Part shown: piece by piece, positions 1 through 61,255 of the stretch
How positions within the stretch are numbered: position 1 is the stretch's first letter
How the letters are laid out: each line of letters begins with the position of its first letter
DNA from: an uncultured Micavibrio sp.
GTDB taxonomy: Bacteria; Patescibacteriota; Minisyncoccia; Moranbacterales; GCA-2747515
Assembly: GCA_964427825.1 (NCBI GenBank)
Contig: CAYRUU010000001.1
Location: 1-61,255 of the forward strand
Length of the DNA stretch: 61,255 nt
Reading direction: 5' to 3'
Translations under genes and position numbers: made by a program
Notes under the pieces: generated by a model
What the model saw: only the letters and a program-made list of their open reading frames with translations
What the model was told of the DNA's origin: nothing
The model's database searches: none

Positions 1-1741
1 CTGCTCCGTGAGAGAGGGTGATGTTGAGGGTGTCGTGTTCGGAGGTGGAGGGGGACACATACAGACGATTCTCCATGATACATTTATTAAAATCCACTTT
101 TGCCATTGGAATTTCAATCGACTTCCCTCTGACAAATTTCGTATAGAACGATTTTTCCTTAATCAACCCTTTGCATCCGGGCGAAAGCATGGCAAATACG
201 GTTTGATAGCTAGAATTATCATGCTTTGTAGGTGTCACACCACTCCCTTCCACAATCACTCCTATCCGATCACCTTCTTTATAGCGCCATGTAAGTGTCT
301 TAATGCCGGTTCCCATCACAAGCTGTTCATCGTTTTTAGCAAGTGGTGTCGTACGATCGGTGCGCGGATCCAAACCATAATACATCTCTTCCATTTTCAA
401 AAACGATCCATCGCCCGCGCCCTCGGGAAACGGACGGATACCTTTTGTGGCTCCTGCCATCGCCTTGGGACATGTGTTATCACGATTCATTTCTCCCGCT
501 TGACATGTGCCAGCAACAGGCACTTTTATCTCTCCTTTCTTCATATAATCATGACATCCGGCACCATAAAAATTCGGGCGTTCTTCACCGTACACCTTGC
601 CACAAATCCTTTCATATAATTCTTTTGCCGGCCACGGCTCACCATCAAAACAAAACGTCTCTTTTGCACCCGGACATCCACTTACGTTTGGGTCATTCCA
701 AATTTGCCCTGTGCGACGACTTTTCGGCACACAATACGGTTCTGGCACTGATGCCTTGAAGTCATTATAGTTATACTGCGTTGTCACAGATCCATCCGCT
801 GAAGGGCACGACAACATGCCGTTTTCGCGACACGTCGGCTTCACCCCGTAATCCATGCACCGCGCAAGATTGCGATAGCGTGCACCGCCGCCGCCACCTA
901 CTGCACCGCCGGATTCGCTGCTAGACTCTCCTCCACCTGATGAGGACGATGAGCTCAGCGCACCCTCTGCAGGTAAAACCTTTGTTGGACATGCGATTGA
1001 TCTGTCCATCATGAAGCACCGTGCAACATAATCAATCTCTTTCGTGTCATAGTGCTGACAGCCATCCAACTGATCTTCCGCTTCGGCATCCGGACGCTGA
1101 ATCTCAAAATAATCACCAGTGACAAAATCCTGCACATAGCAATAATCTGCACCCTGATTATGATTGCTCCCTCCCCCAATCGGTGCATCATAGCCATCAT
1201 CATCAGTATCCTCCGGATAGTCATCTGTAAAATCACCATTCTCATTACCGCCATTCATTTTTTGATCAAGCTCCATGGGATTGAAGTATAACTCCGCCTG
1301 TGCTCGCACGGCAAACGCATGCCATGCCGGTGACTCTCCGAAGCTTCCAATCGGCTCACCTGTGTACATACTCATACTTTTGTCCATTTTCCGATTCGGT
1401 CCTGTCAAATACCACATGTAATGCGCATCTTCCGTATTGGTAATACCCAAAACATTCGCCGTAGCGGTAATAAGTTCCCCCGGCTTTGGGTTTGGTGTAG
1501 AAAAATGAATGGATACAGTCGCCTCCTTTCCTTTATTTCTCACAACATTCATCATCTCGGTAGACGGTTGCAGTGCCTGCTCAATATTGGTTTTAAGGCT
1601 GTTTTCAATAAAACTAGAGATCATGTCTTTGCCCAAAGATGATGCGCCCATATCAAAAAGACCTGCCTGCGTCATAAACGGCATGCCTACAAGCACAATG
1701 ATTTGCGCTATGGCAATAATGCGTTGTCCAGAGCGATGCAT
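1..1741 (-). CDS. large membrane-anchored/secreted Cys-rich protein; C-terminus runs off the left window edge
   Basis: Absent from the ORF track because there is no stop inside the window. Hand translation of the minus strand from the ATG at 1741-1739 (MHRSGQRIIAIAQIIVLVGMPFMTQAG...) stays open for ~580 codons to position 2. It has an N-terminal hydrophobic anchor, a Ser/Gly tract (SSSSSGGGESSSESGGAVGGGGGA) and many Cys. Plus-strand ORFs 8-759 have antisense-type junk composition. Confidence 0.7.
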   Translation of the reverse strand, partial: MHRSGQRIIAIAQIIVLVGMPFMTQAGLFDMGASSLGKDMISSFIENSLKTNIEQALQPSTEMMNVVRNKGKEATVSIHFSTPNPKPGELITATANVLGITNTEDAHYMWYLTGPNRKMDKSMSMYTGEPIGSFGESPAWHAFAVRAQAELYFNPMELDQKMNGGNENGDFTDDYPEDTDDDGYDAPIGGGSNHNQGADYCYVQDFVTGDYFEIQRPDAEAEDQLDGCQHYDTKEIDYVARCFMMDRSIACPTKVLPAEGALSSSSSSGGGESSSESGGAVGGGGGARYRNLARCMDYGVKPTCRENGMLSCPSADGSVTTQYNYNDFKASVPEPYCVPKSRRTGQIWNDPNVSGCPGAKETFCFDGEPWPAKELYERICGKVYGEERPNFYGAGCHDYMKKGEIKVPVAGTCQAGEMNRDNTCPKAMAGATKGIRPFPEGAGDGSFLKMEEMYYGLDPRTDRTTPLAKNDEQLVMGTGIKTLTWRYKEGDRIGVIVEGSGVTPTKHDNSSYQTVFAMLSPGCKGLIKEKSFYTKFVRGKSIEIPMAKVDFNKCIMENRLYVSPSTSEHDTLNITLSHGA

Positions 1742-1743
1742 GA

Positions 1744-2385
1744 TCATACGACGCTAATGATGAGAATGGTATCCAGTGCCAGATTTACCGCAAAAACTGC
1801 CCATGCCACGTACATGGTGTGCACACGTCCGCGTGTCCACCAATAGGTGACCACAGGTGCAAAAAGTGGCAGTAGTAGAACGGGTGTGTGAAAATGGTTG
1901 AACAGTAAGATAAAAAACACCATTCCTGCCGCAATCCACGCCGCCGTACGTGAGCGCATTGTCCCATGATACACAAAACCCCATGCAAAAAACGTAAAAA
2001 TCCACAACATAAGCAATGCAAACACTACTTCAAAAAGCATAAACGCTTTGAAACTGTCTGCAATCGCTTGCGGCAGTGTTGCCTGATATGCCTCCACGCC
2101 CCAGCCCAGCTTTACAAGCACCCATCCCAAAAGAATACCCACCACTGTTGCAATGGCAAGTACAAGTCCGTCGCGCAGTGATATGGCATAAGATCCATTG
2201 CCATAGTGTGCGCGGTCTTTGTGGAGCACTACGCGCACAAAAAGCACCGGCAACAGCACCAAAAAAATCGGTACTGCCGTAAAAACTTCACTCTTGTATC
2301 GTCCAATTGGAAAGAAAAAATACAGCGCCACACAACCAAGCGCAAAAATTGTGGAAATCACTTGTGTTTTTGTTTCGTGCGTCAT
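1744..2385 (-). CDS. polytopic integral membrane protein, function unknown
   Basis: 213-aa ORF dominated by hydrophobic helices. Its stop lies 3 nt from the start of the downstream minus-strand gene, an operon-like arrangement. Confidence 0.65.
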   Translation of the reverse strand: MTHETKTQVISTIFALGCVALYFFFPIGRYKSEVFTAVPIFLVLLPVLFVRVVLHKDRAHYGNGSYAISLRDGLVLAIATVVGILLGWVLVKLGWGVEAYQATLPQAIADSFKAFMLFEVVFALLMLWIFTFFAWGFVYHGTMRSRTAAWIAAGMVFFILLFNHFHTPVLLLPLFAPVVTYWWTRGRVHTMYVAWAVFAVNLALDTILIISVV

Positions 2386-2469
2386 AAATCTTTATATCAC
2401 CATTATAGAGTATAGTATACCATATCTTTTACATATTGTGGTATAGTCACCGTTCCGCACAACGGCATT

Positions 2470-3210
2470 CTAATTTTTTCCATGCTTCTTAACAAAATCA
2501 CGGGCTTTTGCCACACGCTTTCTCTCACTCTCCTGTGCGTTATACACAATACCAAGCGAGATCGGTGCAATGTTGATGATCGGAATCATATCAATGATCA
2601 TCAAAAAAATACGCCACCACATGCGCGATCGCTGCTTCTGCACAGGTCCAACCTTCCGCAATTTCACGGTAATATACAATGACGTCAACAACGACATCCC
2701 GGGAATGGGGATAATGTCAATCAAATCGTCCAAAAAAGCAACCATGTAGAGCATTGTCCAATTCATGTTTCGGTATTTTGCAACGATCTTTTCCTGCTTG
2801 TTTAGTTCGCGCAGGATTGATGAAGATTGCTCCGCCCCCCCCTGTTGCTGCGCAATCGCGTCACGCTCATCATGAAGATCTTGTTTGATTTGTGCATCAG
2901 TGCGCGCCTGTGGTTGTGCCTGTGCTGCCACGCGACTGGCTGCAATCCCCTGCGAAACGGACTGCATATACCGCTCATGTGCCATATCCCGCTGTATTTC
3001 ATGTGCAGAAAGAGACCTTGATCGCACAGTGTCTTCTTGCGGTACCCGATCCCGATCATCCGCCTCACGCATAGTACGCTCCGCAGTAGCCTGTGCATAC
3101 CGTGCTTGTACGACGTTTTTTTGCGGATCAGTTGTATTCGTGACACGCGTATTGCGCAATGCACGCATACGTGACCGCTCCTCAGAAGTTGTCGGCTGTG
3201 CAGTTGCCAT
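2470..3210 (-). CDS. membrane protein (hydrophilic N-terminal half, C-terminal TM helices), function unknown
   Basis: 246 aa. The start codon overlaps the stop of the VirB4-like gene at 3210, consistent with translational coupling. A D-x-ID-x-IP-I motif is repeated in the hydrophobic part. Confidence 0.6.
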   Translation of the reverse strand: MATAQPTTSEERSRMRALRNTRVTNTTDPQKNVVQARYAQATAERTMREADDRDRVPQEDTVRSRSLSAHEIQRDMAHERYMQSVSQGIAASRVAAQAQPQARTDAQIKQDLHDERDAIAQQQGGAEQSSSILRELNKQEKIVAKYRNMNWTMLYMVAFLDDLIDIIPIPGMSLLTSLYITVKLRKVGPVQKQRSRMWWRIFLMIIDMIPIINIAPISLGIVYNAQESERKRVAKARDFVKKHGKN

Positions 3211-5060
3211 TATGCCATGCTTTCATCATTTTGCTCGTCAATTTCCTCTTTTGCTCGCTGGATCTCCTCCAATTGACGCGGATCGGATGTAATGATCTGA
3301 TCTTCACTGTATGACGCAATCACTTTGATCGCCGCATGTTTCGGACCAGCAAAGAGAATCCCTTCACCCACATTACTCTCCAAAAGCAGGAATTTCTCAT
3401 GATCCGTCAAAAAAAACGTCTCTGCAATCACATCCACCGACGCCGGCGATTGACGCAAGAGGAGTTGTAATGATGAGTTTGTCACGATTGGCTTGCCGTA
3501 GCGACTCATCATAAAGTCACTCACATCCTGCGTGATCGTCGTCAGTCCCGTATAGTATTTGCGACAGCGTTTGGCAATACCAAACATGAATGCCGCCGCG
3601 TCTTCATTTTGCATCATCACCCACGCTTCGTCCACCGCTACGATGCGTCGTGTCATATTGGTCCGCATCTCATTCCAGATAAACTGCAAGACGATATACA
3701 TGGCAATCGGGCGCAGTTCATCCTCCAAATCACGAATATTAAACACCACCATCTGATTACCGATCTCAATATTGGTCGGTTCATTCAAAAATCCCGAAAA
3801 AATACCCTCCGTATATTTGGACAAACGCTTCGCAAGTGAATCACCGCCATCCATACTGCGCAACACCTCATACAAATCCGACATTGTCGGATAACCGGCA
3901 TGTGGAATATTGCCAAAACGGCTCTTTTCCGAAATATCACGCACCGCATACGCCTCACGGATAGCGCGCTCCAGCACCGTATCTTCCTCCGGTGTTACAC
4001 TGCCCAGCATAATATGCAAAAGTCCAATCAAGCTCGCCACCGCATTGCGAAACACATCTTCCGGACGCTCGTCTTTCGGCACCTGTGGCAACTCAAAGGG
4101 GTTGATGTGCGCACTTGATCCCAGGGAAATGTGAATATACGACCCACCCACCGTTTGACACAGGTGCTTATATTCACTCTCCGGATCAATCACAATCACA
4201 TTGATTCCCATCATCAGCGACCGCAGTAGTTCCAGTTTGACAAAATAACTCTTACCACCACCAGACTTGGCAAAAACCACCATGTTGGCATTCTCCATCT
4301 GAAACCGATCAAAGAGAATTAGGCTGTTGTTGTGGCGATTGATGCCATACAAAATACCTTGATTGGATGATAGGTCCGCCGACACAAAAGGAAACGTTGT
4401 GGACAGTGGCGATGTGTTGAGGTTATTACCCACGTTCAGCATATCATCACCCAGCGGAATGGTTGACTGAAATCCGTGCTCCATGCGCAAAACAGCAGAT
4501 TTAGTATACACCAACTGCGCCTCCAAAATAGCCTCAATTTCATTTTTGCGTCTCTGCAACACGGTTTTTTTGTCGGCATAGATCGTCATATACAACCCAA
4601 AGCGGAAGAAGCGCTCTGTCCCCTGCTGCAAACTCACGCGCAAGCTTTCAATGTTCTGCACCGCCGTCTCCAACATCGGATCACTCACTTTTCCGGATTC
4701 CGCCTCAATATTGATCTGCGAATACACGCGTGCGGCGCTCTTTTTCAAGTTTTTCAACACTTCGCGTGTGTCCGCCGGATGAATAAACATCCCCACATCC
4801 ATGGGAAAATCAATATTGATGATCGGCGAAAACCAATTGTCACTCAAAAAACGCGGATAGGCAACTGTAAAAATGGTCGTAGCAAGCACCTCACCGACCT
4901 GAATATGGTCTGGTTGAATTTGCAACGCGCTCGGTGCAATCAATCCGCGCACCGTTGCCACGCCTTTCTGATAAAATTCCTCGTTGTCAAGAATTTCATT
5001 GCGCGGCTTTGCGGGTTTTTTTTGTGGCGCGGATTGTGCGTCTTTCTTCCTCAAAAACAT
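3210..5060 (-). CDS. virB4: VirB4/TrbE/ConE-family type IV secretion ATPase (central + ATPase domains)
   Basis: 616 aa with Walker A (FAKSGGGKS) and Walker B (RRIVAVDEAW). The length and layout are typical of Gram-positive-type VirB4. Confidence 0.85.
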   Translation of the reverse strand: MFLRKKDAQSAPQKKPAKPRNEILDNEEFYQKGVATVRGLIAPSALQIQPDHIQVGEVLATTIFTVAYPRFLSDNWFSPIINIDFPMDVGMFIHPADTREVLKNLKKSAARVYSQINIEAESGKVSDPMLETAVQNIESLRVSLQQGTERFFRFGLYMTIYADKKTVLQRRKNEIEAILEAQLVYTKSAVLRMEHGFQSTIPLGDDMLNVGNNLNTSPLSTTFPFVSADLSSNQGILYGINRHNNSLILFDRFQMENANMVVFAKSGGGKSYFVKLELLRSLMMGINVIVIDPESEYKHLCQTVGGSYIHISLGSSAHINPFELPQVPKDERPEDVFRNAVASLIGLLHIMLGSVTPEEDTVLERAIREAYAVRDISEKSRFGNIPHAGYPTMSDLYEVLRSMDGGDSLAKRLSKYTEGIFSGFLNEPTNIEIGNQMVVFNIRDLEDELRPIAMYIVLQFIWNEMRTNMTRRIVAVDEAWVMMQNEDAAAFMFGIAKRCRKYYTGLTTITQDVSDFMMSRYGKPIVTNSSLQLLLRQSPASVDVIAETFFLTDHEKFLLLESNVGEGILFAGPKHAAIKVIASYSEDQIITSDPRQLEEIQRAKEEIDEQNDESMA

Positions 5061-5097
5061 AGATGTGTTCCGATTTAGCGATTATAGATCCCCTTTT

Positions 5098-5796
5098 CTA
5101 TCGCAGACCCTCCACTTCTGACTGCTCAATATTCTTAATTGACGACTGTGCAAATTCCGACGGATTATACATACCATAATACAATTCAATCAATTCGTCC
5201 GTGTTGAGTGTGGTGAAACTCAGTCCCGTGCCACCAAGTGCCGCCGACACATGATCCACGCGCTGCCACAGTTGGTTTTTATATGTCTCAAAAAGCGCCT
5301 CACTCTCCACAATTCTGTCTGCCGGCTGGATGAGATTGGACACCTTACCAAGCATGCCCTGATGTGTATCCTCCACAGGTGCGAATGGGATCACGATGTA
5401 GAAAAACTTACTCATGATATTGGTCACCTCCGTCAAATTCTTGATGAAATCTTGATACTCCATGATCTGCAGCTTCAGCAGTTCATTGCGTTGCGCTCGC
5501 GCCCTTTCGCGCAATAGTTCAATATACGGCTGTACGTTCAATTTGCGCGAACTGATCACGATTTGGATCTGAAAATCCAAGGAATTGAGGAAGTTTTGAT
5601 AGGCACCAATAATCGCCCGCTGCTCATCAGAAGACTTCAAATCAAAGTTCACTGTGGATACCAAAAGCACAGCGCGCAATGTGCCGTTTTTAAGTACCAC
5701 CACGCCATCTTTGATGGTTCGGATATCCACGTACTTCAACGTGCTACTGCCTGTTGATGATTCTTTCGGTTTTTTGGATGATGAAAAAAAACTCAT
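5098..5796 (-). CDS. VirB4 N-terminal-domain-like protein encoded as a separate ORF
   Basis: 232 aa. The segment KYVDIRTIKDGVVVLKNGTLRAVLLVSTVNFDLKSSDEQRAIIGAYQNFLNSLDFQIQIVI resembles the N-terminal region of Gram-positive VirB4/TraE proteins. It sits 37 nt upstream of the ATPase ORF, in a different frame. Confidence 0.55.
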   Translation of the reverse strand: MSFFSSSKKPKESSTGSSTLKYVDIRTIKDGVVVLKNGTLRAVLLVSTVNFDLKSSDEQRAIIGAYQNFLNSLDFQIQIVISSRKLNVQPYIELLRERARAQRNELLKLQIMEYQDFIKNLTEVTNIMSKFFYIVIPFAPVEDTHQGMLGKVSNLIQPADRIVESEALFETYKNQLWQRVDHVSAALGGTGLSFTTLNTDELIELYYGMYNPSEFAQSSIKNIEQSEVEGLR

Positions 5797-5799
5797 AGA

Positions 5800-6246
5800 T
5801 TATTTTTGTTTTGCACGTTCACGAATAATTTTTTGGATACGCTCACTGCGATCTACACCGCGCGTGTCCAGTGTTGATGCCAGAGCGGCAACATCCTCTG
5901 TAGACAATTGGCGCTCCTCCTTCTTTTGTAGGCGCTGTTTTTGCTCATCCGTCTTTTTTGGCGGTTTCACCACTTCGTTTTGCCATGTATATACCTTTGG
6001 ACGAAAGAGATATGTAAATCCATAGCCGATGAATGTGATGAGAGCTACACCATTTGGGCGATAAAATGCCAACAGGAACGTCACAATCACTATTGGTACG
6101 GCAGCCAAATAGAATGTCGTTTTGTCTACAAGGTTCCACAGTGCCGCCAAAATCGTGCCGCCGGCAAAAAACCACCCGATATGCTTCCACGTAAACGGTC
6201 CGGCAATTTTATCTTCCACATCAATGTACTGTGGTACAATTTGCAT
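5800..6246 (-). CDS. PrgI/VirB3-like small T4SS membrane protein
   Basis: 148 aa. The N-terminus VPQYIDVEDKIAGPFTWKHIGWFFAGG followed by two hydrophobic helices resembles PrgI-family proteins. It ends 3 nt from the next gene of the block. Confidence 0.6.
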   Translation of the reverse strand: MQIVPQYIDVEDKIAGPFTWKHIGWFFAGGTILAALWNLVDKTTFYLAAVPIVIVTFLLAFYRPNGVALITFIGYGFTYLFRPKVYTWQNEVVKPPKKTDEQKQRLQKKEERQLSTEDVAALASTLDTRGVDRSERIQKIIRERAKQK

Positions 6247-6517
6247 AAACGTTTTTGTTTTATCAGCCTCGTATGTATTTTATCACCAATTGGCAAAAAA
6301 ACAAAACAGTACTGTGATGTGCTTGTGCCATTTTTCGTATTTTATAAAAATGTGTCGGTCTAGATAGCAACACTGTCACCCTGAACTTTTTTTGGGATCT
6401 ATACATTTGTCACCTTGAACAAAACATTTTCATTCCAGGATTGACGCGGGATTTATTAACTTTATCATCCCAGGCAATACACCGTCACTATGCGCGCAAA
6501 AAGATTACCCTTTACAT

Positions 6518-7927
6518 TCAATTTTCCGCACGCGGTGAAAGATATTTCTTTGTTGATTGCAGTGTATGATGCTTTTTGCGCTCAATTGGCAAATTGTGAT
6601 TGGAGCTGAAAGAAATAACCCCATGTACCGATGATGCTTGCACAGCGGGCAAATTGTCCGGCGACTGTACTACTGGCGTCATTGTGCCATAACCGCTCTG
6701 CAAACCAATCGTACGTGGTGCTTCCACACTTTTGTGTTGCGGCGCAGCAACGCGCTGTTGTTTTTGTGTTCCGATGCCAATAGTGTTGCTCTGTGTGACT
6801 TTTTTTGGCATTGACTGCGTTTGTGATGGGCGCTTTTGGGACTCCAGAAGACCCTGTGGTGATCTATGCGTAGATGACGTGCTAGGCACACCCCCCTGCG
6901 GTCGCATCATTGGTGTTTGTCCCCATGTTGGTTGCGCTTCTGCTGGTTTCTGTATCTGTTGCGTCTGCGCCTGTGGCTGTGTCGCCTGTTGTAGTGGCTG
7001 TGGCGGTTTTTGCACATACATGCTCCGCTGCTGTGGCACAAATCCCCCCGATGACCGCACGCTCTGCACGGCATTGCGGATCGTATAATGCGCCGTATCG
7101 GTTGGAAAATACTCATTGCGACGCACCACACCCTCGCGACTCTGCATCCTATCTCGCACATCTTCCTCCTTCTGTGGTGCCACCACATGTGAATCATCAT
7201 CCATTGTCTGCGGCTGTGCATCAAAAACAATCATACGCTGATCACGATCAATGGTCAGTGGCACACCCTCATCGCGTGACTTGAGCATCATCGCCAACTT
7301 TTGCCGATCATCCTGCGACAATCCCCGCGTCGGCTCCGCGCGAAACACAAATTCCCCACGTTCAATCGCCGTGTGCTTACTTGCGCCCAACACCCTCTCA
7401 TACACCATAATCCAATTTTTCACACTTGGCCTCAGTGGTTGTGGCAACGATCGCATGAAAATCTGCACGCCCGTCACCGTTTGATCCTTGATCGCGGGGT
7501 ATTGACGGAGTGCCTGCTCCAAAGGTAGTGGCACCAGATGGCGTTGCGGTTGTTGTGGTTCACTTTCCTCTTCCTCATCGCGCTGTGGTACAGGTGTGAT
7601 GTTTACTATTTCTCGCAACATACGCAATCCCTCCTGCGGCGGAATCCCACACACTTGCGCAATATGCTGCACAAACGCATCCTCCGACACTTCGCGGAAA
7701 AAATATCTACGCACACTGCGGGACAATTCCTCCGTCTGCGCGTCATTGAGGTGGTATTTTTGCTCAATAGCAAAGATGTATCGCGCAATTTCTCGCGACT
7801 TAAGAATATCCTGTACCTTTTCTGGCAGTGCGTGAAAGTATTCCCATAGACGGATGTTTTCATTAGTAAAAAAATCCTTTCGTGAAAAACCCGCCATCAT
7901 TGGTAGATATTTTTGATCATCCTCCAT
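6518..7927 (-). CDS. hypothetical protein with a Pro/Gln-rich, probably disordered C-terminal half
   Basis: 469-aa ORF between the VirB6-like and PrgI-like genes. No recognisable catalytic motif. Confidence 0.6.
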   Translation of the reverse strand: MEDDQKYLPMMAGFSRKDFFTNENIRLWEYFHALPEKVQDILKSREIARYIFAIEQKYHLNDAQTEELSRSVRRYFFREVSEDAFVQHIAQVCGIPPQEGLRMLREIVNITPVPQRDEEEESEPQQPQRHLVPLPLEQALRQYPAIKDQTVTGVQIFMRSLPQPLRPSVKNWIMVYERVLGASKHTAIERGEFVFRAEPTRGLSQDDRQKLAMMLKSRDEGVPLTIDRDQRMIVFDAQPQTMDDDSHVVAPQKEEDVRDRMQSREGVVRRNEYFPTDTAHYTIRNAVQSVRSSGGFVPQQRSMYVQKPPQPLQQATQPQAQTQQIQKPAEAQPTWGQTPMMRPQGGVPSTSSTHRSPQGLLESQKRPSQTQSMPKKVTQSNTIGIGTQKQQRVAAPQHKSVEAPRTIGLQSGYGTMTPVVQSPDNLPAVQASSVHGVISFSSNHNLPIERKKHHTLQSTKKYLSPRAEN

Positions 7928-7964
7928 ATACCCCTCTCATAATAATAAATCAGTGTAATAAAAT

Positions 7965-9986
7965 CTACGGCGCAACACCCATGGGATTTGGTGAGGTATA
8001 CCGCATTTCAGCTTCAGCAAAAGCCTGTCTCTGCTCATTTGATTGTGCATCAAGAAATATCTGCTGACCACGTGCAGTGAGTTGACCATGTCTACTTGAC
8101 ATGGCAACGTAGGATGCTTGTTGCCTATTATATTCATCAGATTCCACAGCCGCCCTCGTATCACGATATGCTGCTGCTGCACGTTGCTTTGCTAGCACTT
8201 CCGCATTCATACCACCAAACACATTCTTCGCCATGTCATTGATTTCATTTTGTGATAGCGGTACAAAAGTACTCCCACCACCTGCCGCAACCCTTTGACG
8301 TCTTGCCTCTTCACGAGAAATATCCATTTCCACAACCTTGTGTCCATAACCACTGTTACGCATCTTCTTCTTTACAGCCTTTTGCGTTTCAGTATCAAGT
8401 TTATCAAATGTCTTGATGAGTTCATCAACCTCCTCATTTAACAAGTCTACTTTCTTTTCCGAGAGAACTTGTGCTTTTGCTTCATCTTCAACATCCGTTG
8501 CCGTATTAAGTGGTGCTTCCCGCATCTTCTTTTTTTCTTCCTCTATACGCCTACCCTTACTACGTGCCAACGCATCCTCATCCCCACCCCATCCCGTAAT
8601 TTTTCCAGCAGCCCTTGCTAATCTACCGGAATCCGGCTTCTGACCAATACTAGTCCCAAACTGCTGTACACCACTGCTAAATTTATCTTTTGTCGCCGCA
8701 AATCTCTTCCTTCTCTCATCTTCAGCATTTTTAAAGCGCTGTCCAACACCGCTCACAATACCTGTTGCGGCAGCAATGGGTCTATCAATGCGTGTAACCG
8801 ATGCGGCACCCTTACTCATACCAAGCGCCGCACTCTTACCAAACCCCTGTAACCGCCCCCTCGCTTTTGTTGCCATACCCAAAACCGCACTAGACGCCCC
8901 ATCCCCCATAGCACCCACTGTCATAATGCCCGTCCACAAAATAATCAACGACACCACATAAGTCAACACATTCGGAACCACACCATTCTTGTTCGCTGCC
9001 TCCATAGCCCCCTTAAAATACCCATCGCCCATGCCCTGCAAAATACTCACGGAAAGAACAAGGACAAACAGTAAAATCGGTCCTGTGGATAAGTATTTAA
9101 TAAACTGATTCCACCACTTATTTGCATAGGAGCTTGTCATGGGAAATGCCGCCATTGTAAACCCTGCCGATGCAAAAACCAAAAGCAATGCCAAAGCAAC
9201 AACACGAATCACAAGCAAGAGTGCAACTGCCATCACCACAATCAAGAAGAGGAGACCGATAATGATCCCCATAAAAATATTTGTCCATGAATCCGGTGCC
9301 CCCGCTGAATTTACATCCTTTCCAACAAGAATATTTGCAAATCCCGTACCACTACCAATCGTACTCATCAATGCACTTCCCGATCGTATATCACCACCTC
9401 CAACACCACCTGCGTCCATGATCCACATCATAGTCACATTGGACACATCGATCAACACCCGTGCAATCGGCCACGAAAAATTCACCAAAAGCGCCATCAC
9501 CACAATCATCACCCACGTATTGCGAATATGATAGCGTGAAATCTGAAAGACAGTGCAAAACGCCGAATAGAGAAGGAAAAAAATAAAGAACATATTAAGA
9601 AAATCCCGCACCGTCTTCCACCCCATATACACACCGGGATTATTCCGAATTAAGTCCATAAATGTCGGCTTCAAGGACCAATCAATCAAACCCACCGCCA
9701 ATGCAATAAGATTAGCAATGAGTTGTACGAAGCCGAAAAATAACTCCTTTAACATATTACCAAAATCTGGTAAGGGGTTTAGTTTGGATAAATTTCCCAG
9801 ATCAGGTTTTCCTGTGTCGGGTATCGTATATAAGCCACCAGGTTGTGTGAAACCCTGAAATTGTCCCATATTCGACCCCGTAGATCCCTGAGACCATACT
9901 ACTTCAGTAAAAGATAAATGAGTAGTAATAGTTAATAAAAAAAATAATATATATATATATATTTTATTTTTATAAATAGGACTCAT
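7965..9986 (-). CDS. TrbL/VirB6-like polytopic membrane protein with a charged coiled-coil C-terminal tail
   Basis: 673 aa with a signal-like N-terminus, at least 6 long hydrophobic helices in the first 400 aa, then a Lys/Glu/Ala-rich tail. Its position next to VirB4/PrgI supports the call. Confidence 0.55.
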   Translation of the reverse strand: MSPIYKNKIYIYILFFLLTITTHLSFTEVVWSQGSTGSNMGQFQGFTQPGGLYTIPDTGKPDLGNLSKLNPLPDFGNMLKELFFGFVQLIANLIALAVGLIDWSLKPTFMDLIRNNPGVYMGWKTVRDFLNMFFIFFLLYSAFCTVFQISRYHIRNTWVMIVVMALLVNFSWPIARVLIDVSNVTMMWIMDAGGVGGGDIRSGSALMSTIGSGTGFANILVGKDVNSAGAPDSWTNIFMGIIIGLLFLIVVMAVALLLVIRVVALALLLVFASAGFTMAAFPMTSSYANKWWNQFIKYLSTGPILLFVLVLSVSILQGMGDGYFKGAMEAANKNGVVPNVLTYVVSLIILWTGIMTVGAMGDGASSAVLGMATKARGRLQGFGKSAALGMSKGAASVTRIDRPIAAATGIVSGVGQRFKNAEDERRKRFAATKDKFSSGVQQFGTSIGQKPDSGRLARAAGKITGWGGDEDALARSKGRRIEEEKKKMREAPLNTATDVEDEAKAQVLSEKKVDLLNEEVDELIKTFDKLDTETQKAVKKKMRNSGYGHKVVEMDISREEARRQRVAAGGGSTFVPLSQNEINDMAKNVFGGMNAEVLAKQRAAAAYRDTRAAVESDEYNRQQASYVAMSSRHGQLTARGQQIFLDAQSNEQRQAFAEAEMRYTSPNPMGVAP

Positions 9987-10078
9987 ACTTTTACAATCAA
10001 CTCAATATCTAATATATAAAATATAATAACATAAAAACCCCAATATTAGAAATATCAGGGTTTATAATATAGCTATCC

Positions 10079-10561
10079 CTATTCATCATGACCGAAATTA
10101 TTTGCCATCTTAATGAGAGTACTTCTTCCAACGGGATATCTCTCCATTGCTTCAATATTATTCTTGAGGGCCATCACATACAGTACCGACTGCTCAAGAA
10201 CGGAGTAGGTACCATCATTTTCCAGAAATACCATGTATGCCGTTGCCATAGCATCACCATATCCACTACAGTTCAATATCCACTCCATTGCAATATAGTG
10301 GTAATTAAGATAATTACTATAGCCAATCGTATCGATAAACTTAATAGACTGCACTTTAATCTCACCTTTACTTGTAACAGCAAGGTAATCCACAATACGC
10401 TTTTTAATCTCATTGCGTATTGTCACAGATTTGGAAATATCCTTCACGACTGCCGTATTGGAAATAATAACATCCTGCTCTTTTTTCCCTGGACACCCCG
10501 CGAGAATCCCTGTAATAATGACACACACACATCCAATGATAACCCTATGTATTATATTCAT
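10079..10561 (-). CDS. lipoprotein, function unknown
   Basis: 160 aa with a signal peptide ending in the lipobox ILAGC. The gene is AT-rich. Confidence 0.6.
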   Translation of the reverse strand: MNIIHRVIIGCVCVIITGILAGCPGKKEQDVIISNTAVVKDISKSVTIRNEIKKRIVDYLAVTSKGEIKVQSIKFIDTIGYSNYLNYHYIAMEWILNCSGYGDAMATAYMVFLENDGTYSVLEQSVLYVMALKNNIEAMERYPVGRSTLIKMANNFGHDE

Positions 10562-11041
10562 GACTCCCTCCCAAGATTTTCATGAAGAAAAGAAAATCCC
10601 AACCGTATCACAAAATACTCTTGTATTTTTAATGAACGATTGGGATCCGTTTATCCCATAGAAGTTACCGATGGTATATTCTGTAACTTTTATGGAAATT
10701 ACGGATATCGGAGTATTATAGCATTGTTTTTATTTCCTGTCAATAGTCCTTTTTTCTTTTATATATTGTGTTTTTTATTATTGTATCATTTCACTGTATC
10801 ACTCCAACCGAGATGTGTAGGACTTAATACTACTGTCGCCAGACACGGAGAATTTTTTCCTTTTACAGTATAGATATGATCATGCGTCGGACATCGTCAA
10901 TGGAATCATCTATGTCTAATATACCACGTAATCCTCTGTTATGTAAGTAGATAACCTCTTTATGGCAGTACGTATATCTCACTTATCTATTTAATAACTA
11001 ATACTCTATAATTATATAAATCTATTATTAGTTATTAGTAC

Positions 11042-11279
11042 TGTGGATAAGTAGATAAGTGGGGAAAATCTCTCAATGATCGGGAAAAAGTGTCGTGGAG
11101 GATTGTTTACGAATTGACGGCGCGTTGTGGGGAAAACGGAGGTGAAATATTTATGGATGCATTACTCACAGATTTCACTGAAAATACACAATGTTGTACA
11201 GGGTTAGTGATATAGTTATACAGGAATTATATGGAATTTATCCACAGGTTACTGTGGATAAGATACAAAAATGTGAATA
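11042..11279. promoter_or_regulatory. DnaA-box cluster beside an AT-rich inverted-repeat tract (candidate oriC or DnaA-controlled site)
   Basis: Perfect boxes: TGTGGATAA at 11042-11050, TTATCCACA at 11238-11246 and TGTGGATAA at 11253-11261. A 1-mismatch box, TGTGAATAA, lies at 11271-11279. The tract 10990-11040 is almost pure A/T and carries the inverted repeat TAATAACTAATA/TATTAGTTATTA. Confidence 0.5.
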
Positions 11280-11486
11280 AGTTGTGGAGGTGTGTATAGC
11301 CATTCTATTGCGCGATGATTGAAAGAGGGAGGATAATATTGTATTGATTTTTGTGGGATGATGTACTATACTGGGAATTTGTGGGTTCGTATAGTATAAA
11401 CTGAAGGTGTCAAAATACATTCGACATGGAAAGAGGGAATCGCGGTGTGGTAATGCTTTTTTATATAAACAAGTGAAAAATAGCGT

Positions 11487-12449
11487 ATGTCAGAGGAATT
11501 TTTGGTGGATGAAACAGGTGTGGGCATGCGTGTGGATCGTTTTTTGGCCGAGAAGTATACAGATCTAACACGTGGAGAAATCGCGCGGATGTTGCGCGCT
11601 GGGCGGATTGTTGTGGATGGCACACAGGTGAAGCCAAGTTTTATCCTGCGCGGTGGCGAGCATGTTTTTGTGGGAGAACAAGAGAAAAAGGAAGAAATAG
11701 TGGTGCCGCACCATGTGCTACCTATGGATTTTGTGGAAAACACAAGGGATTTCGTGGTGATTGATAAGGCGCGTGGTGTGCAGGTGCACCCAAGTCATCG
11801 TGAAAAACAGAAAACACTTGCCAATGCACTTGTGGCACGTTTTCCGCAGCTTGTTGGGATAGGTGATGATGCGATGCGTCCGGGGATTGTGCATCGTTTG
11901 GATAAAGACACAACAGGGCTGATGGTGGTGGCAAAGTCGCAGAAGGCATTTGAGGAGCTCAAAAAAGCGTTTCAGCAGAAGCGTGTGCACAAAGTATACC
12001 ATGCCTTGGTATGGGGTGATGTGAAAGATGTGGAGGGCGTGGTAGATGCGCAGATTGCGCGAGCCACATCATATACCAAGCAAAAAATTGCCTTTGGAAA
12101 ATATGCTGGAGATGCCAAAGAGGCGCGGACGCGTTACCGCGTATTGGCGCGCTATGGTGTGCGTGATGGTGGTGTGGTGTCGTTGGTGGAGCTGTACCCC
12201 GAGACGGGACGTATGCATCAAATCCGCGTGCATATGGCGCATATCGGGCACCCGCTTGTTGGTGATGTGCGTTACTATCGCAAAACAGAGCGAAAATTAT
12301 CTGCACCACTACCAAAAACATGTGATCCATCCACATTTTATCTGCATGCAAAGGAATTGCGTTTTATGCTTTTTGATAAGGAATATCAGTTCACATCTGA
12401 CTATCCGGATCGATTTCGGTGTGCCATTGATTTTTTGGCGAAAAACTGA
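11487..12449 (+). CDS. rluD: RluA/RluD-family 23S rRNA pseudouridine synthase
   Basis: 320 aa with an N-terminal S4-like domain (RVDRFLAE) and the catalytic motif HRLDKDTTGLMV. Confidence 0.9.
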   Translation: MSEEFLVDETGVGMRVDRFLAEKYTDLTRGEIARMLRAGRIVVDGTQVKPSFILRGGEHVFVGEQEKKEEIVVPHHVLPMDFVENTRDFVVIDKARGVQVHPSHREKQKTLANALVARFPQLVGIGDDAMRPGIVHRLDKDTTGLMVVAKSQKAFEELKKAFQQKRVHKVYHALVWGDVKDVEGVVDAQIARATSYTKQKIAFGKYAGDAKEARTRYRVLARYGVRDGGVVSLVELYPETGRMHQIRVHMAHIGHPLVGDVRYYRKTERKLSAPLPKTCDPSTFYLHAKELRFMLFDKEYQFTSDYPDRFRCAIDFLAKN

Positions 12450-12633
12450 GATCAATACAGTGTTTTAATAGTAGTTGATGATGTCTTTTTACTGATGAGG
12501 GTTCCGAAGTGCGTTCGGGATGATGATCAATACATCAGAAATGATCATAAGTGTGTCACGGATGATACGTGTTGTATTCCTTTCACAATCATAAAAATGA
12601 AATCATTGTAAAAAGTAGGTGTGCTAAAAAGAT

Positions 12634-13041
12634 ATGACCAAGAAAAATATCAATCATATGTATGCGGTGAAGCGATCGCGGGCTGGACTGGGGCTTTTTG
12701 CTGTGTGCAATATCACCAAAGGATCGTGGATTATTGAATATGTGGGGGAACGTATTTCTCACGCGGAGGCGGATCGACGTGGTGGACGGTATTTGTTTAG
12801 TGTGAATGACGTAGTGGTGGTGGATGGCAAGGGGCGGGATAATATTGCGCGCTACATCAATCACTCTTGCGCGCCAAATGCGGAGGCAGTGATTGAGGAT
12901 GATACCCACATCATGATCTATGCCATTGCAGATATTGCCGCCGGCACAGAGATTACCTATGATTACGGATCGGAATATGTTGAAGAGTTTATCACGGGAC
13001 GATGTCAGTGTGCACGGTGTTTGTGTGACAAAAATGTGTAA
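12634..13041 (+). CDS. SET-domain protein (putative lysine methyltransferase)
   Basis: 135 aa with the motifs RYINHSCAPN and GTEITYDYG and a Cys-rich post-SET tail (CQCARCLC). Confidence 0.8.
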   Translation: MTKKNINHMYAVKRSRAGLGLFAVCNITKGSWIIEYVGERISHAEADRRGGRYLFSVNDVVVVDGKGRDNIARYINHSCAPNAEAVIEDDTHIMIYAIADIAAGTEITYDYGSEYVEEFITGRCQCARCLCDKNV

Positions 13042-13057
13042 TAGAGATCTTAATAGT

Positions 13058-13085
13058 AAAAACCCCTCCACGGTGAGGGGTTTTT
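13058..13085 (+). terminator. Rho-independent terminator (bidirectional shape)
   Basis: AAAAACCCCTC-cacggt-GAGGGGTTTTT, immediately after the SET gene. Confidence 0.75.
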
Positions 13086-13095
13086 GTATAGTGTG

Positions 13096-13167
13096 AGCGA
13101 GTGAGCGGAATCGAACCGCCATTTCTACCTTGGCAAGGTAATGTAATAACCATTATACGACACTCGC
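13096..13167 (-). tRNA. tRNA-Gly (GCC)
   Basis: Hand-folded cloverleaf: acceptor GCGAGTG/CACTCGC, anticodon loop TTGCCAA, T-loop TTCGATT. Confidence 0.85.
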
Positions 13168-13238
13168 CTGCCTAAATTTTTTCTCAAAAAACTTGGGCGG
13201 ACGTGCGTTGTGACATGTGATTTTTTAGGTGGTAGTTG

Positions 13239-13310
13239 TGGGACTAGCAGGATTCGAACCTGCGACCAAGCGGTTATGAGCCGCGCGCTCTACCTCTGAG
13301 CTATAGTCCC
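13239..13310 (-). tRNA. tRNA with CAT anticodon (elongator Met or lysidine-modified Ile2)
   Basis: Acceptor GGGACTA/TAGTCCC with a paired 1:72 (not initiator-like), anticodon loop CTCATAA, T-loop TTCGAAT. There is a C:T mismatch at 27:43. Confidence 0.8.
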
Positions 13311-13416
13311 AGGTGCTTCGCTTGTCGCCACGCCACCATGTTATCCGATTTTTCCTCCCACGTCAATCACTATTGGTGTGGAGAGAATGCTGCATGTGCA
13401 CCACGTACAATTTTTG

Positions 13417-13488
13417 TGCCGAGGGAGAGAATCGGACTCTCGACACAAGGATTTTCAGTCCTTTGCTCTACCACTGAGCTACCTCGGC
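13417..13488 (-). tRNA. tRNA-Phe (GAA)
   Basis: Acceptor GCCGAGG/CCTCGGC, anticodon loop CTGAAAA, T-arm GAGAG-TCCGATT-CTCTC. Confidence 0.85.
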
Positions 13489-13566
13489 TCAGCACAAAAA
13501 CTGTACGGAGTGCATCGTGTTGTTTTTTGGTGGTACGTGTGCATCATAGCATATTACCACGTCTTG

Positions 13567-13640
13567 TGCACGCTGAGAGATTCGAACTCCCGACCCTCTC
13601 GGTGTAAACGAGATGCTCTAACCAGCTGAGCTAAGCGTGC
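13567..13640 (-). tRNA. tRNA-Val (TAC)
   Basis: Acceptor GCACGCT/AGCGTGC, anticodon loop TTTACAC, T-loop TTCGAAT. Confidence 0.85.
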
Positions 13641-13691
13641 GTTTCTTGCATAGATGGGGTCGCAACCCTTTTTATCATTCTCAATTTTCTG

Positions 13692-13776
13692 TGCCCAGGG
13701 CGGGACTTGAACCCGCACACCCCGTTAGAGGTCTAGGCCCTCAACCTAGTGCGTATACCAATTCCGCCACCTGGGC
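13692..13776 (-). tRNA. tRNA-Leu (GAG), long variable arm
   Basis: Acceptor GCCCAGG/CCTGGGC, anticodon stem-loop CTAGG-TTGAGGG-CCTAG, variable arm, T-loop TTCAAGT. Confidence 0.85.
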
Positions 13777-13818
13777 ATATCATCCACATCGCATACGGCG
13801 ATGTGGAGAGGAAAAATG

Positions 13819-14253
13819 TTATGCTGTTTTTTCCGCAGACTTCTCTTGTGATATCTCTTCTTTTAGTTCCTCTGTTTTTGTGAGTGTGATGTCTGTTTTC
13901 ACATCGGAAAGATCAGTGTATTTGAAGCGTAGTGCCTTACTTGCTTTGTCGCGCACGTAGTAGAGTTTGGATTTACGCACCTGTGCACGTTTCACGAGAG
14001 TGATTTTATCAATATTTGGTGAAAACATGGGGATAATGATTTCCACACCCACACCATTAGATACTTTGCGCACCGTTAGTGTTGGTGAGCTGCTCTGACG
14101 CCCTTTGACGGCAATGATCATGCCCTCAAAAACCTGTATGCGTTCCTTCTCTCCCTCCTTGATTTTGCGGTGAATTTTGACAACGTCGCCGGCGCGCAGA
14201 TCCGCCACTGCCGGTCGCTGAGAGGCATTGAATGTTATGATTTCGTTGTGCAT
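13819..14253 (-). CDS. rplS: 50S ribosomal protein L19
   Basis: Core LRAGDVVKIHRKIKEGEKERIQVFEGMIIAVKG...VGVEIIIPMFSPNIDKI..VRKSKLYYVRD. Start trimmed to the ATG at 14253 (MHNEII); the ORF-track N-terminal extension has poor composition. There is an acidic/Lys C-terminal extension. Confidence 0.9.
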   Translation of the reverse strand: MHNEIITFNASQRPAVADLRAGDVVKIHRKIKEGEKERIQVFEGMIIAVKGRQSSSPTLTVRKVSNGVGVEIIIPMFSPNIDKITLVKRAQVRKSKLYYVRDKASKALRFKYTDLSDVKTDITLTKTEELKEEISQEKSAEKTA

Positions 14254-14529
14254 AGCAACAATATGATTAATAGATGACTTTTCCCAAGGGAAAAAAAGAT
14301 TGTGAAACATGGGATGATAAAGCAGAAAAACTGTCTCCGTGACAGCCGTCAGCATGTCCCCCGTTTTGCAAACCTGTCGTTTATGATAGGACAGGTTTGC
14401 GTTTTCGTCAATATCTTTGCCACATCTTGCCAAAGAATGTGTTTTGGTGTATGATAAGCGGGTAATTGATTATCGTTCTCGTCTGGGGCGGTTGGCACAC
14501 AACGGTCCTATGGCAGAAGCAAAACATGT

Positions 14530-14805
14530 ATGGCATTGACAACGCGCCAAAAGAAGAATGCAACGAAAGATGTGAAGCGGCATGATAGCGACACAGGGTC
14601 ACCAGAATATCAAATCGCCCTCTTCACCACACGGATCAATAAACTTACCGCACACCTCAAGAAAAACAAACAAGACTTTCACTCTCGTCGCGGACTACTC
14701 AAAATGGTGGCAAAGCGCAAGCGACTTATGGACTATCTTGTGCGCACCGATCAAAAAGCGCACAAGGCGGTTATAAAAAAACTTGGTTTGCGGGAGCGTA
14801 AATAA
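14530..14805 (+). CDS. rpsO: 30S ribosomal protein S15
   Basis: 91 aa with GSPEYQIALFTTRINKLTAHLKKNKQDFHSRRGLLKMV. Confidence 0.92.
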   Translation: MALTTRQKKNATKDVKRHDSDTGSPEYQIALFTTRINKLTAHLKKNKQDFHSRRGLLKMVAKRKRLMDYLVRTDQKAHKAVIKKLGLRERK

Positions 14806-14852
14806 TACGCTCTTTTGCATTACGATGATATAATTGGAACATATTTTTTCTT

Positions 14853-15350
14853 ATGAAACACAAAGATCAACGCGTTGCTGTTTTGGTGGATATTCAAAAC
14901 CTCTATTACAGTGCACGTGTCCTCTATGGTAAAAAGGTGAATTTCAAAAACCTCCTCACAACATCGGTGGCAGATCGTAAATTGATTCGTGCCATCGCTT
15001 ATGGCATTTCCACAGAAGAAGCGCAGGAAGAGACGTTTTTTGATGCTTTGGAAAAAGTGGGCTTTGAAGTCAAGGCAAAAGATTTACAAATTTTTGCCGG
15101 CGGACAAAAGAAGGGTGATTGGGATGTTGGTGTTGCCATTGATGCTGTAAAATTAGCAAAGACAGTGGATGTGATCATCATTGCATCTGGTGATGGTGAC
15201 TATATTCCGCTTGTGGAATATATCCAAAACACCAACGGGTGTCGCGTGGAAGGGATTGCCTTTGGAGAATCCACAAGTACGCGCCTCATTGAATCACTCG
15301 ATGACTTCACCAACCTCTCATCTGATAAGCGGAAATTTCTCATCTCGTAA
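14853..15350 (+). CDS. NYN/LabA-like domain protein (putative RNase)
   Basis: 165 aa with VAVLVDIQNLYYS and IIIASGDGDYIPLVEY, typical of DUF88/LabA NYN domains. Confidence 0.8.
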   Translation: MKHKDQRVAVLVDIQNLYYSARVLYGKKVNFKNLLTTSVADRKLIRAIAYGISTEEAQEETFFDALEKVGFEVKAKDLQIFAGGQKKGDWDVGVAIDAVKLAKTVDVIIIASGDGDYIPLVEYIQNTNGCRVEGIAFGESTSTRLIESLDDFTNLSSDKRKFLIS

Positions 15351-15390
15351 CACATGTAGTGTAGACAGCGACAGTTGTATAGAATGAAAC

Positions 15391-15417
15391 AAAACACGGC
15401 AACAAGCCGTGTTTTTG
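15391..15417 (+). terminator. Rho-independent terminator
   Basis: ACACGGC-aacaa-GCCGTGT followed by TTTT, after the NYN gene. Confidence 0.7.
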
Positions 15418-15436
15418 TGTATAACGTGTGCATAAT

Positions 15437-15464
15437 AAAACCACCCTGACGAAAGGGTGGTTTT
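15437..15464. terminator. bidirectional terminator-like hairpin
   Basis: AAAACCACCCT-gacgaa-AGGGTGGTTTT with A and T runs on both sides. Confidence 0.65.
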
Positions 15465-15798
15465 ATTCAGACATATTCCGGCGAATCTTTAGGTCTACTC
15501 TCCACAATATGTCTGGAGTAAGATTCACCGGGCGCCAAGTCGCCCGAAAAAAGATATTTAATGGGCATGGCGCCCGGTATAGTTCGCATGCACGAACATG
15601 TAACCTTTAGAGATTTTTTCGCACCGGGTGAGGTATGCGATCAATCTACTGATGGAACATGTATTTTCTGTACATGCATTTTTACGCACGGTATTCCCAG
15701 GTTACTTTTACCTGCGTATTCTTCCACCATCCTACGGATTTCCCCTAAGTTACTTTAAAGAACAATTCCACATTTTTTTTGTATTTTTGTTTGTGGAG

Positions 15799-15823
15799 AT
15801 AATCCTCGCATTGCGAAGATTAT
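15799..15823. repeat. 25-bp near-perfect palindrome
   Basis: ATAATCCTCGCA-T-TGCGAAGATTAT with one mismatch between the arms. Confidence 0.6.
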
Positions 15824-15904
15824 GGTTTTGTTTTTGTTTTATGCAAAGCCGGGAACTTTGAAAGGCTTTGCGTACGACAATGGTTATTGTCGTAGTAGGA
15901 CAGG

Positions 15905-15955
15905 GGAAGAATTTCCAATCACAAATAGGGGGAAATTGTGATTGGAAATTCTTCC
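15905..15955. repeat. perfect 20-bp inverted repeat (hairpin, 11-nt loop)
   Basis: GGAAGAATTTCCAATCACAA (15905-15924) pairs with TTGTGATTGGAAATTCTTCC (15936-15955). No adjacent T-tract, so it is not a canonical terminator. Confidence 0.8.
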
Positions 15956-16175
15956 TCCATCATGTCATGTTGTGAAAGTACGTACCTTTCGCTCTCTGAT
16001 CAACCTTCTATCACAAGTATACCATTTTTGCAGCATCGCGTCAAAGGTAGTATGTTGTTTTTGTTTTAAACAAAGGGTTTTTGTGTGTTTATTGACAATA
16101 CAAAAGTGCATGTATGTAAAATGTGAAAAAAAGAAAGAAAAACTCTTTCAGAAAAAATAGATTATTATACACAGG

Positions 16176-16214
16176 TTATCCACAATTCCACAACTTATCC
16201 ACATCTTTGGATAA
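16176..16214. promoter_or_regulatory. second DnaA-box cluster
   Basis: Perfect TTATCCACA at 16176-16184 and 16195-16203, plus an inverted 1-mismatch box TTTGGATAA at 16206-16214. Confidence 0.5.
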
Positions 16215-16221
16215 AGAGCAG

Positions 16222-16263
16222 CGAAAAACAACTCCGCACAATACATGGAGCGCTGTGCGGAGT
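16222..16263 (-). terminator. Rho-independent terminator of the 16279-17412 gene
   Basis: On the minus strand, CTCCGCACA-loop-TGTGCGGAG is followed by TTGTTTTT. Confidence 0.7.
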
Positions 16264-16278
16264 GTTCGTGTGGTGCGA

Positions 16279-17412
16279 CTAATAGGTAAAGTCTGGAGAT
16301 GGTTCTTGGTAGGCTGTTTTTTCATGTAGTGTGTCAAAGATGGTGCGTAAGGTGTCTTTTGATGTGCCCACAAGCCACTGATTGTTGAATACGGCATAAT
16401 CAATAGAATATGTCTCCTCCTCATTGAGATTAGCGTAACGCAGCGGCTTGTTGTAGTAGACATTATCGCGGAAAATAATGGGATGAGCTGACACGGTATC
16501 GGATGGAAGGAATAGCGATAGCGCCTGCGGGAGAAGTTGCTCGTGCATTGCGAGTGTGGACTGTAGTGTGATGGGATCTTTGGTATTTACTACGAGACCG
16601 AAACGTATACCGAGCGTTGGGTCGGCATGGGCATATAGTTCAAAGTTTCTGTCAAGAACAGACAGGATGTCTTCCGTTAGACCGAGTTGTGCTGCAATAG
16701 TAAATTGATGAAAAGAGACGGGCGCTGATGCTGTATCGGTGACAATGAAGATGATGGGTTTTGTGGGAGATTGTTGCGGAAGCTTTGTGCGGATTGTGGA
16801 TAGTTGTGTGGTGATGTCGGTTGCGACGGAAGGGTTGTTGATATCAATTGTAAAATAGTTGGGCATGTCTAGTGAATAGGTTGACGGTTCTGGAATGGTG
16901 ACTGCGGGTGTCGTGGGTAGTTCTATAGCGGGAGGTGTTTCCACCGCATCGGAGGGTGTGCTGTCTGTAGGCTTTAGGAAAATGTAGTAGTACACACCGC
17001 CTGCAACAAAGAGGATGAGAAGCACGGTGATGGTGATGACGATGATTTTTCTACCAGGTGATGCGCCCTTTTCCTGCGGCAATTCAGGATTTTTGAGATC
17101 GGCGGTAATATCAGAGATCTCATAATTGATCTTTTCTGGCCCATCACTTTGAGATGGCGCAAAAGTGTTTTTGCCAATACCGTCTGCTTCCGAAGTGGGT
17201 GTATCGGAAAGAAAGGGGTTTGGCTCGGAAGACTGTGCCGGTGCCGGTGTTGCGCGCAAAGGTGTGTTTTGCGGGAGTTGCTGCGTCTGTTTTGGTGCTG
17301 TCTTGCGCGTGGCGTTGTCGCTTTGCATTGTGTGAACGTCAAAAGTTGTGGGGGAAGATTTTTGATTTGTGTTTTTCATAGTGGATGTATGAAACAAAAG
17401 ACATTGCGTCAT
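16279..17412 (-). CDS. membrane-anchored hypothetical protein (disordered N-terminus, one TM helix, extracytoplasmic C-domain)
   Basis: 377-aa ORF. The start may instead be the internal MKNTNQ at 17379. TM helix: IIVITITVLLILFVAGGVYYYIF. Confidence 0.65.
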   Translation of the reverse strand: MTQCLLFHTSTMKNTNQKSSPTTFDVHTMQSDNATRKTAPKQTQQLPQNTPLRATPAPAQSSEPNPFLSDTPTSEADGIGKNTFAPSQSDGPEKINYEISDITADLKNPELPQEKGASPGRKIIVITITVLLILFVAGGVYYYIFLKPTDSTPSDAVETPPAIELPTTPAVTIPEPSTYSLDMPNYFTIDINNPSVATDITTQLSTIRTKLPQQSPTKPIIFIVTDTASAPVSFHQFTIAAQLGLTEDILSVLDRNFELYAHADPTLGIRFGLVVNTKDPITLQSTLAMHEQLLPQALSLFLPSDTVSAHPIIFRDNVYYNKPLRYANLNEEETYSIDYAVFNNQWLVGTSKDTLRTIFDTLHEKTAYQEPSPDFTY

Positions 17413-17452
17413 GCAATGTCTTTAGTGTAGCACAGAATGTTGCGAAATAAAA

Positions 17453-19564
17453 CTATGCCTTTGGCAGGAGCGCCTTCATAGAAAGGTTGACGCGTCCTTG
17501 ACTGTCAATCTCCTTGACTTTCACGGTAACGGTGTCGCCAAGTTTCACGATATCTTCCACCTTATTAACACGGTGATGCGCTAGTTCACTGATGTGGACC
17601 AGTCCATCCTTACCTGGGAGGATCTGCACAAATGCACCAAACTCCATAATACGCACAACGGCACCTTCAAACACATCACCCGCTACAACATCGCGCGTAA
17701 GGTTGTGTACCATTTTTTGTGCATCATCACCGCTTTGTCCGTCGGCTGCTGTGATAAAGACAGTACCATCGTCTTCAATATCAATACACACACCGGTTTT
17801 GTCAATGATATCGTTGATAACTTTGCCGCCTGGACCGATCACGTCGCGAATCTTGTCCGGATGGATATGCATGGTGATAATGCGTGGCGCATAAGGTGAG
17901 AGGTCACTGTTGGGTTTCGGAATAGTTGCCAACATCTTATCAAGGATATGCATGCGTCCGGTGCGTGCCTGTTCCAGTGTGGCGCGAAACATTTCCGCAG
18001 TAATACCGGACATTTTTACGTCCATTTGTACGGCGGTCACACCCACTTCCGTTCCTGCAACCTTGAGATCCATGTCGCCGTAATGATCCTCAGCGCCTTG
18101 AATGTCAGAGAGGACTGTATAGGTGCCCGATGTGTCACTCATCATGCCCATGGCAATACCACTGACAGGACGTGTAATGGGAACACCGGCATGCATGAGG
18201 GAAAGTGTAGAGCCACACGTTGCCGCCATTGACGACGATCCGTTTGATTCCAGGATTTCCGATACAAGGAGCATAGTGTAGGGAAAAGTATCTTTATCCG
18301 GGAGGACAGGAAGAAGGGCTTTTTCTGCAAGGGCGCCGTGACCAATCTCACGACGGCCGGGTCCACGCATAAAGCGCACTTCGCCAACAGAATATGGTGG
18401 AAAGTTGTAGTGATGAATATAGGCTTTTTTCTTATCAACCTCCATGGTATCAATGATTTGTTGATCGCCGGGAGCGCCAAGTGTTGTGACGGTAAGCGCC
18501 TGCGTTTCTCCGCGTGTGAATAGTGCGGACCCATGCGGGCGCGGCAAGATACCCACTTCACACGTAATCGGACGAATCTCCTCCGGTGTTCGTCCGTCGG
18601 GACGGCGATTGTTGGCAATGATGTTGCGATGCACAATCTCATCACAGACATCGTCAAACACCAAGGAAAAAATATCAGAAAAATACTCCCGCTCATCGTC
18701 TGCAAGTGTTTCTTCCACAGCAGCTTTTGCAACGTCATAAACCTCTGCGGTTTGTGCGGCGATTTCCGCTTTTGTGCCATAGAGGGCATTTTCAATACCA
18801 TGAGACACTAGTAGATCTTTAATGCGACCCTCTAGAGCATCACTGCCCTGCAAGAGCGTTGCTGTCCGTTTTGGTAAACCGACTTCTGCGGCGATGTCAC
18901 GAATGAATCGCGTAATCTCACCAACAGCTTCGTGACCCTTCTCAAAAGCACGTAATACATCCGATTCTGGCACCTCCTTTGCGTCCGCCTCCATCATATT
19001 GATCTTCTCATCCGTGCCGGATAGTGTGAGGTGAAGTGTGCTTTGTTCTTCTTGCACATTTGTTGGGTTGATGACAACTTCCCCATCAATCATGCCCACG
19101 CGCACGGCGCCTACTGGACCGCCCCATGGAATGTCGGAAATTGCCAGGGCAGCGCTTGCAGCAACAATGGACAAAATATCCGGATCGTTTTCACCATCAA
19201 TGGATAGTACGGTAATCACAACCTGCACTTCATTGCGCATGCGCATGTTGAAAAGCGGTCGGATGGTGCGATCCACGGCGCGTCCCGCCAAAACAGCATC
19301 GTCGCTCGGGCGTCCCTCGCGCTTGATGAAGCGGGAGCCTTTGATTTTTCCCGCAGCATAGTAGCGCTCTTCATAGTCCACCATCAACGGAAAGTAGCCC
19401 ATGACACCGCTTTTGTTTTTGCTCATTACAGCGGTGGCGAGGACTTGTGTATCACCGCAGCGAACAAGGACGGCACCATCGGCCTGCTTGGCGACGCGCC
19501 CTGTTTCAATGATAAGATCATGTCCAGCGATGGAGCGCGTCCATGTGCGTAGTGGCGTTGCCAT
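17453..19564 (-). CDS. pnp: polyribonucleotide nucleotidyltransferase (PNPase)
   Basis: 703 aa with two RNase PH domains plus KH and S1 (C-terminal GDVFEGAVVRIMEFGAFVQILPGKDGLVHISEL). Confidence 0.95.
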   Translation of the reverse strand: MATPLRTWTRSIAGHDLIIETGRVAKQADGAVLVRCGDTQVLATAVMSKNKSGVMGYFPLMVDYEERYYAAGKIKGSRFIKREGRPSDDAVLAGRAVDRTIRPLFNMRMRNEVQVVITVLSIDGENDPDILSIVAASAALAISDIPWGGPVGAVRVGMIDGEVVINPTNVQEEQSTLHLTLSGTDEKINMMEADAKEVPESDVLRAFEKGHEAVGEITRFIRDIAAEVGLPKRTATLLQGSDALEGRIKDLLVSHGIENALYGTKAEIAAQTAEVYDVAKAAVEETLADDEREYFSDIFSLVFDDVCDEIVHRNIIANNRRPDGRTPEEIRPITCEVGILPRPHGSALFTRGETQALTVTTLGAPGDQQIIDTMEVDKKKAYIHHYNFPPYSVGEVRFMRGPGRREIGHGALAEKALLPVLPDKDTFPYTMLLVSEILESNGSSSMAATCGSTLSLMHAGVPITRPVSGIAMGMMSDTSGTYTVLSDIQGAEDHYGDMDLKVAGTEVGVTAVQMDVKMSGITAEMFRATLEQARTGRMHILDKMLATIPKPNSDLSPYAPRIITMHIHPDKIRDVIGPGGKVINDIIDKTGVCIDIEDDGTVFITAADGQSGDDAQKMVHNLTRDVVAGDVFEGAVVRIMEFGAFVQILPGKDGLVHISELAHHRVNKVEDIVKLGDTVTVKVKEIDSQGRVNLSMKALLPKA

Positions 19565-19811
19565 AGTGTTGTGCCGCGAACACAGACAGTCTACAAATAT
19601 ACAGACATCGTTCGCATTCCACTAATGCGACGGAGATCTGTATCTTCATAGGGTGGCCATGTGCGGCGGAAATAAAAATTATCTATGATAAAGTATGGCA
19701 TGGATGAGGGTGAAAGTCAATTTTGTGGTATACTGAAAACAATAGATGTGTATGTGGAGGTCATTGTGTGCTACATATGATTGACGATAAGTGCATAGTC
19801 AGGATTGATGT

Positions 19812-20444
19812 ATGATTTCTTTTGAGCGACAGAGTGTTCATAGTAGAGAGAGTGGTCACGAGAGTATGTTTTTACGTACGCTTGAACTTATGGATGCCGC
19901 TATTACTGAACAGTTGCGCTTGCAGGGCGTGAGTGATCTGTCGGACGTCTCTCCCGATGTATTTATAAGGCGTTCACAAGAAGATCTTGCGGCGACGGTA
20001 CCGCGGTACAAGGAAGATGTGGATGTACGTATCAATGCGCATCGCTCTATTGCACGTCTGCAAAACAATATTCAGGGATACTTCTATGCGCTTGCCGTGG
20101 CAATAAAGAATCGCAAAATGCATGAACAGCGCAATCGCAATAAAGAGAATTTTGATGAGTATGCGTCTGCAAAGATGTTGGAGGAGGCAATCATTGCTGC
20201 ATGTGACAATCTTTGTCGCGTGACGTACACACAATTTCATGATGAGATGATTCGCATTGCTGCTGATCACGGCATTGCACAAGATGCTGAGGAATACTTT
20301 ACATGGCGTATTGAACAGAGTGACCAACCACTCATTTTTTCATTAGTACATGATAGTGCTGGGCCGCGCCTCACGGCGTCAGATTTCTATACTAACGCTG
20401 CACGTGATCAATTTCATGCGTGGAAGCGCGCAGAGTCTATGTGA
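19812..20444 (+). CDS. hypothetical protein
   Basis: 210-aa ORF with coding-like composition. No recognised motif. Confidence 0.55.
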   Translation: MISFERQSVHSRESGHESMFLRTLELMDAAITEQLRLQGVSDLSDVSPDVFIRRSQEDLAATVPRYKEDVDVRINAHRSIARLQNNIQGYFYALAVAIKNRKMHEQRNRNKENFDEYASAKMLEEAIIAACDNLCRVTYTQFHDEMIRIAADHGIAQDAEEYFTWRIEQSDQPLIFSLVHDSAGPRLTASDFYTNAARDQFHAWKRAESM

Positions 20445-20773
20445 TGCAGTACATTATGATGACCGACACTATACAAAAACAAAAGATTGCGGATATGATT
20501 TTGGAGCGTGTTGATCTTGGTGACATCACGGAAACCAAAAAATTGTTTCTTTTGGACAAAATCAACACCATTATTACCAAGCGCATCATTGCCGCCTTGA
20601 TTCAGCATGCCCCGGCAGACAAAAAAGATCTTTTCGTGGAAAAAATCAACCAAAATAAAGACCAGCCGGACAAGATTATTCTCTTTATTGACCATTTTAT
20701 CCCCAATGCCGACAGCATTATTGACGCAGAGATCACCAAAGTTTCCGACGAAATCTTGCAAAACCTACACTAA
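20444..20773 (+). CDS. hypothetical small protein
   Basis: The ATG at 20444 overlaps the upstream stop (TGATG), consistent with coupling. The ORF track started it at the GTG at 20420. Confidence 0.5.
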   Translation: MQYIMMTDTIQKQKIADMILERVDLGDITETKKLFLLDKINTIITKRIIAALIQHAPADKKDLFVEKINQNKDQPDKIILFIDHFIPNADSIIDAEITKVSDEILQNLH

Positions 20774-20904
20774 GACGCAATAGCGCTAGTGAGTGTATGA
20801 TGCGACCCCACAAGGACGCTTTTTTTGTATGGGAAAAGGGGTGTTTTGTATAGGAGGTGTCAATGCGAGAAAACCCCCATTTTACAGAAAGAATAGTCAA
20901 GCCA

Positions 20905-20933
20905 TTGACATCGTGACAAAAGTATGCTATAAT
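20905..20933 (+). promoter_or_regulatory. sigma70-type promoter with consensus -35, 17-nt spacer and extended -10
   Basis: TTGACA (20905-20910), 17-nt spacer, TGcTATAAT (20925-20933), ~90 nt upstream of the 3D-domain gene. Confidence 0.7.
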
Positions 20934-21025
20934 AGTCAGTCATGTGGAAAAATCGCATGACCGCGCTATCTGTGTAAAAAGCATACGCAAAGTAGCATAG
21001 GCGCGGTAAATTGTAAGTCTCATAC

Positions 21026-21502
21026 ATGAGATTTATCCATATCGGTATCCTTTTTCTTGTGCTGGGTGTTATGGTGACACGGCCTGCACATGCCGCAGAG
21101 ATTCAAAGAGCGCAGTTCCCTACAATCTATCAGCAAATGACAGAGATGCTCAATATTACACATATTGCGCTTGCGGAGGATGCACCCGTGCAGCCGATTG
21201 CTCGCATGGAAACCCCCATCACCTTCACCATCAATGCATCCGCCTATACGGCCGCTGCTGATGAGTGTGGTAAAAGCGATGGCATCACTGCTTCTGGTGC
21301 AAAAGTCACAGCGTATCGCACACTTGCCTGTCCTCCATCATACACATTTGGTACAAAAATCCACATTGTTGGTATGGGTGACTATATCTGTGAGGATCGC
21401 GGTGGCGCCATCAAAGGCAATAAATTTGATATTTACATGGAAACAAAAAAAGAAGCGTTTGCGTTTGGACGTCGCCAGCTTGAGGCCTATGTCGTCCTAT
21501 AA
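21026..21502 (+). CDS. secreted 3D-domain protein (cell-wall-binding / lytic transglycosylase-like)
   Basis: 158 aa with a signal peptide ending AHA. The C-terminal CEDRGGAIKGNKFDIYM is typical of 3D (Asp-Asp-Asp) domains. Confidence 0.8.
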   Translation: MRFIHIGILFLVLGVMVTRPAHAAEIQRAQFPTIYQQMTEMLNITHIALAEDAPVQPIARMETPITFTINASAYTAAADECGKSDGITASGAKVTAYRTLACPPSYTFGTKIHIVGMGDYICEDRGGAIKGNKFDIYMETKKEAFAFGRRQLEAYVVL

Positions 21503-21530
21503 GTACAATGCGAACCGTTATACAAAAAGC

Positions 21531-21560
21531 AAAAACCACCCCGCCGGGGTGGTTTTTGAT
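21531..21560 (+). terminator. Rho-independent terminator
   Basis: AAAACCACCCCG-CCGGGGTGGTTTTT. Confidence 0.8.
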
Positions 21561-21751
21561 TACTGGAACTGATCCAGTACTTTTTTATGAAAGAAAGTAT
21601 CAGTGTGTGGAGAGTAGCGATGCTTTTTCGCGCTCAACTTACTTCCCACGCCTTATTTATTTCAACGTGATGATTACGTTTTTCGATGGACGTGATGTCT
21701 TGTTCCAATTTTTCCAATGGTGAAACGGTGTTCGTAATGCGGAAAAAATAA

Positions 21752-21839
21752 TGGTGCCCGGGGCGAGACTTGAACTCGCACGAATTATACATTCAAGGAA
21801 TTTTAAGTCCCTCGTGTCTACCAGTTTCACCACCCGGGC
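21752..21839 (-). tRNA. tRNA-Leu (TAA), CCA encoded
   Basis: Acceptor GCCCGGG/CCCGGGC + A + CCA, anticodon loop CTTAAAA, long variable arm, T-loop TTCAAGT. Confidence 0.85.
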
Positions 21840-21868
21840 AAAATAATCGGAGATCACCCCATTTTGTG

Positions 21869-21939
21869 AGGTCGCGCCCGGAATTGAACCGGGGTACAGG
21901 GTTTTGCAGACCCTTGCCTAACCACTCGGCCACGCGACC
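21869..21939 (-). tRNA. tRNA-Cys (GCA)
   Basis: Acceptor GGTCGCG/CGCGACC, anticodon stem-loop GGGT-CTGCAAA-ACCC, T-loop TTCAATT. Confidence 0.85.
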
Positions 21940-21959
21940 ATTGTACAGATGTAAGGATA

Positions 21960-22580
21960 TCAAATTGCGTCTGGATGGTCAATTGTTGTACGCTCTTTTG
22001 TGATGTGAGTGAGAATTTTGGGGATACGCGCAAAGTCGGTAAAAAGCGTAGTGCGAAGCCCTCCGTTGTAGAGTGCTGCGGCGGGATGATAGAGCGCATA
22101 GTAGACACGCGTGTCAAGTCCGTCAATAGTGCGACGAAATGCCTTGCCATGATCGGAGGAAATGTGTCGCCCAGGAACAAAGCGTTCAAGAGCGTGACGT
22201 CCAAGTGGCACAATGAGTAGCGGATCAATGAGCTTTACTTGCTCTTGTAGCCACAACCAGCAGTCCGCTACTTCTTCCGGGAGTGGATCGCGATTGTGTG
22301 GCGGGCGATATTTCACGACATTGGTGATATAGACGTCTTCCCTTTTCAGATCAATGGTGCCGAGGAGCTCACTCAGAAATTTTCCCGCAGCGCCGACAAA
22401 GGGCTCCCCCACCTCATCTTCCTTTGCCCCCGGCGCCTCACCAATAAACATAATGCGCGCATGCGCGCTTCCCTTCCCCGGCACGACATTTGTGGCGGTT
22501 TTTTTGAGTGTGCAGGCGCACATGTCGTGCATGAGTGTGTTGAGTTTTTCAAGCTGCTGCTGTTTGTCTACAGGTGTCAT
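21960..22580 (-). CDS. udg: family 4 uracil-DNA glycosylase
   Basis: 206 aa with the motif GEAPGAKEDEVGEPFVGAAG and a C-terminal HPAAALY. Confidence 0.88.
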   Translation of the reverse strand: MTPVDKQQQLEKLNTLMHDMCACTLKKTATNVVPGKGSAHARIMFIGEAPGAKEDEVGEPFVGAAGKFLSELLGTIDLKREDVYITNVVKYRPPHNRDPLPEEVADCWLWLQEQVKLIDPLLIVPLGRHALERFVPGRHISSDHGKAFRRTIDGLDTRVYYALYHPAAALYNGGLRTTLFTDFARIPKILTHITKERTTIDHPDAI

Positions 22581-22613
22581 AGGGTGTGGTGATGATTGGT
22601 GTGTTGTTGTGTA

Positions 22614-23591
22614 TTATACCACGCGCCACCCGTCGCGTGCATCTGCCTCAATGCGTCCGGGTATGCTGAATCCGCTTGCCAAGGGGTGTCCACCACCTCC
22701 TAGGCGGTGTGCAATTGCTGATACGTCAATATTGGCGTGTTTTTCGGCGCGCAAACTGCCTTTAATCATATCTTTTCCTGATTGATAGATGATGAGCGCT
22801 GCTTTGACGGAAGGCACGGTCGTCAGCATGGATGCAATATTGGAAATTTCTGCGCTGTTGATACTATAATTTTCTCCATCTTCTTGTGTGATGGCGGTAA
22901 CGGCAAGCCCACTCTCTTTGTAAAAGCGGGTTCTTTCCAAAGCTTTTCCCCACAAATTCAGTGTTTCAATCTTGCGATTGGCAAAGAGCGTGGAGATGAT
23001 TTTGGTAATGGAGGCGCCCTTACGGATCAGATCTGAAGAGATGTGGAGGATATCCGCCGTCGTGTTGGCATGTTGAAATGCTCCCGTATCACCAATGATG
23101 CCGCCCAAAAGTGCATGCGCAACACTTTTGGTGAGCGGGTGCCCAGTATGGACGAAAAAATTATAGAGCACCTCGCAGGTTGCCGCATATCCCCCATCCA
23201 CAATACGCACATCGGCTTCTAGCGTAATGTCGTGATGATGATCAATGATAATGGTCACACAGTCATCGCGCAGCTGCGGGAGGATTTTCTCAAATCCGCG
23301 TTCCACACTATCACATCCGATGGCAACATCAAACACCGAAAGCTCCAGATCATCAGGATGTATAAAGGGTATGTGGGGATTGATCACCACTAAGCTGTCC
23401 GGCATGCGATCAAAGCACGCAACAGTCACTTTTTTGTGATAATGTTGCACGATAAAATCATGCAGCGCTGTTGCGGATCCCACAGCGTCAAGATCTGGAT
23501 GCACGTGTGGCATGATGACAACGCGTTTTGCATTGCGTAGTACATAGTCCACTGTGGAAAATTCTTTGAAAAAAAGGTTTTTGGACGGCAT
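22614..23591 (-). CDS. nrnA: DHH/DHHA1 phosphoesterase (NrnA-like oligoribonuclease/pAp phosphatase)
   Basis: 325 aa with HVHPDLDAVGS, IIIDHHHD and GGGGHPLASG. Confidence 0.85.
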   Translation of the reverse strand: MPSKNLFFKEFSTVDYVLRNAKRVVIMPHVHPDLDAVGSATALHDFIVQHYHKKVTVACFDRMPDSLVVINPHIPFIHPDDLELSVFDVAIGCDSVERGFEKILPQLRDDCVTIIIDHHHDITLEADVRIVDGGYAATCEVLYNFFVHTGHPLTKSVAHALLGGIIGDTGAFQHANTTADILHISSDLIRKGASITKIISTLFANRKIETLNLWGKALERTRFYKESGLAVTAITQEDGENYSINSAEISNIASMLTTVPSVKAALIIYQSGKDMIKGSLRAEKHANIDVSAIAHRLGGGGHPLASGFSIPGRIEADARDGWRVV

Positions 23592-23627
23592 AAGACAACA
23601 GAAACAGTGTTTTTAGGAAAAAGATTT

Positions 23628-23969
23628 TTAGGTATGATCACCATCGGACTGCAGTAAGCGGTCAATCGCATCCACCTCATCACCGCGCGGGTCATGGACA
23701 AAGGATAATTGCGGTACAATGCGTACGGGCATTGCCTTGTGGAGATGTTTTTGCAGAGTGCTGCGCTCGTGTTCCAGTGTCGCCATGGCATAGTGGAGCT
23801 CTTTTTGCGGAAAGATACGCACGAACACGCGAGTATACCGCATGTCATCGCTCGTGTCAACTTTTGAAATTGTCACAAAAACACCGGGCTTGAAACTGAC
23901 TTCCCGTGTGATGATTGCTGACAATTCTTTTTCAACAGCGGCATTGACTTTGCGGATGCGGTCGCTCAT
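23628..23969 (-). CDS. rbfA: ribosome-binding factor A
   Basis: 113 aa with RIRKVNAAVEKELSAII...VTISKVDTSDDMRYTRVFV. Confidence 0.85.
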   Translation of the reverse strand: MSDRIRKVNAAVEKELSAIITREVSFKPGVFVTISKVDTSDDMRYTRVFVRIFPQKELHYAMATLEHERSTLQKHLHKAMPVRIVPQLSFVHDPRGDEVDAIDRLLQSDGDHT

Positions 23970-23998
23970 AAAATAGTGTATTAATCAATAAAAATATG

Positions 23999-24070
23999 TG
24001 CCCTTGGGAAGAATCGAACTTCCATCTAATCCTTAGGAGTGATTTGTTCTATCCATTGAACTACAAGGGC
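23999..24070 (-). tRNA. tRNA-Arg (CCT)
   Basis: Acceptor GCCCTTG/CAAGGGC, anticodon loop CTCCTAA (A:G mismatch at 31:39), T-arm GGAAG-TTCGATT-CTTCC. Confidence 0.8.
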
Positions 24071-24474
24071 ATGCAGGGGCGTCTTCCTCCCATTGTAGCG
24101 GTTTTTGGGAGATTTTCAACTGGTAGAGAATTTATTAAAATATATTATAAACAATATGTCAAGTTTATACTTCCCTACGGCAACAATTGTTCCACGTGGA
24201 ACAAGGCCAGGCGGCTTGCAGTGCTCTTTTGATGCAAAAAATATTAGTAAAATGTTCCACGTAGAACAATGTATACTAGCCTTACTCTGTGGGATCTCAA
24301 TTTTTATTATGGGCAAGAATTATTTTGGAAGATTTTTGCGTCAAAGAGGTATTTTTTAATGTTCCACATGGAACATTAAGGCATAGCACAGATATTTTCT
24401 CGTAAAAGATCACAAAACATAGTTCGTAATACGCTGCTATGATTGTTCCACGTGGAACAGTGGACTCCTTTCAC

Positions 24475-24567
24475 AATATTCATACCATGCCGAGCTTGTT
24501 TCGGCATTCCTGTTATAACGTGAATTCCGGAGCACATCCTGAGTGATACAGTATTTTTACACAAAAC
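24475..24567 (+). repeat. copy A of a ~100-nt interspersed element inside the palindrome array
   Basis: Aligns with copies B and C. Shared blocks are ATTCATAyCAT.., GTTTC.GG.A and TCCGGA.CACATC..GA.TGA..C..TATT.TTACrCA.AA. Starts 16 nt after the palindrome at 24444. Confidence 0.6.
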
Positions 24568-25254
24568 TGAAGTAGTATTTAATATACTTTTCATCCTTAT
24601 CTCACGTGGAACAATTGAAAGGTCAAAACATGATACACTGCAGTTTTTTGTAAGTTTAATCCTATATTTTGCCAATGTAGTAGATCATATAAGGAAAAAT
24701 CATACAAAAAAATGTACAAATAGGCTTTTTGATAAGAGCTAACCTTAGCGTACTACAACTGTTCCACGTGGAACACGAAAAATGCTTATTTTGTGATTTT
24801 TTGATAAATGCTGTAAAAATGTTCCACGTGGAACAAAAACAGGTAACGTACTATGCTTTTTTGATGAAAAGATACCATTAAATTGTTCCACGTGGAACAA
24901 TTGGCAAAAAACACTTCTATAAACGACATTTTTAATACCCTAGATGATTCAAAGAGGGTTGTTATGCTTTTTGTATGCGACCAGATACCGCCCCCATGTT
25001 CCATGTGGAACATGGGAAAAGTAGGCGTTTTTTAAGATGTTTATTTGTAGATCTCTTAAATAAAAACCTCAATTGTTCCACGTGGAACAAAAACAGGTGT
25101 TATATTATGCAATTTTGATTCGAAAATACCCCTAAAATGTTCCACATGGAACATTTTAGGGGTTATTATGGTAGAAATGATCGTATATTTATTATAAAAT
25201 GCCAAAATAGATGTCTCTGGCGATGTTCCACGTGGAGCATCGCGTCTGTTTAAT

Positions 25255-25356
25255 CATATTCATATCATACTGAACGTTTCTGGGCAGTTTTTCCGGTGGT
25301 ATAAAGCCTGAATTTCGAACCATATACTGGAATGATGCAATATTCTTACGCACAAC
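25255..25356 (+). repeat. copy B of the ~100-nt interspersed element
   Basis: Starts 16 nt after the palindrome at 25224, in the same orientation as A and C. Confidence 0.6.
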
Positions 25357-25570
25357 CATAGAAACAAAGGAAAAAAGAAGTATTTATATTATGTAGATAT
25401 TCCTGTTTCTGCGAAAAGTTCCACGTGGAACAATGTGGTATGGAATATTTATATGGGAGCTGTTTTTAATGAGGGATTTTTGTTGGAGTGATATAGTTTT
25501 TTATGAGGAATATTTTATGTGCAGAATTATTGTTCCACGTGGAACAATGTGGTCGTCCAATAGTATTTAG

Positions 25571-25666
25571 CGATGTCACACTGAATATGTTTCGGTATCT
25601 CCTTAATATAGTGAGAGTATGGACTCCGGATCACATCTAGAATGACGCGATATTATTACGCAAAAT
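25571..25666 (+). repeat. copy C of the ~100-nt interspersed element
   Basis: Starts 25 nt after the palindrome at 25531, in the same orientation as A and B. Confidence 0.6.
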
Positions 25667-25803
25667 TGTATTATATTGTGCTGCCCGTCTTTGTTCCACA
25701 TGGAACATTAGGTATCTTAGGAAAGCAGTGGTGTGTTTTTTGACGTCCTGAAAGACACGAGAGAAGCAAGAAAAACGCTCTTGTGGTACGATATACTATA
25801 AAA

Positions 25804-25819
25804 CCACAATATATAGTAT
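25804..25819. promoter_or_regulatory. NrdR-box-like AT-rich palindrome upstream of nrdD
   Basis: CCACAATATATAGTAT matches about 14/16 of the NrdR box pattern acaCwAtATaTwGtgt as I recall it. It lies ~30 nt upstream of the predicted -35. Confidence 0.3.
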
Positions 25820-25847
25820 GTTTGTATATCCTGTGGATAGGTGCGTC

Positions 25848-25876
25848 TTGCACAGGTTTTGTGGAGGTGCTACAAT
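25848..25876 (+). promoter_or_regulatory. probable nrdD promoter (extended -10)
   Basis: TTGCAC, 17-nt spacer, TGcTACAAT, 69 nt upstream of the nrdD ATG. Confidence 0.6.
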
Positions 25877-25944
25877 GAAAATGTTCAAAAGTTGAAAAGG
25901 GGTAAGATCTATTTCTTGCTTTTTTCTTTTACGCAAAAACCCAT

Positions 25945-28062
25945 ATGATGACGGTAAATAAAATCAAAAAAAGAAACGGTACGATTGTTGACTTTGACAT
26001 ACGCAAAATTGAACGCGCCATCACGAAGGCGGCGGAGGCATCGCGTCCGACAAAGAAAATGGATACCCAAAAGGTTGCGCACTATGCGGTCACGCGTATC
26101 GGTAAGAAGTATGGCGACGCGATTCCTACCGTGGAGCAGGTGCAAGATGTCGTGGAGGAGGCGTTGGTCAAGCACAATTATCCACAGGTGGCAAAGGATT
26201 ACATCTTGTACCGTCAAAAACGCACAGAAATTCGCGAAGATCGCAATGTGATGGTGGATGTGGAGAAAACAATGGGGGAATACCTCAATCAGCTGGATTG
26301 GCGTGTTAATGCGAACTCAAATCAAGGATATTCGTTGGGCGGCATGATCCTCAACACGGCAGGTAAGGTGACGGCAAATTACTGGTTGTCGCACATTTAT
26401 CCCAAAGCGGTGGGTGAGGCGCATCGTAATGCCGATATGCACATCCATGATTTGGATATGTTTTCTGGTTATTGTGCAGGATGGAGCTTGCGCTCTCTTT
26501 TGGAGGAGGGTTTTAACGGTGTGGACAACAAAATTGAGTCTAATCCTCCAAAACACCTCTCCAGTGCTGTGGCACAAATGGTGAATTTTTTGGGGACGCT
26601 GCAAAATGAGTGGGCCGGTGCGCAGGCATTTTCCAGTTTTGACACCTACTTGGCGCCGTTCGTCAAGAAAAAAGAGATGGAAATTCGTGCTGCTATTAGA
26701 AAATACGGCATGACATTTCCTACGCCAAAGAAAAAGAAGGACTATATTGAAAGTTCTGTGTATAATTACGTCTACCAAAATATGCAGTCTTTTGTGTTTA
26801 ATCTCAATATTCCGTCACGCTGGGGAACGCAGACGCCATTTACTAATATTACGTTGGACTGGGTGTGTCCGGATGATCTCAAGAAAAAGACGCTGCTTTT
26901 GGGCGGTAAGCCATTTACACATACCTTTGGTGAGCTGCAAAAAGAGATGGATATGATCAATAAGGCTTTTATTGACGTGATGATGGCGGGGGACTCCAAG
27001 GGGCGAACATTTACCTTCCCAATTCCAACCTACAACATCACTAAGGATTTTGACTGGGAGGATGAGAAAGTGTTACCGCTGTTTGATATGACGGCGAAAT
27101 ATGGCACACCGTACTTTCAGAATTTCATCAATTCCGATCTTGATCCAGGGGATGTGCGATCTATGTGCTGCCGCTTGCAATTGGATCTCAAGGAATTACG
27201 CAAGCGCGGCGGTGGACTGTTCGGTTCTGCGGAGATGACGGGATCAATCGGTGTGGTTACTATTAATTTAGCACGTATTGGTAAGATGGCGGCGGGCGAC
27301 AAGGAAGTGTTTTTTGAACGCGTAACGTATTTGATGGAGCTTGCCAAGACATCGCTGGAAATGAAGAGAGAGGTGATTCAAAAGTGGATTGACCGCGGAC
27401 TTTTCCCCTATACACGACGCTATTTAGGTACACTCAAAAACCACTTTTCCACAATCGGTGTTAATGGTATGAATGAAGCGATTCGTAATTTCACCAATGA
27501 TCAAGAAAACATTGCATCACCGTTCGGACAGGATTTTGCTAAGGAGGTATTGGACTATATTCGTGAAAAAATGTCTGTTTTCCAAGAAGAAACGGGAAAT
27601 TTGTACAATCTGGAGGCGACGCCTGGCGAGGGGACGACCTATCGCTTTGCAAAAGAAGATCAAAAGCGTTTCAAGGATATTTTTCAGGCTGGTACAAAAG
27701 AGGCCCCCTACTACACCAACTCCAGTCAGTTGCCGGTGGGCTATACAGACGATATTTTTGAGGCGCTTGACCTACAGGATGATCTGCAGAAGAAGTATAC
27801 AGGCGGTACGGTGTTTCATGGTTATATGAGTGAGCGCATCAGTTCGGGGAAGGTGTGTGCGCAGTTGATTAAAAAGATTCTCACGAACTATCGGTTGCCG
27901 TATATTACCATCACGCCGACGTTCTCTATTTGCCCAAAACACGGCTATTTGGCGGGTGAATATGATTTTTGCCCGAAGTGCGATTTGGATCTTGGCATAC
28001 GTAAAAAGCATTGCGATAGTGAATTCCGCGGGCGCTATGAGAGTCCGCATGCGGAGCGATAG
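25945..28062 (+). CDS. nrdD: anaerobic (class III) ribonucleoside-triphosphate reductase, large part, lacking the glycyl-radical C-terminus
   Basis: 705 aa with an N-terminal ATP-cone (VNKIKKRNGTIVDFDIRKI), a NrdD core and a C-terminal zinc-ribbon region (ICPKHG...FCPKC). The ORF stops before any RV[CM]GY motif. Confidence 0.9.
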   Translation: MMTVNKIKKRNGTIVDFDIRKIERAITKAAEASRPTKKMDTQKVAHYAVTRIGKKYGDAIPTVEQVQDVVEEALVKHNYPQVAKDYILYRQKRTEIREDRNVMVDVEKTMGEYLNQLDWRVNANSNQGYSLGGMILNTAGKVTANYWLSHIYPKAVGEAHRNADMHIHDLDMFSGYCAGWSLRSLLEEGFNGVDNKIESNPPKHLSSAVAQMVNFLGTLQNEWAGAQAFSSFDTYLAPFVKKKEMEIRAAIRKYGMTFPTPKKKKDYIESSVYNYVYQNMQSFVFNLNIPSRWGTQTPFTNITLDWVCPDDLKKKTLLLGGKPFTHTFGELQKEMDMINKAFIDVMMAGDSKGRTFTFPIPTYNITKDFDWEDEKVLPLFDMTAKYGTPYFQNFINSDLDPGDVRSMCCRLQLDLKELRKRGGGLFGSAEMTGSIGVVTINLARIGKMAAGDKEVFFERVTYLMELAKTSLEMKREVIQKWIDRGLFPYTRRYLGTLKNHFSTIGVNGMNEAIRNFTNDQENIASPFGQDFAKEVLDYIREKMSVFQEETGNLYNLEATPGEGTTYRFAKEDQKRFKDIFQAGTKEAPYYTNSSQLPVGYTDDIFEALDLQDDLQKKYTGGTVFHGYMSERISSGKVCAQLIKKILTNYRLPYITITPTFSICPKHGYLAGEYDFCPKCDLDLGIRKKHCDSEFRGRYESPHAER

Positions 28063-28112
28063 AAGTGTTGACGAACCATGTTATACTATAAGTAATTAAT
28101 AAAAATAAAACT

Positions 28113-28301
28113 ATGGCATCACAAGTGCTAAAAGGGGATCATGAGGGGCGCACACCGTGCGAGGTGTGGACACGTGTAATGGGATACTTTCGTCCCGTGT
28201 CGTTTTTCAACACAGGAAAGAAATCCGAGCACTATTCACGCAAGCATTTTCAAGAGTGCGTGATCGCCAACGAAAGTTTTACCAATAAGTATGCTGATTA
28301 G
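28113..28301 (+). CDS. stand-alone glycyl-radical domain of NrdD (62 aa)
   Basis: Contains EVWTRVMGYFRPVSFFNTGKKSEHYSRKHF, the equivalent of the NrdD C-terminal RVCGYLG..N.GK..E motif. It is in a different frame from nrdD; an in-frame stop at 28089 precedes its ATG. Confidence 0.75.
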   Translation: MASQVLKGDHEGRTPCEVWTRVMGYFRPVSFFNTGKKSEHYSRKHFQECVIANESFTNKYAD

Positions 28302-28995
28302 CGGAATCCAACCGTTTACGCTTCTGGACTATCCGGACAAGGTGGCAGCGATTATTTTCACCCCAGGGTGTAATATGCGCTGCCGTTTTTGTCACAATAA
28401 AGAATTTGTCTTGCCGGAAGAAATTGCAAAAATACGCAAAAGTTTTATTGCGGAGAAGACCGTGTTGAATTTTTTGCGATCGCGCAAGGGTAAGTTGGAT
28501 GGCGTGGTGATTTCTGGTGGTGAGCCCACGGTGCAACCGAATTTGCGGCAGTTCATCACTAAGGTGCGCGCAATGGGATTTTTGGTGAAGCTAGACACCA
28601 ATGGCAACTTGCCGGATGTACTAAAAAATTTGGTAAAGGATAAGCTAGTGGATTATGTGGCGATGGATGTGAAAACGACGCCGGATCGCTACAAAGCTCT
28701 TGTGGGGGATTTGGTGCATCCAGACAAGGTTGTTGAAAGTATCGCTTTCCTCAAAAAAAATCGCATACCCTATGAATTTCGTACAACGTTGATTGCCGGA
28801 GAGCACACACCAAAGGTGATCAAGGACATGGCAAAGCTCCTTGCGGGTGCCGATACGCTGTATTTACAGACATTTCGTCCGGAAACGACGCTGGATCCGG
28901 CGTTTGAAGAGAGAGAATCTCTAACCACAACCACAACGAATCGTTACGTGGATATTTTTACGAAGGTGGGTGTACGTCGCGTTTTTTTGCGATAA
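28291..28995 (+). CDS. nrdG: anaerobic RNR activating protein (radical SAM)
   Basis: 234 aa with the CNMRCRFCHN (CxxxCxxC) cluster motif. Overlaps the preceding ORF by 11 nt. Confidence 0.9.
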   Translation: MLISGIQPFTLLDYPDKVAAIIFTPGCNMRCRFCHNKEFVLPEEIAKIRKSFIAEKTVLNFLRSRKGKLDGVVISGGEPTVQPNLRQFITKVRAMGFLVKLDTNGNLPDVLKNLVKDKLVDYVAMDVKTTPDRYKALVGDLVHPDKVVESIAFLKKNRIPYEFRTTLIAGEHTPKVIKDMAKLLAGADTLYLQTFRPETTLDPAFEERESLTTTTTNRYVDIFTKVGVRRVFLR

Positions 28996-29027
28996 AAAAA
29001 CACTCTTTTTTAAAAGAGTGTTTTTTG
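28994..29027. terminator. bidirectional Rho-independent terminator
   Basis: AAAAAACACTCTTTT-ttaa-AAAGAGTGTTTTTT, a perfect palindrome between convergent genes. Confidence 0.8.
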
Positions 29028-29046
29028 AAGATTTAGAAAGAATGCA

Positions 29047-29343
29047 CTATCTTGGAAGCCTCTCAGTTCTTACAACACCACTCCCATCCGAGTATACCTT
29101 CTGTTCCGGTACATTATCCATAATTCTTCTGCGTTCCTCATCAAACACTTGAAGTACACCCGGAGCATCATTATCGGAAACCTGTGCAAGTTTTTCAACC
29201 AATGCTTTGAGCATTAAAACATCTTTGTTTACACCATCACCCATATACTCTCTAAGCAACTGTTCTTTTTTTTCGCTCAATTCTGCCAAGAGCTCATCAC
29301 TGAGAACCTCTTTTTTCGGGGGCTTGGATTCAAACGTGTTCAT
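29047..29343 (-). CDS. small acidic helical hypothetical protein
   Basis: 98-aa ORF with coding-like composition. Confidence 0.5.
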   Translation of the reverse strand: MNTFESKPPKKEVLSDELLAELSEKKEQLLREYMGDGVNKDVLMLKALVEKLAQVSDNDAPGVLQVFDEERRRIMDNVPEQKVYSDGSGVVRTERLPR

Positions 29344-29393
29344 AGTATTTTGTGAAGTTAATAATAACCACTACTTTTTACAGTATAACAAAA

Positions 29394-29425
29394 AGCCCAA
29401 AAAAGAGCAATGCTTTTTTTGGGCT
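29394..29425 (-). terminator. Rho-independent terminator
   Basis: GCCCAAAAAAG-loop-CTTTTTTTGGGC, downstream of the 29441-29791 gene. Confidence 0.65.
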
Positions 29426-29440
29426 GTATGTGAAGTTTTC

Positions 29441-29791
29441 TTAATGCGTGCCGTGTCGTGCAACGGCGCAATAAGCCTGAAACAGGGGATTGTTCTTCAA
29501 CCCCTCCATGTCCAGAGGCTCATTATAAGCCGATGTCGCTCGGTTTTTTTCATAACGAACAATTTGTTGGTAGATTTCTCCCCATACATTGTCCGGTAGT
29601 TTTTTATACACCATGCCCAGAGAAAATTTTTGGGGAGGCGTACTCTTGGCGATTTCTGTAAATTCTTTCATAAATTCAGAGAAATCGTCATCTATTGCTG
29701 CATCTGTTTTACCCATTTCTTGAAGTATTTGGTAGTTTTCTACCAAAGACTCCTGTAGGAGCATAATTGCAGCGCGTGCCATAATATCCAT
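29441..29791 (-). CDS. hypothetical protein (116 aa)
   Basis: Trimmed from ORF 29441-30094 to the ATG at 29791 (MDIMARAAIM...). The longer version overlaps the ldh start and translates a 9-bp tandem repeat. Confidence 0.5.
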   Translation of the reverse strand: MDIMARAAIMLLQESLVENYQILQEMGKTDAAIDDDFSEFMKEFTEIAKSTPPQKFSLGMVYKKLPDNVWGEIYQQIVRYEKNRATSAYNEPLDMEGLKNNPLFQAYCAVARHGTH

Positions 29792-29838
29792 CTCATTTTC
29801 ACTTGTCAAAACGTCCTCCACTGCAGTTGAATGACAAC

Positions 29839-29874
29839 GAACTCTTTGAACTCTTTGAACTCTTTGAACTCTTT
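29839..29874. repeat. perfect 4x tandem repeat of the 9-mer GAACTCTTT
   Basis: Four contiguous identical copies in the divergent intergenic region between the 29441-29791 gene (-) and ldh (+). Confidence 0.9.
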
Positions 29875-29960
29875 CAAGCCTATAAATTATAGGGTATTTT
29901 ACAAGTTTGTCAAGGGCACGTATACTTATTTTAGGTATAATATGCAATAAAAAGTATCCT

Positions 29961-30884
29961 ATGAATAACAAAGTAACAATCATCGGTGCGGGGATGGTGG
30001 GGTCAACAGTGGCGTATAGCTTGATTTTACAGAGTGTTGTGGATGAGGTTGCCATTATTGATCTCAATGAGGAGTTGTTGCGCGCGCAGGTCATGGACTT
30101 GCAACATGCCGTGCCCTTCGTGGACCGTGCAGAGGTGCGTATGGGGTCCTATGATGACTGTGCGGATAGTCGGGTGGTGGTGATTACATGCGGCGCGGCG
30201 CAAAAAACGGGGGAATCGCGGTTGGATTTGGTACAGAAAAACGCGGCGATTATCAAAGATATTGTGCCAAAAGTGTTTGAACGCAATCCCGACGCTATTG
30301 TGATTATGGTGACAAATCCAGTGGATGTGTTGACGCGTTTGGCAATTTCTCTCTTTCCGGACAAGAAAAATCGCATTTTCGGTACGGGGACAGTGTTGGA
30401 TTCCGCGCGGTTGCGTCATTTATTGGGGCAGACGCTCCGTGTCAGTGCGCAAAGCATTCACGCCTACATCCTCGGTGAACATGGTGACAGTGAATTTCCG
30501 GCGTGGAGTACGGCAACAATTGGAAACATGCGTCTTAACGACTGTGAGGCATTGCACGATGACGAAAAGACACGTATTTTCCAAGAAGCAAAAAATGCTG
30601 CGTATACAATTATTGAAGGGAAGCAATCAACGTATTATGCCATTGGCGCGGGGTGTGCGCAGGTGGTGTATGCTGTGATGCGCGATGAAAAGATTGTGCT
30701 TCCGGTGTCACATATGATGGATGATGTGTACGGCATTTCCGGTGTGTGTCTCAGCATGCCGGCGGTTGTGGGTGCGGATGGCATTGAAGATCGCTTTCAT
30801 GTACCACTCAATGAACAAGAACAAGACTTGCTACACAAAAGCGCGTCGGTGCTGCAAGAGACATTTGCGGCGATTCACATCTAG
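29961..30884 (+). CDS. ldh: L-lactate dehydrogenase
   Basis: Start set at MNNKVTIIGAGMVGS. The substrate-specificity region ITCGAAQKTGESRLDL carries the LDH-type Gln, and GEHGDS is the active-site His loop. Confidence 0.88.
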   Translation: MNNKVTIIGAGMVGSTVAYSLILQSVVDEVAIIDLNEELLRAQVMDLQHAVPFVDRAEVRMGSYDDCADSRVVVITCGAAQKTGESRLDLVQKNAAIIKDIVPKVFERNPDAIVIMVTNPVDVLTRLAISLFPDKKNRIFGTGTVLDSARLRHLLGQTLRVSAQSIHAYILGEHGDSEFPAWSTATIGNMRLNDCEALHDDEKTRIFQEAKNAAYTIIEGKQSTYYAIGAGCAQVVYAVMRDEKIVLPVSHMMDDVYGISGVCLSMPAVVGADGIEDRFHVPLNEQEQDLLHKSASVLQETFAAIHI

Positions 30885-30925
30885 GCGTGTGGCACAGGGA
30901 TCTTTTATGAGGTTGGCAGCTTCCA

Positions 30926-32167
30926 CTAGTAGATGATGATGGGCGTGCCAACGGATGCCCAGCTGTAGATCATTTCGGAGTTTTTTGCGTCGTGGCGTAC
31001 ACAGCCGGGAGAGACGGCGCGCCCAATGCTGGATGTGCTTTCTTGACCGCCCTTGGGCATTTCTTCGTGTCCTTCGGGCCAGATTACAAGACCGTGGATG
31101 CCATATTCGCCATTTGCCGTAAATGCCATCCAATAGGGCATATAGACGCCGAGGAGATTGGAGAGGGCATAAGGGTCTTTGTTGTGAATGGTGAATGTGC
31201 CAGTTGGTGTCGGCGTCGTTGGTGCACCAGAGGAGTTGGCGAAACTTGTAACATATTTGCCTTTGTCAAAAAGCGTAGTCACTTGCGCAGCGAGATTGAC
31301 ATCAATGTATTTTGTGTCGGTGATACGCGGGATGGTGGATTTTTTTGCAATTTCTAGGCGCTCATCAATTTGTGTCGGCCATACGTCCGGTGTAGGCATG
31401 ATAGTAGTAAATGTTTTTGTGACAATGGGAAAAAATGCTTGTGGTTGCGCGGATTTATTGCGGACGAAGATAGTGATATTGTGTGCACCAGCAATGTCTT
31501 CCGGTATGGAACCAATGCGAAACTGTGCGGTATTTTTGACGTCTGTTGGGATATTTTCTACGGAAATGGAGGGTTGTATGGCAGCACTGACATCAAAATC
31601 GGTGATCTCTTGGTCAAATGTGACGATGATCGTGTCATTTTCTTGGAGGTAGTCGTCACTGCCCGTAATGCTTGTTGTGATGACGCGCGGGTAGGCACGT
31701 GTCGCGAAGCGGAACATATGCGATGGCTGCGGTGAGGATGTGTCAGGGTGTAGTGGTAGGGCGATGGAATATGTGGTTTCTGGGTCCCATAGCGTTTGGG
31801 GGATGATGTGTAACTCTTGCGGTGTGATCCATGTGAAACGTAGTGTTTCTAACGGAAAACAACCGATCTGCTCTTGGTACGTTTCTGTGTTGGTAATGGG
31901 GTGTGTGAAAGTGATGATAATCTCCTCGTCCAGCGCAATGACGTTATCTGTAATGATGAGAGGCTCCGCCTGTGTGGCGGATGGTGCGTTGTTCACAGGT
32001 AGTGTGAGGGCTGTGCTAAAAGAGGAAAATGGAAAAAAAGCAAACAATAAAAGTGCTACATTGGCGGAAAAAGGTGTGTGCGCAGATGACGCTGTTTTTG
32101 CCTTGTGTTTTTGTGGTGAAAATACGGATGTTGTCATGATTGCGTATAAAAAAAGAGTTGGCCGCAT
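30926..32167 (-). CDS. L,D-transpeptidase (YkuD domain) with a long N-terminal extracytoplasmic region
   Basis: 413 aa. The C-terminal region contains GIHG...SIGRAVSPGCVRH, the YkuD catalytic Cys motif. Confidence 0.85.
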   Translation of the reverse strand: MRPTLFLYAIMTTSVFSPQKHKAKTASSAHTPFSANVALLLFAFFPFSSFSTALTLPVNNAPSATQAEPLIITDNVIALDEEIIITFTHPITNTETYQEQIGCFPLETLRFTWITPQELHIIPQTLWDPETTYSIALPLHPDTSSPQPSHMFRFATRAYPRVITTSITGSDDYLQENDTIIVTFDQEITDFDVSAAIQPSISVENIPTDVKNTAQFRIGSIPEDIAGAHNITIFVRNKSAQPQAFFPIVTKTFTTIMPTPDVWPTQIDERLEIAKKSTIPRITDTKYIDVNLAAQVTTLFDKGKYVTSFANSSGAPTTPTPTGTFTIHNKDPYALSNLLGVYMPYWMAFTANGEYGIHGLVIWPEGHEEMPKGGQESTSSIGRAVSPGCVRHDAKNSEMIYSWASVGTPIIIY

Positions 32168-32346
32168 GCGTATTGCGACAACTCACCCTGTAACATGTCT
32201 ATTATAGCATTTTTTTACACTTTGTTCAAGTCGGCGGTAGTGGTTGTTGCTGGCTATGCATCGTCTGTACATGGGTGTGGATTTGTGGAGTTGTTGTATA
32301 AAAAAAATATGGTATACTATAAAGTAGTAAAAATAAAATTTCTCTT

Positions 32347-33327
32347 GTGTCTATACGATTTGGTTATCACACAGTGGCGTTTGCAGTTTTTAGCACACTG
32401 ACTATTGCCGCGTGTACGGTATATGTGGTGGCGGACGAGGCAAAAAACCTGACGCTTTTTGAAGACTTTGATCAGGATGGTTTGTCTAATGGTGAGGAAT
32501 ATGCCTATGGTACCAATCCATATCTTGCCGATACGGACGGTGATGGGTATTCGGATGGTGTGGAAGTGGAAAGCGGCTTTGATCCACTCAAGCCAGCACC
32601 TGGGGACAAAATTATCAAAAAAGAAAATGTACTCAAGATTGATCCAGCGGATGCCAGAACAACGAATATAACACAGCGCATCTCGGAAAGTCTTGTCACA
32701 TATCTTGCGGACCAGCAAGAAGCCGGTGCGGAAACTGTCAATGCAGAAGAATTTACGAATGTTGTATCTAAGGCGGTTGACCAAGAAGTGTCTTTTATCA
32801 ATCCAGAGACAATAGACTTGGAAAGTATTTCTATCAAAAAGCAGGACTACGAAAAAATGTCGTCGCGAGAGAAAAAAGAACACACAAAAAAGGATACCGT
32901 GGAGTATCTCACATCACTCTCTTACGTTTTTATTAACAGTTTTCCACAGGGATATTTTGATCGTGCACCAGAAGATGTGCAAAAAGAGCTTGTAACCCAT
33001 TTATCGGAGTACTCTACATCGCCAATGGCATATGGGTATTTTGAAGATATGGCGCATCGCTCTGTTGAGGCACAGAAACAGATGTACAATCTTACCGTTC
33101 CAGAGAATATGGTGGAGGTTCATGCCGAAGCGCTTTATTTATTGCGATATATGGAGGACATCTATAAGCAAGGAGACTATAAAAAGGCCAATACTGATGC
33201 AACCTCTCTTATTGCAACATTGGCACAAATACAGGCAATACTCTACAAAGGCATTGAATTGCAGGAAAAAGTAGAAGCGAAACTTATAGAACAAGATCTG
33301 CCTATTGATTCTTTTTTGCCTATATAA
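32347..33327 (+). CDS. secreted protein with thrombospondin type-3-like Ca-binding repeats
   Basis: GTG start, signal-like N-terminus, and DQDGLSNGEEYAYGTNPYLADTDGDGYSDGVEVESGFDP. Confidence 0.7.
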   Translation: MSIRFGYHTVAFAVFSTLTIAACTVYVVADEAKNLTLFEDFDQDGLSNGEEYAYGTNPYLADTDGDGYSDGVEVESGFDPLKPAPGDKIIKKENVLKIDPADARTTNITQRISESLVTYLADQQEAGAETVNAEEFTNVVSKAVDQEVSFINPETIDLESISIKKQDYEKMSSREKKEHTKKDTVEYLTSLSYVFINSFPQGYFDRAPEDVQKELVTHLSEYSTSPMAYGYFEDMAHRSVEAQKQMYNLTVPENMVEVHAEALYLLRYMEDIYKQGDYKKANTDATSLIATLAQIQAILYKGIELQEKVEAKLIEQDLPIDSFLPI

Positions 33328-33334
33328 TGGATTT

Positions 33335-34540
33335 ATGTTTACAACAATACAACGAAAAGCTATTTCAATAGTGCTGTTAGTACACTTAGTGCTATTTACG
33401 GCATTTGCGCCAACCGCATCGGCAGGCTATTGGTTTGAAACATACGGGTCATTGTCCTATAAACAGATGCTGGAAGAAATGGCACAGCAGGTACGAGATG
33501 CTGTGACTGCGGCGGCAAAAATAGCTTCTATTAAAGCGGTCACATCAACACTTGAGAAGTTATTATATGGCAACAGTTCGTCACCACGCAATATCCGTAA
33601 TTTTAATGATTTTTTGATTGCTGATCCACGTGATGCTGCTATTGCCTATGGGCAGGACTTTCTTACGCAAACGCTGCGAGGTATGGGGTCTGGGGATTAT
33701 ACGTCGGCAAGTGGCAGTGTGGGGGGTGACTTTTTGGCGCAAATTTTGCAAGATGCTGGGCAGACCGTTTTGGATCAGTGGAGTGGTAAAGTGACGTCCA
33801 CAGTGGATTATATGAACTACTGCAATCTCTCTGGGCCATCTGGCGGTTATGGGGGTGCCAATTATTTCACGGGACAAAGTGGTGAGGGCGGTATTTTTGC
33901 CGACGGAAATTTTTTGTGCTTCAGTTCCATTTTTGCCAATCCGGTCAACACGCCAATCGGGTTGGCGTTGGCAGTGGATATGGAAACGGCGGCAAAATAT
34001 CAGCAAGAGCAGGAAGTTGCCAAGCTGATGGCAACAAGTACCGGTGTGCTGCCGGATATTGATCAAAATGGTCTTGTTAAAAATCCAGCATATATCATGC
34101 AGTATCTTCAAGAAATAAATCTTCGCACGATTGTGGGTTCAATATCACAAATTGACACAAAAGCATTTTCTACTCTAATTCAGGCGCTTGCTATAGCTAC
34201 ATTTTCACAGGTTGTGCACAAGGGACTGAGTGAGGTGAATGAGGCTGTGGATAAAAATATCGCATCGTTTCAACGGCAATATCAAGAGAAGTTTGGTGAG
34301 TTGATGGATCAGGCTGGCCCCGCCGCATCGTATGCGAGAGATGCATACACTGCCGCACAGCAGCAGCAACAGCAGAAAGAAAAGCGATCCGAGGTATGGG
34401 ACAATCCAGACACACCGGAAGATGAATCAAAGCAAGATTGGAATATTCAAAGAAATCCACCAACTCGTGTTGACAACAACACAACCCAAAGAGATGACTG
34501 GAATATTCAAAACAATCCACCAGTGCGTATCGGTGATTGA
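33335..34540 (+). CDS. secreted hypothetical protein with C-terminal DWNIQxNPPxR repeats
   Basis: Start set at MFTTIQRK. Signal peptide ends ASAG. The motif DWNIQ(R/N)NPP(T/V)R is duplicated at the C-terminus. Confidence 0.65.
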   Translation: MFTTIQRKAISIVLLVHLVLFTAFAPTASAGYWFETYGSLSYKQMLEEMAQQVRDAVTAAAKIASIKAVTSTLEKLLYGNSSSPRNIRNFNDFLIADPRDAAIAYGQDFLTQTLRGMGSGDYTSASGSVGGDFLAQILQDAGQTVLDQWSGKVTSTVDYMNYCNLSGPSGGYGGANYFTGQSGEGGIFADGNFLCFSSIFANPVNTPIGLALAVDMETAAKYQQEQEVAKLMATSTGVLPDIDQNGLVKNPAYIMQYLQEINLRTIVGSISQIDTKAFSTLIQALAIATFSQVVHKGLSEVNEAVDKNIASFQRQYQEKFGELMDQAGPAASYARDAYTAAQQQQQQKEKRSEVWDNPDTPEDESKQDWNIQRNPPTRVDNNTTQRDDWNIQNNPPVRIGD

Positions 34541-34563
34541 TCGATATGTTGGGTGAAGTAAAA

Positions 34564-34602
34564 AAACACCGCATTCTTACAAGAGGGGTACGGTGTTTCT
34601 TT
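34564..34602 (+). terminator. terminator-like hairpin
   Basis: AACACCG-19-nt loop-CGGTGTT followed by TCTTTT. Confidence 0.5.
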
Positions 34603-34606
34603 TACT

Positions 34607-34681
34607 GTGGACGGCACAAGATTTGAACTTGTGACCTTCTGCATGTCGAGCAGACGCTCTAACCAGCTGAGCTAGCCGTCC
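34607..34681 (-). tRNA. tRNA-Val (GAC) with C at position 33
   Basis: Acceptor GGACGGC/GCCGTCC, anticodon stem TCTGC/GCAGA, loop TCGACAT, T-loop TTCAAAT. Confidence 0.7.
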
Positions 34682-34724
34682 TTTACGGTGCGGACACATT
34701 GTGTCATGCCCACACCTCTCTACG

Positions 34725-36593
34725 TTACAAGGTTTTGGCGCTGTCGTCAACGTGTGGTGTTTCGGTTTCTGGGTCTTTGCCTTCCATCATACGGGCAAAT
34801 TCGTCCTTCTCAATTGTTTCTTTGTCCAAAAGGCGCGCCGCAACGGCATCAAGAATGGTGCGTTTATCCTTTAAGATAGTGAGGGCCTTGTGTTTTGCAT
34901 CGGTGAGAATCGTGTGGACTTCGCGATCAATGGCTTCTGCAGATTTTTCCGAATAATCTTTTTCTTCCGCGACTTCGCGTCCCAAAAAGATGACGTCTTC
35001 ATTTTTTCCAAAGGTGCGAATGCCCAAGCTACTCATGCCGTAGCGCGTAACGATGTTGCGCGCCATGTGTGTTGCACGCTTGAGGTCGTTGGATGGTCCC
35101 GTTGTGACATCGCCAAATACCAGCTCTTCCGCAACATAACCACCAAGGAACATGGAAAGCTCATCAAGGAAGTAGGCGCGTGAGTGTAGACTCTTATCTT
35201 TTTCTGGAACTGCAAGCGTATAGCCTCCAGCGCTGCCGCGTGAAATGATGGAGACCTTGTGCACTGGATCGGTGTGGGTCAGGCTTGCGCCGACAATGGC
35301 ATGACCAGCTTCGTGATAAGCGACGATTTTTTTCTCGTGATCGTCCAAGCGGTTGTTTTTGTGTGCCGGACCAAGTAGGACTTTTTCAATGGAATCCACG
35401 ATATCAATCATGTCGATTTCTTTCTTGTTGCGACGACCGGCAAGTAATGCACCTTCATTCATCAGGTTCATGAGATCCGCACCGGAAAAACCTACCGTGC
35501 GTTGTGCGACGCGTTCCAAATCTACGTCTTCAGCAAGCTTTTTACCTTGCGCGTGAATGGCAAGGATGGCTTTACGGTCTTCAATGTCCGGCAGGTCTAC
35601 TGTAACGCGCCGATCAAAACGACCCGGACGTAATAGCGCCGGATCAAGGACGTCGGGACGGTTGGTTGCTGCTATAACAATGACATTTGTTTGGTTGTCA
35701 AAGCCATCCATTTCCACAAGGATTTGATTGAGTGTCTGTTCACGTTCGTCATGGCCGCCACCGAGACCCGTGCCGCGCTGACGTCCGACGGCGTCAATTT
35801 CATCAATAAACACAATGGCAGGAGCGTGCTTCTTTGCTTGTTTGAAAAGGTCACGAACACGCGACGCACCAACACCGACAAACATTTCCACAAATTCCGA
35901 TCCGCTAATGGAGAAAAATGGTACACCCGCTTCGCCGGCGACGGCGCGCGCGAGCAGAGTTTTCCCCGTTCCTGGACGACCGAGGAGTAAAACGCCCTTG
36001 GGGATTTTGGCACCAAGGTCACGGAATTTTTTGGGTTCCTTAAGAAAATCCACGATTTCAATCAATTCCTCCTTAGCCTCTTTATTACCGGCAACATCGC
36101 TGAATTGTGTACGGTTTTTGGGGTCTTTAGGGTCAATCATGCGCGCGCGCGATGCACCAAACATCATTGCTTGGTTGTTGCCGCGCATGGCCTGCTTCAT
36201 CATGAAAATAATGAGAGCGCCGATAATGAGGATGGGTAGTAGGGCGGGAATAAGAATCGCACTCCACATCGCCCAGCCGGATCGTGTTTCAACGGTGATG
36301 GGGACATTTTTGAGTTTTTCTTGATCAACGCCGAAGTTACGTAGGGTTTCCGTAAGGCTGGCATCAGCCTCTTTGTTGGTTTTTTGCTCCTTGCCATCTT
36401 TGAGTGTTACAGAAACCTTGTTATCGGCGGACACGGCGATTTTATCAATCTTGTCTTCATTGATTTCTTGCGATAGCTGTGTGAGAGAAATATCCTCAGG
36501 TTTTTCTTTTGAGCTCGTGGAGAGGAATAGGAACATCAGCAGGAGCATACCAACCACAATGATTAGCGAAGAATTTTTGATGATTTTATCCAT
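34725..36593 (-). CDS. ftsH: ATP-dependent zinc metalloprotease FtsH
   Basis: 622 aa with Walker A GRPGTGKT, the AAA core and the HEAGHA zinc motif. Confidence 0.95.
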
Positions 36594-36641
36594 AGTGATA
36601 TTGTCAGAAATGATTAGAAATTTTTGTATGCAAAAAAGAAA

Positions 36642-37601
36642 CTATTTTTCAGTACATACAAGGTATACTGTATCATTTTTTTTCAGGAGTTTCAAGTTTT
36701 TACTTGTAAATTGCAATATTTTTGGCTTTGCGCTTGTGATGATCTTGCGTAGTTCGTCAATGCGGTTTTTGGTAATAGCGGTGGAGGAGCCGCACAGTTC
36801 CGTGATCATGGTGTAGAGGGTGTGCCGCTGTTTGTCTGGGGAGAGCGCAATAAAGTGTTTTGCATGAAATGTGCTTGTGCGTGTGGCGCGGTCACTATGC
36901 CAAAACGGTGCTGGCGCGGAAGAGTGTGTGATGTTTTGTGCTGTGCGAGCGAGGGTTGCGATGATGTTGGGGTTGTAATGACGCGCGAGATAGGGGATGA
37001 GCCGATGGCGAATGTGATTGCGGGTGTAGGCGGGGTTGGTGTTTGTGCTGTCAATACGAAAGGGGATGCGCCGCGCGGTGATATAGTCGTGCACGGTGTC
37101 ACGCGTTACGTCAAGGAGCGGGCGTGCGATGTGGGAGGGTGATGTCATGGACATCCCGCGCAGTCCGTTTGGTCCCGCGCCACGCAAGAGGTGGAGGAGA
37201 ATGGTTTCCGCCTGATCGTTTTGTGTGTGGGCGACGAGGATGGCGCTTGCGTCGTAGCGCATGCGCAGTTTTTCAAAAAATGTATAGCGCGTAGTGCGCA
37301 GAGTATTTTCGGATGGATGGCGCGTTGTTTTTGTAGGGTGTAAAACATGGTAATGCAGTCCGTGATGGTGCGCCGTTTCTGCAACAAGTACTTCGTCGGC
37401 ATCGGCATCCGCACCGCGCAAGCGATAGTTTACATGCGCAACGATCAGTGTCAGGTCCTCTTTGTGCGCAATGCGCGTCATGACATCCAATAAGCACATA
37501 CTATCCGGTCCGCCGGATACACCAATGATCAGCGTGTCGCCATCGTGCCACATGCGGTGCAGTGCGTTTTGGTGTTGAACATGGAGGACGAGATTTTTCA
37601 T
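36642..37601 (-). CDS. tilS: tRNA(Ile)-lysidine synthase
   Basis: 319 aa with the PP-loop IIGVSGGPDSMCLL. Confidence 0.88.
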   Translation of the reverse strand: MKNLVLHVQHQNALHRMWHDGDTLIIGVSGGPDSMCLLDVMTRIAHKEDLTLIVAHVNYRLRGADADADEVLVAETAHHHGLHYHVLHPTKTTRHPSENTLRTTRYTFFEKLRMRYDASAILVAHTQNDQAETILLHLLRGAGPNGLRGMSMTSPSHIARPLLDVTRDTVHDYITARRIPFRIDSTNTNPAYTRNHIRHRLIPYLARHYNPNIIATLARTAQNITHSSAPAPFWHSDRATRTSTFHAKHFIALSPDKQRHTLYTMITELCGSSTAITKNRIDELRKIITSAKPKILQFTSKNLKLLKKNDTVYLVCTEK

Positions 37602-37615
37602 GAGAAAAGGGGGTG

Positions 37616-38194
37616 CTATACTGTGGGACGACTGTGTGTGCGGATAATCTTTTCAATGTCAGAAATGGCGTCATTGAGATGTCCTTGGCGATTGATGACG
37701 GTGTAGTCATAGATGTCTGTGTGCTGCAGCCACTCTTTGGTGTAGGCCATGCGTTCTATCACATAGTCTTCCGTCACGTCACTGCGTCTGCGGATACGTT
37801 CCTCCAAGACCTCCAAGGATTCCGCCATGAGAAAAACGGCAATGATATTGGGAAAGATTTTTTTTGCTGTTAGGACGCCCTTGTAGTCAATCTTCCACAG
37901 AGCGATATTGCCTTGAGAAGTAATGTCGTCAAACGCTTTGTGTGTGACACCGTAGTACTGCCCGTTGTAGTGTTGTGCCCATTCCACGAGGGCGTCTTGG
38001 GCAATCAGGTCCTGGAATTGTTGCACTGTGACAAAGTGGTAGGGATTGCCTTCTGTTTCTCCGGAGCGCATGGCGCGCGTTGTTGTGGTTGTGACAACGT
38101 GCATATCTGCGTTTTTGGTTTTTAGTCCTTGGATCACGGAATCTTCGCCTGCACCGGAAGGGCCAGAGATGATGAAAATATTGTTGTACTGCAT
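37616..38194 (-). CDS. gmk: guanylate kinase family protein (atypical P-loop)
   Basis: 192 aa with TTTTTRAMRSGETEGNPYHFV and EWAQHYNGQYYGV, typical of Gmk. The P-loop reads GPSGAGEDS, with Glu where the Walker-A Lys is expected. Confidence 0.8.
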   Translation of the reverse strand: MQYNNIFIISGPSGAGEDSVIQGLKTKNADMHVVTTTTTRAMRSGETEGNPYHFVTVQQFQDLIAQDALVEWAQHYNGQYYGVTHKAFDDITSQGNIALWKIDYKGVLTAKKIFPNIIAVFLMAESLEVLEERIRRRSDVTEDYVIERMAYTKEWLQHTDIYDYTVINRQGHLNDAISDIEKIIRTHSRPTV

Positions 38195-38231
38195 AGGTGT
38201 TTGTGGAGTATAATGATTGTGTATTTTTGTG

Positions 38232-38268
38232 AAAAACGCGCCCGTTTTGTAGACGCGGGCGCGTTTTT
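38232..38268 (-). terminator. Rho-independent terminator after rpsA (bidirectional shape)
   Basis: AAAAACGCGCCCG-loop-CGGGCGCGTTTTT. Confidence 0.8.
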
Positions 38269-38271
38269 GGA

Positions 38272-39660
38272 CTACTTCTTCTTTGTGATGCGTGGTTTTT
38301 CCTCTGCAGCGGTGCTATCACTTTCTTTCTCCGGCTCTTCTTTTGCCACGGTGTCTTGTGCGCTTTGCAGTTCTTTCATCTTCTTGTCGTCAATCAATAC
38401 AAGTCCCATACGGTGTTCTTTCGGTTCAATGGAGAGAACTTTCCACATGTACTCCTTCTTGGATTCGATTTTCTCATCCAGTTTTTTACCGGGATACATT
38501 TCTTGAAACTCGCTGACGTGCGCCAAGCCGTGGATGTCGCTGTCAAGATAGACAAATGCGCCAAAATGCGTAATTTTGTCCACTTTGCCTTGGTAGATGC
38601 CACCAACGGCATACTTGTCGGTGATTTTGGTCCACGGGTCTTCCTTGAGTGCCTTGATGGAGAGGGAGATGCGTGTGTCGTCAATACCGATGATCTTGGC
38701 CTCCGTTTTATCGCCAACCTTGATCACTTCGCGCGGGTTGTCAATCAACTGCCATGCAAGTTCACTGATGTGGATGAGTCCTTCCAGGCGATCGTCGTCC
38801 TCCGTGGAGTCAGTGTGCGAGGGGAAGAATTTAACAAATGCGCCAAAGTCCACAACGCCGCTGACTTCGCCGGTGATGGTGTCGCCAACGGTCAATCCGG
38901 CAATGATCTTGCGTTCGCGATCGCTGTGGGCGGCTTTTTCGGAGACGATCAGTTTCTCATCTACTTGGTGGATGTCAATAATACGCACGCCGAGCTCTTG
39001 CCCGACCAAGCGCTTCAGCAATTCAAGGATTTTATTCTTGTCACCGTCCTCCACGCGTGGATAGTTTTTGCTGGAAAGTTGTGAAACGGGCAAAAAGCCT
39101 GTGACGCCATTGATCTCCACCATAAGTCCGCCCTTGTTGGCGTCCATGATTTTAACGGCAATCGTTTCTTTGTCGTCCATTTTTGCGCGCAAATCATCCC
39201 AGGCGCGCTCATACGACGCTTCACGGATGGAAAGTTCAATATAGCCGTCATCGTTATCAAGATCCACAACCGTTGCCTGCACTTTGCTGCCTGCACGGAG
39301 TTTTGCATCCTCTGCTAAACCGCTCTTTGCTTCGCGTCCGATCACCATACCGGTGCCGATGGGCCCGATATCCAAAAGGACGATGTTTGCGGAAATATCA
39401 ATCACTGTGGCGTCAATCACATCGCCCACGCGGGGAATGTGGAGATCTTGCCCGTCAAGTAATTGCTGCATAGCTGACGCTGCGGCTTGCGGTGCTGCGG
39501 GAGTGGGTTTTTTTGTCGATGCCGCCTGTGTGACGGTCTGGTCTTCCGCTGCGGCGATGTCCTCTTGCGGTGTGTCCGCTATGGCGGGTTTATCGACTTT
39601 TTTGCTTCCTGCTTTTACTTCCTCCACGATCTTGTCGAGGAGACTTTCCAATTTTGACAT
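38272..39660 (-). CDS. rpsA: 30S ribosomal protein S1-like protein (multiple S1 domains)
   Basis: Start trimmed to the ATG at 39660 (MSKLESLL). Contains several S1 repeats, e.g. GEVSGVVDFGAFVKF and GKVDKITHFGAFVYL. Confidence 0.85.
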   Translation of the reverse strand: MSKLESLLDKIVEEVKAGSKKVDKPAIADTPQEDIAAAEDQTVTQAASTKKPTPAAPQAAASAMQQLLDGQDLHIPRVGDVIDATVIDISANIVLLDIGPIGTGMVIGREAKSGLAEDAKLRAGSKVQATVVDLDNDDGYIELSIREASYERAWDDLRAKMDDKETIAVKIMDANKGGLMVEINGVTGFLPVSQLSSKNYPRVEDGDKNKILELLKRLVGQELGVRIIDIHQVDEKLIVSEKAAHSDRERKIIAGLTVGDTITGEVSGVVDFGAFVKFFPSHTDSTEDDDRLEGLIHISELAWQLIDNPREVIKVGDKTEAKIIGIDDTRISLSIKALKEDPWTKITDKYAVGGIYQGKVDKITHFGAFVYLDSDIHGLAHVSEFQEMYPGKKLDEKIESKKEYMWKVLSIEPKEHRMGLVLIDDKKMKELQSAQDTVAKEEPEKESDSTAAEEKPRITKKK

Positions 39661-40085
39661 AGTGCGTTTAGGTGTCCGCGCCCCATCGGACGTTAGATGA
39701 TTATACCATCGGAGCAAAACACAAAAATTTCCACAATCAAAGCGGAAACCATCAAACAGTTTTCGTCGCGAGATTAAACCATCCCCGACGTTCACACGAC
39801 CGTGCGCCGCATGAATCTTCACTTGTTTAATAATTATCCTCTCCACCGTGTCTTGTCAGTATAGGGGAAGATGGCAAAAAATGCAAGAGTTGTATCTAAA
39901 AGAGTGCGCTTCGGATATTTTTGCATCTTTTATCCGTGAGAGCTGTGAGATCGTTTATTGCTTAAAAATCACCATCATAGTACTCAAGAGAAGACATTCT
40001 TCTTGATCCGCCGAGAAAGATGCGGAATAAAGATGGCAGTGATACAATGGAGGTGTAATGGTTGTAGTGAATATAGCTCTGTGAT

Positions 40086-40499
40086 ATGGGATTGTGGCGT
40101 AAAAAACGTGTGAAGGGTGGTGTGGCGGGGCATGCGGTGGGGCGCGCTGGGGAGGATGCGGCGGTGCGGTTTTTGCAGGACAAGGGCTACATGATTGTGG
40201 CACGCAATTGGTACAATCCGCGCGGGCGGCGTGTGGGTGAGATTGATATTATTGCCAAGGATAAGCAGCAGTGGGTTTTTGTGGAGGTGAAGACGAGCGC
40301 TGTGGTTGCGGATGTGCACCGCTTGCCACCGCAGGAGCACATTACGGCGCACAAGATGCACAAGATGTCCGCCGCGGCGCAGGCGTATTTGCGGGCGCAT
40401 GATCGGATGGATGCGTCGTGGCGCTGTGATGCTGTGGCGGTGTATATGGCGGAGGGTGCGGTGGTGAATATTGTGCATTTGCCGCATATTTTTGTGTAG
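40086..40499 (+). CDS. yraN: YraN-family (UPF0102) endonuclease-like protein
   Basis: 137 aa with GEDAAVRFLQDKGYMIVARNW..GEIDIIAKD..VFVEVK. Confidence 0.8.
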   Translation: MGLWRKKRVKGGVAGHAVGRAGEDAAVRFLQDKGYMIVARNWYNPRGRRVGEIDIIAKDKQQWVFVEVKTSAVVADVHRLPPQEHITAHKMHKMSAAAQAYLRAHDRMDASWRCDAVAVYMAEGAVVNIVHLPHIFV

Positions 40500-40708
40500 G
40501 TTTTTTGGAAAGAGTTCGGTTCAGGTTGGGAGATATGTATTGATAAAAAGAACAATGAGGTTCAGGGCAGGAGGTCTGAAGCAACATATAATGTCGGCAT
40601 GACACGTGAGTGGGACCTAATTTTGATATGTGCAAGGGTATTGCCTAGACACGTTGTGGGCGCCTTGGTATACTGGAGGCAGGAGTTTCATTTTTTAGCA
40701 CCACGCAT

Positions 40709-41068
40709 ATGACACTTGATGATGCGACGCGAGAAGCGTTACACAAAACATTGTTAACAGATAAAGAGGATTTGGAAAAACAATTGGCGCGCTTTGCGAA
40801 AAAAGGGGACTGTGTTGATGGGGATTGCTATGAAACGACGTTTCCGGAGGATTTGGGCAATGAGATTGGGGAGAATGCGTCGGAGGTGGAGCAATATGTG
40901 GGCAATATCGCCCTGGAGCATTCGTTGGAAACGCAACTGCGTGATGTCAATGATGCGTTGGAAAAAATGGACAAGGGCACGTATGGCATTGATGAAGAAA
41001 CAGGAGAGCCGATCGCTGTAGAACGTCTCAAAGCATATCCTGCGGCGCGCACAAATATTTCCGCATAA
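40709..41068 (+). CDS. DksA/TraR-family-like protein lacking the Cys4 zinc finger
   Basis: 119 aa with a coiled-coil region and a C-terminal KGTYGIDEETGEPIAVERLKAYPAART. No Cys in the finger region. Confidence 0.6.
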   Translation: MTLDDATREALHKTLLTDKEDLEKQLARFAKKGDCVDGDCYETTFPEDLGNEIGENASEVEQYVGNIALEHSLETQLRDVNDALEKMDKGTYGIDEETGEPIAVERLKAYPAARTNISA

Positions 41069-41078
41069 CGTTTAGAAT

Positions 41079-41498
41079 ATGACGGCGCATTGTCGGGGGC
41101 GGTGGTTTCTTGTGGGAAGTGCGTTTATAGGTCTTTTTGTCATCGTTGATCAGTGGATGACGCGACAGATGATGATGTCCGCGTTATACCTGTGCAATAA
41201 AGGTATTGCATTTGGCATTGGACTCCCTGATGTGGTTTTTGTTGTCACGTGGATTGGTGTGGTGGGGTTTTTGGGATGGTTATGGTGGCGTGGTACAACG
41301 TGGACGCCGGTAGATCACGTGGCGTTTGTCATGATTTTTGCGGGGGCGGCTGGCAATCTTGCCGATCGTATTCGCTATGGCTGTGTTGTGGACTACATAC
41401 CTTTTTTGTCTGTGTCATTATTTAATGTAGCGGATGTGCTCATCACGTGCGGCGCGCTCATTGTTGCGTGGCGTATGTTTGTGACGTCGCGACGCTGA
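41079..41498 (+). CDS. lspA: lipoprotein signal peptidase (signal peptidase II)
   Basis: 139 aa with NKGIAFGI, GAAGNLADRIRYGCVVDYI and FNVADVLI. Confidence 0.88.
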   Translation: MTAHCRGRWFLVGSAFIGLFVIVDQWMTRQMMMSALYLCNKGIAFGIGLPDVVFVVTWIGVVGFLGWLWWRGTTWTPVDHVAFVMIFAGAAGNLADRIRYGCVVDYIPFLSVSLFNVADVLITCGALIVAWRMFVTSRR

Positions 41499-41507
41499 GA
41501 GAATAGT

Positions 41508-43028
41508 ATGCCATCAAAAATTTTATCCGCGGCGACGGTTGGGCTACATGGGGCGATTGTGGAGGTGGAGGTGGATGTGCTCAGCAGTGGTATGCACCAC
41601 TTCACCATTGTGGGTCTGCCGGATGTGTCTGTGAAGGAATCGCGCGAGCGCGTGAGCAGTGCGATCAAAAACAGCGGTTTTACACCGGTGCATCACAGTG
41701 GGCGCATCACGGTGAACTTGGCACCCGCCGATTTGCAAAAATCAAGCCCCATTTACGATGTGCCAATGGCGCTAGGGTTTTTGATGGCAACAGGACAGTT
41801 GACATTTGATGCGCGCGGTAAATTATTTGTGGGAGAGCTAGCGCTGGATGGTACGGTACGTGGCGTGAGCGGAGTGTTGCCGATTGCGCTTTTTGCCAAA
41901 GCGTCGGGTATGACAGAGTTCTATGTGCCGCGTGACAATGTACGTGAGGCGGCTGCTGTGGATGGACTGACGGTGTATGGTGTGGCGTCGCTGCGTGAGC
42001 TTGCCGAGCATGTGACGGGACGCGCAATATTGACACCGCAGATGTATGTGCCCATTACACCCGATGCAAATATGCGCACACCGTTGGATTTTTGCGATGT
42101 GCGCGGACACGAGCATGCAAAGCGGGCACTGGAGATTGCTGCTGCGGGTGGACACAATGTTATTTTTCATGGTCCTCCCGGGTCAGGTAAGACACTGCTT
42201 GCCAAGACGTTTGCGTCTATTTTGCCGACACTGTCTCAGCAAGAGGTGTTGGATATTACAAAAATTTACTCCGTTGCGGGACTATTATCACACAGCGAGC
42301 AGTTGATTGCCCAACGACAGTTTCGCGCGCCACATCACAGCGCATCGGCGGTGTCACTGATCGGCGGTGGCACAAATCCCAGACCCGGCGAAATTACACT
42401 TGCACATCGCGGTGTATTGTTTCTGGATGAATTTGCGGAGTTTCCGCGTGCGGTTCTGGAAAATTTGCGCCAGCCGTTGGAGGACGGTATCGTGACGATT
42501 GCACGTGCCAAATCTAGCGTCACCTATCCAGCACACTTCATTCTTGTGGCGGCAATGAATCCGTGTCCGTGCGGTTTTGCCACAGATCCTGACAAAAACT
42601 GCACGTGCAGTGCGGCACATATTGCGCGCTATACGCAAAAAATTTCCGGACCAATTTTGGATCGTATTGATCTGCATGTGGATGTGCCGCGGATCCATGT
42701 GGATGTATTGGATAGCGATATAGCGGAAGGGGAGGATAGTGCGACCATTCGGGCGCGCGTGGAGGCGGCGCGTGCGCAACAGCAGGCGCGTTTTGGGGCA
42801 CGCAATGTGATCAATGCAGAAATGGGACAAAAAGATGTAGCAAACTATTGTGTTTTGGATGTACCGTCGCGTCAGATCTTACGCGCGGCGGCGGAAAAAT
42901 TGGATCTCAGTGCGCGCGCGTACTTTCGCATGATTAAGGTTGCGCGAACGATTGCCGATCTTGCCGGAGAAGAGCGGATTGCGAAGCAACATATTGCAGA
43001 AGCGTTGCAATATCGCCCGAAAGTATAA
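41508..43028 (+). CDS. comM: YifB/ComM family Mg-chelatase-like AAA+ ATPase
   Basis: 506 aa with Walker A GPPGSGKT and the Walker B region LFLDEFAEF. Confidence 0.9.
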   Translation: MPSKILSAATVGLHGAIVEVEVDVLSSGMHHFTIVGLPDVSVKESRERVSSAIKNSGFTPVHHSGRITVNLAPADLQKSSPIYDVPMALGFLMATGQLTFDARGKLFVGELALDGTVRGVSGVLPIALFAKASGMTEFYVPRDNVREAAAVDGLTVYGVASLRELAEHVTGRAILTPQMYVPITPDANMRTPLDFCDVRGHEHAKRALEIAAAGGHNVIFHGPPGSGKTLLAKTFASILPTLSQQEVLDITKIYSVAGLLSHSEQLIAQRQFRAPHHSASAVSLIGGGTNPRPGEITLAHRGVLFLDEFAEFPRAVLENLRQPLEDGIVTIARAKSSVTYPAHFILVAAMNPCPCGFATDPDKNCTCSAAHIARYTQKISGPILDRIDLHVDVPRIHVDVLDSDIAEGEDSATIRARVEAARAQQQARFGARNVINAEMGQKDVANYCVLDVPSRQILRAAAEKLDLSARAYFRMIKVARTIADLAGEERIAKQHIAEALQYRPKV

Positions 43029-43058
43029 GAGGTGTATGCACAGATGTGGTGTGCGCTA

Positions 43059-43826
43059 CTATGAGCGATATTTTCCACGCAGCCAATTCCAGCGTACACG
43101 CAAGATTTGCTTTGCCATGTCCAAGGATTCTTTGACGAACTTACCACCGCGGTTTTTGGTGTCGGACACGTCCTCATCTTCCCAGTGAACAGGCACTTCT
43201 TTGATACGGTGGCCGAGTTTTTGCGCCATAAAGAGGAGTTCCACATCAAATGCCGTCACTGTCCATCCTTCGCTTTTCAGCGTAACGGCGTCAAGGCGCG
43301 GGAACAGTTTTTGTGCCAAATCGGTGCGATACATCTTAAAACCGCACTGTGTGTCGTTGATGTTGCGTAGCAGAAAGGTCTTGCGAAAAAGACGGAACAG
43401 AGTGGATGCTGTTTTGCGTAGCAGAGAAAAGTTTTGGCGCTCTGTGCCACGTGACCCAATGACGATATCGTAACCTTGATCAAAAAAGGGGAGCATTTTT
43501 GTCACTTCTGACACAGGTGTAGACATGTCCATATCCGGTGTGCAAATTAGTGTGCCACGTGCATGACGAATCCCGTTGAGGAGTCCTGCGGCCTTGCCGC
43601 CGTGGTCACCCCTGATCAGTGAAAACTGTGGATGCTGTGTCACATAGTCCGCCACAAATGCGTCACTGCCGTCTGTGGAGCCATCATCATTGATCACTAC
43701 TTCCCACGTGTAAAGCTGCTTTTCCAAAAACGTGCGCACCTCATTCAAAACACCGCGTTCAAGATTTTTCTTTTCGTTGTACTGCGTGATGACGATGGAC
43801 AAAAAGATGTCCCGTGATTGCTCCAT
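43059..43826 (-). CDS. family 2 glycosyltransferase (polyprenyl-phosphate sugar transferase-like)
   Basis: Start trimmed to the ATG at 43826 (MEQSRDIFLSIVITQYNE). Contains VINDDGSTDGS and TPDMDMS. Confidence 0.85.
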   Translation of the reverse strand: MEQSRDIFLSIVITQYNEKKNLERGVLNEVRTFLEKQLYTWEVVINDDGSTDGSDAFVADYVTQHPQFSLIRGDHGGKAAGLLNGIRHARGTLICTPDMDMSTPVSEVTKMLPFFDQGYDIVIGSRGTERQNFSLLRKTASTLFRLFRKTFLLRNINDTQCGFKMYRTDLAQKLFPRLDAVTLKSEGWTVTAFDVELLFMAQKLGHRIKEVPVHWEDEDVSDTKNRGGKFVKESLDMAKQILRVRWNWLRGKYRS

Positions 43827-43925
43827 AGTGGTATGATAATAATGATTGTATGCTTTCAGTATAGAACAAAGATGATTTTGCGCAATGCTTTTCTTTGTAG
43901 GGGGTTTTCCTCTATAATACATTAC

Positions 43926-44891
43926 ATGCATGCACGTGTACGAAAAAAATTACTCAGACGCTATGCGCTGATTGTTGGTCAGGTGGCGGTTGTTGTTGGT
44001 GCCGTTTGGTGGGTGTGGCGCATGGAGGGTGAGCCGTTTGTGCGACAGGCGTTTGTGGAGGATGTGACGATTGTGGATGATGGGACGATGAGTATTGTGT
44101 CGCGTGCTGATGCGCAGACCGTGAGTGATGTGTTGCGGGTGTCAGGGGTGGTGGTGTCGGAAAATGATCGTGTGTTTCCGGCGGTGGATACACCGGTATT
44201 TTCCTTGGATGTGATTACGATTGATCGCATGCATACCATGACCGTGGCGGTGGACAAGGAGCGGCGTACGGTGCGGACGTTTCGCGATCGTGTGGATGAG
44301 GCGCTGGCGCGTGGGGGTGTACACGTGGATCCGGATGATCTTGTGGAGCCGGTAGGGGCGCATATTGTGGTGAGTGATGTGGATGTGGTGGTGACGCGTG
44401 TGACCATTGTGGAAGAGGTTGTGACAAAAAAAATCCCATTTGACACAAAGGAAACAGAAGATGATACGGTGAGTTTTCTTAAGAAAATTATTGCGCAAAA
44501 GGGAATGAGTGGCACAAAGACGATCACGTATCGCGTGGCGTATCATGACGGCGCGGAGGTGAAGCGTCAGGTGATCGGCGAAGAAGTGACCAAGGAACCG
44601 GTGATAGAGGAGGTGGTGCAGGGCACGAAGGTTACGGTGAGTAAAACACACAAGGGGGCGTGTTCGTGGTATAGTCACACGGGAACGATGGCGGCGGCAA
44701 ACCCGTGGATGCCCATTGGGTCGTATGCGCGTGTGACAAACATGGACAATGGAAAGTCAGTGATTGTGCGCATCAATGATCGCGGTCCGTTTGTGCCGGG
44801 GCGTATCATTGACTTGGACAAGGTGGCTTTTGAAAAAATTGCATCACTGGGGGCGGGTGTGATTGCGGTGAAGATGGAGGAAATTCACTAG
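43926..44891 (+). CDS. membrane-anchored G5 domain + RlpA-like double-psi beta-barrel protein
   Basis: Start set at MHARVRKK, followed by a TM helix. G5-like segment: KGMSGTKTITYRVAYHDGAEVKRQVIGEEV. C-terminal segment: ARVTNMDNGKSVIVRINDRGPFVPGRIIDL. Confidence 0.8.
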   Translation: MHARVRKKLLRRYALIVGQVAVVVGAVWWVWRMEGEPFVRQAFVEDVTIVDDGTMSIVSRADAQTVSDVLRVSGVVVSENDRVFPAVDTPVFSLDVITIDRMHTMTVAVDKERRTVRTFRDRVDEALARGGVHVDPDDLVEPVGAHIVVSDVDVVVTRVTIVEEVVTKKIPFDTKETEDDTVSFLKKIIAQKGMSGTKTITYRVAYHDGAEVKRQVIGEEVTKEPVIEEVVQGTKVTVSKTHKGACSWYSHTGTMAAANPWMPIGSYARVTNMDNGKSVIVRINDRGPFVPGRIIDLDKVAFEKIASLGAGVIAVKMEEIH

Positions 44892-45565
44892 CACTCTTGT
44901 GATTGTTGGTGCGTGGCGGTGTGCGGTGCGGGACAGTATTTTTTCCACAGAACTACTACGCCAATACACAAAACAATCAACCAAAAAGCAACCTCTCCGA
45001 GGGTGCGCGACAGGACATCATAGCTGTGTCCAAAAAAGTAGCCGAGTGCCACGTAGAGTCCCGCCCAGAGTGTGCCACCAAAAATATTATAGACAAAAAA
45101 TGTCCGCAGGGGTACTTGCGAAGATCCGGCAACAAACGGAACAAGCGCGCGTGTCAAAGAGTTCAGTCTGCCAAACACAAGTGCCTTACCGGTGCGGTTA
45201 CGCAGAAGAGAGGCTGTCCACGCAAGATTGTCTTGCGAGATGAAGACGAAGCGTGCAAATCGTTGCAAGAAGGCATTGCCATAACGCCTGCCGATCGCAT
45301 AGCCGATCCAGTCACCGACGATGGCGCCGAGCGCCGCCAAGATGAAGAGTATGAGGGGATTGCATAGCCCAGCTTTTGCCAGAAAACCCGCGCCGATCAC
45401 TAGTGTTTGTCCGGGTACCATGATGCCGACGATGGGCACTGATTCGCTGAGTGCAGACAAAAATGCAATTATTATGATCCACCATTCCGTGACTGCGGGT
45501 GCGAGTGTGTGAGTATAGTGGAAGATTGCTGGTGTGCTGGTGAGTGTTGCAGTGAAGAGATGCAT
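44888..45565 (-). CDS. DedA-family membrane protein
   Basis: 225 aa with SESVPIVGIMVPGQTLVIGAGFLA and several TM helices. Confidence 0.8.
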   Translation of the reverse strand: MHLFTATLTSTPAIFHYTHTLAPAVTEWWIIIIAFLSALSESVPIVGIMVPGQTLVIGAGFLAKAGLCNPLILFILAALGAIVGDWIGYAIGRRYGNAFLQRFARFVFISQDNLAWTASLLRNRTGKALVFGRLNSLTRALVPFVAGSSQVPLRTFFVYNIFGGTLWAGLYVALGYFFGHSYDVLSRTLGEVAFWLIVLCIGVVVLWKKYCPAPHTATHQQSQEC

Positions 45566-45677
45566 AAGTTGTGTGTGGGACTGTTACTATGATGTGGCGC
45601 GCGTGAGGTTGTTACGGATCTTGTGTAGTGGAGCGTTCTCCTCTAGTATACGTGATAAGAACATAGAAGGAAATATC

Positions 45678-46490
45678 ATGAAAAAATTTGTACACAAAAA
45701 ATCCTTGGGTCAAAATTTTCTGCAGAACGCCGCCGTGGTACGCGCCATTGTGGATTATGCGGCGGTGACGTCATCCGATGTTGTTTTAGAAGTGGGTCCA
45801 GGGGATGGCGTATTGACGACCGCTCTTGCTGCGCGCGCGGGACATGTGATTGCCATTGAGAAGGACAAACGGCTACTTGAGGTTTTGCGCAAACGCTTTG
45901 CCGATAGCGCGCATGTGATACTTGTCCACGATGATATTTTACAGAGTAACGTGACACAGATCATTGACCGCGCAACAGCATCACAGGGGTCTGCCTACAA
46001 GGCTGTGGCAAACATCCCGTACTACATCACGGCACCAATTCTGCGCTTGTTTATGGAACTGGATCGTCCGCCACAGGTGATGGTGGTGATGGTACAAAAG
46101 GAGGTGGCAGAGCGGTTATGCGCCGCGCCGGGGCAGATGAGTGTACTGAGCGTGGCGGCACAGTACTATTGTGATGTGCGCTATATGCAAACGGTGGACC
46201 GTACGGACTTTGAGCCTGTGCCCGCGGTAGACAGTGCGGTGGTAATGCTTACACGGCGCGTACATGTGCGACCGGATGCCGATTTTTTTCGCATTGTGCG
46301 CATCGGATTCAGTGCGCGTCGCAAAACACTTGCCAACAACCTTGCCAATGGTCTTCACGTGTCAAAACAATCTGCGATACAAATACTTGTGCAGTGCGGG
46401 ATTGCGCCCGATGCGCGTGCGCAGGAATTGTCGGTGGCGCAGTGGCGTGATGTGGCGCGCGTGGCTACGATGCTAGGCCGAGAAGTGTGA
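45678..46490 (+). CDS. rsmA: 16S rRNA (adenine1518/1519-N6)-dimethyltransferase
   Basis: Start set at MKKFVHKKSLGQNFL, preceded by GAAGGA. Contains the VLEVGPGDGVLT SAM motif. Confidence 0.9.
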   Translation: MKKFVHKKSLGQNFLQNAAVVRAIVDYAAVTSSDVVLEVGPGDGVLTTALAARAGHVIAIEKDKRLLEVLRKRFADSAHVILVHDDILQSNVTQIIDRATASQGSAYKAVANIPYYITAPILRLFMELDRPPQVMVVMVQKEVAERLCAAPGQMSVLSVAAQYYCDVRYMQTVDRTDFEPVPAVDSAVVMLTRRVHVRPDADFFRIVRIGFSARRKTLANNLANGLHVSKQSAIQILVQCGIAPDARAQELSVAQWRDVARVATMLGREV

Positions 46491-48138
46491 ATGCAAGAAT
46501 GCTCGCATACAATGCGACGCATCCGAATACGATCCACAATGTTGCATGCGGTGAGAAACGGAAGGTGTTGCTGCGCCTCGCGATGACGGTCCAGAATGCT
46601 ATACTGCCAATGAGGACGGCAGGCAGAAAGAGTGTGCGCGTGTTGAGTAAGAAGATGCTGAGAAGAAATGACGCGAGAATACCGCTACCGATGATGATGC
46701 GTCCGACACGTTCACCGGCAAGTACGGGCACAGTAAAAACGCGATGTTTTTTGTCGCCGCGGATATCCTTGAGGTCTTTAAGGGGTAGGGAGATTGTGTA
46801 GGCGACAATGAGAAGGATGCCGATGCGTATAGGGAATGTGTGGAGGTCATGCGTGGGGTTGATGAGGATGAATCCGATGGCGACAATGAAAAATGACGCG
46901 ATTGCTGCAAGAAATGTTGCAATGATGGGAAAGCGCTTGAGGCGCAGCGGCGGCGTGTTGTAGAGGTAGGATAGTGCGTGGTATCCAATAAGGAGGATGG
47001 CGGCATGGGGAAGAAGGAGTGCAATGTAGACGCAGGATAGGATGGTAAGGAAAACACCGATGGAGCGATAGGTGTCTACGCTAATACTGCGGATCACGAG
47101 CGGGCGCATGGGATTACTGATGCGGTCAATATCAATGTCAATAATATCGTTGAATATCACCGTAGCGTACCATGCCATCACAACAGCAAGTAGTGCAACA
47201 ATCACCGCCGCAATGGAAAAAGGTGTCCACAAAACGGTGGTGTCGGTGAAATGCCATGCGAGCGCCATGCCCACCAACAACAGTCCGCTGTGGTACAGTG
47301 TTTGCACGGGACGTATGTTGCGCAGCAGAGAAACGCATTGCGCACGGCGGAGAATACACCACAGAAGCACAGTCACACATGGAAAGATTATGGCATAGAC
47401 GAGAGACATTTTGATGTTACCGGAACTTGCTATATCGGTGATGGGTGTGGTAAGGATGGTTGTGGGCGAGGCGATAAATCCTGCCACGTCGGCGCCTGTG
47501 GTGCGCAGGTGGGTGTCGTGTAGAAGGATGGTGAGGATGGAGGGGAGTGCGCTCATCATAAAGCAGATGATGTAGACAGCAACACCAGCCGTAACGGTGC
47601 GCCAGATGGTACGTGTTGTGGCATAGACATAGGTGCTAATGCCAATGATGGCAATGGCAATCATGATGCGTGTGCCATAGGTGATACCGCTTGTGGGACT
47701 ATCACCAAAAAATGTCCACAGACTGTGCCACAGACCACCCACGCCGTCAAAGAGAGAATAACTCCAAAAAGATACACCGCTGAAAAACCAGTGTGCAATC
47801 ACCATATCCAAAACCGGCGGACACACGGTGAGTAGAAAGCCAAGAAGTAGCAGGGTTGTTGTGGCGTATACGGTGGTGCGTGTGAGGGTGATGATGAGAA
47901 GGGTGCATGCGAGAAAAAGTGTGGCGAAAAAGAGCATCGTGTGAACCGTTTCGGTAAAATAGAAGATACCACTACGTGGCGTGAAGTGATTGACCCATGA
48001 CTCCACAACAAGCCGTGTTGCGATGATGGCGGCGAATGTGGTAGCAAGGGTGTGTAGGGATAGGGGTGTTTTGTGCAGGATCGTTGCAAGACGCATATAG
48101 AGAATAGGATGTTTATAATTATGGGATCGCCGCAACAT
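46465..48138 (-). CDS. UbiA-family prenyltransferase fused to a large N-terminal polytopic membrane domain
   Basis: 557 aa, hydrophobic throughout. The C-terminal half has NDIIDIDIDRISNPMRPL (the NDxxDxxxD motif). Confidence 0.75.
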   Translation of the reverse strand: MLRRSHNYKHPILYMRLATILHKTPLSLHTLATTFAAIIATRLVVESWVNHFTPRSGIFYFTETVHTMLFFATLFLACTLLIITLTRTTVYATTTLLLLGFLLTVCPPVLDMVIAHWFFSGVSFWSYSLFDGVGGLWHSLWTFFGDSPTSGITYGTRIMIAIAIIGISTYVYATTRTIWRTVTAGVAVYIICFMMSALPSILTILLHDTHLRTTGADVAGFIASPTTILTTPITDIASSGNIKMSLVYAIIFPCVTVLLWCILRRAQCVSLLRNIRPVQTLYHSGLLLVGMALAWHFTDTTVLWTPFSIAAVIVALLAVVMAWYATVIFNDIIDIDIDRISNPMRPLVIRSISVDTYRSIGVFLTILSCVYIALLLPHAAILLIGYHALSYLYNTPPLRLKRFPIIATFLAAIASFFIVAIGFILINPTHDLHTFPIRIGILLIVAYTISLPLKDLKDIRGDKKHRVFTVPVLAGERVGRIIIGSGILASFLLSIFLLNTRTLFLPAVLIGSIAFWTVIARRSNTFRFSPHATLWIVFGCVALYASILAFTLLGLAS

Positions 48139-48203
48139 GTAGCATGTGCGGCACGATATCGTTTACCCATTGTCATCATACCATATTTTATCCTATGTTT
48201 TAA

Positions 48204-50399
48204 ATGGAGAAGTATAGCCCACAAAGTGATTTCAGTGGTACAATGAACACTATGAATGATCCGATTTTGGCACAACTGAATCCGCAACAGAAAAAAGCCG
48301 TCATGGCGTTTGAGGGACCATTTTTGGTGCTTGCTGGTGCGGGATCTGGCAAAACAACAGCCCTGACACGACGTATTGCCTATTTGATCCGGCATCATGG
48401 CGTTGCGGCACACGCTATTGTGGCGGTGACATTTACCAACAAAGCGGCACGTGAGATGCGCGATCGTGTTGCTGATCTGCTGCACGGGCATGGCGCACTG
48501 CCATGGGTGGGTACTTTTCATAGTACATGTGTGTGGATTTTGCGCGATCACGCCGATCGCATCGGCTATGAGCGCAATTTTACGATCATTGACGCTGCTG
48601 ATCAATTGGCGCTAGTAAAGCGCGTGATGAAGGAATTGGATATTGCGGTTACACAACTGTCGCCGCGCAGTGTCTTGGAGAGTATTTCGCGTGCCAAGAG
48701 TGACTTGTTGACGCCGGAGGCATACGCGACGCATGCGGACACCTATCGCGACGAGCAAGTTGCACGCATCTATGAACGCTATCAATACAGGCTGTGCACT
48801 AACCACAGTATGGACTTTGATGATCTCATCCGCCTCACCAGTGCACTTTTTGAAAAACACCCCGATCTTTTGCGCGCCTACAACGATCGGTGGCGCTTTG
48901 TGTTGGTGGATGAGTATCAAGATACCAACTACGCGCAGTATCATCTGATCCGCCTCTTAACGCGGCACCACCGCAATATCTTTGTTGTTGGAGATGATTG
49001 GCAATCAATCTATAAGTGGCGTGGTGCGGACGTGCAAAACATCTTGCGTTTTGAAAAGGATTTTCCCGGCACAACAGTGATCGCCTTGGAGCAAAACTAT
49101 CGGTCGCCGCAAAATGTGTTGGATGTTGCCTATGGCATCATTGAGCGAACGGTGCATCGGACCAATAAGCGCATTTGGAGTAAAAATGGCGCCGGAAAAA
49201 AACTGATGACCTATGAAGCGGAGGATGAGCTTGACGAAGCGACATTTGTGCTTTCAACCATGCGGCGGTTGATGGAGCAGGAAGGCTATTGTGAACGGGA
49301 TTTTGTGGTGCTGTATCGGACTAATGCGCAGGCGCGCGTCATGGAGGAGTTGCTGATGCGCGAGCAAGTAGCCTATCGCATCATTGGTGGTATGAAATTC
49401 TATGAGCGGAAAGAAGTACGCGACATGTTGGCGTATGTACGTCTTGTTGCCAATCCGTCTGACGCGAGTGCGTTGGAACGGGCACTGCGCGTGCCCAAGC
49501 GAAACATTGGACCGAAAACGCTGCATGCATGGCTGACTGTGGCGGAGAAGGCTGGTGTCAGCCCCATCGCTGTGGGTGCGGATGCGGCTATAGCGGACCG
49601 GCTGCCAAGCGCAAAACGAAATGCTATTGCGGCGTTTTGCACGATGATCACGGAAGCGCGTGCCTATGTGGAGACACACACGGTTGCGGAGTTGATTGCG
49701 CATCTCTATACGGCAAGTGGATACAAGGCGTTTTTGAATGATGGCACGGAAGAAGGGTTGACGCGGGAGGAAAATGTACAGGAGCTATATTCCAGTGTGT
49801 TGGCACAGGCGCGTGGCCTTGAGGGGCTTATGGTGTTTTTGGAGCATGTGTCACTTGCTAGCGATGCGGACGCTGTGGATGAGCAGAGTGGTGCAGTGCA
49901 CCTGATGACATTGCACAGTGTGAAAGGCTTGGAATTTCCCGTGGTGTTTGTGATTGGGATGGAGGAGGGGCTTTTACCGCATAGCCGGGCAATGGCGAGC
50001 GAAGAGGAAATGGAGGAAGAGCGACGCTTGGCATATGTGGGCGTAACGCGCGCCAAAGAACAAGTCTTTTTTATCCATGCGCGACAGCGTGTATTGTTTG
50101 GCAGTTTGCAGATGAATCAGCCGTCGCAGTTTTATGACGACATGCCGCAGGATCTCTTGTTACCCGTGCAGACGAAAAAACGCACGCGTGTGACATACGG
50201 CGTCAACACGGTGGTCCCGTCCGATGCGAAGACGCGCGATGTGCAACAGATGTTTGTGGATGGCGATGCTGTGGAGCATCCACAGTTCGGTGTGGGTATT
50301 GTGGTGGCGCAGACGGAGACGATTGTGCATGTCGTGTTTCGCGATGCGGGGCTCAAAAAACTTGCGCGTGGTATTGCACCGCTTGTACGTCGCACATAA
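48204..50399 (+). CDS. pcrA: UvrD/PcrA-type ATP-dependent DNA helicase
   Basis: 731 aa with Walker A AGAGSGKT, DEYQDTN and the helicase motifs. The true start may be the internal ATG at 48252. Confidence 0.92.
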   Translation: MEKYSPQSDFSGTMNTMNDPILAQLNPQQKKAVMAFEGPFLVLAGAGSGKTTALTRRIAYLIRHHGVAAHAIVAVTFTNKAAREMRDRVADLLHGHGALPWVGTFHSTCVWILRDHADRIGYERNFTIIDAADQLALVKRVMKELDIAVTQLSPRSVLESISRAKSDLLTPEAYATHADTYRDEQVARIYERYQYRLCTNHSMDFDDLIRLTSALFEKHPDLLRAYNDRWRFVLVDEYQDTNYAQYHLIRLLTRHHRNIFVVGDDWQSIYKWRGADVQNILRFEKDFPGTTVIALEQNYRSPQNVLDVAYGIIERTVHRTNKRIWSKNGAGKKLMTYEAEDELDEATFVLSTMRRLMEQEGYCERDFVVLYRTNAQARVMEELLMREQVAYRIIGGMKFYERKEVRDMLAYVRLVANPSDASALERALRVPKRNIGPKTLHAWLTVAEKAGVSPIAVGADAAIADRLPSAKRNAIAAFCTMITEARAYVETHTVAELIAHLYTASGYKAFLNDGTEEGLTREENVQELYSSVLAQARGLEGLMVFLEHVSLASDADAVDEQSGAVHLMTLHSVKGLEFPVVFVIGMEEGLLPHSRAMASEEEMEEERRLAYVGVTRAKEQVFFIHARQRVLFGSLQMNQPSQFYDDMPQDLLLPVQTKKRTRVTYGVNTVVPSDAKTRDVQQMFVDGDAVEHPQFGVGIVVAQTETIVHVVFRDAGLKKLARGIAPLVRRT

Positions 50400-50412
50400 A
50401 TTGTAGTGCACA

Positions 50413-51150
50413 ATGATCATGCATCATGAAAAAAGAGCAATCATCTCTTGGGCAGTGATCGTCAGCGCCTGTGCGTTTGTTGGTGTGGTAGTGTGGTGGA
50501 TCTTTTTTGCCACGGAGACGGTGCAGGAGGTGACTGTGGAGCGTGACGTCGCACTAGTACATCAAGAACATGCCCAAAGCGACACAAGTAGAAGCGTGGT
50601 TCTACAGCGGGATGTGGTGCCGGCGGAAGAGGTGGCGCCCGTACAACTGGCATTTGCATGGCCGATGGACCGCGCTGTGGAGCGTATCACCAAAAAACCG
50701 TTTGGCATCCTTATTGATCCCGCATCGTCGCCGGTGCAGCCGGAACGGTTTTCTGGATACCATACGGGAACGGATTTTGAAGTCTTTCCCGATGAGATCC
50801 AACAGCGCGTTTACGTGCGGGCGGTGTGCACCGGTGCACTGCGCGTCAAACAAAATGTCAATGGCTATGGCGGTGTGATTGTGCAGGAGTGTCGTTATGG
50901 CGACGAGTCTATCACGGTACTCTACGGACACCTTGCCGTACACTACACACCACATCGCGTTGGTGATGTGGTGGCGGTTGGCGAGGTGTTTGCGCAACTT
51001 GGAGAAGATGGCAGTCGTGAGACCGACGGTGAGCGTAAGCATTTGCATGTGGGCGTGCATCGCACAAGTGCCATTGTTTTTGCGGGCTATGTTGCGCGTA
51101 CGGCGCAATTGTCGCCATGGATGGATCTTGCACAGCTTATTGGCATATAG
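50413..51150 (+). CDS. M23-family metallopeptidase
   Basis: 245 aa with an N-terminal TM helix, HTGTDF (HxxxD) and HLHVGV (HxH). Confidence 0.85.
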   Translation: MIMHHEKRAIISWAVIVSACAFVGVVVWWIFFATETVQEVTVERDVALVHQEHAQSDTSRSVVLQRDVVPAEEVAPVQLAFAWPMDRAVERITKKPFGILIDPASSPVQPERFSGYHTGTDFEVFPDEIQQRVYVRAVCTGALRVKQNVNGYGGVIVQECRYGDESITVLYGHLAVHYTPHRVGDVVAVGEVFAQLGEDGSRETDGERKHLHVGVHRTSAIVFAGYVARTAQLSPWMDLAQLIGI

Positions 51151-51272
51151 TACACGCATGTTGTCGTAAGGGGTGTTTTGTGGTAGAATTATCCTTAGGA
51201 AAATAACAAATGTTCTTTATCAATGAGCACCGCTAATGTGGTGTTTTTTTTCTATAAAAAAAGGAGGATGCC

Positions 51273-51443
51273 ATGAGAAAAGAAGAGATGACCATGGGTA
51301 CAATCATTGGAAAATGTATCGTTGTTATTTTATTTCTCCCCCTGATTGTTTCTGCAATAATTATTTTTGGAGCACTCTATCTGTATGTGGAGTGCGGTGA
51401 AGACGCACGACGTCGGCGGCACACCGTGCTGCCGCCAGAATAG
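51273..51443 (+). CDS. small (56 aa) single-TM protein
   Basis: Below the ORF-track cutoff. AGGAGG lies 6 nt upstream of the ATG. Translation: MRKEEMTMGTIIGKCIVVILFLPLIVSAIIIFGALYLYVECGEDARRRRHTVLPPE. Confidence 0.5.
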   Translation: MRKEEMTMGTIIGKCIVVILFLPLIVSAIIIFGALYLYVECGEDARRRRHTVLPPE

Positions 51444-51481
51444 AAATACAAGTCAAGCGCGTGCAATCTTGCACACGTTTT

Positions 51482-52420
51482 TTATATCTTCTTCTTGCCG
51501 TGAAATTTTTTGTGGACTTCTTTGAGACCTTTATTGGTGACGTGTGTGTACACTTGCGTTGTGGTGATGTTGGCGTGTCCGAGCATGGCTTGCACGGAGC
51601 GGATGTCGGCGCCGTTGTGGAGCAGGTCGGTGGCAAAGGTATGGCGTAGGGTGTGCGGATGGACATTTTTGACAATACCGGCTTTGGCGGCGTATTTTTT
51701 GACGATGCGCTGAATACTGCGTGACGTGAGACGCAGGCCGCCACTTTCGGTTTCTTTGCGTCCATGCCTACTGTTGCGCACAAAGAGCGCCGGATCAATA
51801 TCACCGCGTTTTGCGAGGTAGGCTTCTAGGGCTTTTTTTGCCGCGTCGGAGATAAAGACGATGCGCACCTTACCACCTTTGCCGCGTACGCTGAATTCTT
51901 GGCGGTCAAGATTGAGACTGTCGCGGTCTAGTGCGACGATTTCTGACACGCGTAGTCCTGCGGAAAACAGCAACTCCAAAATCGCACGGTCGCGTAGTGA
52001 CGACACATCCGGTCCCTCAGCGGCCGTCACGAGACGCACGATTTCATCATCTTCCAAAAAGGTGACGGGCTGCTCGGGATTCTTACCGATGTCAATTTTT
52101 TCTGCTGACAAGGTGGCAATGTCGTTTTTTGCGAGGTATTTGAGAAAATTGCGCAGAGCGATGGCGTGGTAGTTTTGCGTGGCGATGCTGAAGGGCTCGC
52201 CTGTGTGCGGCACGGTGTGACGATTGAGGAAAACGCGGTATTTGCGGACGATCGTCATGGTGATGTCGCTCGGTTCGCACGATTGGCAGTGTACATTGAC
52301 AAAATCCACAAAACGTTCCAAATAGTGGTCGTAGTTTTGGATGGTTTTTTGGCTGCGGTGGAGTTCTGACTCCAAATACTCCAAATACTCCATTTTCAAG
52401 TCGTAGAGATCTTTTGTCAT
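51482..52420 (-). CDS. XerC/XerD-like tyrosine recombinase
   Basis: 312 aa with GLRVSEIVAL, HTLRHTFATDLL and LGHANITTTQVYTHV (the R..HxxR..H..Y catalytic set). Confidence 0.88.
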   Translation of the reverse strand: MTKDLYDLKMEYLEYLESELHRSQKTIQNYDHYLERFVDFVNVHCQSCEPSDITMTIVRKYRVFLNRHTVPHTGEPFSIATQNYHAIALRNFLKYLAKNDIATLSAEKIDIGKNPEQPVTFLEDDEIVRLVTAAEGPDVSSLRDRAILELLFSAGLRVSEIVALDRDSLNLDRQEFSVRGKGGKVRIVFISDAAKKALEAYLAKRGDIDPALFVRNSRHGRKETESGGLRLTSRSIQRIVKKYAAKAGIVKNVHPHTLRHTFATDLLHNGADIRSVQAMLGHANITTTQVYTHVTNKGLKEVHKKFHGKKKI

Positions 52421-52481
52421 GACTCTTTCAGTAAATAAAAACTATACTCTCATGTTACCACAGAATCGCCCAGATGTAATT

Positions 52482-52509
52482 TTGACAAAATGCCGGATGT
52501 CTCTATAAT
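52482..52509 (+). promoter_or_regulatory. near-consensus sigma70 promoter
   Basis: TTGACA (52482-52487), 16-nt spacer, TATAAT (52504-52509), upstream of the LysM-CHAP locus. Confidence 0.6.
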
Positions 52510-52756
52510 AGAAGAAGTCTAAAAAATAAGGTTTGCGCAGATGGTGACTGCCTTGTCTTGATCACCTTACGCGTACAACCATGTCAAGGACGCAACAGCT
52601 ATTTCACGATTTTCCAAAAAATGTCGCGCTTGTCGCAACGCATTTTCACGGCTCTATAGCGTTTATCTTGCGATTGAACACATCACAATCGAGTCTTTTC
52701 GTCAACGGTCATTCTTTGGCATCGGTCATTTTATTCGTCACAACGGTAGTTTAGCG

Positions 52757-53806
52757 GTGCTTGTGGTGATCGCTACACTCATTGTTTTTGGCAATATTTC
52801 CGCGCGCGCCAACGACGACGATTCCTATCTCATGGGCTATTTGACGGCATACAACAAGCCGACGGGTATTGTTGGTAGAACGGGAGAATCAAGCTTGATT
52901 TTAGACAACAGTATTGTCAGTGATTCGCGCAGTGAGGTGACGACGGCGGAGCTGAAAGAAAAGGCATCACAGGAGTCGCAGATGAGCGTTTTGACGAATA
53001 CCAGCGAGGAGTTATTGGGAGATGCAGCGATTATCCCGCCGCGTCGCGAAGGGGCGAGTGATCCGGAGAACGAAGGTGACGTGATCCTGTACACCGTGCA
53101 GGTGGGTGACACGCTGAGCACGATTGCAGCGAAGTATCGCGTGACGACGGAGACGCTATTTTGGGCAAATGAAATTGAAAACATTGACGACATCGCGCCG
53201 GGCGATACGCTGTTTATTTTGCCTGACTCCGGTGTGAAGCATAAAGTGGTAGCAGGTGACACGGTGGATAAGATTGCCGAGCAATATAAAGTTGATCGCA
53301 AAGAGATTATTGCGTACAATAGTTTACCAGCAAACGGAGAAATTGAGGTTGGTGCGGAGGTGTTTGTGCCGGGTGGGCGCAAGGAAATTCCGCGTCCGGT
53401 GGAGCCGATTCTTGTGCCGCGTGACTATGTGGCAACCGGGACAGGTAGTACCAATCTCGGCAGTTCCGTCGTGAAAAACACATCCAAAGCGCGACGCGCG
53501 GGTAATAGTTTTCCCTACGGTTATTGCACGTACCATGTGGCAAACAAGCGTACGGTGACGTGGCGTGGTAATGCCGGTGCGTGGTTGTACAATGCGCGCG
53601 CGGCAGGTTATGCTACAGGGAAGAGGCCGCAGGTAGGGGCGATTGTCGTGACAACGGAAGATGCGCGCTATGGACACGTTGCGTATGTGGAGTCCGTGGG
53701 TAAGGACACGATCACGATTTCGGAAATGAACTACAAGGGATGGGGCGTGGTAAACACGCGGACATTGAGTCAAAACGCCCGTGTGATTCGCGGTTATATT
53801 TACTAA
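52757..53806 (+). CDS. LysM (x2) + CHAP-domain peptidoglycan hydrolase
   Basis: 349 aa from the GTG start. LysM repeats: YTVQVGDTLSTIAAKY and HKVVAGDTVDKIAEQY. CHAP region: FPYGYCTYHV...GHVAYVESV. The frame is open upstream to 52562 with no ATG, GTG or TTG start, so the true N-terminus is uncertain. Confidence 0.85.
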   Translation: MLVVIATLIVFGNISARANDDDSYLMGYLTAYNKPTGIVGRTGESSLILDNSIVSDSRSEVTTAELKEKASQESQMSVLTNTSEELLGDAAIIPPRREGASDPENEGDVILYTVQVGDTLSTIAAKYRVTTETLFWANEIENIDDIAPGDTLFILPDSGVKHKVVAGDTVDKIAEQYKVDRKEIIAYNSLPANGEIEVGAEVFVPGGRKEIPRPVEPILVPRDYVATGTGSTNLGSSVVKNTSKARRAGNSFPYGYCTYHVANKRTVTWRGNAGAWLYNARAAGYATGKRPQVGAIVVTTEDARYGHVAYVESVGKDTITISEMNYKGWGVVNTRTLSQNARVIRGYIY

Positions 53807-53851
53807 TGTGATGCGCGTATACAAAGGCATCTTGTGCGCAGACAGTCGTGT

Positions 53852-54553
53852 ATGATTTTTCTTTGGGGTGTTCTTGTGGTGGCGACGATCGGCATACTCA
53901 TGGCACGTGTACGAACGGTGTCGCGCCAGATGACAACATTTTTGTATACAGTGATTATGACGTGTGCCGTGTGCGCATTGGTTGTGCTGCGCGCACCATT
54001 TATTGACGAGCACATGTTGGCACAATTGCGTTTGCTGTGTGCGCCGCAGCCAAATGTCATGCAGGTGTCTACAGCAAACACTGCTACGGATAATGCCCAT
54101 AGCGCTCTTGTTGTAGAGGGATTGTTTGCTGTTACGGATATTGTGGATGGCGATACGATCAAGGTACACGCGGGCGAACGCAGGGAGACCGTGCGCATCA
54201 TCGGCATTAATACGCCGGAATCCGTGGATCCGCGGCGCGCTGTGGAATGTTTTGGTGCGGAAGCGTCGGCGCGTGCTGCAGCACTGCTTTCGGAAGCGAC
54301 GGTGATCCTTGAACGGGACACGACGCAGGCGGATCGCGATCGATATGGGCGACTATTGCGCCATGTGCGTCTTGCTGATGGGCGTCAGTTTGGCGCCGTG
54401 ATGATTGTGGAGGGGTTTGCCTATGAATACACCTATAACGCTGCCCATGCCTATCAGCAAGCCTATCGCGCGGCGCAGAAGGAGGCACGGGCAGCGCAGC
54501 GGGGACTATGGGCGCCCGATGCGTGTGTGGAGAATGCTAGGGTGGAACATTGA
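53852..54553 (+). CDS. thermonuclease (SNase) family protein
   Basis: Contains DGDTIKV..VRIIGINTPE..RDRYGRLLRHV..EGFAYEY. ATG at 53852; the ORF track starts at the GTG at 53834. Confidence 0.85.
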   Translation: MIFLWGVLVVATIGILMARVRTVSRQMTTFLYTVIMTCAVCALVVLRAPFIDEHMLAQLRLLCAPQPNVMQVSTANTATDNAHSALVVEGLFAVTDIVDGDTIKVHAGERRETVRIIGINTPESVDPRRAVECFGAEASARAAALLSEATVILERDTTQADRDRYGRLLRHVRLADGRQFGAVMIVEGFAYEYTYNAAHAYQQAYRAAQKEARAAQRGLWAPDACVENARVEH

Positions 54554-54631
54554 CAGTGATACTGTGACATGTTAGGATATCTTTTCCATGTGGAGAGTTT
54601 TTTAATAAAAACGAGCGAGAGGAGGTATAAT

Positions 54632-55060
54632 ATGGGAAAAAGAGATCGTCCTGTGCGCTCAAAAAGACGCGAGGGTGGATGGAGAAGTAAACGTCCACAA
54701 GATCTACTCAAAAAGATTAGAGAGGCGGAAAAACGAGAGCACAATCTTGCCAACATACATTGGGAGGCGACGAAAGAATTGTCTCAAGTTCAGAAGACTC
54801 TCCATACGTTGGAGAAGAAAATTGTACAGGAGCGAGGGCAATATGAGGCTAGGGCACGTATGTACAAGGATGCGATACATGCACTGGCATGTTGCGTGGA
54901 AACGTGTCGCGTCGCCGTAGAAGATGTGCAATTATCAAGCCCAAAGCTGTCGCTGCAGGAGATGTTTATGCGACAGAAAAAGGCATTGGACGAAGTGCAA
55001 AAGGCGATCGCGGAGTTGGAGAATACGCGTCTCCTCAAGATTCAAGATGTCCAAAAATAG
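54632..55060 (+). CDS. basic coiled-coil hypothetical protein
   Basis: Start set at MGKRDRPV, preceded by GAGGAGG. Confidence 0.55.
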   Translation: MGKRDRPVRSKRREGGWRSKRPQDLLKKIREAEKREHNLANIHWEATKELSQVQKTLHTLEKKIVQERGQYEARARMYKDAIHALACCVETCRVAVEDVQLSSPKLSLQEMFMRQKKALDEVQKAIAELENTRLLKIQDVQK

Positions 55061-55062
55061 CT

Positions 55063-55098
55063 AAAAAACCATGGCACAATGTCTGCGCATGGTTTTTT
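55063..55098. terminator. bidirectional terminator between convergent genes
   Basis: AAAAAACCATG-loop-CATGGTTTTTT. Confidence 0.6.
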
Positions 55099-56284
55099 AC
55101 TTTTTTGCGTCGTTAATGATGGCGTTGATCGCCATAAGATCCGGACAGCCGTACTTCATATGCGCCGAGTAAAACCTGCGGCGCGGCCCGTGGCATCCGC
55201 CGTTGTCTTGTGGGAGTGGTGTGAGAGTGGGGAGGAGAAAGCCGACGTTTTGTGCAGTGAATTTTTGATGAAGTGTGCGCAGTGTGTGGTGTCGCCGGTC
55301 CGTATCCATCAGGGCAAACGTGCTCATATCATCACCGCGCACGCCGCTCCAATCCAAATGGATAAACACATGATGTGCCTTGGAGACATATCGCTCATGC
55401 CACAGGAGTGCCCAGCACCATCCCTCTTTTTTCGTATTGTCATACCAGCGGGAAAAACACGGATGATCTTCCACTGTACCGTCGGGGTGCAGTCCGACGC
55501 CGCCTTCAATGTAGTCAAAGAAGCGTAGGTAGGTCTCATCAGTGATGTCGTTGGTCTGTGCGCCAATCACAATGGAAATGTTTTTGCTTTTGGCGTAGGC
55601 GCGCATGTCATCCAAGACAACTTGCACAAACGATTTTTTCACATCCTCTTCTTGATGGTAGACTTGTCCGAACAGAAACACGCGAATGCCCAAATCCATC
55701 GCCTCGTGCGTGATTTGTGCAAGATAGGCGCGGTATTCCGGTTCTTCCAAAGACGGTTTGCACGTGTGCTCGCCCCAGAAGTTTTTGGAACCGCTTTTGC
55801 ACATGGCAGCAAAATCAAAGCGACGATTTTGTGCGTAGTAAAAATAGTTTTCCTTCTTGTGAATCGCTTCGGCGATGAACATGCCGTAGAGCACGTCGTC
55901 GCGCCCGATCTCATCCATGATCTTTCGCACTTGGGCAAAGTTCGGAGAATCACGCCACGTCTCAACGGCGCGAGAGAAGAAATAGCACGCACTGTCGCGC
56001 GCCACCTGTACATCCTTACTTGTACGGTTGTAGCCGCTCAAGAGCCCGTCGGCAACGCAGCCCTCGCGCTTCATGCGGTCAATGTTTGGCACGGGCCACA
56101 CCTTTTGCATTGGCACTTCCGGATCGGTTGTGGCAACAGGAGTGACGCGCGGCGGGAGGGCAAATGTTGGCACGGGTTCATTACGTTGCGTCTCACGCGG
56201 ATAAACAATGCACACCGTGGCACACACGACAACAAGAGCAGCGCGGAAAAACGGACGTCGTGTTGTGGAAAAAAGTCGCAACAT
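55097..56284 (-). CDS. secreted hypothetical protein
   Basis: Trimmed to the ATG at 56284 (MLRLFSTTRRPFFRAALVVVCATVCIV, signal-like). Long coding-like ORF with no motif I can name. Confidence 0.6.
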   Translation of the reverse strand: MLRLFSTTRRPFFRAALVVVCATVCIVYPRETQRNEPVPTFALPPRVTPVATTDPEVPMQKVWPVPNIDRMKREGCVADGLLSGYNRTSKDVQVARDSACYFFSRAVETWRDSPNFAQVRKIMDEIGRDDVLYGMFIAEAIHKKENYFYYAQNRRFDFAAMCKSGSKNFWGEHTCKPSLEEPEYRAYLAQITHEAMDLGIRVFLFGQVYHQEEDVKKSFVQVVLDDMRAYAKSKNISIVIGAQTNDITDETYLRFFDYIEGGVGLHPDGTVEDHPCFSRWYDNTKKEGWCWALLWHERYVSKAHHVFIHLDWSGVRGDDMSTFALMDTDRRHHTLRTLHQKFTAQNVGFLLPTLTPLPQDNGGCHGPRRRFYSAHMKYGCPDLMAINAIINDAKK

Positions 56285-56569
56285 AGAGATGATATGGTGA
56301 CGGTGAAGCGTCAGGGTTATACTATAGTATACCATAAATGTCGACTTCTGTGAACAATGCACACTCTGTGCGGTCGGCATGGTGTGTGGATGCCGGTGGC
56401 GGACTGCGTGTTGTTTGACGAGCACGATTTTTTCTGCTATAATGGATGTATGAATGATGAAATCGGGTGAATCATCAGTCACAGACTGTCACCCGATTTT
56501 TCTTTGGTCGGGAAAAAAGCGGTGGCATGCAATATATTGCACCATAATCCACACAATAAAAACAAAAAT

Positions 56570-56788
56570 ATGTCAGATGAAATGAAATGCCCGACATGCG
56601 GCTGCAAGTGCAATGCTGCAGCACTCACCGACGAGCAAGACGCGTCGGCTGTGGAAACCCCCGAGGCACCACAAATGAAAAGCTTCCGCTTGCACCGCCA
56701 GTCTATCCAAGAAACCGAGTTTGCCGTCCTGATTGCGCTTGTTCCCGCAATGACACTTACACTCTTCAACTTGATGGGACTGCTATAA
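56570..56788 (+). CDS. small tail-anchored protein with an N-terminal CxxCxC motif
   Basis: 72 aa from MSDEMKCPTCGCKC to the C-terminal helix FAVLIALVPAMTLTLFNLMGLL. Confidence 0.45.
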   Translation: MSDEMKCPTCGCKCNAAALTDEQDASAVETPEAPQMKSFRLHRQSIQETEFAVLIALVPAMTLTLFNLMGLL

Positions 56789-56816
56789 TCACCTCCGCGG
56801 TGATCTTCCAAACAAA

Positions 56817-56853
56817 ACACCCTCCTTCGCGACCAGCAGGCGGGTGTTTTTTT
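56817..56853 (+). terminator. Rho-independent terminator
   Basis: ACACCC...GGGTGT followed by TTTTTT. Confidence 0.6.
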
Positions 56854-57315
56854 GTAAGAATTACGATTTACGATGTAAAAAACACGGTGTTAAAAATAGT
56901 GTCGTCATACTACCACCAAAAAAACCGCATGTCGCGGGTTTCTGTTGGCGAAAAAGGAAGAGCGATAGGTTGTTGCCTGTCGCTCAACGGAGAAGGGAAG
57001 TCTTTTGGCAGAGGTGTAGATTTAATCATCTACTGTTACGTGCCCAAGAGCTCGCGTCCTTTCCCCCCGTGATAACGCACCCCGTAAGATGCGCCCTTTT
57101 TTTGCGCTATTTGCGCAATATGAAAAAATTTGGTCCTCCTTATCAAAAAAAATTTTAATAAGAAAATCCTCTATTGAGAATTTCACCCAAATCCTTTACA
57201 TCTTCTATTATAGCACATTTTTACGTTGTGTGCAAGGACGCATATGATTGTTGCGCAGAGATTGTAAAGCATTTTTGACAATCGGTTCTGCGCAATGACG
57301 TGCACATGTATACAA

Positions 57316-57349
57316 AAAGAAAAAGCGAGTGGAGGATACTCGCTTTTTC
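57316..57349 (-). terminator. Rho-independent terminator after gyrA (bidirectional shape)
   Basis: AAAAAGCGAGT-ggaggat-ACTCGCTTTTT. Confidence 0.8.
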
Positions 57350-57364
57350 GCCAAATGGCGCATG

Positions 57365-59818
57365 CTATAAAATCGTGGCGGCGGCAATAGTATCGCCGGC
57401 GCGCGGTTTCATGATGCGCACACCTTGGGTTGCACGGGAGAGTGTGGAGATGTCTTTGAGGGGTGTGCGGATGATTTGTCCGGCGGCGCTGGTAATGATG
57501 ATATCACTGTTGTCGTCCGTGCTGACAACGTAGGCGCTGACAATCGGACCAGTTTTTGTCGTTATTTTTGCCGTTTTGATGCCGCTACCGCCACGTCCTT
57601 GGACTTTGTACTGTGACATAGCTGTTTTTTTACCGTAGCCATTGGATGTGATGATGAAGAGCGCGGTGCCCTTTTGTTTGGCAAACATAACATCCATGCC
57701 CACTACATGATCATCGCCTTGCAGGCGGATGCCACGTACACCACCAGCATTGCGTCCCATGGCGCGCACATTGGCTTCTTTGAAGTGGATGGCTTGTCCG
57801 CGTGCCGTGGAGAGGATGATAGTGTCTTTGCCAGTTGTGGGCTTAACCCAGCGTAGCTGATCGTCTTTACTCAGTGTGATGGCGATGAGTCCATTACGGC
57901 GCACGTTGTCAAAGTCTTTGATTTTGACTTTTTTCACAACACCACGGAGAGTGGTCATGAAGAGAAAGGCAAACTGATCGTCTTTGTTGAAGGGGATGAT
58001 GGCGGTGATGCGCTCCTCTTGCGACAGTTGGAGGAAGTTGACAACGGCATTGCCTTTTGCCGTGCGTGCGGACTCGGGGATTTCGTAGGCTTTGGTTTGG
58101 TAGACTTTGCCGGTATTGGTGAAGAAGAAGAGATCGTCATGTGTCATGATGGACAGCATATGCGCCACACTGGTGTCTTCCTTTGTTGTGGCGCCGATCA
58201 CACCCTTTCCACCGCGTTTTTGTACGCGGTAGACATCGGGGTTCATACGCTTGATGTAGCCGTCCGTGGTGAGGGTGATGATAGCCTCTTCGTTGGGAAC
58301 AAGATCCTCCTGCTTGAACTCACCGACAGCGGATTTGAAGACCTTGGTGCGTCGTGCGTCGCCGTATTTGTCGGTCAGTTCTTGCAGCTCGTCTTTCACG
58401 ATTTGTTTTTGCAACTTTTCGCTTTTCAAGATGGCTTCCAATTGTTTGATGAGGCGCAACTTCTCTTTGAGTTCGTCCTCCAGTTTCTTGCGCTCCAGTC
58501 CCGCCAAGGTTTGCAAGCGCATCTCCAAGATGGCGGTTGCTTGGATGTCGGAAAACTTAAAACGCTTGCGTAAATTGTCGTGGGCGGTTTCTTTGGTGCG
58601 CGACTTCTTGATCGTGTCAATCACTTCGTCAATGTGATCCAATGCTGTACACAATCCTTCCAAAATGTGCGCTCGTTCGCGCGCGCGATCCAAGTCAAAT
58701 TGTGTGCGTCGTACTACGACGTCGCGACGGTGGAGGATGTAGTATTCTAAAATTTCTTTGAGGTTCAAGATGCGCGGTTCAATGCCGTCAACAAGTGCAA
58801 GCATGTTGACGTTGAAGTTTTTTTGCAAATCCGTGTAGGAGTAGAGTTTGTTGAGGATTTTTTGCGGGTAGGCCTCCTTTTTGAGGTCAATAACAATGCG
58901 TACGCCGTCTTTGTTGGATTCGTCGCGCAGGCTTCTGATGCCGAGGAGTTTTTTGTCTTTGACCAATGTGGCAATTTTTTCAATGAGGGTTGCTTTGTTG
59001 GTTAAGTAGGTCATTTCCGTGACAATGATGGAGAATTGTCCACTCTTGCTTTCCACAATGTCTGCTTTTGCGCGCATGGTGATCTTGCCGTGTCCGGTGG
59101 CATAGGTTTCGCGGATGTCGTTGTGGTTATAGATCATGCCACCAGTGGGAAAGTCCGGACCGGGAATAAATTGCATCAGGTCGTCAATGTCCGCTTTGGG
59201 ATTATCCACAAGGTGTGTGATGGCTCCAGTAAGTTCACGAAGGTTGTGTGTAGGGATGTTGGTTGCCATACCCACGGCGATGCCCATGGTGCCGTTCAAG
59301 AGGAGCTGTGGCAGTTTTGCGGGCAATACGGTGGGTTCTTGGTGGACGCTGTCAAAGTTTGGTTGGAAGTCCACAGTGTTTTTTTCAATATCCAAAAGGA
59401 TTTCGTCGGCAATCGGCATGAGTTTTGCTTCAGTATAGCGATAGGCGGCGGCACTGTCACCATCCATAGAGCCGAAGTTGCCTTGCCCCCAGATCAGTGG
59501 ATAGCGCATGGAAAAGTCTTGCGCCATACGCACCATAGTGTTGTAGACGGCACTGTCGCCGTGCGGATGGTACTTGCCGAGTACTTCACCAACAACAGTG
59601 GCACTTTTGCGAAACTTTGCCGTGGAGCGCAGGCCCGTTTTCCACATGGAATACAGGATGCGACGATGAACGGGCTTGAGACCGTCGCGCACATCGGGTA
59701 ATGCGCGCGCAATAATCACACTCATGGCATATTCCATGTAGGATTTTTGCATTTCTTCCACGATGGGCTGCGGCGTGATGCCCACGTGATTGTCAAAGAG
59801 TGTTGTTTTTTTGGCCAT
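57365..59818 (-). CDS. gyrA: DNA gyrase subunit A
   Basis: Contains [24 protein letters not shown], an active-site Tyr region and a C-terminal beta-pinwheel. Start set at MAKKTTLF (ATG 59818); the ORF track extends to 59848. Confidence 0.95.
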
Positions 59819-59980
59819 AGGGGTAATGATTAACTGTTGAAGAGTCATTTAGTGAGAACAAAAGAGAAAAACACCAGAAATCCCGTGTTGTTTTTCGTTG
59901 CATATGTGTATTTGTTGTGTTGTCCTCATGCGGTGCGCGGTTTTTTACAGAACGTGCGCGTCGCATGAAGCCACCACGGT

Positions 59981-60289
59981 TTACTGTGTGCCTTGCTGTG
60001 TTTGCGGTTGCGAAAGGAGATCTTGAATAGATACGCCGTTGTCACGTTGCTGTTGTTGCATGCGCTGTGTAGTGTCTCCTATGTCGTTGATTTGCTGTTG
60101 GATGTTGTCAACTGTAGCTTGCGAGCGGTCGTCGTTACGGACATGAACGAAGTTGATGCGAATAGACATGATCCAAATGGCAAAAATGAAAATCATGGAG
60201 ATGATGAGTGCTCCCCACATGTAGCGGAGACGTATATGCTCCGGCTGCTGACGAATTTCGTTAATTTTGCGTTCCAGTGATTCAAACAT
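59981..60289 (-). CDS. small single-TM hypothetical protein
   Basis: 102 aa with the TM helix WGALIISMIFIFAIWIMSI and a Gln-rich tail. Confidence 0.5.
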   Translation of the reverse strand: MFESLERKINEIRQQPEHIRLRYMWGALIISMIFIFAIWIMSIRINFVHVRNDDRSQATVDNIQQQINDIGDTTQRMQQQQRDNGVSIQDLLSQPQTQQGTQ

Positions 60290-60295
60290 AGGATA

Positions 60296-60958
60296 CTAGA
60301 CAACGGCGAGTGTAACGATACGCATGCTAACGTTTTCAATGTCTGCTTTTTTTACGATGTACTTTTCTTCGGCGGTTTTTGGGCAGTTGCCGATTTCGTC
60401 GCAAAAATCGTCGGAGGAACGCAGTTGCGCGGATGTGACACCTTTGGTTTTGTACTGAATGGGGATGATAATACGTGGCTCAATCTTGCGCGCAATGATT
60501 TCTGCAGTTTTTCCGTCCAAGCCTTCGGTGTCGCCCACGGGAAGAAACAAGATGTCAATATCGCCGAGGATATCCATGACGTGTACAGGGAGTTCCATAC
60601 CCACACCGCCAAGATAGGCGACTTTCATGTCTTCCACATCCACGACAAACACAACGGTGTTGCCACGCGTAGCGCCACCGCGCAAGTCGGCGGGCGCATC
60701 CCTGCCGATGATGTTAATGCCTTTGGCGGAAAACTCCCCCGGGCGATCAATGACGACAGCATCACCGCGCAGTCCGGCAGCGTTGTTGAACATGGGACCA
60801 TCCAGTGGCACAAGGACAATGTCCGCGCTGCTCTGTAATGGGCGCAAACCGAAATCCTTATCATAGGGCGCAAAGATGATCGTTACGTCGTCGCTGCCGC
60901 GTCCGGCGGTTTTGGCGACCAGTTTGATGCAGGAGAGTCCGTGATAGGTGATGTGCAT
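60296..60958 (-). CDS. metallo-beta-lactamase-fold-like hydrolase (UlaG/UPF0173-like), tentative
   Basis: The N-terminus MHITYHGLSCIKL resembles ITWLGHSCF-type MBL-fold proteins. No clear HxHxDH motif was seen. Confidence 0.45.
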   Translation of the reverse strand: MHITYHGLSCIKLVAKTAGRGSDDVTIIFAPYDKDFGLRPLQSSADIVLVPLDGPMFNNAAGLRGDAVVIDRPGEFSAKGINIIGRDAPADLRGGATRGNTVVFVVDVEDMKVAYLGGVGMELPVHVMDILGDIDILFLPVGDTEGLDGKTAEIIARKIEPRIIIPIQYKTKGVTSAQLRSSDDFCDEIGNCPKTAEEKYIVKKADIENVSMRIVTLAVV

Positions 60959-61169
60959 AGTGAGGAGGAAAATAGTCATTATCTACGGTTGTGCGAACAT
61001 GCCGACAATGCGTATACTCATCAATCGTAGCATGTTTGCTGCTATTCGTCCATATCTTGTACTAGGGTCTTTTTGCGGATGTTTTGCACATGGGCATATA
61101 TGTCAAAATCATGTACAATGGAAAAACAGCATGCGCCACGCAAGGCGCGGTATTTGTAATGTAAAAACT

Positions 61170-61255
61170 ATGCACATACTACGCGACGTTTTGATGCAGG
61201 CACGACAACAGGGGATTGCCGTCGGACACTTTAATATTTCCAATTTGGAAACGCT
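61170..61255 (+). CDS. fba: class II fructose-bisphosphate aldolase family protein, N-terminal fragment (runs off the window)
   Basis: MHILRDVLMQARQQGIAVGHFNISNLET matches the class II aldolase N-terminus (..A...gyAvgaFN..N.E). Confidence 0.65.
   Translation, partial: MHILRDVLMQARQQGIAVGHFNISNLET

Follow-up and report, generated by a model that had tools for sequence, protein, structure and literature searches.

The segment 10979-11280 of the 61,255-nt stretch analysed here (the window, which is the entire contig C1 of the 917-kb, 65-contig assembly G000) appears to be the core of the chromosomal, DnaA-dependent origin of replication (oriC) of a Candidatus Moraniibacteriota (Patescibacteria) genome, a reading to which we assign a probability of roughly 85%. 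What can be seen directly are the sequence elements themselves, their uniqueness in the genome, a switch in strand composition and conservation across the genus. As is expected of an oriC, a non-coding cluster of DnaA boxes lies next to an AT-rich element and at the minimum of the cumulative skew, in a genome that encodes both DnaA and the helicase; the adjacency to dnaA and dnaN, which is usual and not obligatory, is missing. The initial annotation had already proposed a candidate replication origin, and the box cluster, the AT tract, the skew minimum and the genus-wide conservation all support this proposal.

The interval between the flanking genes (10562-11486) is gene-free as had been claimed, in that no open reading frame of 61 aa or more lies wholly within it. 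The gene directions described earlier also hold, with nine minus-strand open reading frames on the left and rluD diverging on the right. The nine co-directional genes are headed by a gene for a protein of 160 aa without a Pfam family (10079-10561, minus strand) and include a VirB4-like ATPase (3210-5060, minus strand) and a PrgI-like protein (5800-6246, minus strand), while the right flank is formed by an rluD-type pseudouridine synthase (11487-12449, plus strand; Pfam PseudoU_synth_2, 6.6e-31, and S4). A perfect sigma-70 consensus promoter with an extended -10 element (TTGACA-17-TGnTATAAT, 12/12, minus strand, 10715-10743), the sequence of which is kept in the closest relative G008, points leftward from 10743 to 10715, away from the putative origin and into the T4SS-side operon. 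This lipoprotein/T4SS-side operon has a structured 5' leader of about 147 nt (10562-10708, minus strand), which is strongly conserved in sequence in G008 and is predicted to fold as RNA with -50.1 kcal/mol (z = -6.4 relative to shuffled sequences). An Rfam scan of 10000-17000 returned just five tRNAs and sub-threshold noise, with no known RNA in the origin region or the leader. On the other side, a promoter-like site for rluD (11344-11372, plus strand) matches at 9 of 12 positions, which is weak evidence.

Perfect DnaA boxes (TTATCCACA/TGTGGATAA) are present at 11042, 11238 and 11253, just as the initial annotation had placed them. The first (11042-11050, minus strand, reading TGTGGATAA on the plus strand) is the one proximal to the proposed DNA-unwinding element (DUE), with a position that is conserved in eight genomes, and it is joined at an offset of 8 bp by a degenerate tandem box with 2 mismatches, AGTAGATAA (11050-11058, minus strand). 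The other two are arranged head-to-head, 11238-11246 on the plus strand and 11253-11261 on the minus strand, as TTATCCACAG-gtta-CTGTGGATAA (inverted repeat I20), and the latter is perfect in G008 too. A one-mismatch box, TGTGAATAA, had been assigned to 11271 and in fact occupies 11272-11280 (minus strand); its homologue in G008 is a perfect TGTGGATAA. Between these groups lies the block GCGTTGTGGGGAAAAC with a 2-mismatch box (11122-11137, minus strand), which is identical in G008 amid diverged sequence and of which the part GTGGGGAAAA recurs at 11059-11068 (direct repeat D6). Together with at least six two-mismatch boxes between and around the main boxes, the whole set falls within 340 bp.

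The background against which such a cluster must be judged is denser than was assumed. The window does not contain five perfect boxes in two clusters, as was stated, but nine (9084, 11042, 11238, 11253, 16176, 16195, 26178, 34246 and 59202), five of them clustered and four singletons. The figure of about 0.5 boxes per window by chance agrees with the base composition (0.55), but since the genome holds 42 perfect boxes where about 7 are expected, the background should fairly be set at about 2.8 per 61 kb. Even at this empirical box rate, one would expect to find three perfect boxes in 220 bp only 0.002 times per genome. Ori-Finder-type scoring of the whole 917-kb genome, a check suggested by the initial annotation, was carried out with a weight of 1 for a perfect box and 0.4 for a one-mismatch box within 500 bp, and ranks C1:11042-11280 as the top DnaA-box cluster (score 3.4), followed by C1:16165-16214 (2.8) and by C8:7538-7664 at the dnaA promoter (2.4). 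The cluster at 16165-16214 packs 2 perfect and 2 one-mismatch boxes into 50 bp, lies 4.9 kb from the origin boxes across rluD, tRNAs and ribosomal genes, and is conserved in G008; it is not syntenic in the more distant congener G006, and no skew switch occurs there. It is probably an auxiliary DnaA-binding site and not a part of the origin.

Next to the proximal box lies the AT-rich tract proposed as the DUE (10979-11041, 86-90% A+T). Its description as a nearly pure A/T tract is borne out by 50-bp windows of at least 86% A+T, which span 10979-11042 and reach a maximum of 90%, placing the tract in the top 0.007% of all genome 50-mers by A+T. In terms of nearest-neighbour stability, no other 40-step window in the intergenic region is less stable than the one it contains, which is among the least stable 0.003% genome-wide. 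The inverted repeats noted earlier do exist, TAATAACTAATA/TATTAGTTATTA at 10992-11003/11026-11037 with 100% complementarity and CACTTATCTATTTA/TAAGTAGATAAGTG at 10980-10993/11048-11061; as functional elements they are unsupported, their left arms not being conserved even in G008. A single strand of the tract folds better than shuffles do.

Directly 5' of the 11042 box, the plus strand carries the DnaA-trio-like repeats TAT-TAT-TAG-t-TAT-TAG-TAC (11023-11041), which read in the 3'->5' direction from the box as CAT-GAT-TAT, one extra base, and GAT-TAT-TAT. The group TAT-TAG-TAC abuts the box and TAT-TAT-TAG is 10 nt off, on the strand that is expected from the polarity in E. coli. The BUS rule asks for at least three NAN trios with the consensus 3'-GAT-5' at 0-16 bp from a DnaA box with at most two mismatches (PMC8287927), and the repeats beside the 11042 box conform to it. 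The bare (NAN)x3 pattern is permissive in AT-rich DNA and is weak evidence alone. The more specific motif ATTATTA[CG]T?TA[TC]TA[GC]T has a single match in the 917-kb genome, at 11024, and occurs once at the origin of each of six congeners, with a one-base variant in a seventh (G010), while no match was found elsewhere in the 2.7 Mb of fetched DNA. One of the matching genomes, G011, had been left out when the motif was defined, yet matches.

On the scale of the chromosome, there is a change in strand composition. According to the initial annotation, a skew minimum and coverage peak elsewhere, with no skew inflection at about 11 kb, would speak against an origin; the cumulative GC skew of the contig, which it had named as a check, has its minimum at 11022, inside the AT tract. 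The skew of this genome is strong (|0.13-0.19| per contig), with all large contigs except C1 being monotonic, and in a change-point scan that required arms of at least 2 kb, C1 has the sole V-type switch across the 65 contigs. The assembly being fragmented, its gaps could conceal a second switch.

Since the nine left-arm genes share one direction, the effect of gene orientation on the skew was tested by means of GC3 skew (GC skew at third codon positions). Only those reading frames were kept that outscored all frames overlapping them in tblastn searches of DNA sampled from two relatives, which gave 442 homology-validated genes, 341 co-oriented and 101 anti-oriented with the contig skew. The coding-strand GC3 skew is +0.24 in the co-oriented genes (93% above 0) and -0.33 in the anti-oriented genes (99% below 0). 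As the sign of GC3 skew flips with gene orientation relative to the skew, the skew follows the replication strand and not the direction of the genes. In the right arm of the window, 17 of the validated genes are on the plus strand and 16 on the minus strand, yet the skew stays positive throughout, and the seven validated left-arm genes, all on the minus strand, have a coding-strand GC3 skew of +0.21 to +0.53, so that the minus strand is the leading strand to the left of 11 kb. A raw version based on long open reading frames was contaminated by antisense shadow frames, such as 12589-13122 on the minus strand opposite a real SET-domain gene; the homology-validated frames gave the same result.

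Conservation among relatives follows the same elements. G008 has a syntenic counterpart of C1 with a skew minimum at 10435 and perfect boxes at 10551, 10761 and 10780; between the two genomes, poor conservation of the spacer 10770-10990 contrasts with near identity of the core and box blocks, which points to selection on the core and box elements. Five further congeners were found via VirB4 (G009, G011, G007, G004 and G010), and in each of them an AT tract and DnaA boxes precede VirB4 by 5-7 kb. An alignment of the core from eight genomes with 28-47% GC (G000, G008, G009, G006, G011, G007, G004 and G010) gives, with the T4SS-like operon on the left, a common order of AT tract, TATATAAT, two variable bases, ATTATTA[C/G]T(T)ATTAGT, and a tandem pair of boxes, T[G/A]TG[G/T]ATAA and GT[G/A]GATAA, which is followed by an A-rich run and more boxes within about 230 bp. 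The AT tracts equivalent to the one described here measure 55-95 bp in the seven congeners, and a clear local change from negative to positive skew is present in all eight genomes of the genus except G004.

In all eight, the core is upstream of the T4SS-like operon. As a possible marker of the origin, rluD was rejected: among 80 rluD loci from many taxa, boxes occur beside the gene at the G008 locus alone, and in G004 the skew around rluD is negative throughout and no perfect box lies closer than about 20 kb. The conserved neighbour of the putative origin is the T4SS operon, not rluD. An extension of the pattern to the whole family was also given up, as it is inconsistent outside the genus (g1). 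One genome outside it, G024, has roughly symmetrical arms and a 36-kb region of near-zero skew that extends from just upstream of the T4SS genes to 10 kb past dnaA; in another, G022, three boxes are clustered upstream of the T4SS genes without a skew switch.

The congener G006 is complete as a single 1.286-Mb contig, in which rluD lies at 493.6-494.6 kb, five perfect boxes at 496260-496370, a local skew minimum at 496572, and dnaA at about 518.8 kb, 22 kb to the right of the box cluster. Its skew was sampled in 20-kb pieces over about two thirds of the 1.29-Mb genome, and in this sampled part there is one V-type switch (496.5 kb) and one Lambda-type switch (about 684 kb), which gives grossly unequal arms of about 187 kb and 1.1 Mb. 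Simple bidirectional replication from the site does not predict this inequality, for which an assembly error or one large inversion with an end close to the terminus could be responsible. However, contig C41 of G000 extends across the homologous Lambda region and itself shows a weak Lambda switch. A speculative arrangement, with the odds clearly against it, would combine an unwinding module beyond the T4SS operon and regulatory boxes alone at dnaA with an origin that may serve two very unequal replichores. If this were true, switches of V and Lambda type about 187 kb apart in a 1.29-Mb congener would imply a fork trap near the origin or largely one-directional replication.

To place the candidate origin in relation to dnaA, the fragmented assembly must be considered together with that of G006. 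Both dnaA and dnaN are absent from the window, as had been noted, and a search for their position finds them on contig C8 in the classical gene order rnpA-rpmH-dnaA-dnaN. The DnaA encoded there has 482 aa with DnaA_N, Bac_DnaA (AAA+) and Bac_DnaA_C (HTH) domains. Segment 480-537 kb of G006 is collinear with rc(C1)-C48-C8 by tblastx, and this synteny puts the G000 origin about 23 kb upstream of dnaA (11 + 4 + 7.7 kb) with the T4SS-like operon between the two. The 55-mers shared by the ends of C1, C48 and C8 mark a repeated paralogous gene and give no head-to-tail overlap; as they are repeat boundaries, the join of the three contigs is drawn from synteny.

The most serious alternative is that the site is a DnaA-regulated divergent promoter or a DnaA-titrating locus of the datA/DBC type and that the real origin lies elsewhere, most plausibly at rpmH-dnaA-dnaN on C8. 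Several features would fit such a role: the boxes at 11238-11280 sit about 70-100 bp upstream of the promoter-like site of rluD, boxes are dispersed in large number over the genome (42 in total), a similar cluster lacks a skew switch in G022, and the dnaA promoter itself carries an inverted pair of perfect boxes (C8:7538/7561) within the third-best cluster of the genome. Perfect boxes, two to four in number, are found at the dnaA promoter in all genomes examined. This explanation nevertheless seems quite unlikely. The rpmH-dnaA spacer (353 bp) never exceeds 70% A+T over 50 bp, and dnaA and dnaN are separated by only 42 bp, so that the dnaA locus has boxes without an unwinding-like element. The cumulative skew of C8 climbs monotonically from base 35 to the end with no switch anywhere, and the intervening 23 kb have a leading-strand-type GC3 skew that is directed away from 11 kb and not from dnaA. 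Furthermore, a titration site would have no need of a DUE or of a conserved trio module, yet the two are present here and under selection across the genus.

A second alternative explains the skew switch as a boundary artefact, in which an inserted or inverted T4SS-like island has retained the composition of its old orientation and the boxes are incidental. The visible left arm is indeed just 11 kb long with all genes in one direction, T4SS genes are often mobile, and local skew-flipped inversions exist in relatives, for example at 472-478 kb in G006. Against this, VirB4 is present in 28 of the 29 other genomes of the family with identities grading from 95% to 64%, and the T4SS has been described as chromosomal and vertically inherited (PMC12102498), so that the T4SS-like cluster is a vertically inherited feature and not the "island" of the initial annotation. 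The junction is also conserved in eight genomes with 28-47% GC and is therefore old enough for the skew to have re-equilibrated. By synteny, leading-strand-type skew does not stop at the block and runs on over C48 (+0.12) and 32 kb of C8. Such an artefact is highly improbable. Hence neither a titration or regulatory site nor the edge of an island, the two alternatives offered earlier, fits as well as an origin.

That the site is instead the oriV of an integrated plasmid or conjugative element tied to the T4SS genes is barely credible: DnaA boxes beside an AT-rich tract occur in plasmid origins too and a T4SS-like cluster is adjacent, but the nine left-arm open reading frames include no Rep gene or relaxase, there is no iteron array (two-copy repeats only), none of 72,556 plasmid records showed similarity, and the site coincides with a chromosome-scale skew switch and neighbours a chromosomal parS array. 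This array (24188-25546) consists of seven sites with at most 2 mismatches from TGTTTCACGTGAAACA, lies 13-14.5 kb from the proximal box in agreement with the distance of about 13 kb given before, and has no further sites of this kind (at most 2 mismatches) elsewhere in the 917 kb; ParB is encoded on contig C14. The closeness of this sole parS array, together with the genes for DnaA, DnaB and ParB, speaks for a chromosomal origin at the site.

The observations that count against the origin reading include the perfect boxes at the dnaA promoter, the unequal arms of G006, the pattern in G024 and G022, and the fragmented assembly. For the preferred reading, that of a chromosomal oriC, the following model can be put forward, in which DnaA binding, unwinding and firing are what we infer from the elements described. 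The intact four-domain DnaA would bind the high-affinity boxes at 11042, 11238, 11253 and 11272 as well as the weaker boxes between them and would then oligomerise from the tandem pair 11042/11050 onto the adjoining TATTAG (DnaA-trio-like) repeats. The 60-bp, 90% A+T tract at 10979-11041 would melt, and the DnaB helicase, which is encoded on contig C3, would be loaded there. The leftward fork would cross the T4SS-like operon and, as synteny suggests, continue along C48 and C8 to reach rpmH-dnaA-dnaN about 23 kb off, while the rightward fork would traverse rluD and then the parS array.

If correct, this model provides a sequence-level origin for uncultured, ultra-small Patescibacteria, for which no experimental work on replication is known. 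It would imply that dnaA is not an origin marker in this genus, which bears on growth-rate estimates from metagenome coverage and on assembly checks. The conserved T4SS-like operon would be the first unit transcribed away from the origin and would thus be present at the highest gene dosage. The conserved core of boxes, trios and AT tract is short and therefore suited to testing with purified DnaA.

In E. coli, oriC is located between mnmG/gidA and mioC, separate from dnaA. The origin proposed here is likewise detached from dnaA and placed between divergently transcribed genes, the polarity of the DUE-proximal box is the same (DUE...TTATTAG-N13-TGTGGATAA in E. coli, box R1 of the MG1655 record), and dnaA keeps autoregulatory boxes at its own promoter in both. 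It differs from E. coli oriC in having no GATC/SeqA-type sites or 13-mer repeats, in the distance of about 23 kb to dnaA, and in its neighbours, a T4SS-like operon and rluD. The initial annotation had called an oriC detached from dnaA unusual; such origins are uncommon, as it said, but they are well known, with E. coli as an example (PMC8287927, PMC6669920, PMC10225481).

The putative unwinding module, on the other hand, resembles the BUS of the Bacillus subtilis type, which combines tandem DnaA boxes, DnaA-trios and an AT-rich region (Richardson et al. 2016/2019, Pelliciari et al. 2021; PMC6669920, PMC8287927). In both, tandem boxes adjoin at least three NAN trios that include 3'-GAT-5' and are followed by an AT-rich tract, further boxes are found upstream (here up to about 230 bp), and no part of the intergenic region is better conserved than the module. 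Unlike the B. subtilis module, the one described here does not lie between dnaA and dnaN, its two boxes share one base at their offset of 8 bp, and its spacer between box and trios is 0-2 bp as opposed to about 13 bp.

A bipartite oriC of the B. subtilis/H. pylori type, with two clusters that flank dnaA and act together, is not what is found in G000, where the second cluster (16165-16214) is separated from the first by rluD, tRNAs and ribosomal genes and not by dnaA; at the corresponding position in G006 it is absent. Nor does the 11-kb site resemble datA, DARS or the B. subtilis DBCs, which have no unwinding element and lie off the strand switch; the cluster at 16.2 kb fits this class better. 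A 2025 survey reported T4SS genes near dnaA in Patescibacteria and used dnaA as a proxy for the origin (PMC12102498). The neighbourhood in G000 agrees with the surveyed genomes in having a VirB4/PrgI cluster and then rnpA-rpmH-dnaA-dnaN, and it departs from the proxy of the survey in that the genus has its box/DUE module and skew switch beyond the T4SS operon. With both on the far side of the T4SS genes, the operon would be the first leading-strand transcription unit to leave the origin. The site is very probably an ordinary DnaA-type oriC with a Bacillus-like unwinding module, situated away from dnaA as in E. coli.

Perfect TTATCCACA boxes are present in sixfold excess across the whole genome of the studied Candidatus Moraniibacteriota (G000; 42 observed versus 7 expected), mostly as scattered singletons, with nine of the 42 located on C1, the contig of the window. 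Away from the candidate origin, a second DnaA-box cluster at window positions 16165-16214 holds two perfect and two one-mismatch boxes within 50 bp, and its score ranks second among the DnaA-box clusters genome-wide. This cluster borders a gene-free, hairpin-rich region of 930 bp, just beyond the terminator of gene 16279-17412 (minus strand). It is kept in the closest relative (G008) but is absent from that position in the complete congener (G006), and may serve as a reservoir for DnaA or as a regulatory site. On C8, the contig carrying dnaA and dnaN, the dnaA promoter (C8:7538-7569, equal to 855-886 of the fetched stretch L001) contains two perfect boxes in inverted orientation, TTATCCACA-N14-TGTGGATAA. 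The dnaA promoters of congeners hold two to four perfect DnaA boxes, and the pair in G000 is probably autoregulatory.

To the left of the candidate origin, a sigma-70 promoter and leader occupy 10562-10743 on the minus strand, where the promoter matches at 12 of 12 positions and has an extended -10 element. The predicted fold of the 147-nt leader downstream of it has two long hairpins (z = -6.4); this leader is strongly conserved in G008, has no match in Rfam and might act in regulation as a leader of the operon on the T4SS side or be a small RNA at its head. Further left, the stretch at 9903-10055, flanked on both sides by genes of the left-arm block, has the highest A+T content of the contig, reaching 98% in 50 bp; it holds a small hairpin with a G/C stem, and no DnaA boxes adjoin it.

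Antisense shadow ORFs are frequent in G000 and mislead gene calls that rely on ORF length. The real gene at 12634-13041 on the plus strand encodes a SET-domain protein of 135 aa (Pfam 5.5e-25); the overlapping minus-strand ORF 12589-13122 is longer but is an antisense shadow. Five consecutive tRNA genes occupy 13096-13776 on the minus strand, and the ORFs listed across them are spurious.

Between the T4SS block and dnaA, the G000 assembly breaks within a paralogous gene family encoding a large surface protein. The associated ends are window positions 1-300, both ends of C48 (the contig placed between C1 and C8 by synteny) and the start of C8: an identical 55-mer terminates C1 and C48, and a nearly identical 55-mer is found at the starts of C8 and C48. 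Three independent assemblies (G000, G008 and the congener G004) have a contig that starts ~8 kb away from dnaA.

GC skew in the complete G006 chromosome (G006:C1) is positive solely between 496.5 and ~684 kb and negative across the other 1.1 Mb, and the apparent replichores are therefore ~15:85. These unequal arms could stem from an inversion or a misassembly, or the asymmetry could be real. The G000 contig C41, collinear with the G006 region of the Lambda-type skew switch, has a weak Lambda switch at ~4.1 kb.

Outside the genus, the complete genome G024 has a 36-kb zone of near-zero skew (G024:C1, 510-546 kb), which starts just upstream of the T4SS cluster, ends ~10 kb beyond dnaA and separates a strongly negative from a strongly positive arm; the origin position there is ambiguous. 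In another family genome, G022, a site with negative skew on either side combines three perfect DnaA boxes with an 86% A+T tract ~5.7 kb upstream of virB4 on C4 (L181 8074-8174), and its relative position equals that of the origin in the genus of G000.

What the first reader, a model, noticed from the sequence alone, without database searches (positions are those of the whole stretch)
24071..25944. Dense array of 15 parS-like 16-bp palindromes in a 1.9-kb gene-free gap (centromere-like locus)
No credible ORF lies between tRNA-Arg (23999-24070) and the nrdD promoter. The gap instead holds 15 copies of TGTTCCACGTGGAACA. Seven copies are exact (starts 24188, 24444, 24760, 24820, 24884, 25074, 25531). 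Seven have one mismatch (24253, 24360, 24997, 25138, 25224, 25417, 25692). One is a degenerate half-site (24598). Spacing is 60-193 bp. The motif differs at one position from the canonical ParB site TGTTNCACGTGAAACA. It is a symmetrised version of the TGTTCCAC half-site found in the Bacillus subtilis spo0J parS. Chromosomal parS sites are normally single and scattered over tens to hundreds of kb, often inside genes. An iterated intergenic array like this resembles plasmid centromeres such as F sopC, which has 12 x 43-bp units each carrying a 16-bp inverted repeat. The array lies ~13 kb from a DnaA-box cluster. No parA or parB gene is in the window. Alternative explanations are a multi-operator site for an unknown dimeric regulator, or a transcribed hairpin array.
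Basis: partly seen in the sequence, partly recalled or inferred. Interest (0 to 1): 0.9.

Follow-up and report, generated by a model that had tools for sequence, protein, structure and literature searches.

The report
Origin-proximal parS centromere array, Moranbacteria
A 1.5-kb non-coding stretch of a tiny uncultured (CPR, Moranbacteria) bacterium carries 14-15 copies of a 16-base palindrome already proven in other bacteria to be the ParB chromosome-segregation site, so it is most likely an ordinary but unusually dense chromosomal centromere.

Summary
There are 7 exact and 7 one-mismatch copies of TGTTCCACGTGGAACA, plus one 3-mismatch half-site, all between 24188 and 25707. None occurs elsewhere in the 61 kb at up to 2 mismatches (chance expectation 0.04).

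The gap is non-coding and has low GC. It was built by duplicating site-containing modules: palindromes are 96% identical and spacers 54%.

The window is a contig of a Candidatus Moraniibacteriota (Patescibacteria/CPR) MAG. The same tRNA-Arg/nrdD gap holds 7-12 copies in every relative whose NrdD is at least 80% identical, although the spacers are unalignable and genome GC ranges from 31 to 47%.

The array lies 13-14.5 kb from a conserved oriC candidate, marked by a DnaA-box cluster and a GC-skew flip.

The exact 16-mer is the experimentally validated parS of Pseudomonas and Bdellovibrio, and nearly that of Myxococcus (22-24 clustered sites). In a GTDB scan, 61 of 120 loci with paired copies carried parA/parB, with a median distance of 197 bp. 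Arrays of 14-17 sites abut parAB in Bacillota and Acidobacteriota.

So the parS-centromere reading is supported, but dense chromosomal parS arrays are not new. The particular points are CPR membership, detachment from parAB, and the conserved position.

The clade's ParB gene could not be located. That is the main gap.

The parts
24188..25707 (.). parS array: 14 full sites and 1 half-site in 1,520 bp of non-coding, low-GC (0.35) DNA. It is built from about 60-65-bp and about 165-210-bp duplicated modules.
24188..24203 (.). parS site 1, exact TGTTCCACGTGGAACA
24253..24268 (.). parS site 2, 1 mismatch (G11>A)
24360..24375 (.). parS site 3, 1 mismatch (G9>A, central CpG)
24444..24459 (.). parS site 4, exact; starts long module A
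24598..24613 (.). degenerate site (3 mismatches, right half intact); ends long module A
24760..24775 (.). parS site 5, exact
24820..24835 (.). parS site 6, exact
24884..24899 (.). parS site 7, exact
24997..25012 (.). parS site 8, 1 mismatch (C8>T, central CpG)
25074..25089 (.). parS site 9, exact
25138..25153 (.). parS site 10, 1 mismatch (G9>A)
25224..25239 (.). parS site 11, 1 mismatch (A14>G); starts long module B
25417..25432 (.). parS site 12, 1 mismatch (T1>A); ends long module B
25531..25546 (.). parS site 13, exact; starts long module C
25692..25707 (.). parS site 14, 1 mismatch (G9>A); ends long module C, about 240 bp upstream of the nrdD start codon
10600..11450 (.). Context: oriC candidate. 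It has perfect DnaA boxes at 11042, 11238 and 11253, an AT-rich stretch, and a GC-skew sign change. The array lies 13-14.5 kb to its right. The same arrangement is conserved in relatives.

Best explanation
The gap between tRNA-Arg and nrdD is the chromosomal centromere (parS cluster) of a Candidatus Moraniibacteriota (CPR) bacterium.

Inferred mechanism, from what is established for ParABS systems:
1. Dimers of a canonical ParB (ParB_N CTPase + HTH_ParB) recognise each 16-bp palindrome.
2. They bind CTP, close into clamps and slide onto flanking DNA.
3. Fourteen to fifteen loading sites within 1.5 kb act as one high-capacity loading zone. This nucleates a single partition complex about 13 kb from oriC.
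4. That complex is segregated by ParA and/or serves as the SMC loading point.

Shown here:
- the identity of the motif with validated parS;
- confinement of the sites to one locus;
- purifying selection on the palindromes but not on the spacers;
- conservation of the position across a clade;
- proximity to the origin;
- the tight association of the same 16-mer arrays with parAB in other phyla.

Inferred only: that this organism encodes ParB and that ParB binds here.

The array grew and shrinks by duplication and deletion of site-bearing modules. This explains the copy-number differences between relatives (7 to 14).
For: Motif:
- The exact TGTTCCACGTGGAACA is parS2/parS3 of P. aeruginosa, the parS of P. 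putida, and the parS_Bb oligo used in CTPase assays for B. bacteriovorus ParB.
- M. xanthus has 22-24 sites with consensus TGTTCCACGTGGAACG, clustered upstream of parAB about 30 kb from ori.

Association with ParAB:
- In the GTDB scan for two copies 40-70 bp apart, 61 of 120 loci have parA/parB inside the locus of 8 kb or less. In 56 of these 61, the nearest site is within 500 bp of a par gene, and the median is 197 bp.
- Pfam confirms ParB_N + HTH_ParB + ParB_C and ParA next to arrays of 17 sites (L092, Bacillota), 14 sites (L078, Acidobacteriaceae) and 8 sites (L125, Heliophilum).

Selection:
- Within duplicated modules the palindromes are 96% identical and the spacers 54%.
- The logo falls to background immediately outside the 16 bp.
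- Between relatives only the tRNA, the nrdD leader and the palindromes align.

Conservation:
- The same rbfA-tRNA-Arg-[array]-nrdD arrangement has 7, 7, 8, 12, at least 5 and at least 3 sites in L213/214, L215/216, L217, L218/219 (complete genome CP175956.1), L133 and L070.
- No sites occur elsewhere in those loci of about 20 kb, despite locus GC of 31-42%.

Origin:
- GC skew flips from negative to positive exactly at a DnaA-box cluster upstream of rluD in the window and in three relatives.
- The array is 8-21 kb from that cluster.
Against: - No ParB or ParA gene was found in the window or in any fetched Moranbacteria locus. Together these cover roughly -20 kb to +50 kb around the oriC candidate.
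- The rest of the genome could not be searched, so the cognate protein is unverified.
- The library search found no paper treating ParB/parS in Patescibacteria.
- Positions 5 and 12, degenerate in the classical TGTTNCACGTGNAACA consensus, are near-invariant here: C5 in 55 of 56 and G12 in 55 of 56 sites across the clade. This could mean homogenisation by duplication, or a reader with slightly different specificity.
- More distant Moranbacteria (NrdD 74% identical or less) have no sites at this locus, so the position is clade-specific.
Confidence: 0.8

Rival explanations
1. The palindromes are a multi-operator array for a non-ParB dimeric DNA-binding protein, for example a regulator of nrdD or a nucleoid-associated protein that has adopted this palindrome.
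For: No ParB gene was located in the clade. The last site is about 140 bp upstream of the best nrdD promoter match. C5/G12 are invariant, unlike the classical degenerate consensus.
Against: - The 16-mer is identical to validated parS, and arrays of it abut parAB in other phyla.
- nrdD already has its own conserved NrdR-box-like palindrome and promoter region, separate from the array.
- Fourteen operators spread over 1.5 kb, up to 1.7 kb from the promoter, is not regulator-like.
- No conserved HTH gene flanks the array.
Confidence: 0.07
2. The array is a relic or cargo centromere of an integrated plasmid or phage-plasmid, not the chromosome's own centromere.
For: Pairs or triplets of the same 16-mer occur on 11 IMG/VR contigs. 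The tandem-module architecture resembles plasmid centromeres. The array sits next to a tRNA gene, a common integration site.
Against: - No integrase, replication or partition genes are adjacent.
- The flanking genes (rbfA, nrnA-like DHH, nrdDG) are core and syntenic in all relatives with NrdD 80-93% identical.
- The position is fixed relative to oriC across the clade.
- The apparent 'ICE' (T4SS genes) to the left is itself a conserved core cluster.
Confidence: 0.05
3. The copies are a neutral or selfish tandem or minisatellite-like repeat (REP/MITE-like) with no sequence-specific function.
For: Copy number varies from 7 to 14 between close relatives. Assemblies break inside the array (L133, L070).
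Against: - The copies are confined to one locus in the window and in every relative.
- The 16 bp are conserved at 96% while the spacers have decayed to 54% and are unalignable between relatives.
- The 16-mer is retained in genomes of 31-36% GC.
- There are no terminal repeats or target duplications.
Confidence: 0.05
4. The region is a transcribed array of RNA hairpins: an sRNA, terminator, CRISPR-like or TIGR-like guide array.
For: Each palindrome can form a short hairpin. Two palindromes score as terminator-like sites. TIGR arrays are reported in CPR bacteria (PMC12045711 abstract).
Against: - Spacing is irregular at 60-193 bp.
- No cas or tas gene is nearby.
- No Rfam family reaches its threshold.
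- The promoter-like count is not above shuffles, 11 against 8.7.
- Substitutions are one-sided and break pairing (for example G11>A six times) with no compensatory changes.
- Only the DNA palindrome is conserved, not the flanks.
Confidence: 0.03

Closest known systems
Myxococcus xanthus chromosomal parS cluster (22-24 sites upstream of parAB, about 30 kb from ori; PMC3778016, PMC7022226)
   Same: Many copies of an almost identical 16-mer (TGTTCCACGTGGAACG against ...ACA) are packed into one origin-proximal chromosomal region that serves a single ParB complex.
   Different: The Myxococcus cluster lies directly upstream of parAB. Here no parAB lies within about -20 to +50 kb of oriC. The organism is a CPR bacterium with a genome of about 1.2-1.5 Mb in complete relatives. 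The array is fully intergenic and visibly built from tandem modules.
Pseudomonas aeruginosa parS1-4 cluster near oriC (PMC4368675)
   Same: The perfect palindrome is identical (parS2/parS3 = TGTTCCACGTGGAACA). The sites are origin-proximal and clustered.
   Different: P. aeruginosa has only four origin-proximal sites. The window has 14-15 sites in 1.5 kb of gene-free DNA.
Dense parS arrays abutting parAB found here in GTDB genomes (L092 Bacillota, 17 sites in 2.2 kb; L078 Acidobacteriaceae, 14 in 1.7 kb; L125 Heliophilum fasciatum, 8)
   Same: Same 16-mer, comparable number and density, and tandem or periodic spacing.
   Different: Those arrays are within a few hundred bp of parA/parB. The Moranbacteria array is unlinked to parAB and sits between tRNA-Arg and nrdD.
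F plasmid sopC (12 tandem 43-bp units, each with a 16-bp inverted repeat; from general knowledge)
   Same: An iterated centromere made of repeat units, each carrying one ParB-family binding palindrome. Relatives L219 and L133 show regular units of about 60 bp.
   Different: sopC is plasmid-borne, adjacent to sopAB, has a fixed unit length and a different palindrome recognised by SopB. The window array is chromosomal, irregularly spaced (60-193 bp) and uses the chromosomal parS sequence.

Membership tests
Chromosomal ParABS centromere (parS) | 16-bp palindrome matching the parS consensus tGTTNCACGTGAAACa or a validated variant | tested here: met
   There are 7 exact and 7 one-mismatch copies of TGTTCCACGTGGAACA. 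This exact sequence is parS2/3 of P. aeruginosa and the parS of P. putida and B. bacteriovorus.
Chromosomal ParABS centromere (parS) | Location in the origin-proximal part of the chromosome | tested here: met
   The array is 13-14.5 kb from a DnaA-box cluster where GC skew changes sign. The same relation, at 8-21 kb, holds in relatives.
Chromosomal ParABS centromere (parS) | Sites restricted to a few loci rather than dispersed genome-wide | tested here: inconclusive
   There are no sites outside the gap in the 61-kb window, nor in about 150 kb of loci from relatives. Whole genomes could not be scanned.
Chromosomal ParABS centromere (parS) | Purifying selection on the palindrome relative to surrounding DNA | tested here: met
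   Palindromes are 96% identical and spacers 54% within modules. Between relatives only the palindromes align. The logo has sharp boundaries.
Chromosomal ParABS centromere (parS) | Cognate ParB (ParB_N CTPase + HTH_ParB) encoded in the same genome | not testable with these tools
   ParB is absent from the window and from all fetched Moranbacteria loci.
Chromosomal ParABS centromere (parS) | ParB binding, CTP-dependent loading and spreading at the sites | not testable with these tools
   This requires EMSA/BLI, a CTPase assay or ChIP-seq.
Plasmid iterated centromere (sopC / type Ia) | On a plasmid or prophage, adjacent to its own parAB/sopAB operon, with fixed-length tandem units | tested here: not met
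   The flanks are core chromosomal genes, syntenic across relatives. There is no par operon. Spacing is irregular at 60-193 bp.
REP / MITE dispersed repeats | Many copies dispersed through intergenic regions of the genome | tested here: not met
   All copies lie in one gap, and half-sites outside it are at or below chance.
CRISPR or TIGR guide arrays | Regular repeat-spacer period with adjacent cas or tas genes | tested here: not met
   Spacing is irregular. No such genes were found by Pfam in the window. There is no Rfam match.
Noc-binding sites (NBS) | Palindrome TATTTCCCGGGAAATA (general knowledge; Noc/NBS context) | tested here: not met
   The sequence differs at the specificity positions. 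The sites match parS, not NBS.

The most novel reading that the evidence does not exclude
This Moranbacteria clade may have no canonical ParB, or only a ParB encoded far from the origin. In the first case the canonical parS palindrome would be read by a different protein, or used only for SMC loading. A CPR lineage would then have kept and amplified the universal centromere sequence while replacing its reader. The evidence does not exclude this, because no ParB or ParA was found within about -20 to +50 kb of oriC and the rest of the genome was not searchable.
Probability: 0.07. Interest if true: 0.8.

Novelty: new member of a known kind. Interest (0 to 1): 0.35.

Why it matters
- It gives a concrete, testable handle on chromosome segregation in CPR/Patescibacteria. 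Full-text searches of the paper library found no paper treating parS/ParB in this group.
- It shows that the universal parS sequence is retained and amplified in a reduced-genome lineage.
- Together with the adjacent DnaA-box/GC-skew site, it marks the origin region in Moranbacteria MAGs, where dnaA is not next to oriC.
- It explains why assemblies of these genomes break at this locus (L133, L070).
- The by-product survey shows that dense parS arrays of 5 to 17 sites recur in several phyla. This corrects the textbook picture of a few scattered chromosomal sites.

Tried and rejected
1. Hunt for the clade's ParB/ParA.
- HMMs built from 49 ParB and 53 ParA sequences of the fetched loci found nothing in the window or in any CPR locus.
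- I walked outwards from oriC through relatives, using RluD and VirB4 orthologues.
- This reached about 20 kb left of oriC and showed only T4SS-like and giant proteins.

2. Literature on ParB in CPR gave nothing usable.

3. Coding potential of the gap. The ORFs of 84 and 99 aa are not conserved.

4. RNA hypotheses.
- Rfam was searched at gathering threshold and at E of 1 or less. Only the tRNA passed, and the other hits are far below threshold.
- Promoter-like sites are not enriched, 11 against 8.7 expected. Terminator-like sites number 5 against 1.4 expected, but two are just the palindromes themselves.

5. I first read the T4SS genes at 1-10.5 kb as an ICE that might explain the GC-skew flip. 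This was rejected because the cluster is conserved next to the DnaA boxes in all relatives.

6. A locally encoded regulator. The small conserved neighbouring proteins have no DNA-binding domain hit.

7. An early guess that the organism was a Firmicute, based on PrgI/TcpE hits and the rbfA-DHH gene order, was replaced by Moraniibacteriota from source names of homologues.
Full report
**1. Observation.**
A search for TGTTCCACGTGGAACA finds seven perfect and seven one-mismatch copies between 24188 and 25707. It finds nothing else in the 61,255-bp window at up to 2 mismatches. The chance expectation is 0.04, and 0 of 100 shuffles reached 14.

At 3 mismatches the half-site at 24598-24613 appears (TATCTCACGTGGAACA), plus one chance-level hit at 59638. 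Outside the gap the 7-mer half-site occurs only four times.

The flanks are tRNA-Arg(CCT) at 23998-24070 on the minus strand and nrdD at 25945-28062, followed by nrdG.

**2. The gap is non-coding.**
- GC is 0.35 in the array against 0.47 for the window.
- The only ORFs are 84 and 99 aa with TTG starts, and they have no counterpart in relatives.
- No Rfam family other than the tRNA reaches its threshold, even in a permissive search.
- Promoter-like sites are not enriched, 11 against 8.7 expected.

**3. Anatomy.**
The array is made of duplicated, site-bearing modules of two kinds.
- Five short units of about 60-65 bp have the form parS-AAAAACAGG...ATGCTTTTTTGATG...TAAAA-parS.
- Three long units of about 165-210 bp are each bounded by two sites.

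Within the short units the palindrome columns are 96% identical pairwise, whereas the spacer columns are 54%.

A position count over 14 window sites and 42 sites from relatives shows information dropping to background immediately outside the 16 bp. Only a weak A/T preference remains at the adjoining bases.

The substitutions seen are mostly transitions, concentrated at the central CpG (C8>T, G9>A) and at G11>A. There are no compensatory changes on the opposite arm. This is the pattern of a double-stranded DNA binding site, not of an RNA stem.

**4. Organism and conservation.**
The window's NrdD is an NCBI/Logan protein on a 61,255-bp contig. Its homologues at 80-83% identity are labelled Candidatus Moraniibacteriota or Parcubacteria group. 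The window is therefore a contig of a CPR (Patescibacteria) MAG.

Every relative with NrdD at least 80% identical has the same rbfA - tRNA-Arg - [array] - nrdD arrangement:

| Locus | NrdD identity | Sites | Note |
|---|---|---|---|
| L213/L214 | 93% | 7 | |
| L215/L216 | 83% | 7 | all exact |
| L217 | 82% | 8 | 1.55-Mb contig |
| L218/L219 | 80% | 12 | about 60-bp period; complete genome CP175956.1 |
| L133 | 82% | at least 5 | contig starts inside the array |
| L070 | not determined | at least 3 | contig ends inside the array |

No site occurs elsewhere in these loci of about 20 kb.

In blastn between the window gap and the relatives, only the tRNA, the nrdD promoter/leader and the palindromes align. 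The relatives' loci have 31-42% GC. Moranbacteria with NrdD 74% identical or less have no site at this locus.

**5. Origin.**
- Perfect DnaA boxes cluster at 11042-11261, upstream of rluD.
- GC skew changes from about -0.2 to about +0.2 exactly there, and stays positive over minus-strand genes further right.
- The same flip at the same DnaA-box cluster is seen in three relatives. L219 has five perfect boxes within 110 bp.

The array is 13-14.5 kb from this oriC candidate in the window, and 8-21 kb in relatives. The T4SS-like genes to the left (VirB4-like, TraC-like, PrgI, TrbL-like) are conserved in all relatives. They are therefore core genes, not an ICE.

**6. What the 16-mer is.**
- The exact palindrome is parS2/parS3 of P. 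aeruginosa.
- It is the parS listed for P. putida.
- It is the parS_Bb oligonucleotide used in ParB NTPase assays for Bdellovibrio.
- M. xanthus carries 22-24 copies of TGTTCCACGTGGAACG clustered upstream of parAB, about 30 kb from ori.

Its results:
- 61 of the 120 loci contain parA and/or parB within the locus of 8 kb or less.
- In 56 of those 61, the nearest site is within 500 bp of a par gene, and the median is 197 bp.
- 19 loci have 5 or more sites.
- Arrays of 17, 14 and 8 sites directly abut Pfam-confirmed ParA and ParB (ParB_N + HTH_ParB + ParB_C) in a Bacillota MAG, an Acidobacteriaceae MAG and Heliophilum fasciatum.

Viral contigs carry only pairs or triplets of the site.

**7. The missing piece.**
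Neither Pfam on about 58 window ORFs nor ParA/ParB HMMs against all six-frame ORFs of the window and every CPR locus found a partition protein.

Walking outwards in relatives reached about 20 kb left of oriC without finding one. In this clade the array is therefore not linked to parAB. Full-text searches found no paper treating ParB/parS in Patescibacteria.

**8. Mechanism (inferred).**
By analogy with characterised ParABS systems, ParB dimers nucleate at each palindrome, bind CTP, close into clamps and slide onto neighbouring DNA. Many adjacent loading sites would raise the loading rate and concentrate ParB into a single ori-proximal partition complex. That complex would be used for ParA-driven segregation and/or SMC loading.

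Copy number evolves by unequal exchange between modules. Selection keeps the 16 bp intact while the spacers drift.

**9. Rivals.**
- A non-ParB operator array is unlikely. The motif's identity and its association with parAB elsewhere argue against it, and nrdD has its own conserved NrdR-box-like element.
- An integrated-plasmid relic is contradicted by core synteny.
- A neutral or selfish repeat is contradicted by locus confinement and differential conservation.
- An RNA hairpin, CRISPR or TIGR array is contradicted by irregular spacing, the absence of associated genes, the absence of Rfam matches and one-sided substitutions.

**10. Verdict.**
This is a real, selected, origin-proximal parS array, a new member of a known kind.

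It is denser than in the classical model organisms, but comparable to Myxococcus and to arrays found here in several phyla. Its particular features are:
- CPR membership;
- detachment from parAB;
- a fixed tRNA-Arg/nrdD position within one Moranbacteria clade;
- a visible modular duplication history.

Noticed in passing
window 25945-28301: nrdD appears to be split. The 705-aa NrdD ends just after its Zn-ribbon (CPKC). A separate 62-aa ORF at 28113-28301, with its own ATG 50 nt downstream, carries the glycyl-radical motif (TRVMGYFRPV). The same 62-63-aa ORF with a PF13597 hit is called after nrdD in every relative, so it is not an assembly error.
   Followed up: partly
window ~10600-11450: oriC candidate without an adjacent dnaA. 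It has three perfect DnaA boxes and one 1-mismatch box (11042-11280), an AT-rich stretch at about 10960-11040, and a sharp GC-skew sign change. It is conserved upstream of rluD in relatives (five perfect boxes in L219, 1109-1219). No dnaA, dnaN or parAB lies within about -20 to +50 kb.
   Followed up: partly
window 16165-16214: A second tight DnaA-box cluster: four boxes in 50 bp, two of them perfect, overlapping the 3' end of the 377-aa unknown gene at 16279-17412 (minus strand). It is conserved in L213 (614, 644) and L220 (14403, 14433). Across the whole window, DnaA-box-like 9-mers number 50 against 17 expected.
   Followed up: no
window 1-10561: A T4SS-like cluster: VirB4/TraG P-loop at 3210-5060, a TraC-like gene, PrgI at 5800-6246, and large membrane proteins at 6518-9986 (TrbL-like in relatives). 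It looks like an ICE but is conserved in the same place next to oriC in all Moranbacteria relatives, with VirB4 83-95% identical. In relatives it is followed by three proteins of about 1000 aa and a T4SS pilin.
   Followed up: partly
window 25787-25840; L133 470-545: The nrdD promoter region carries an NrdR-box-like palindrome (CCACAATATATAGTAT; a perfect CCACAATATATTGTGG in L133). Immediately downstream is a DnaA-box-like CTGTGGATA. Both are conserved between the window and the 82% relative, which suggests NrdR and possibly DnaA control of nrdD.
   Followed up: no
L133 1-30 and L070 7144-7303: Metagenome and MAG contigs of relatives begin or end inside the parS array. This repeat is therefore a recurrent assembly breakpoint in Moranbacteria genomes.
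   Followed up: yes
L092, L078, L035, L026, L075, L125 and others (GTDB loci): Dense arrays of the identical 16-mer (5-17 sites) recur in Bacillota, Acidobacteriota, Bacteroidia, Actinomycetota and Bdellovibrionales genomes, mostly abutting parAB. Heliophilum fasciatum has 39-bp-period arrays on both sides of parAB.
   Followed up: partly
L219 1917-2891 (CP175956.1), absent from the window: In some relatives a 324-aa protein with an N-terminal winged-helix (HTH_5/HTH_24) and a PRTase-like C-terminal part sits between the DnaA-box cluster and rluD. The window lacks this gene.
   Followed up: no
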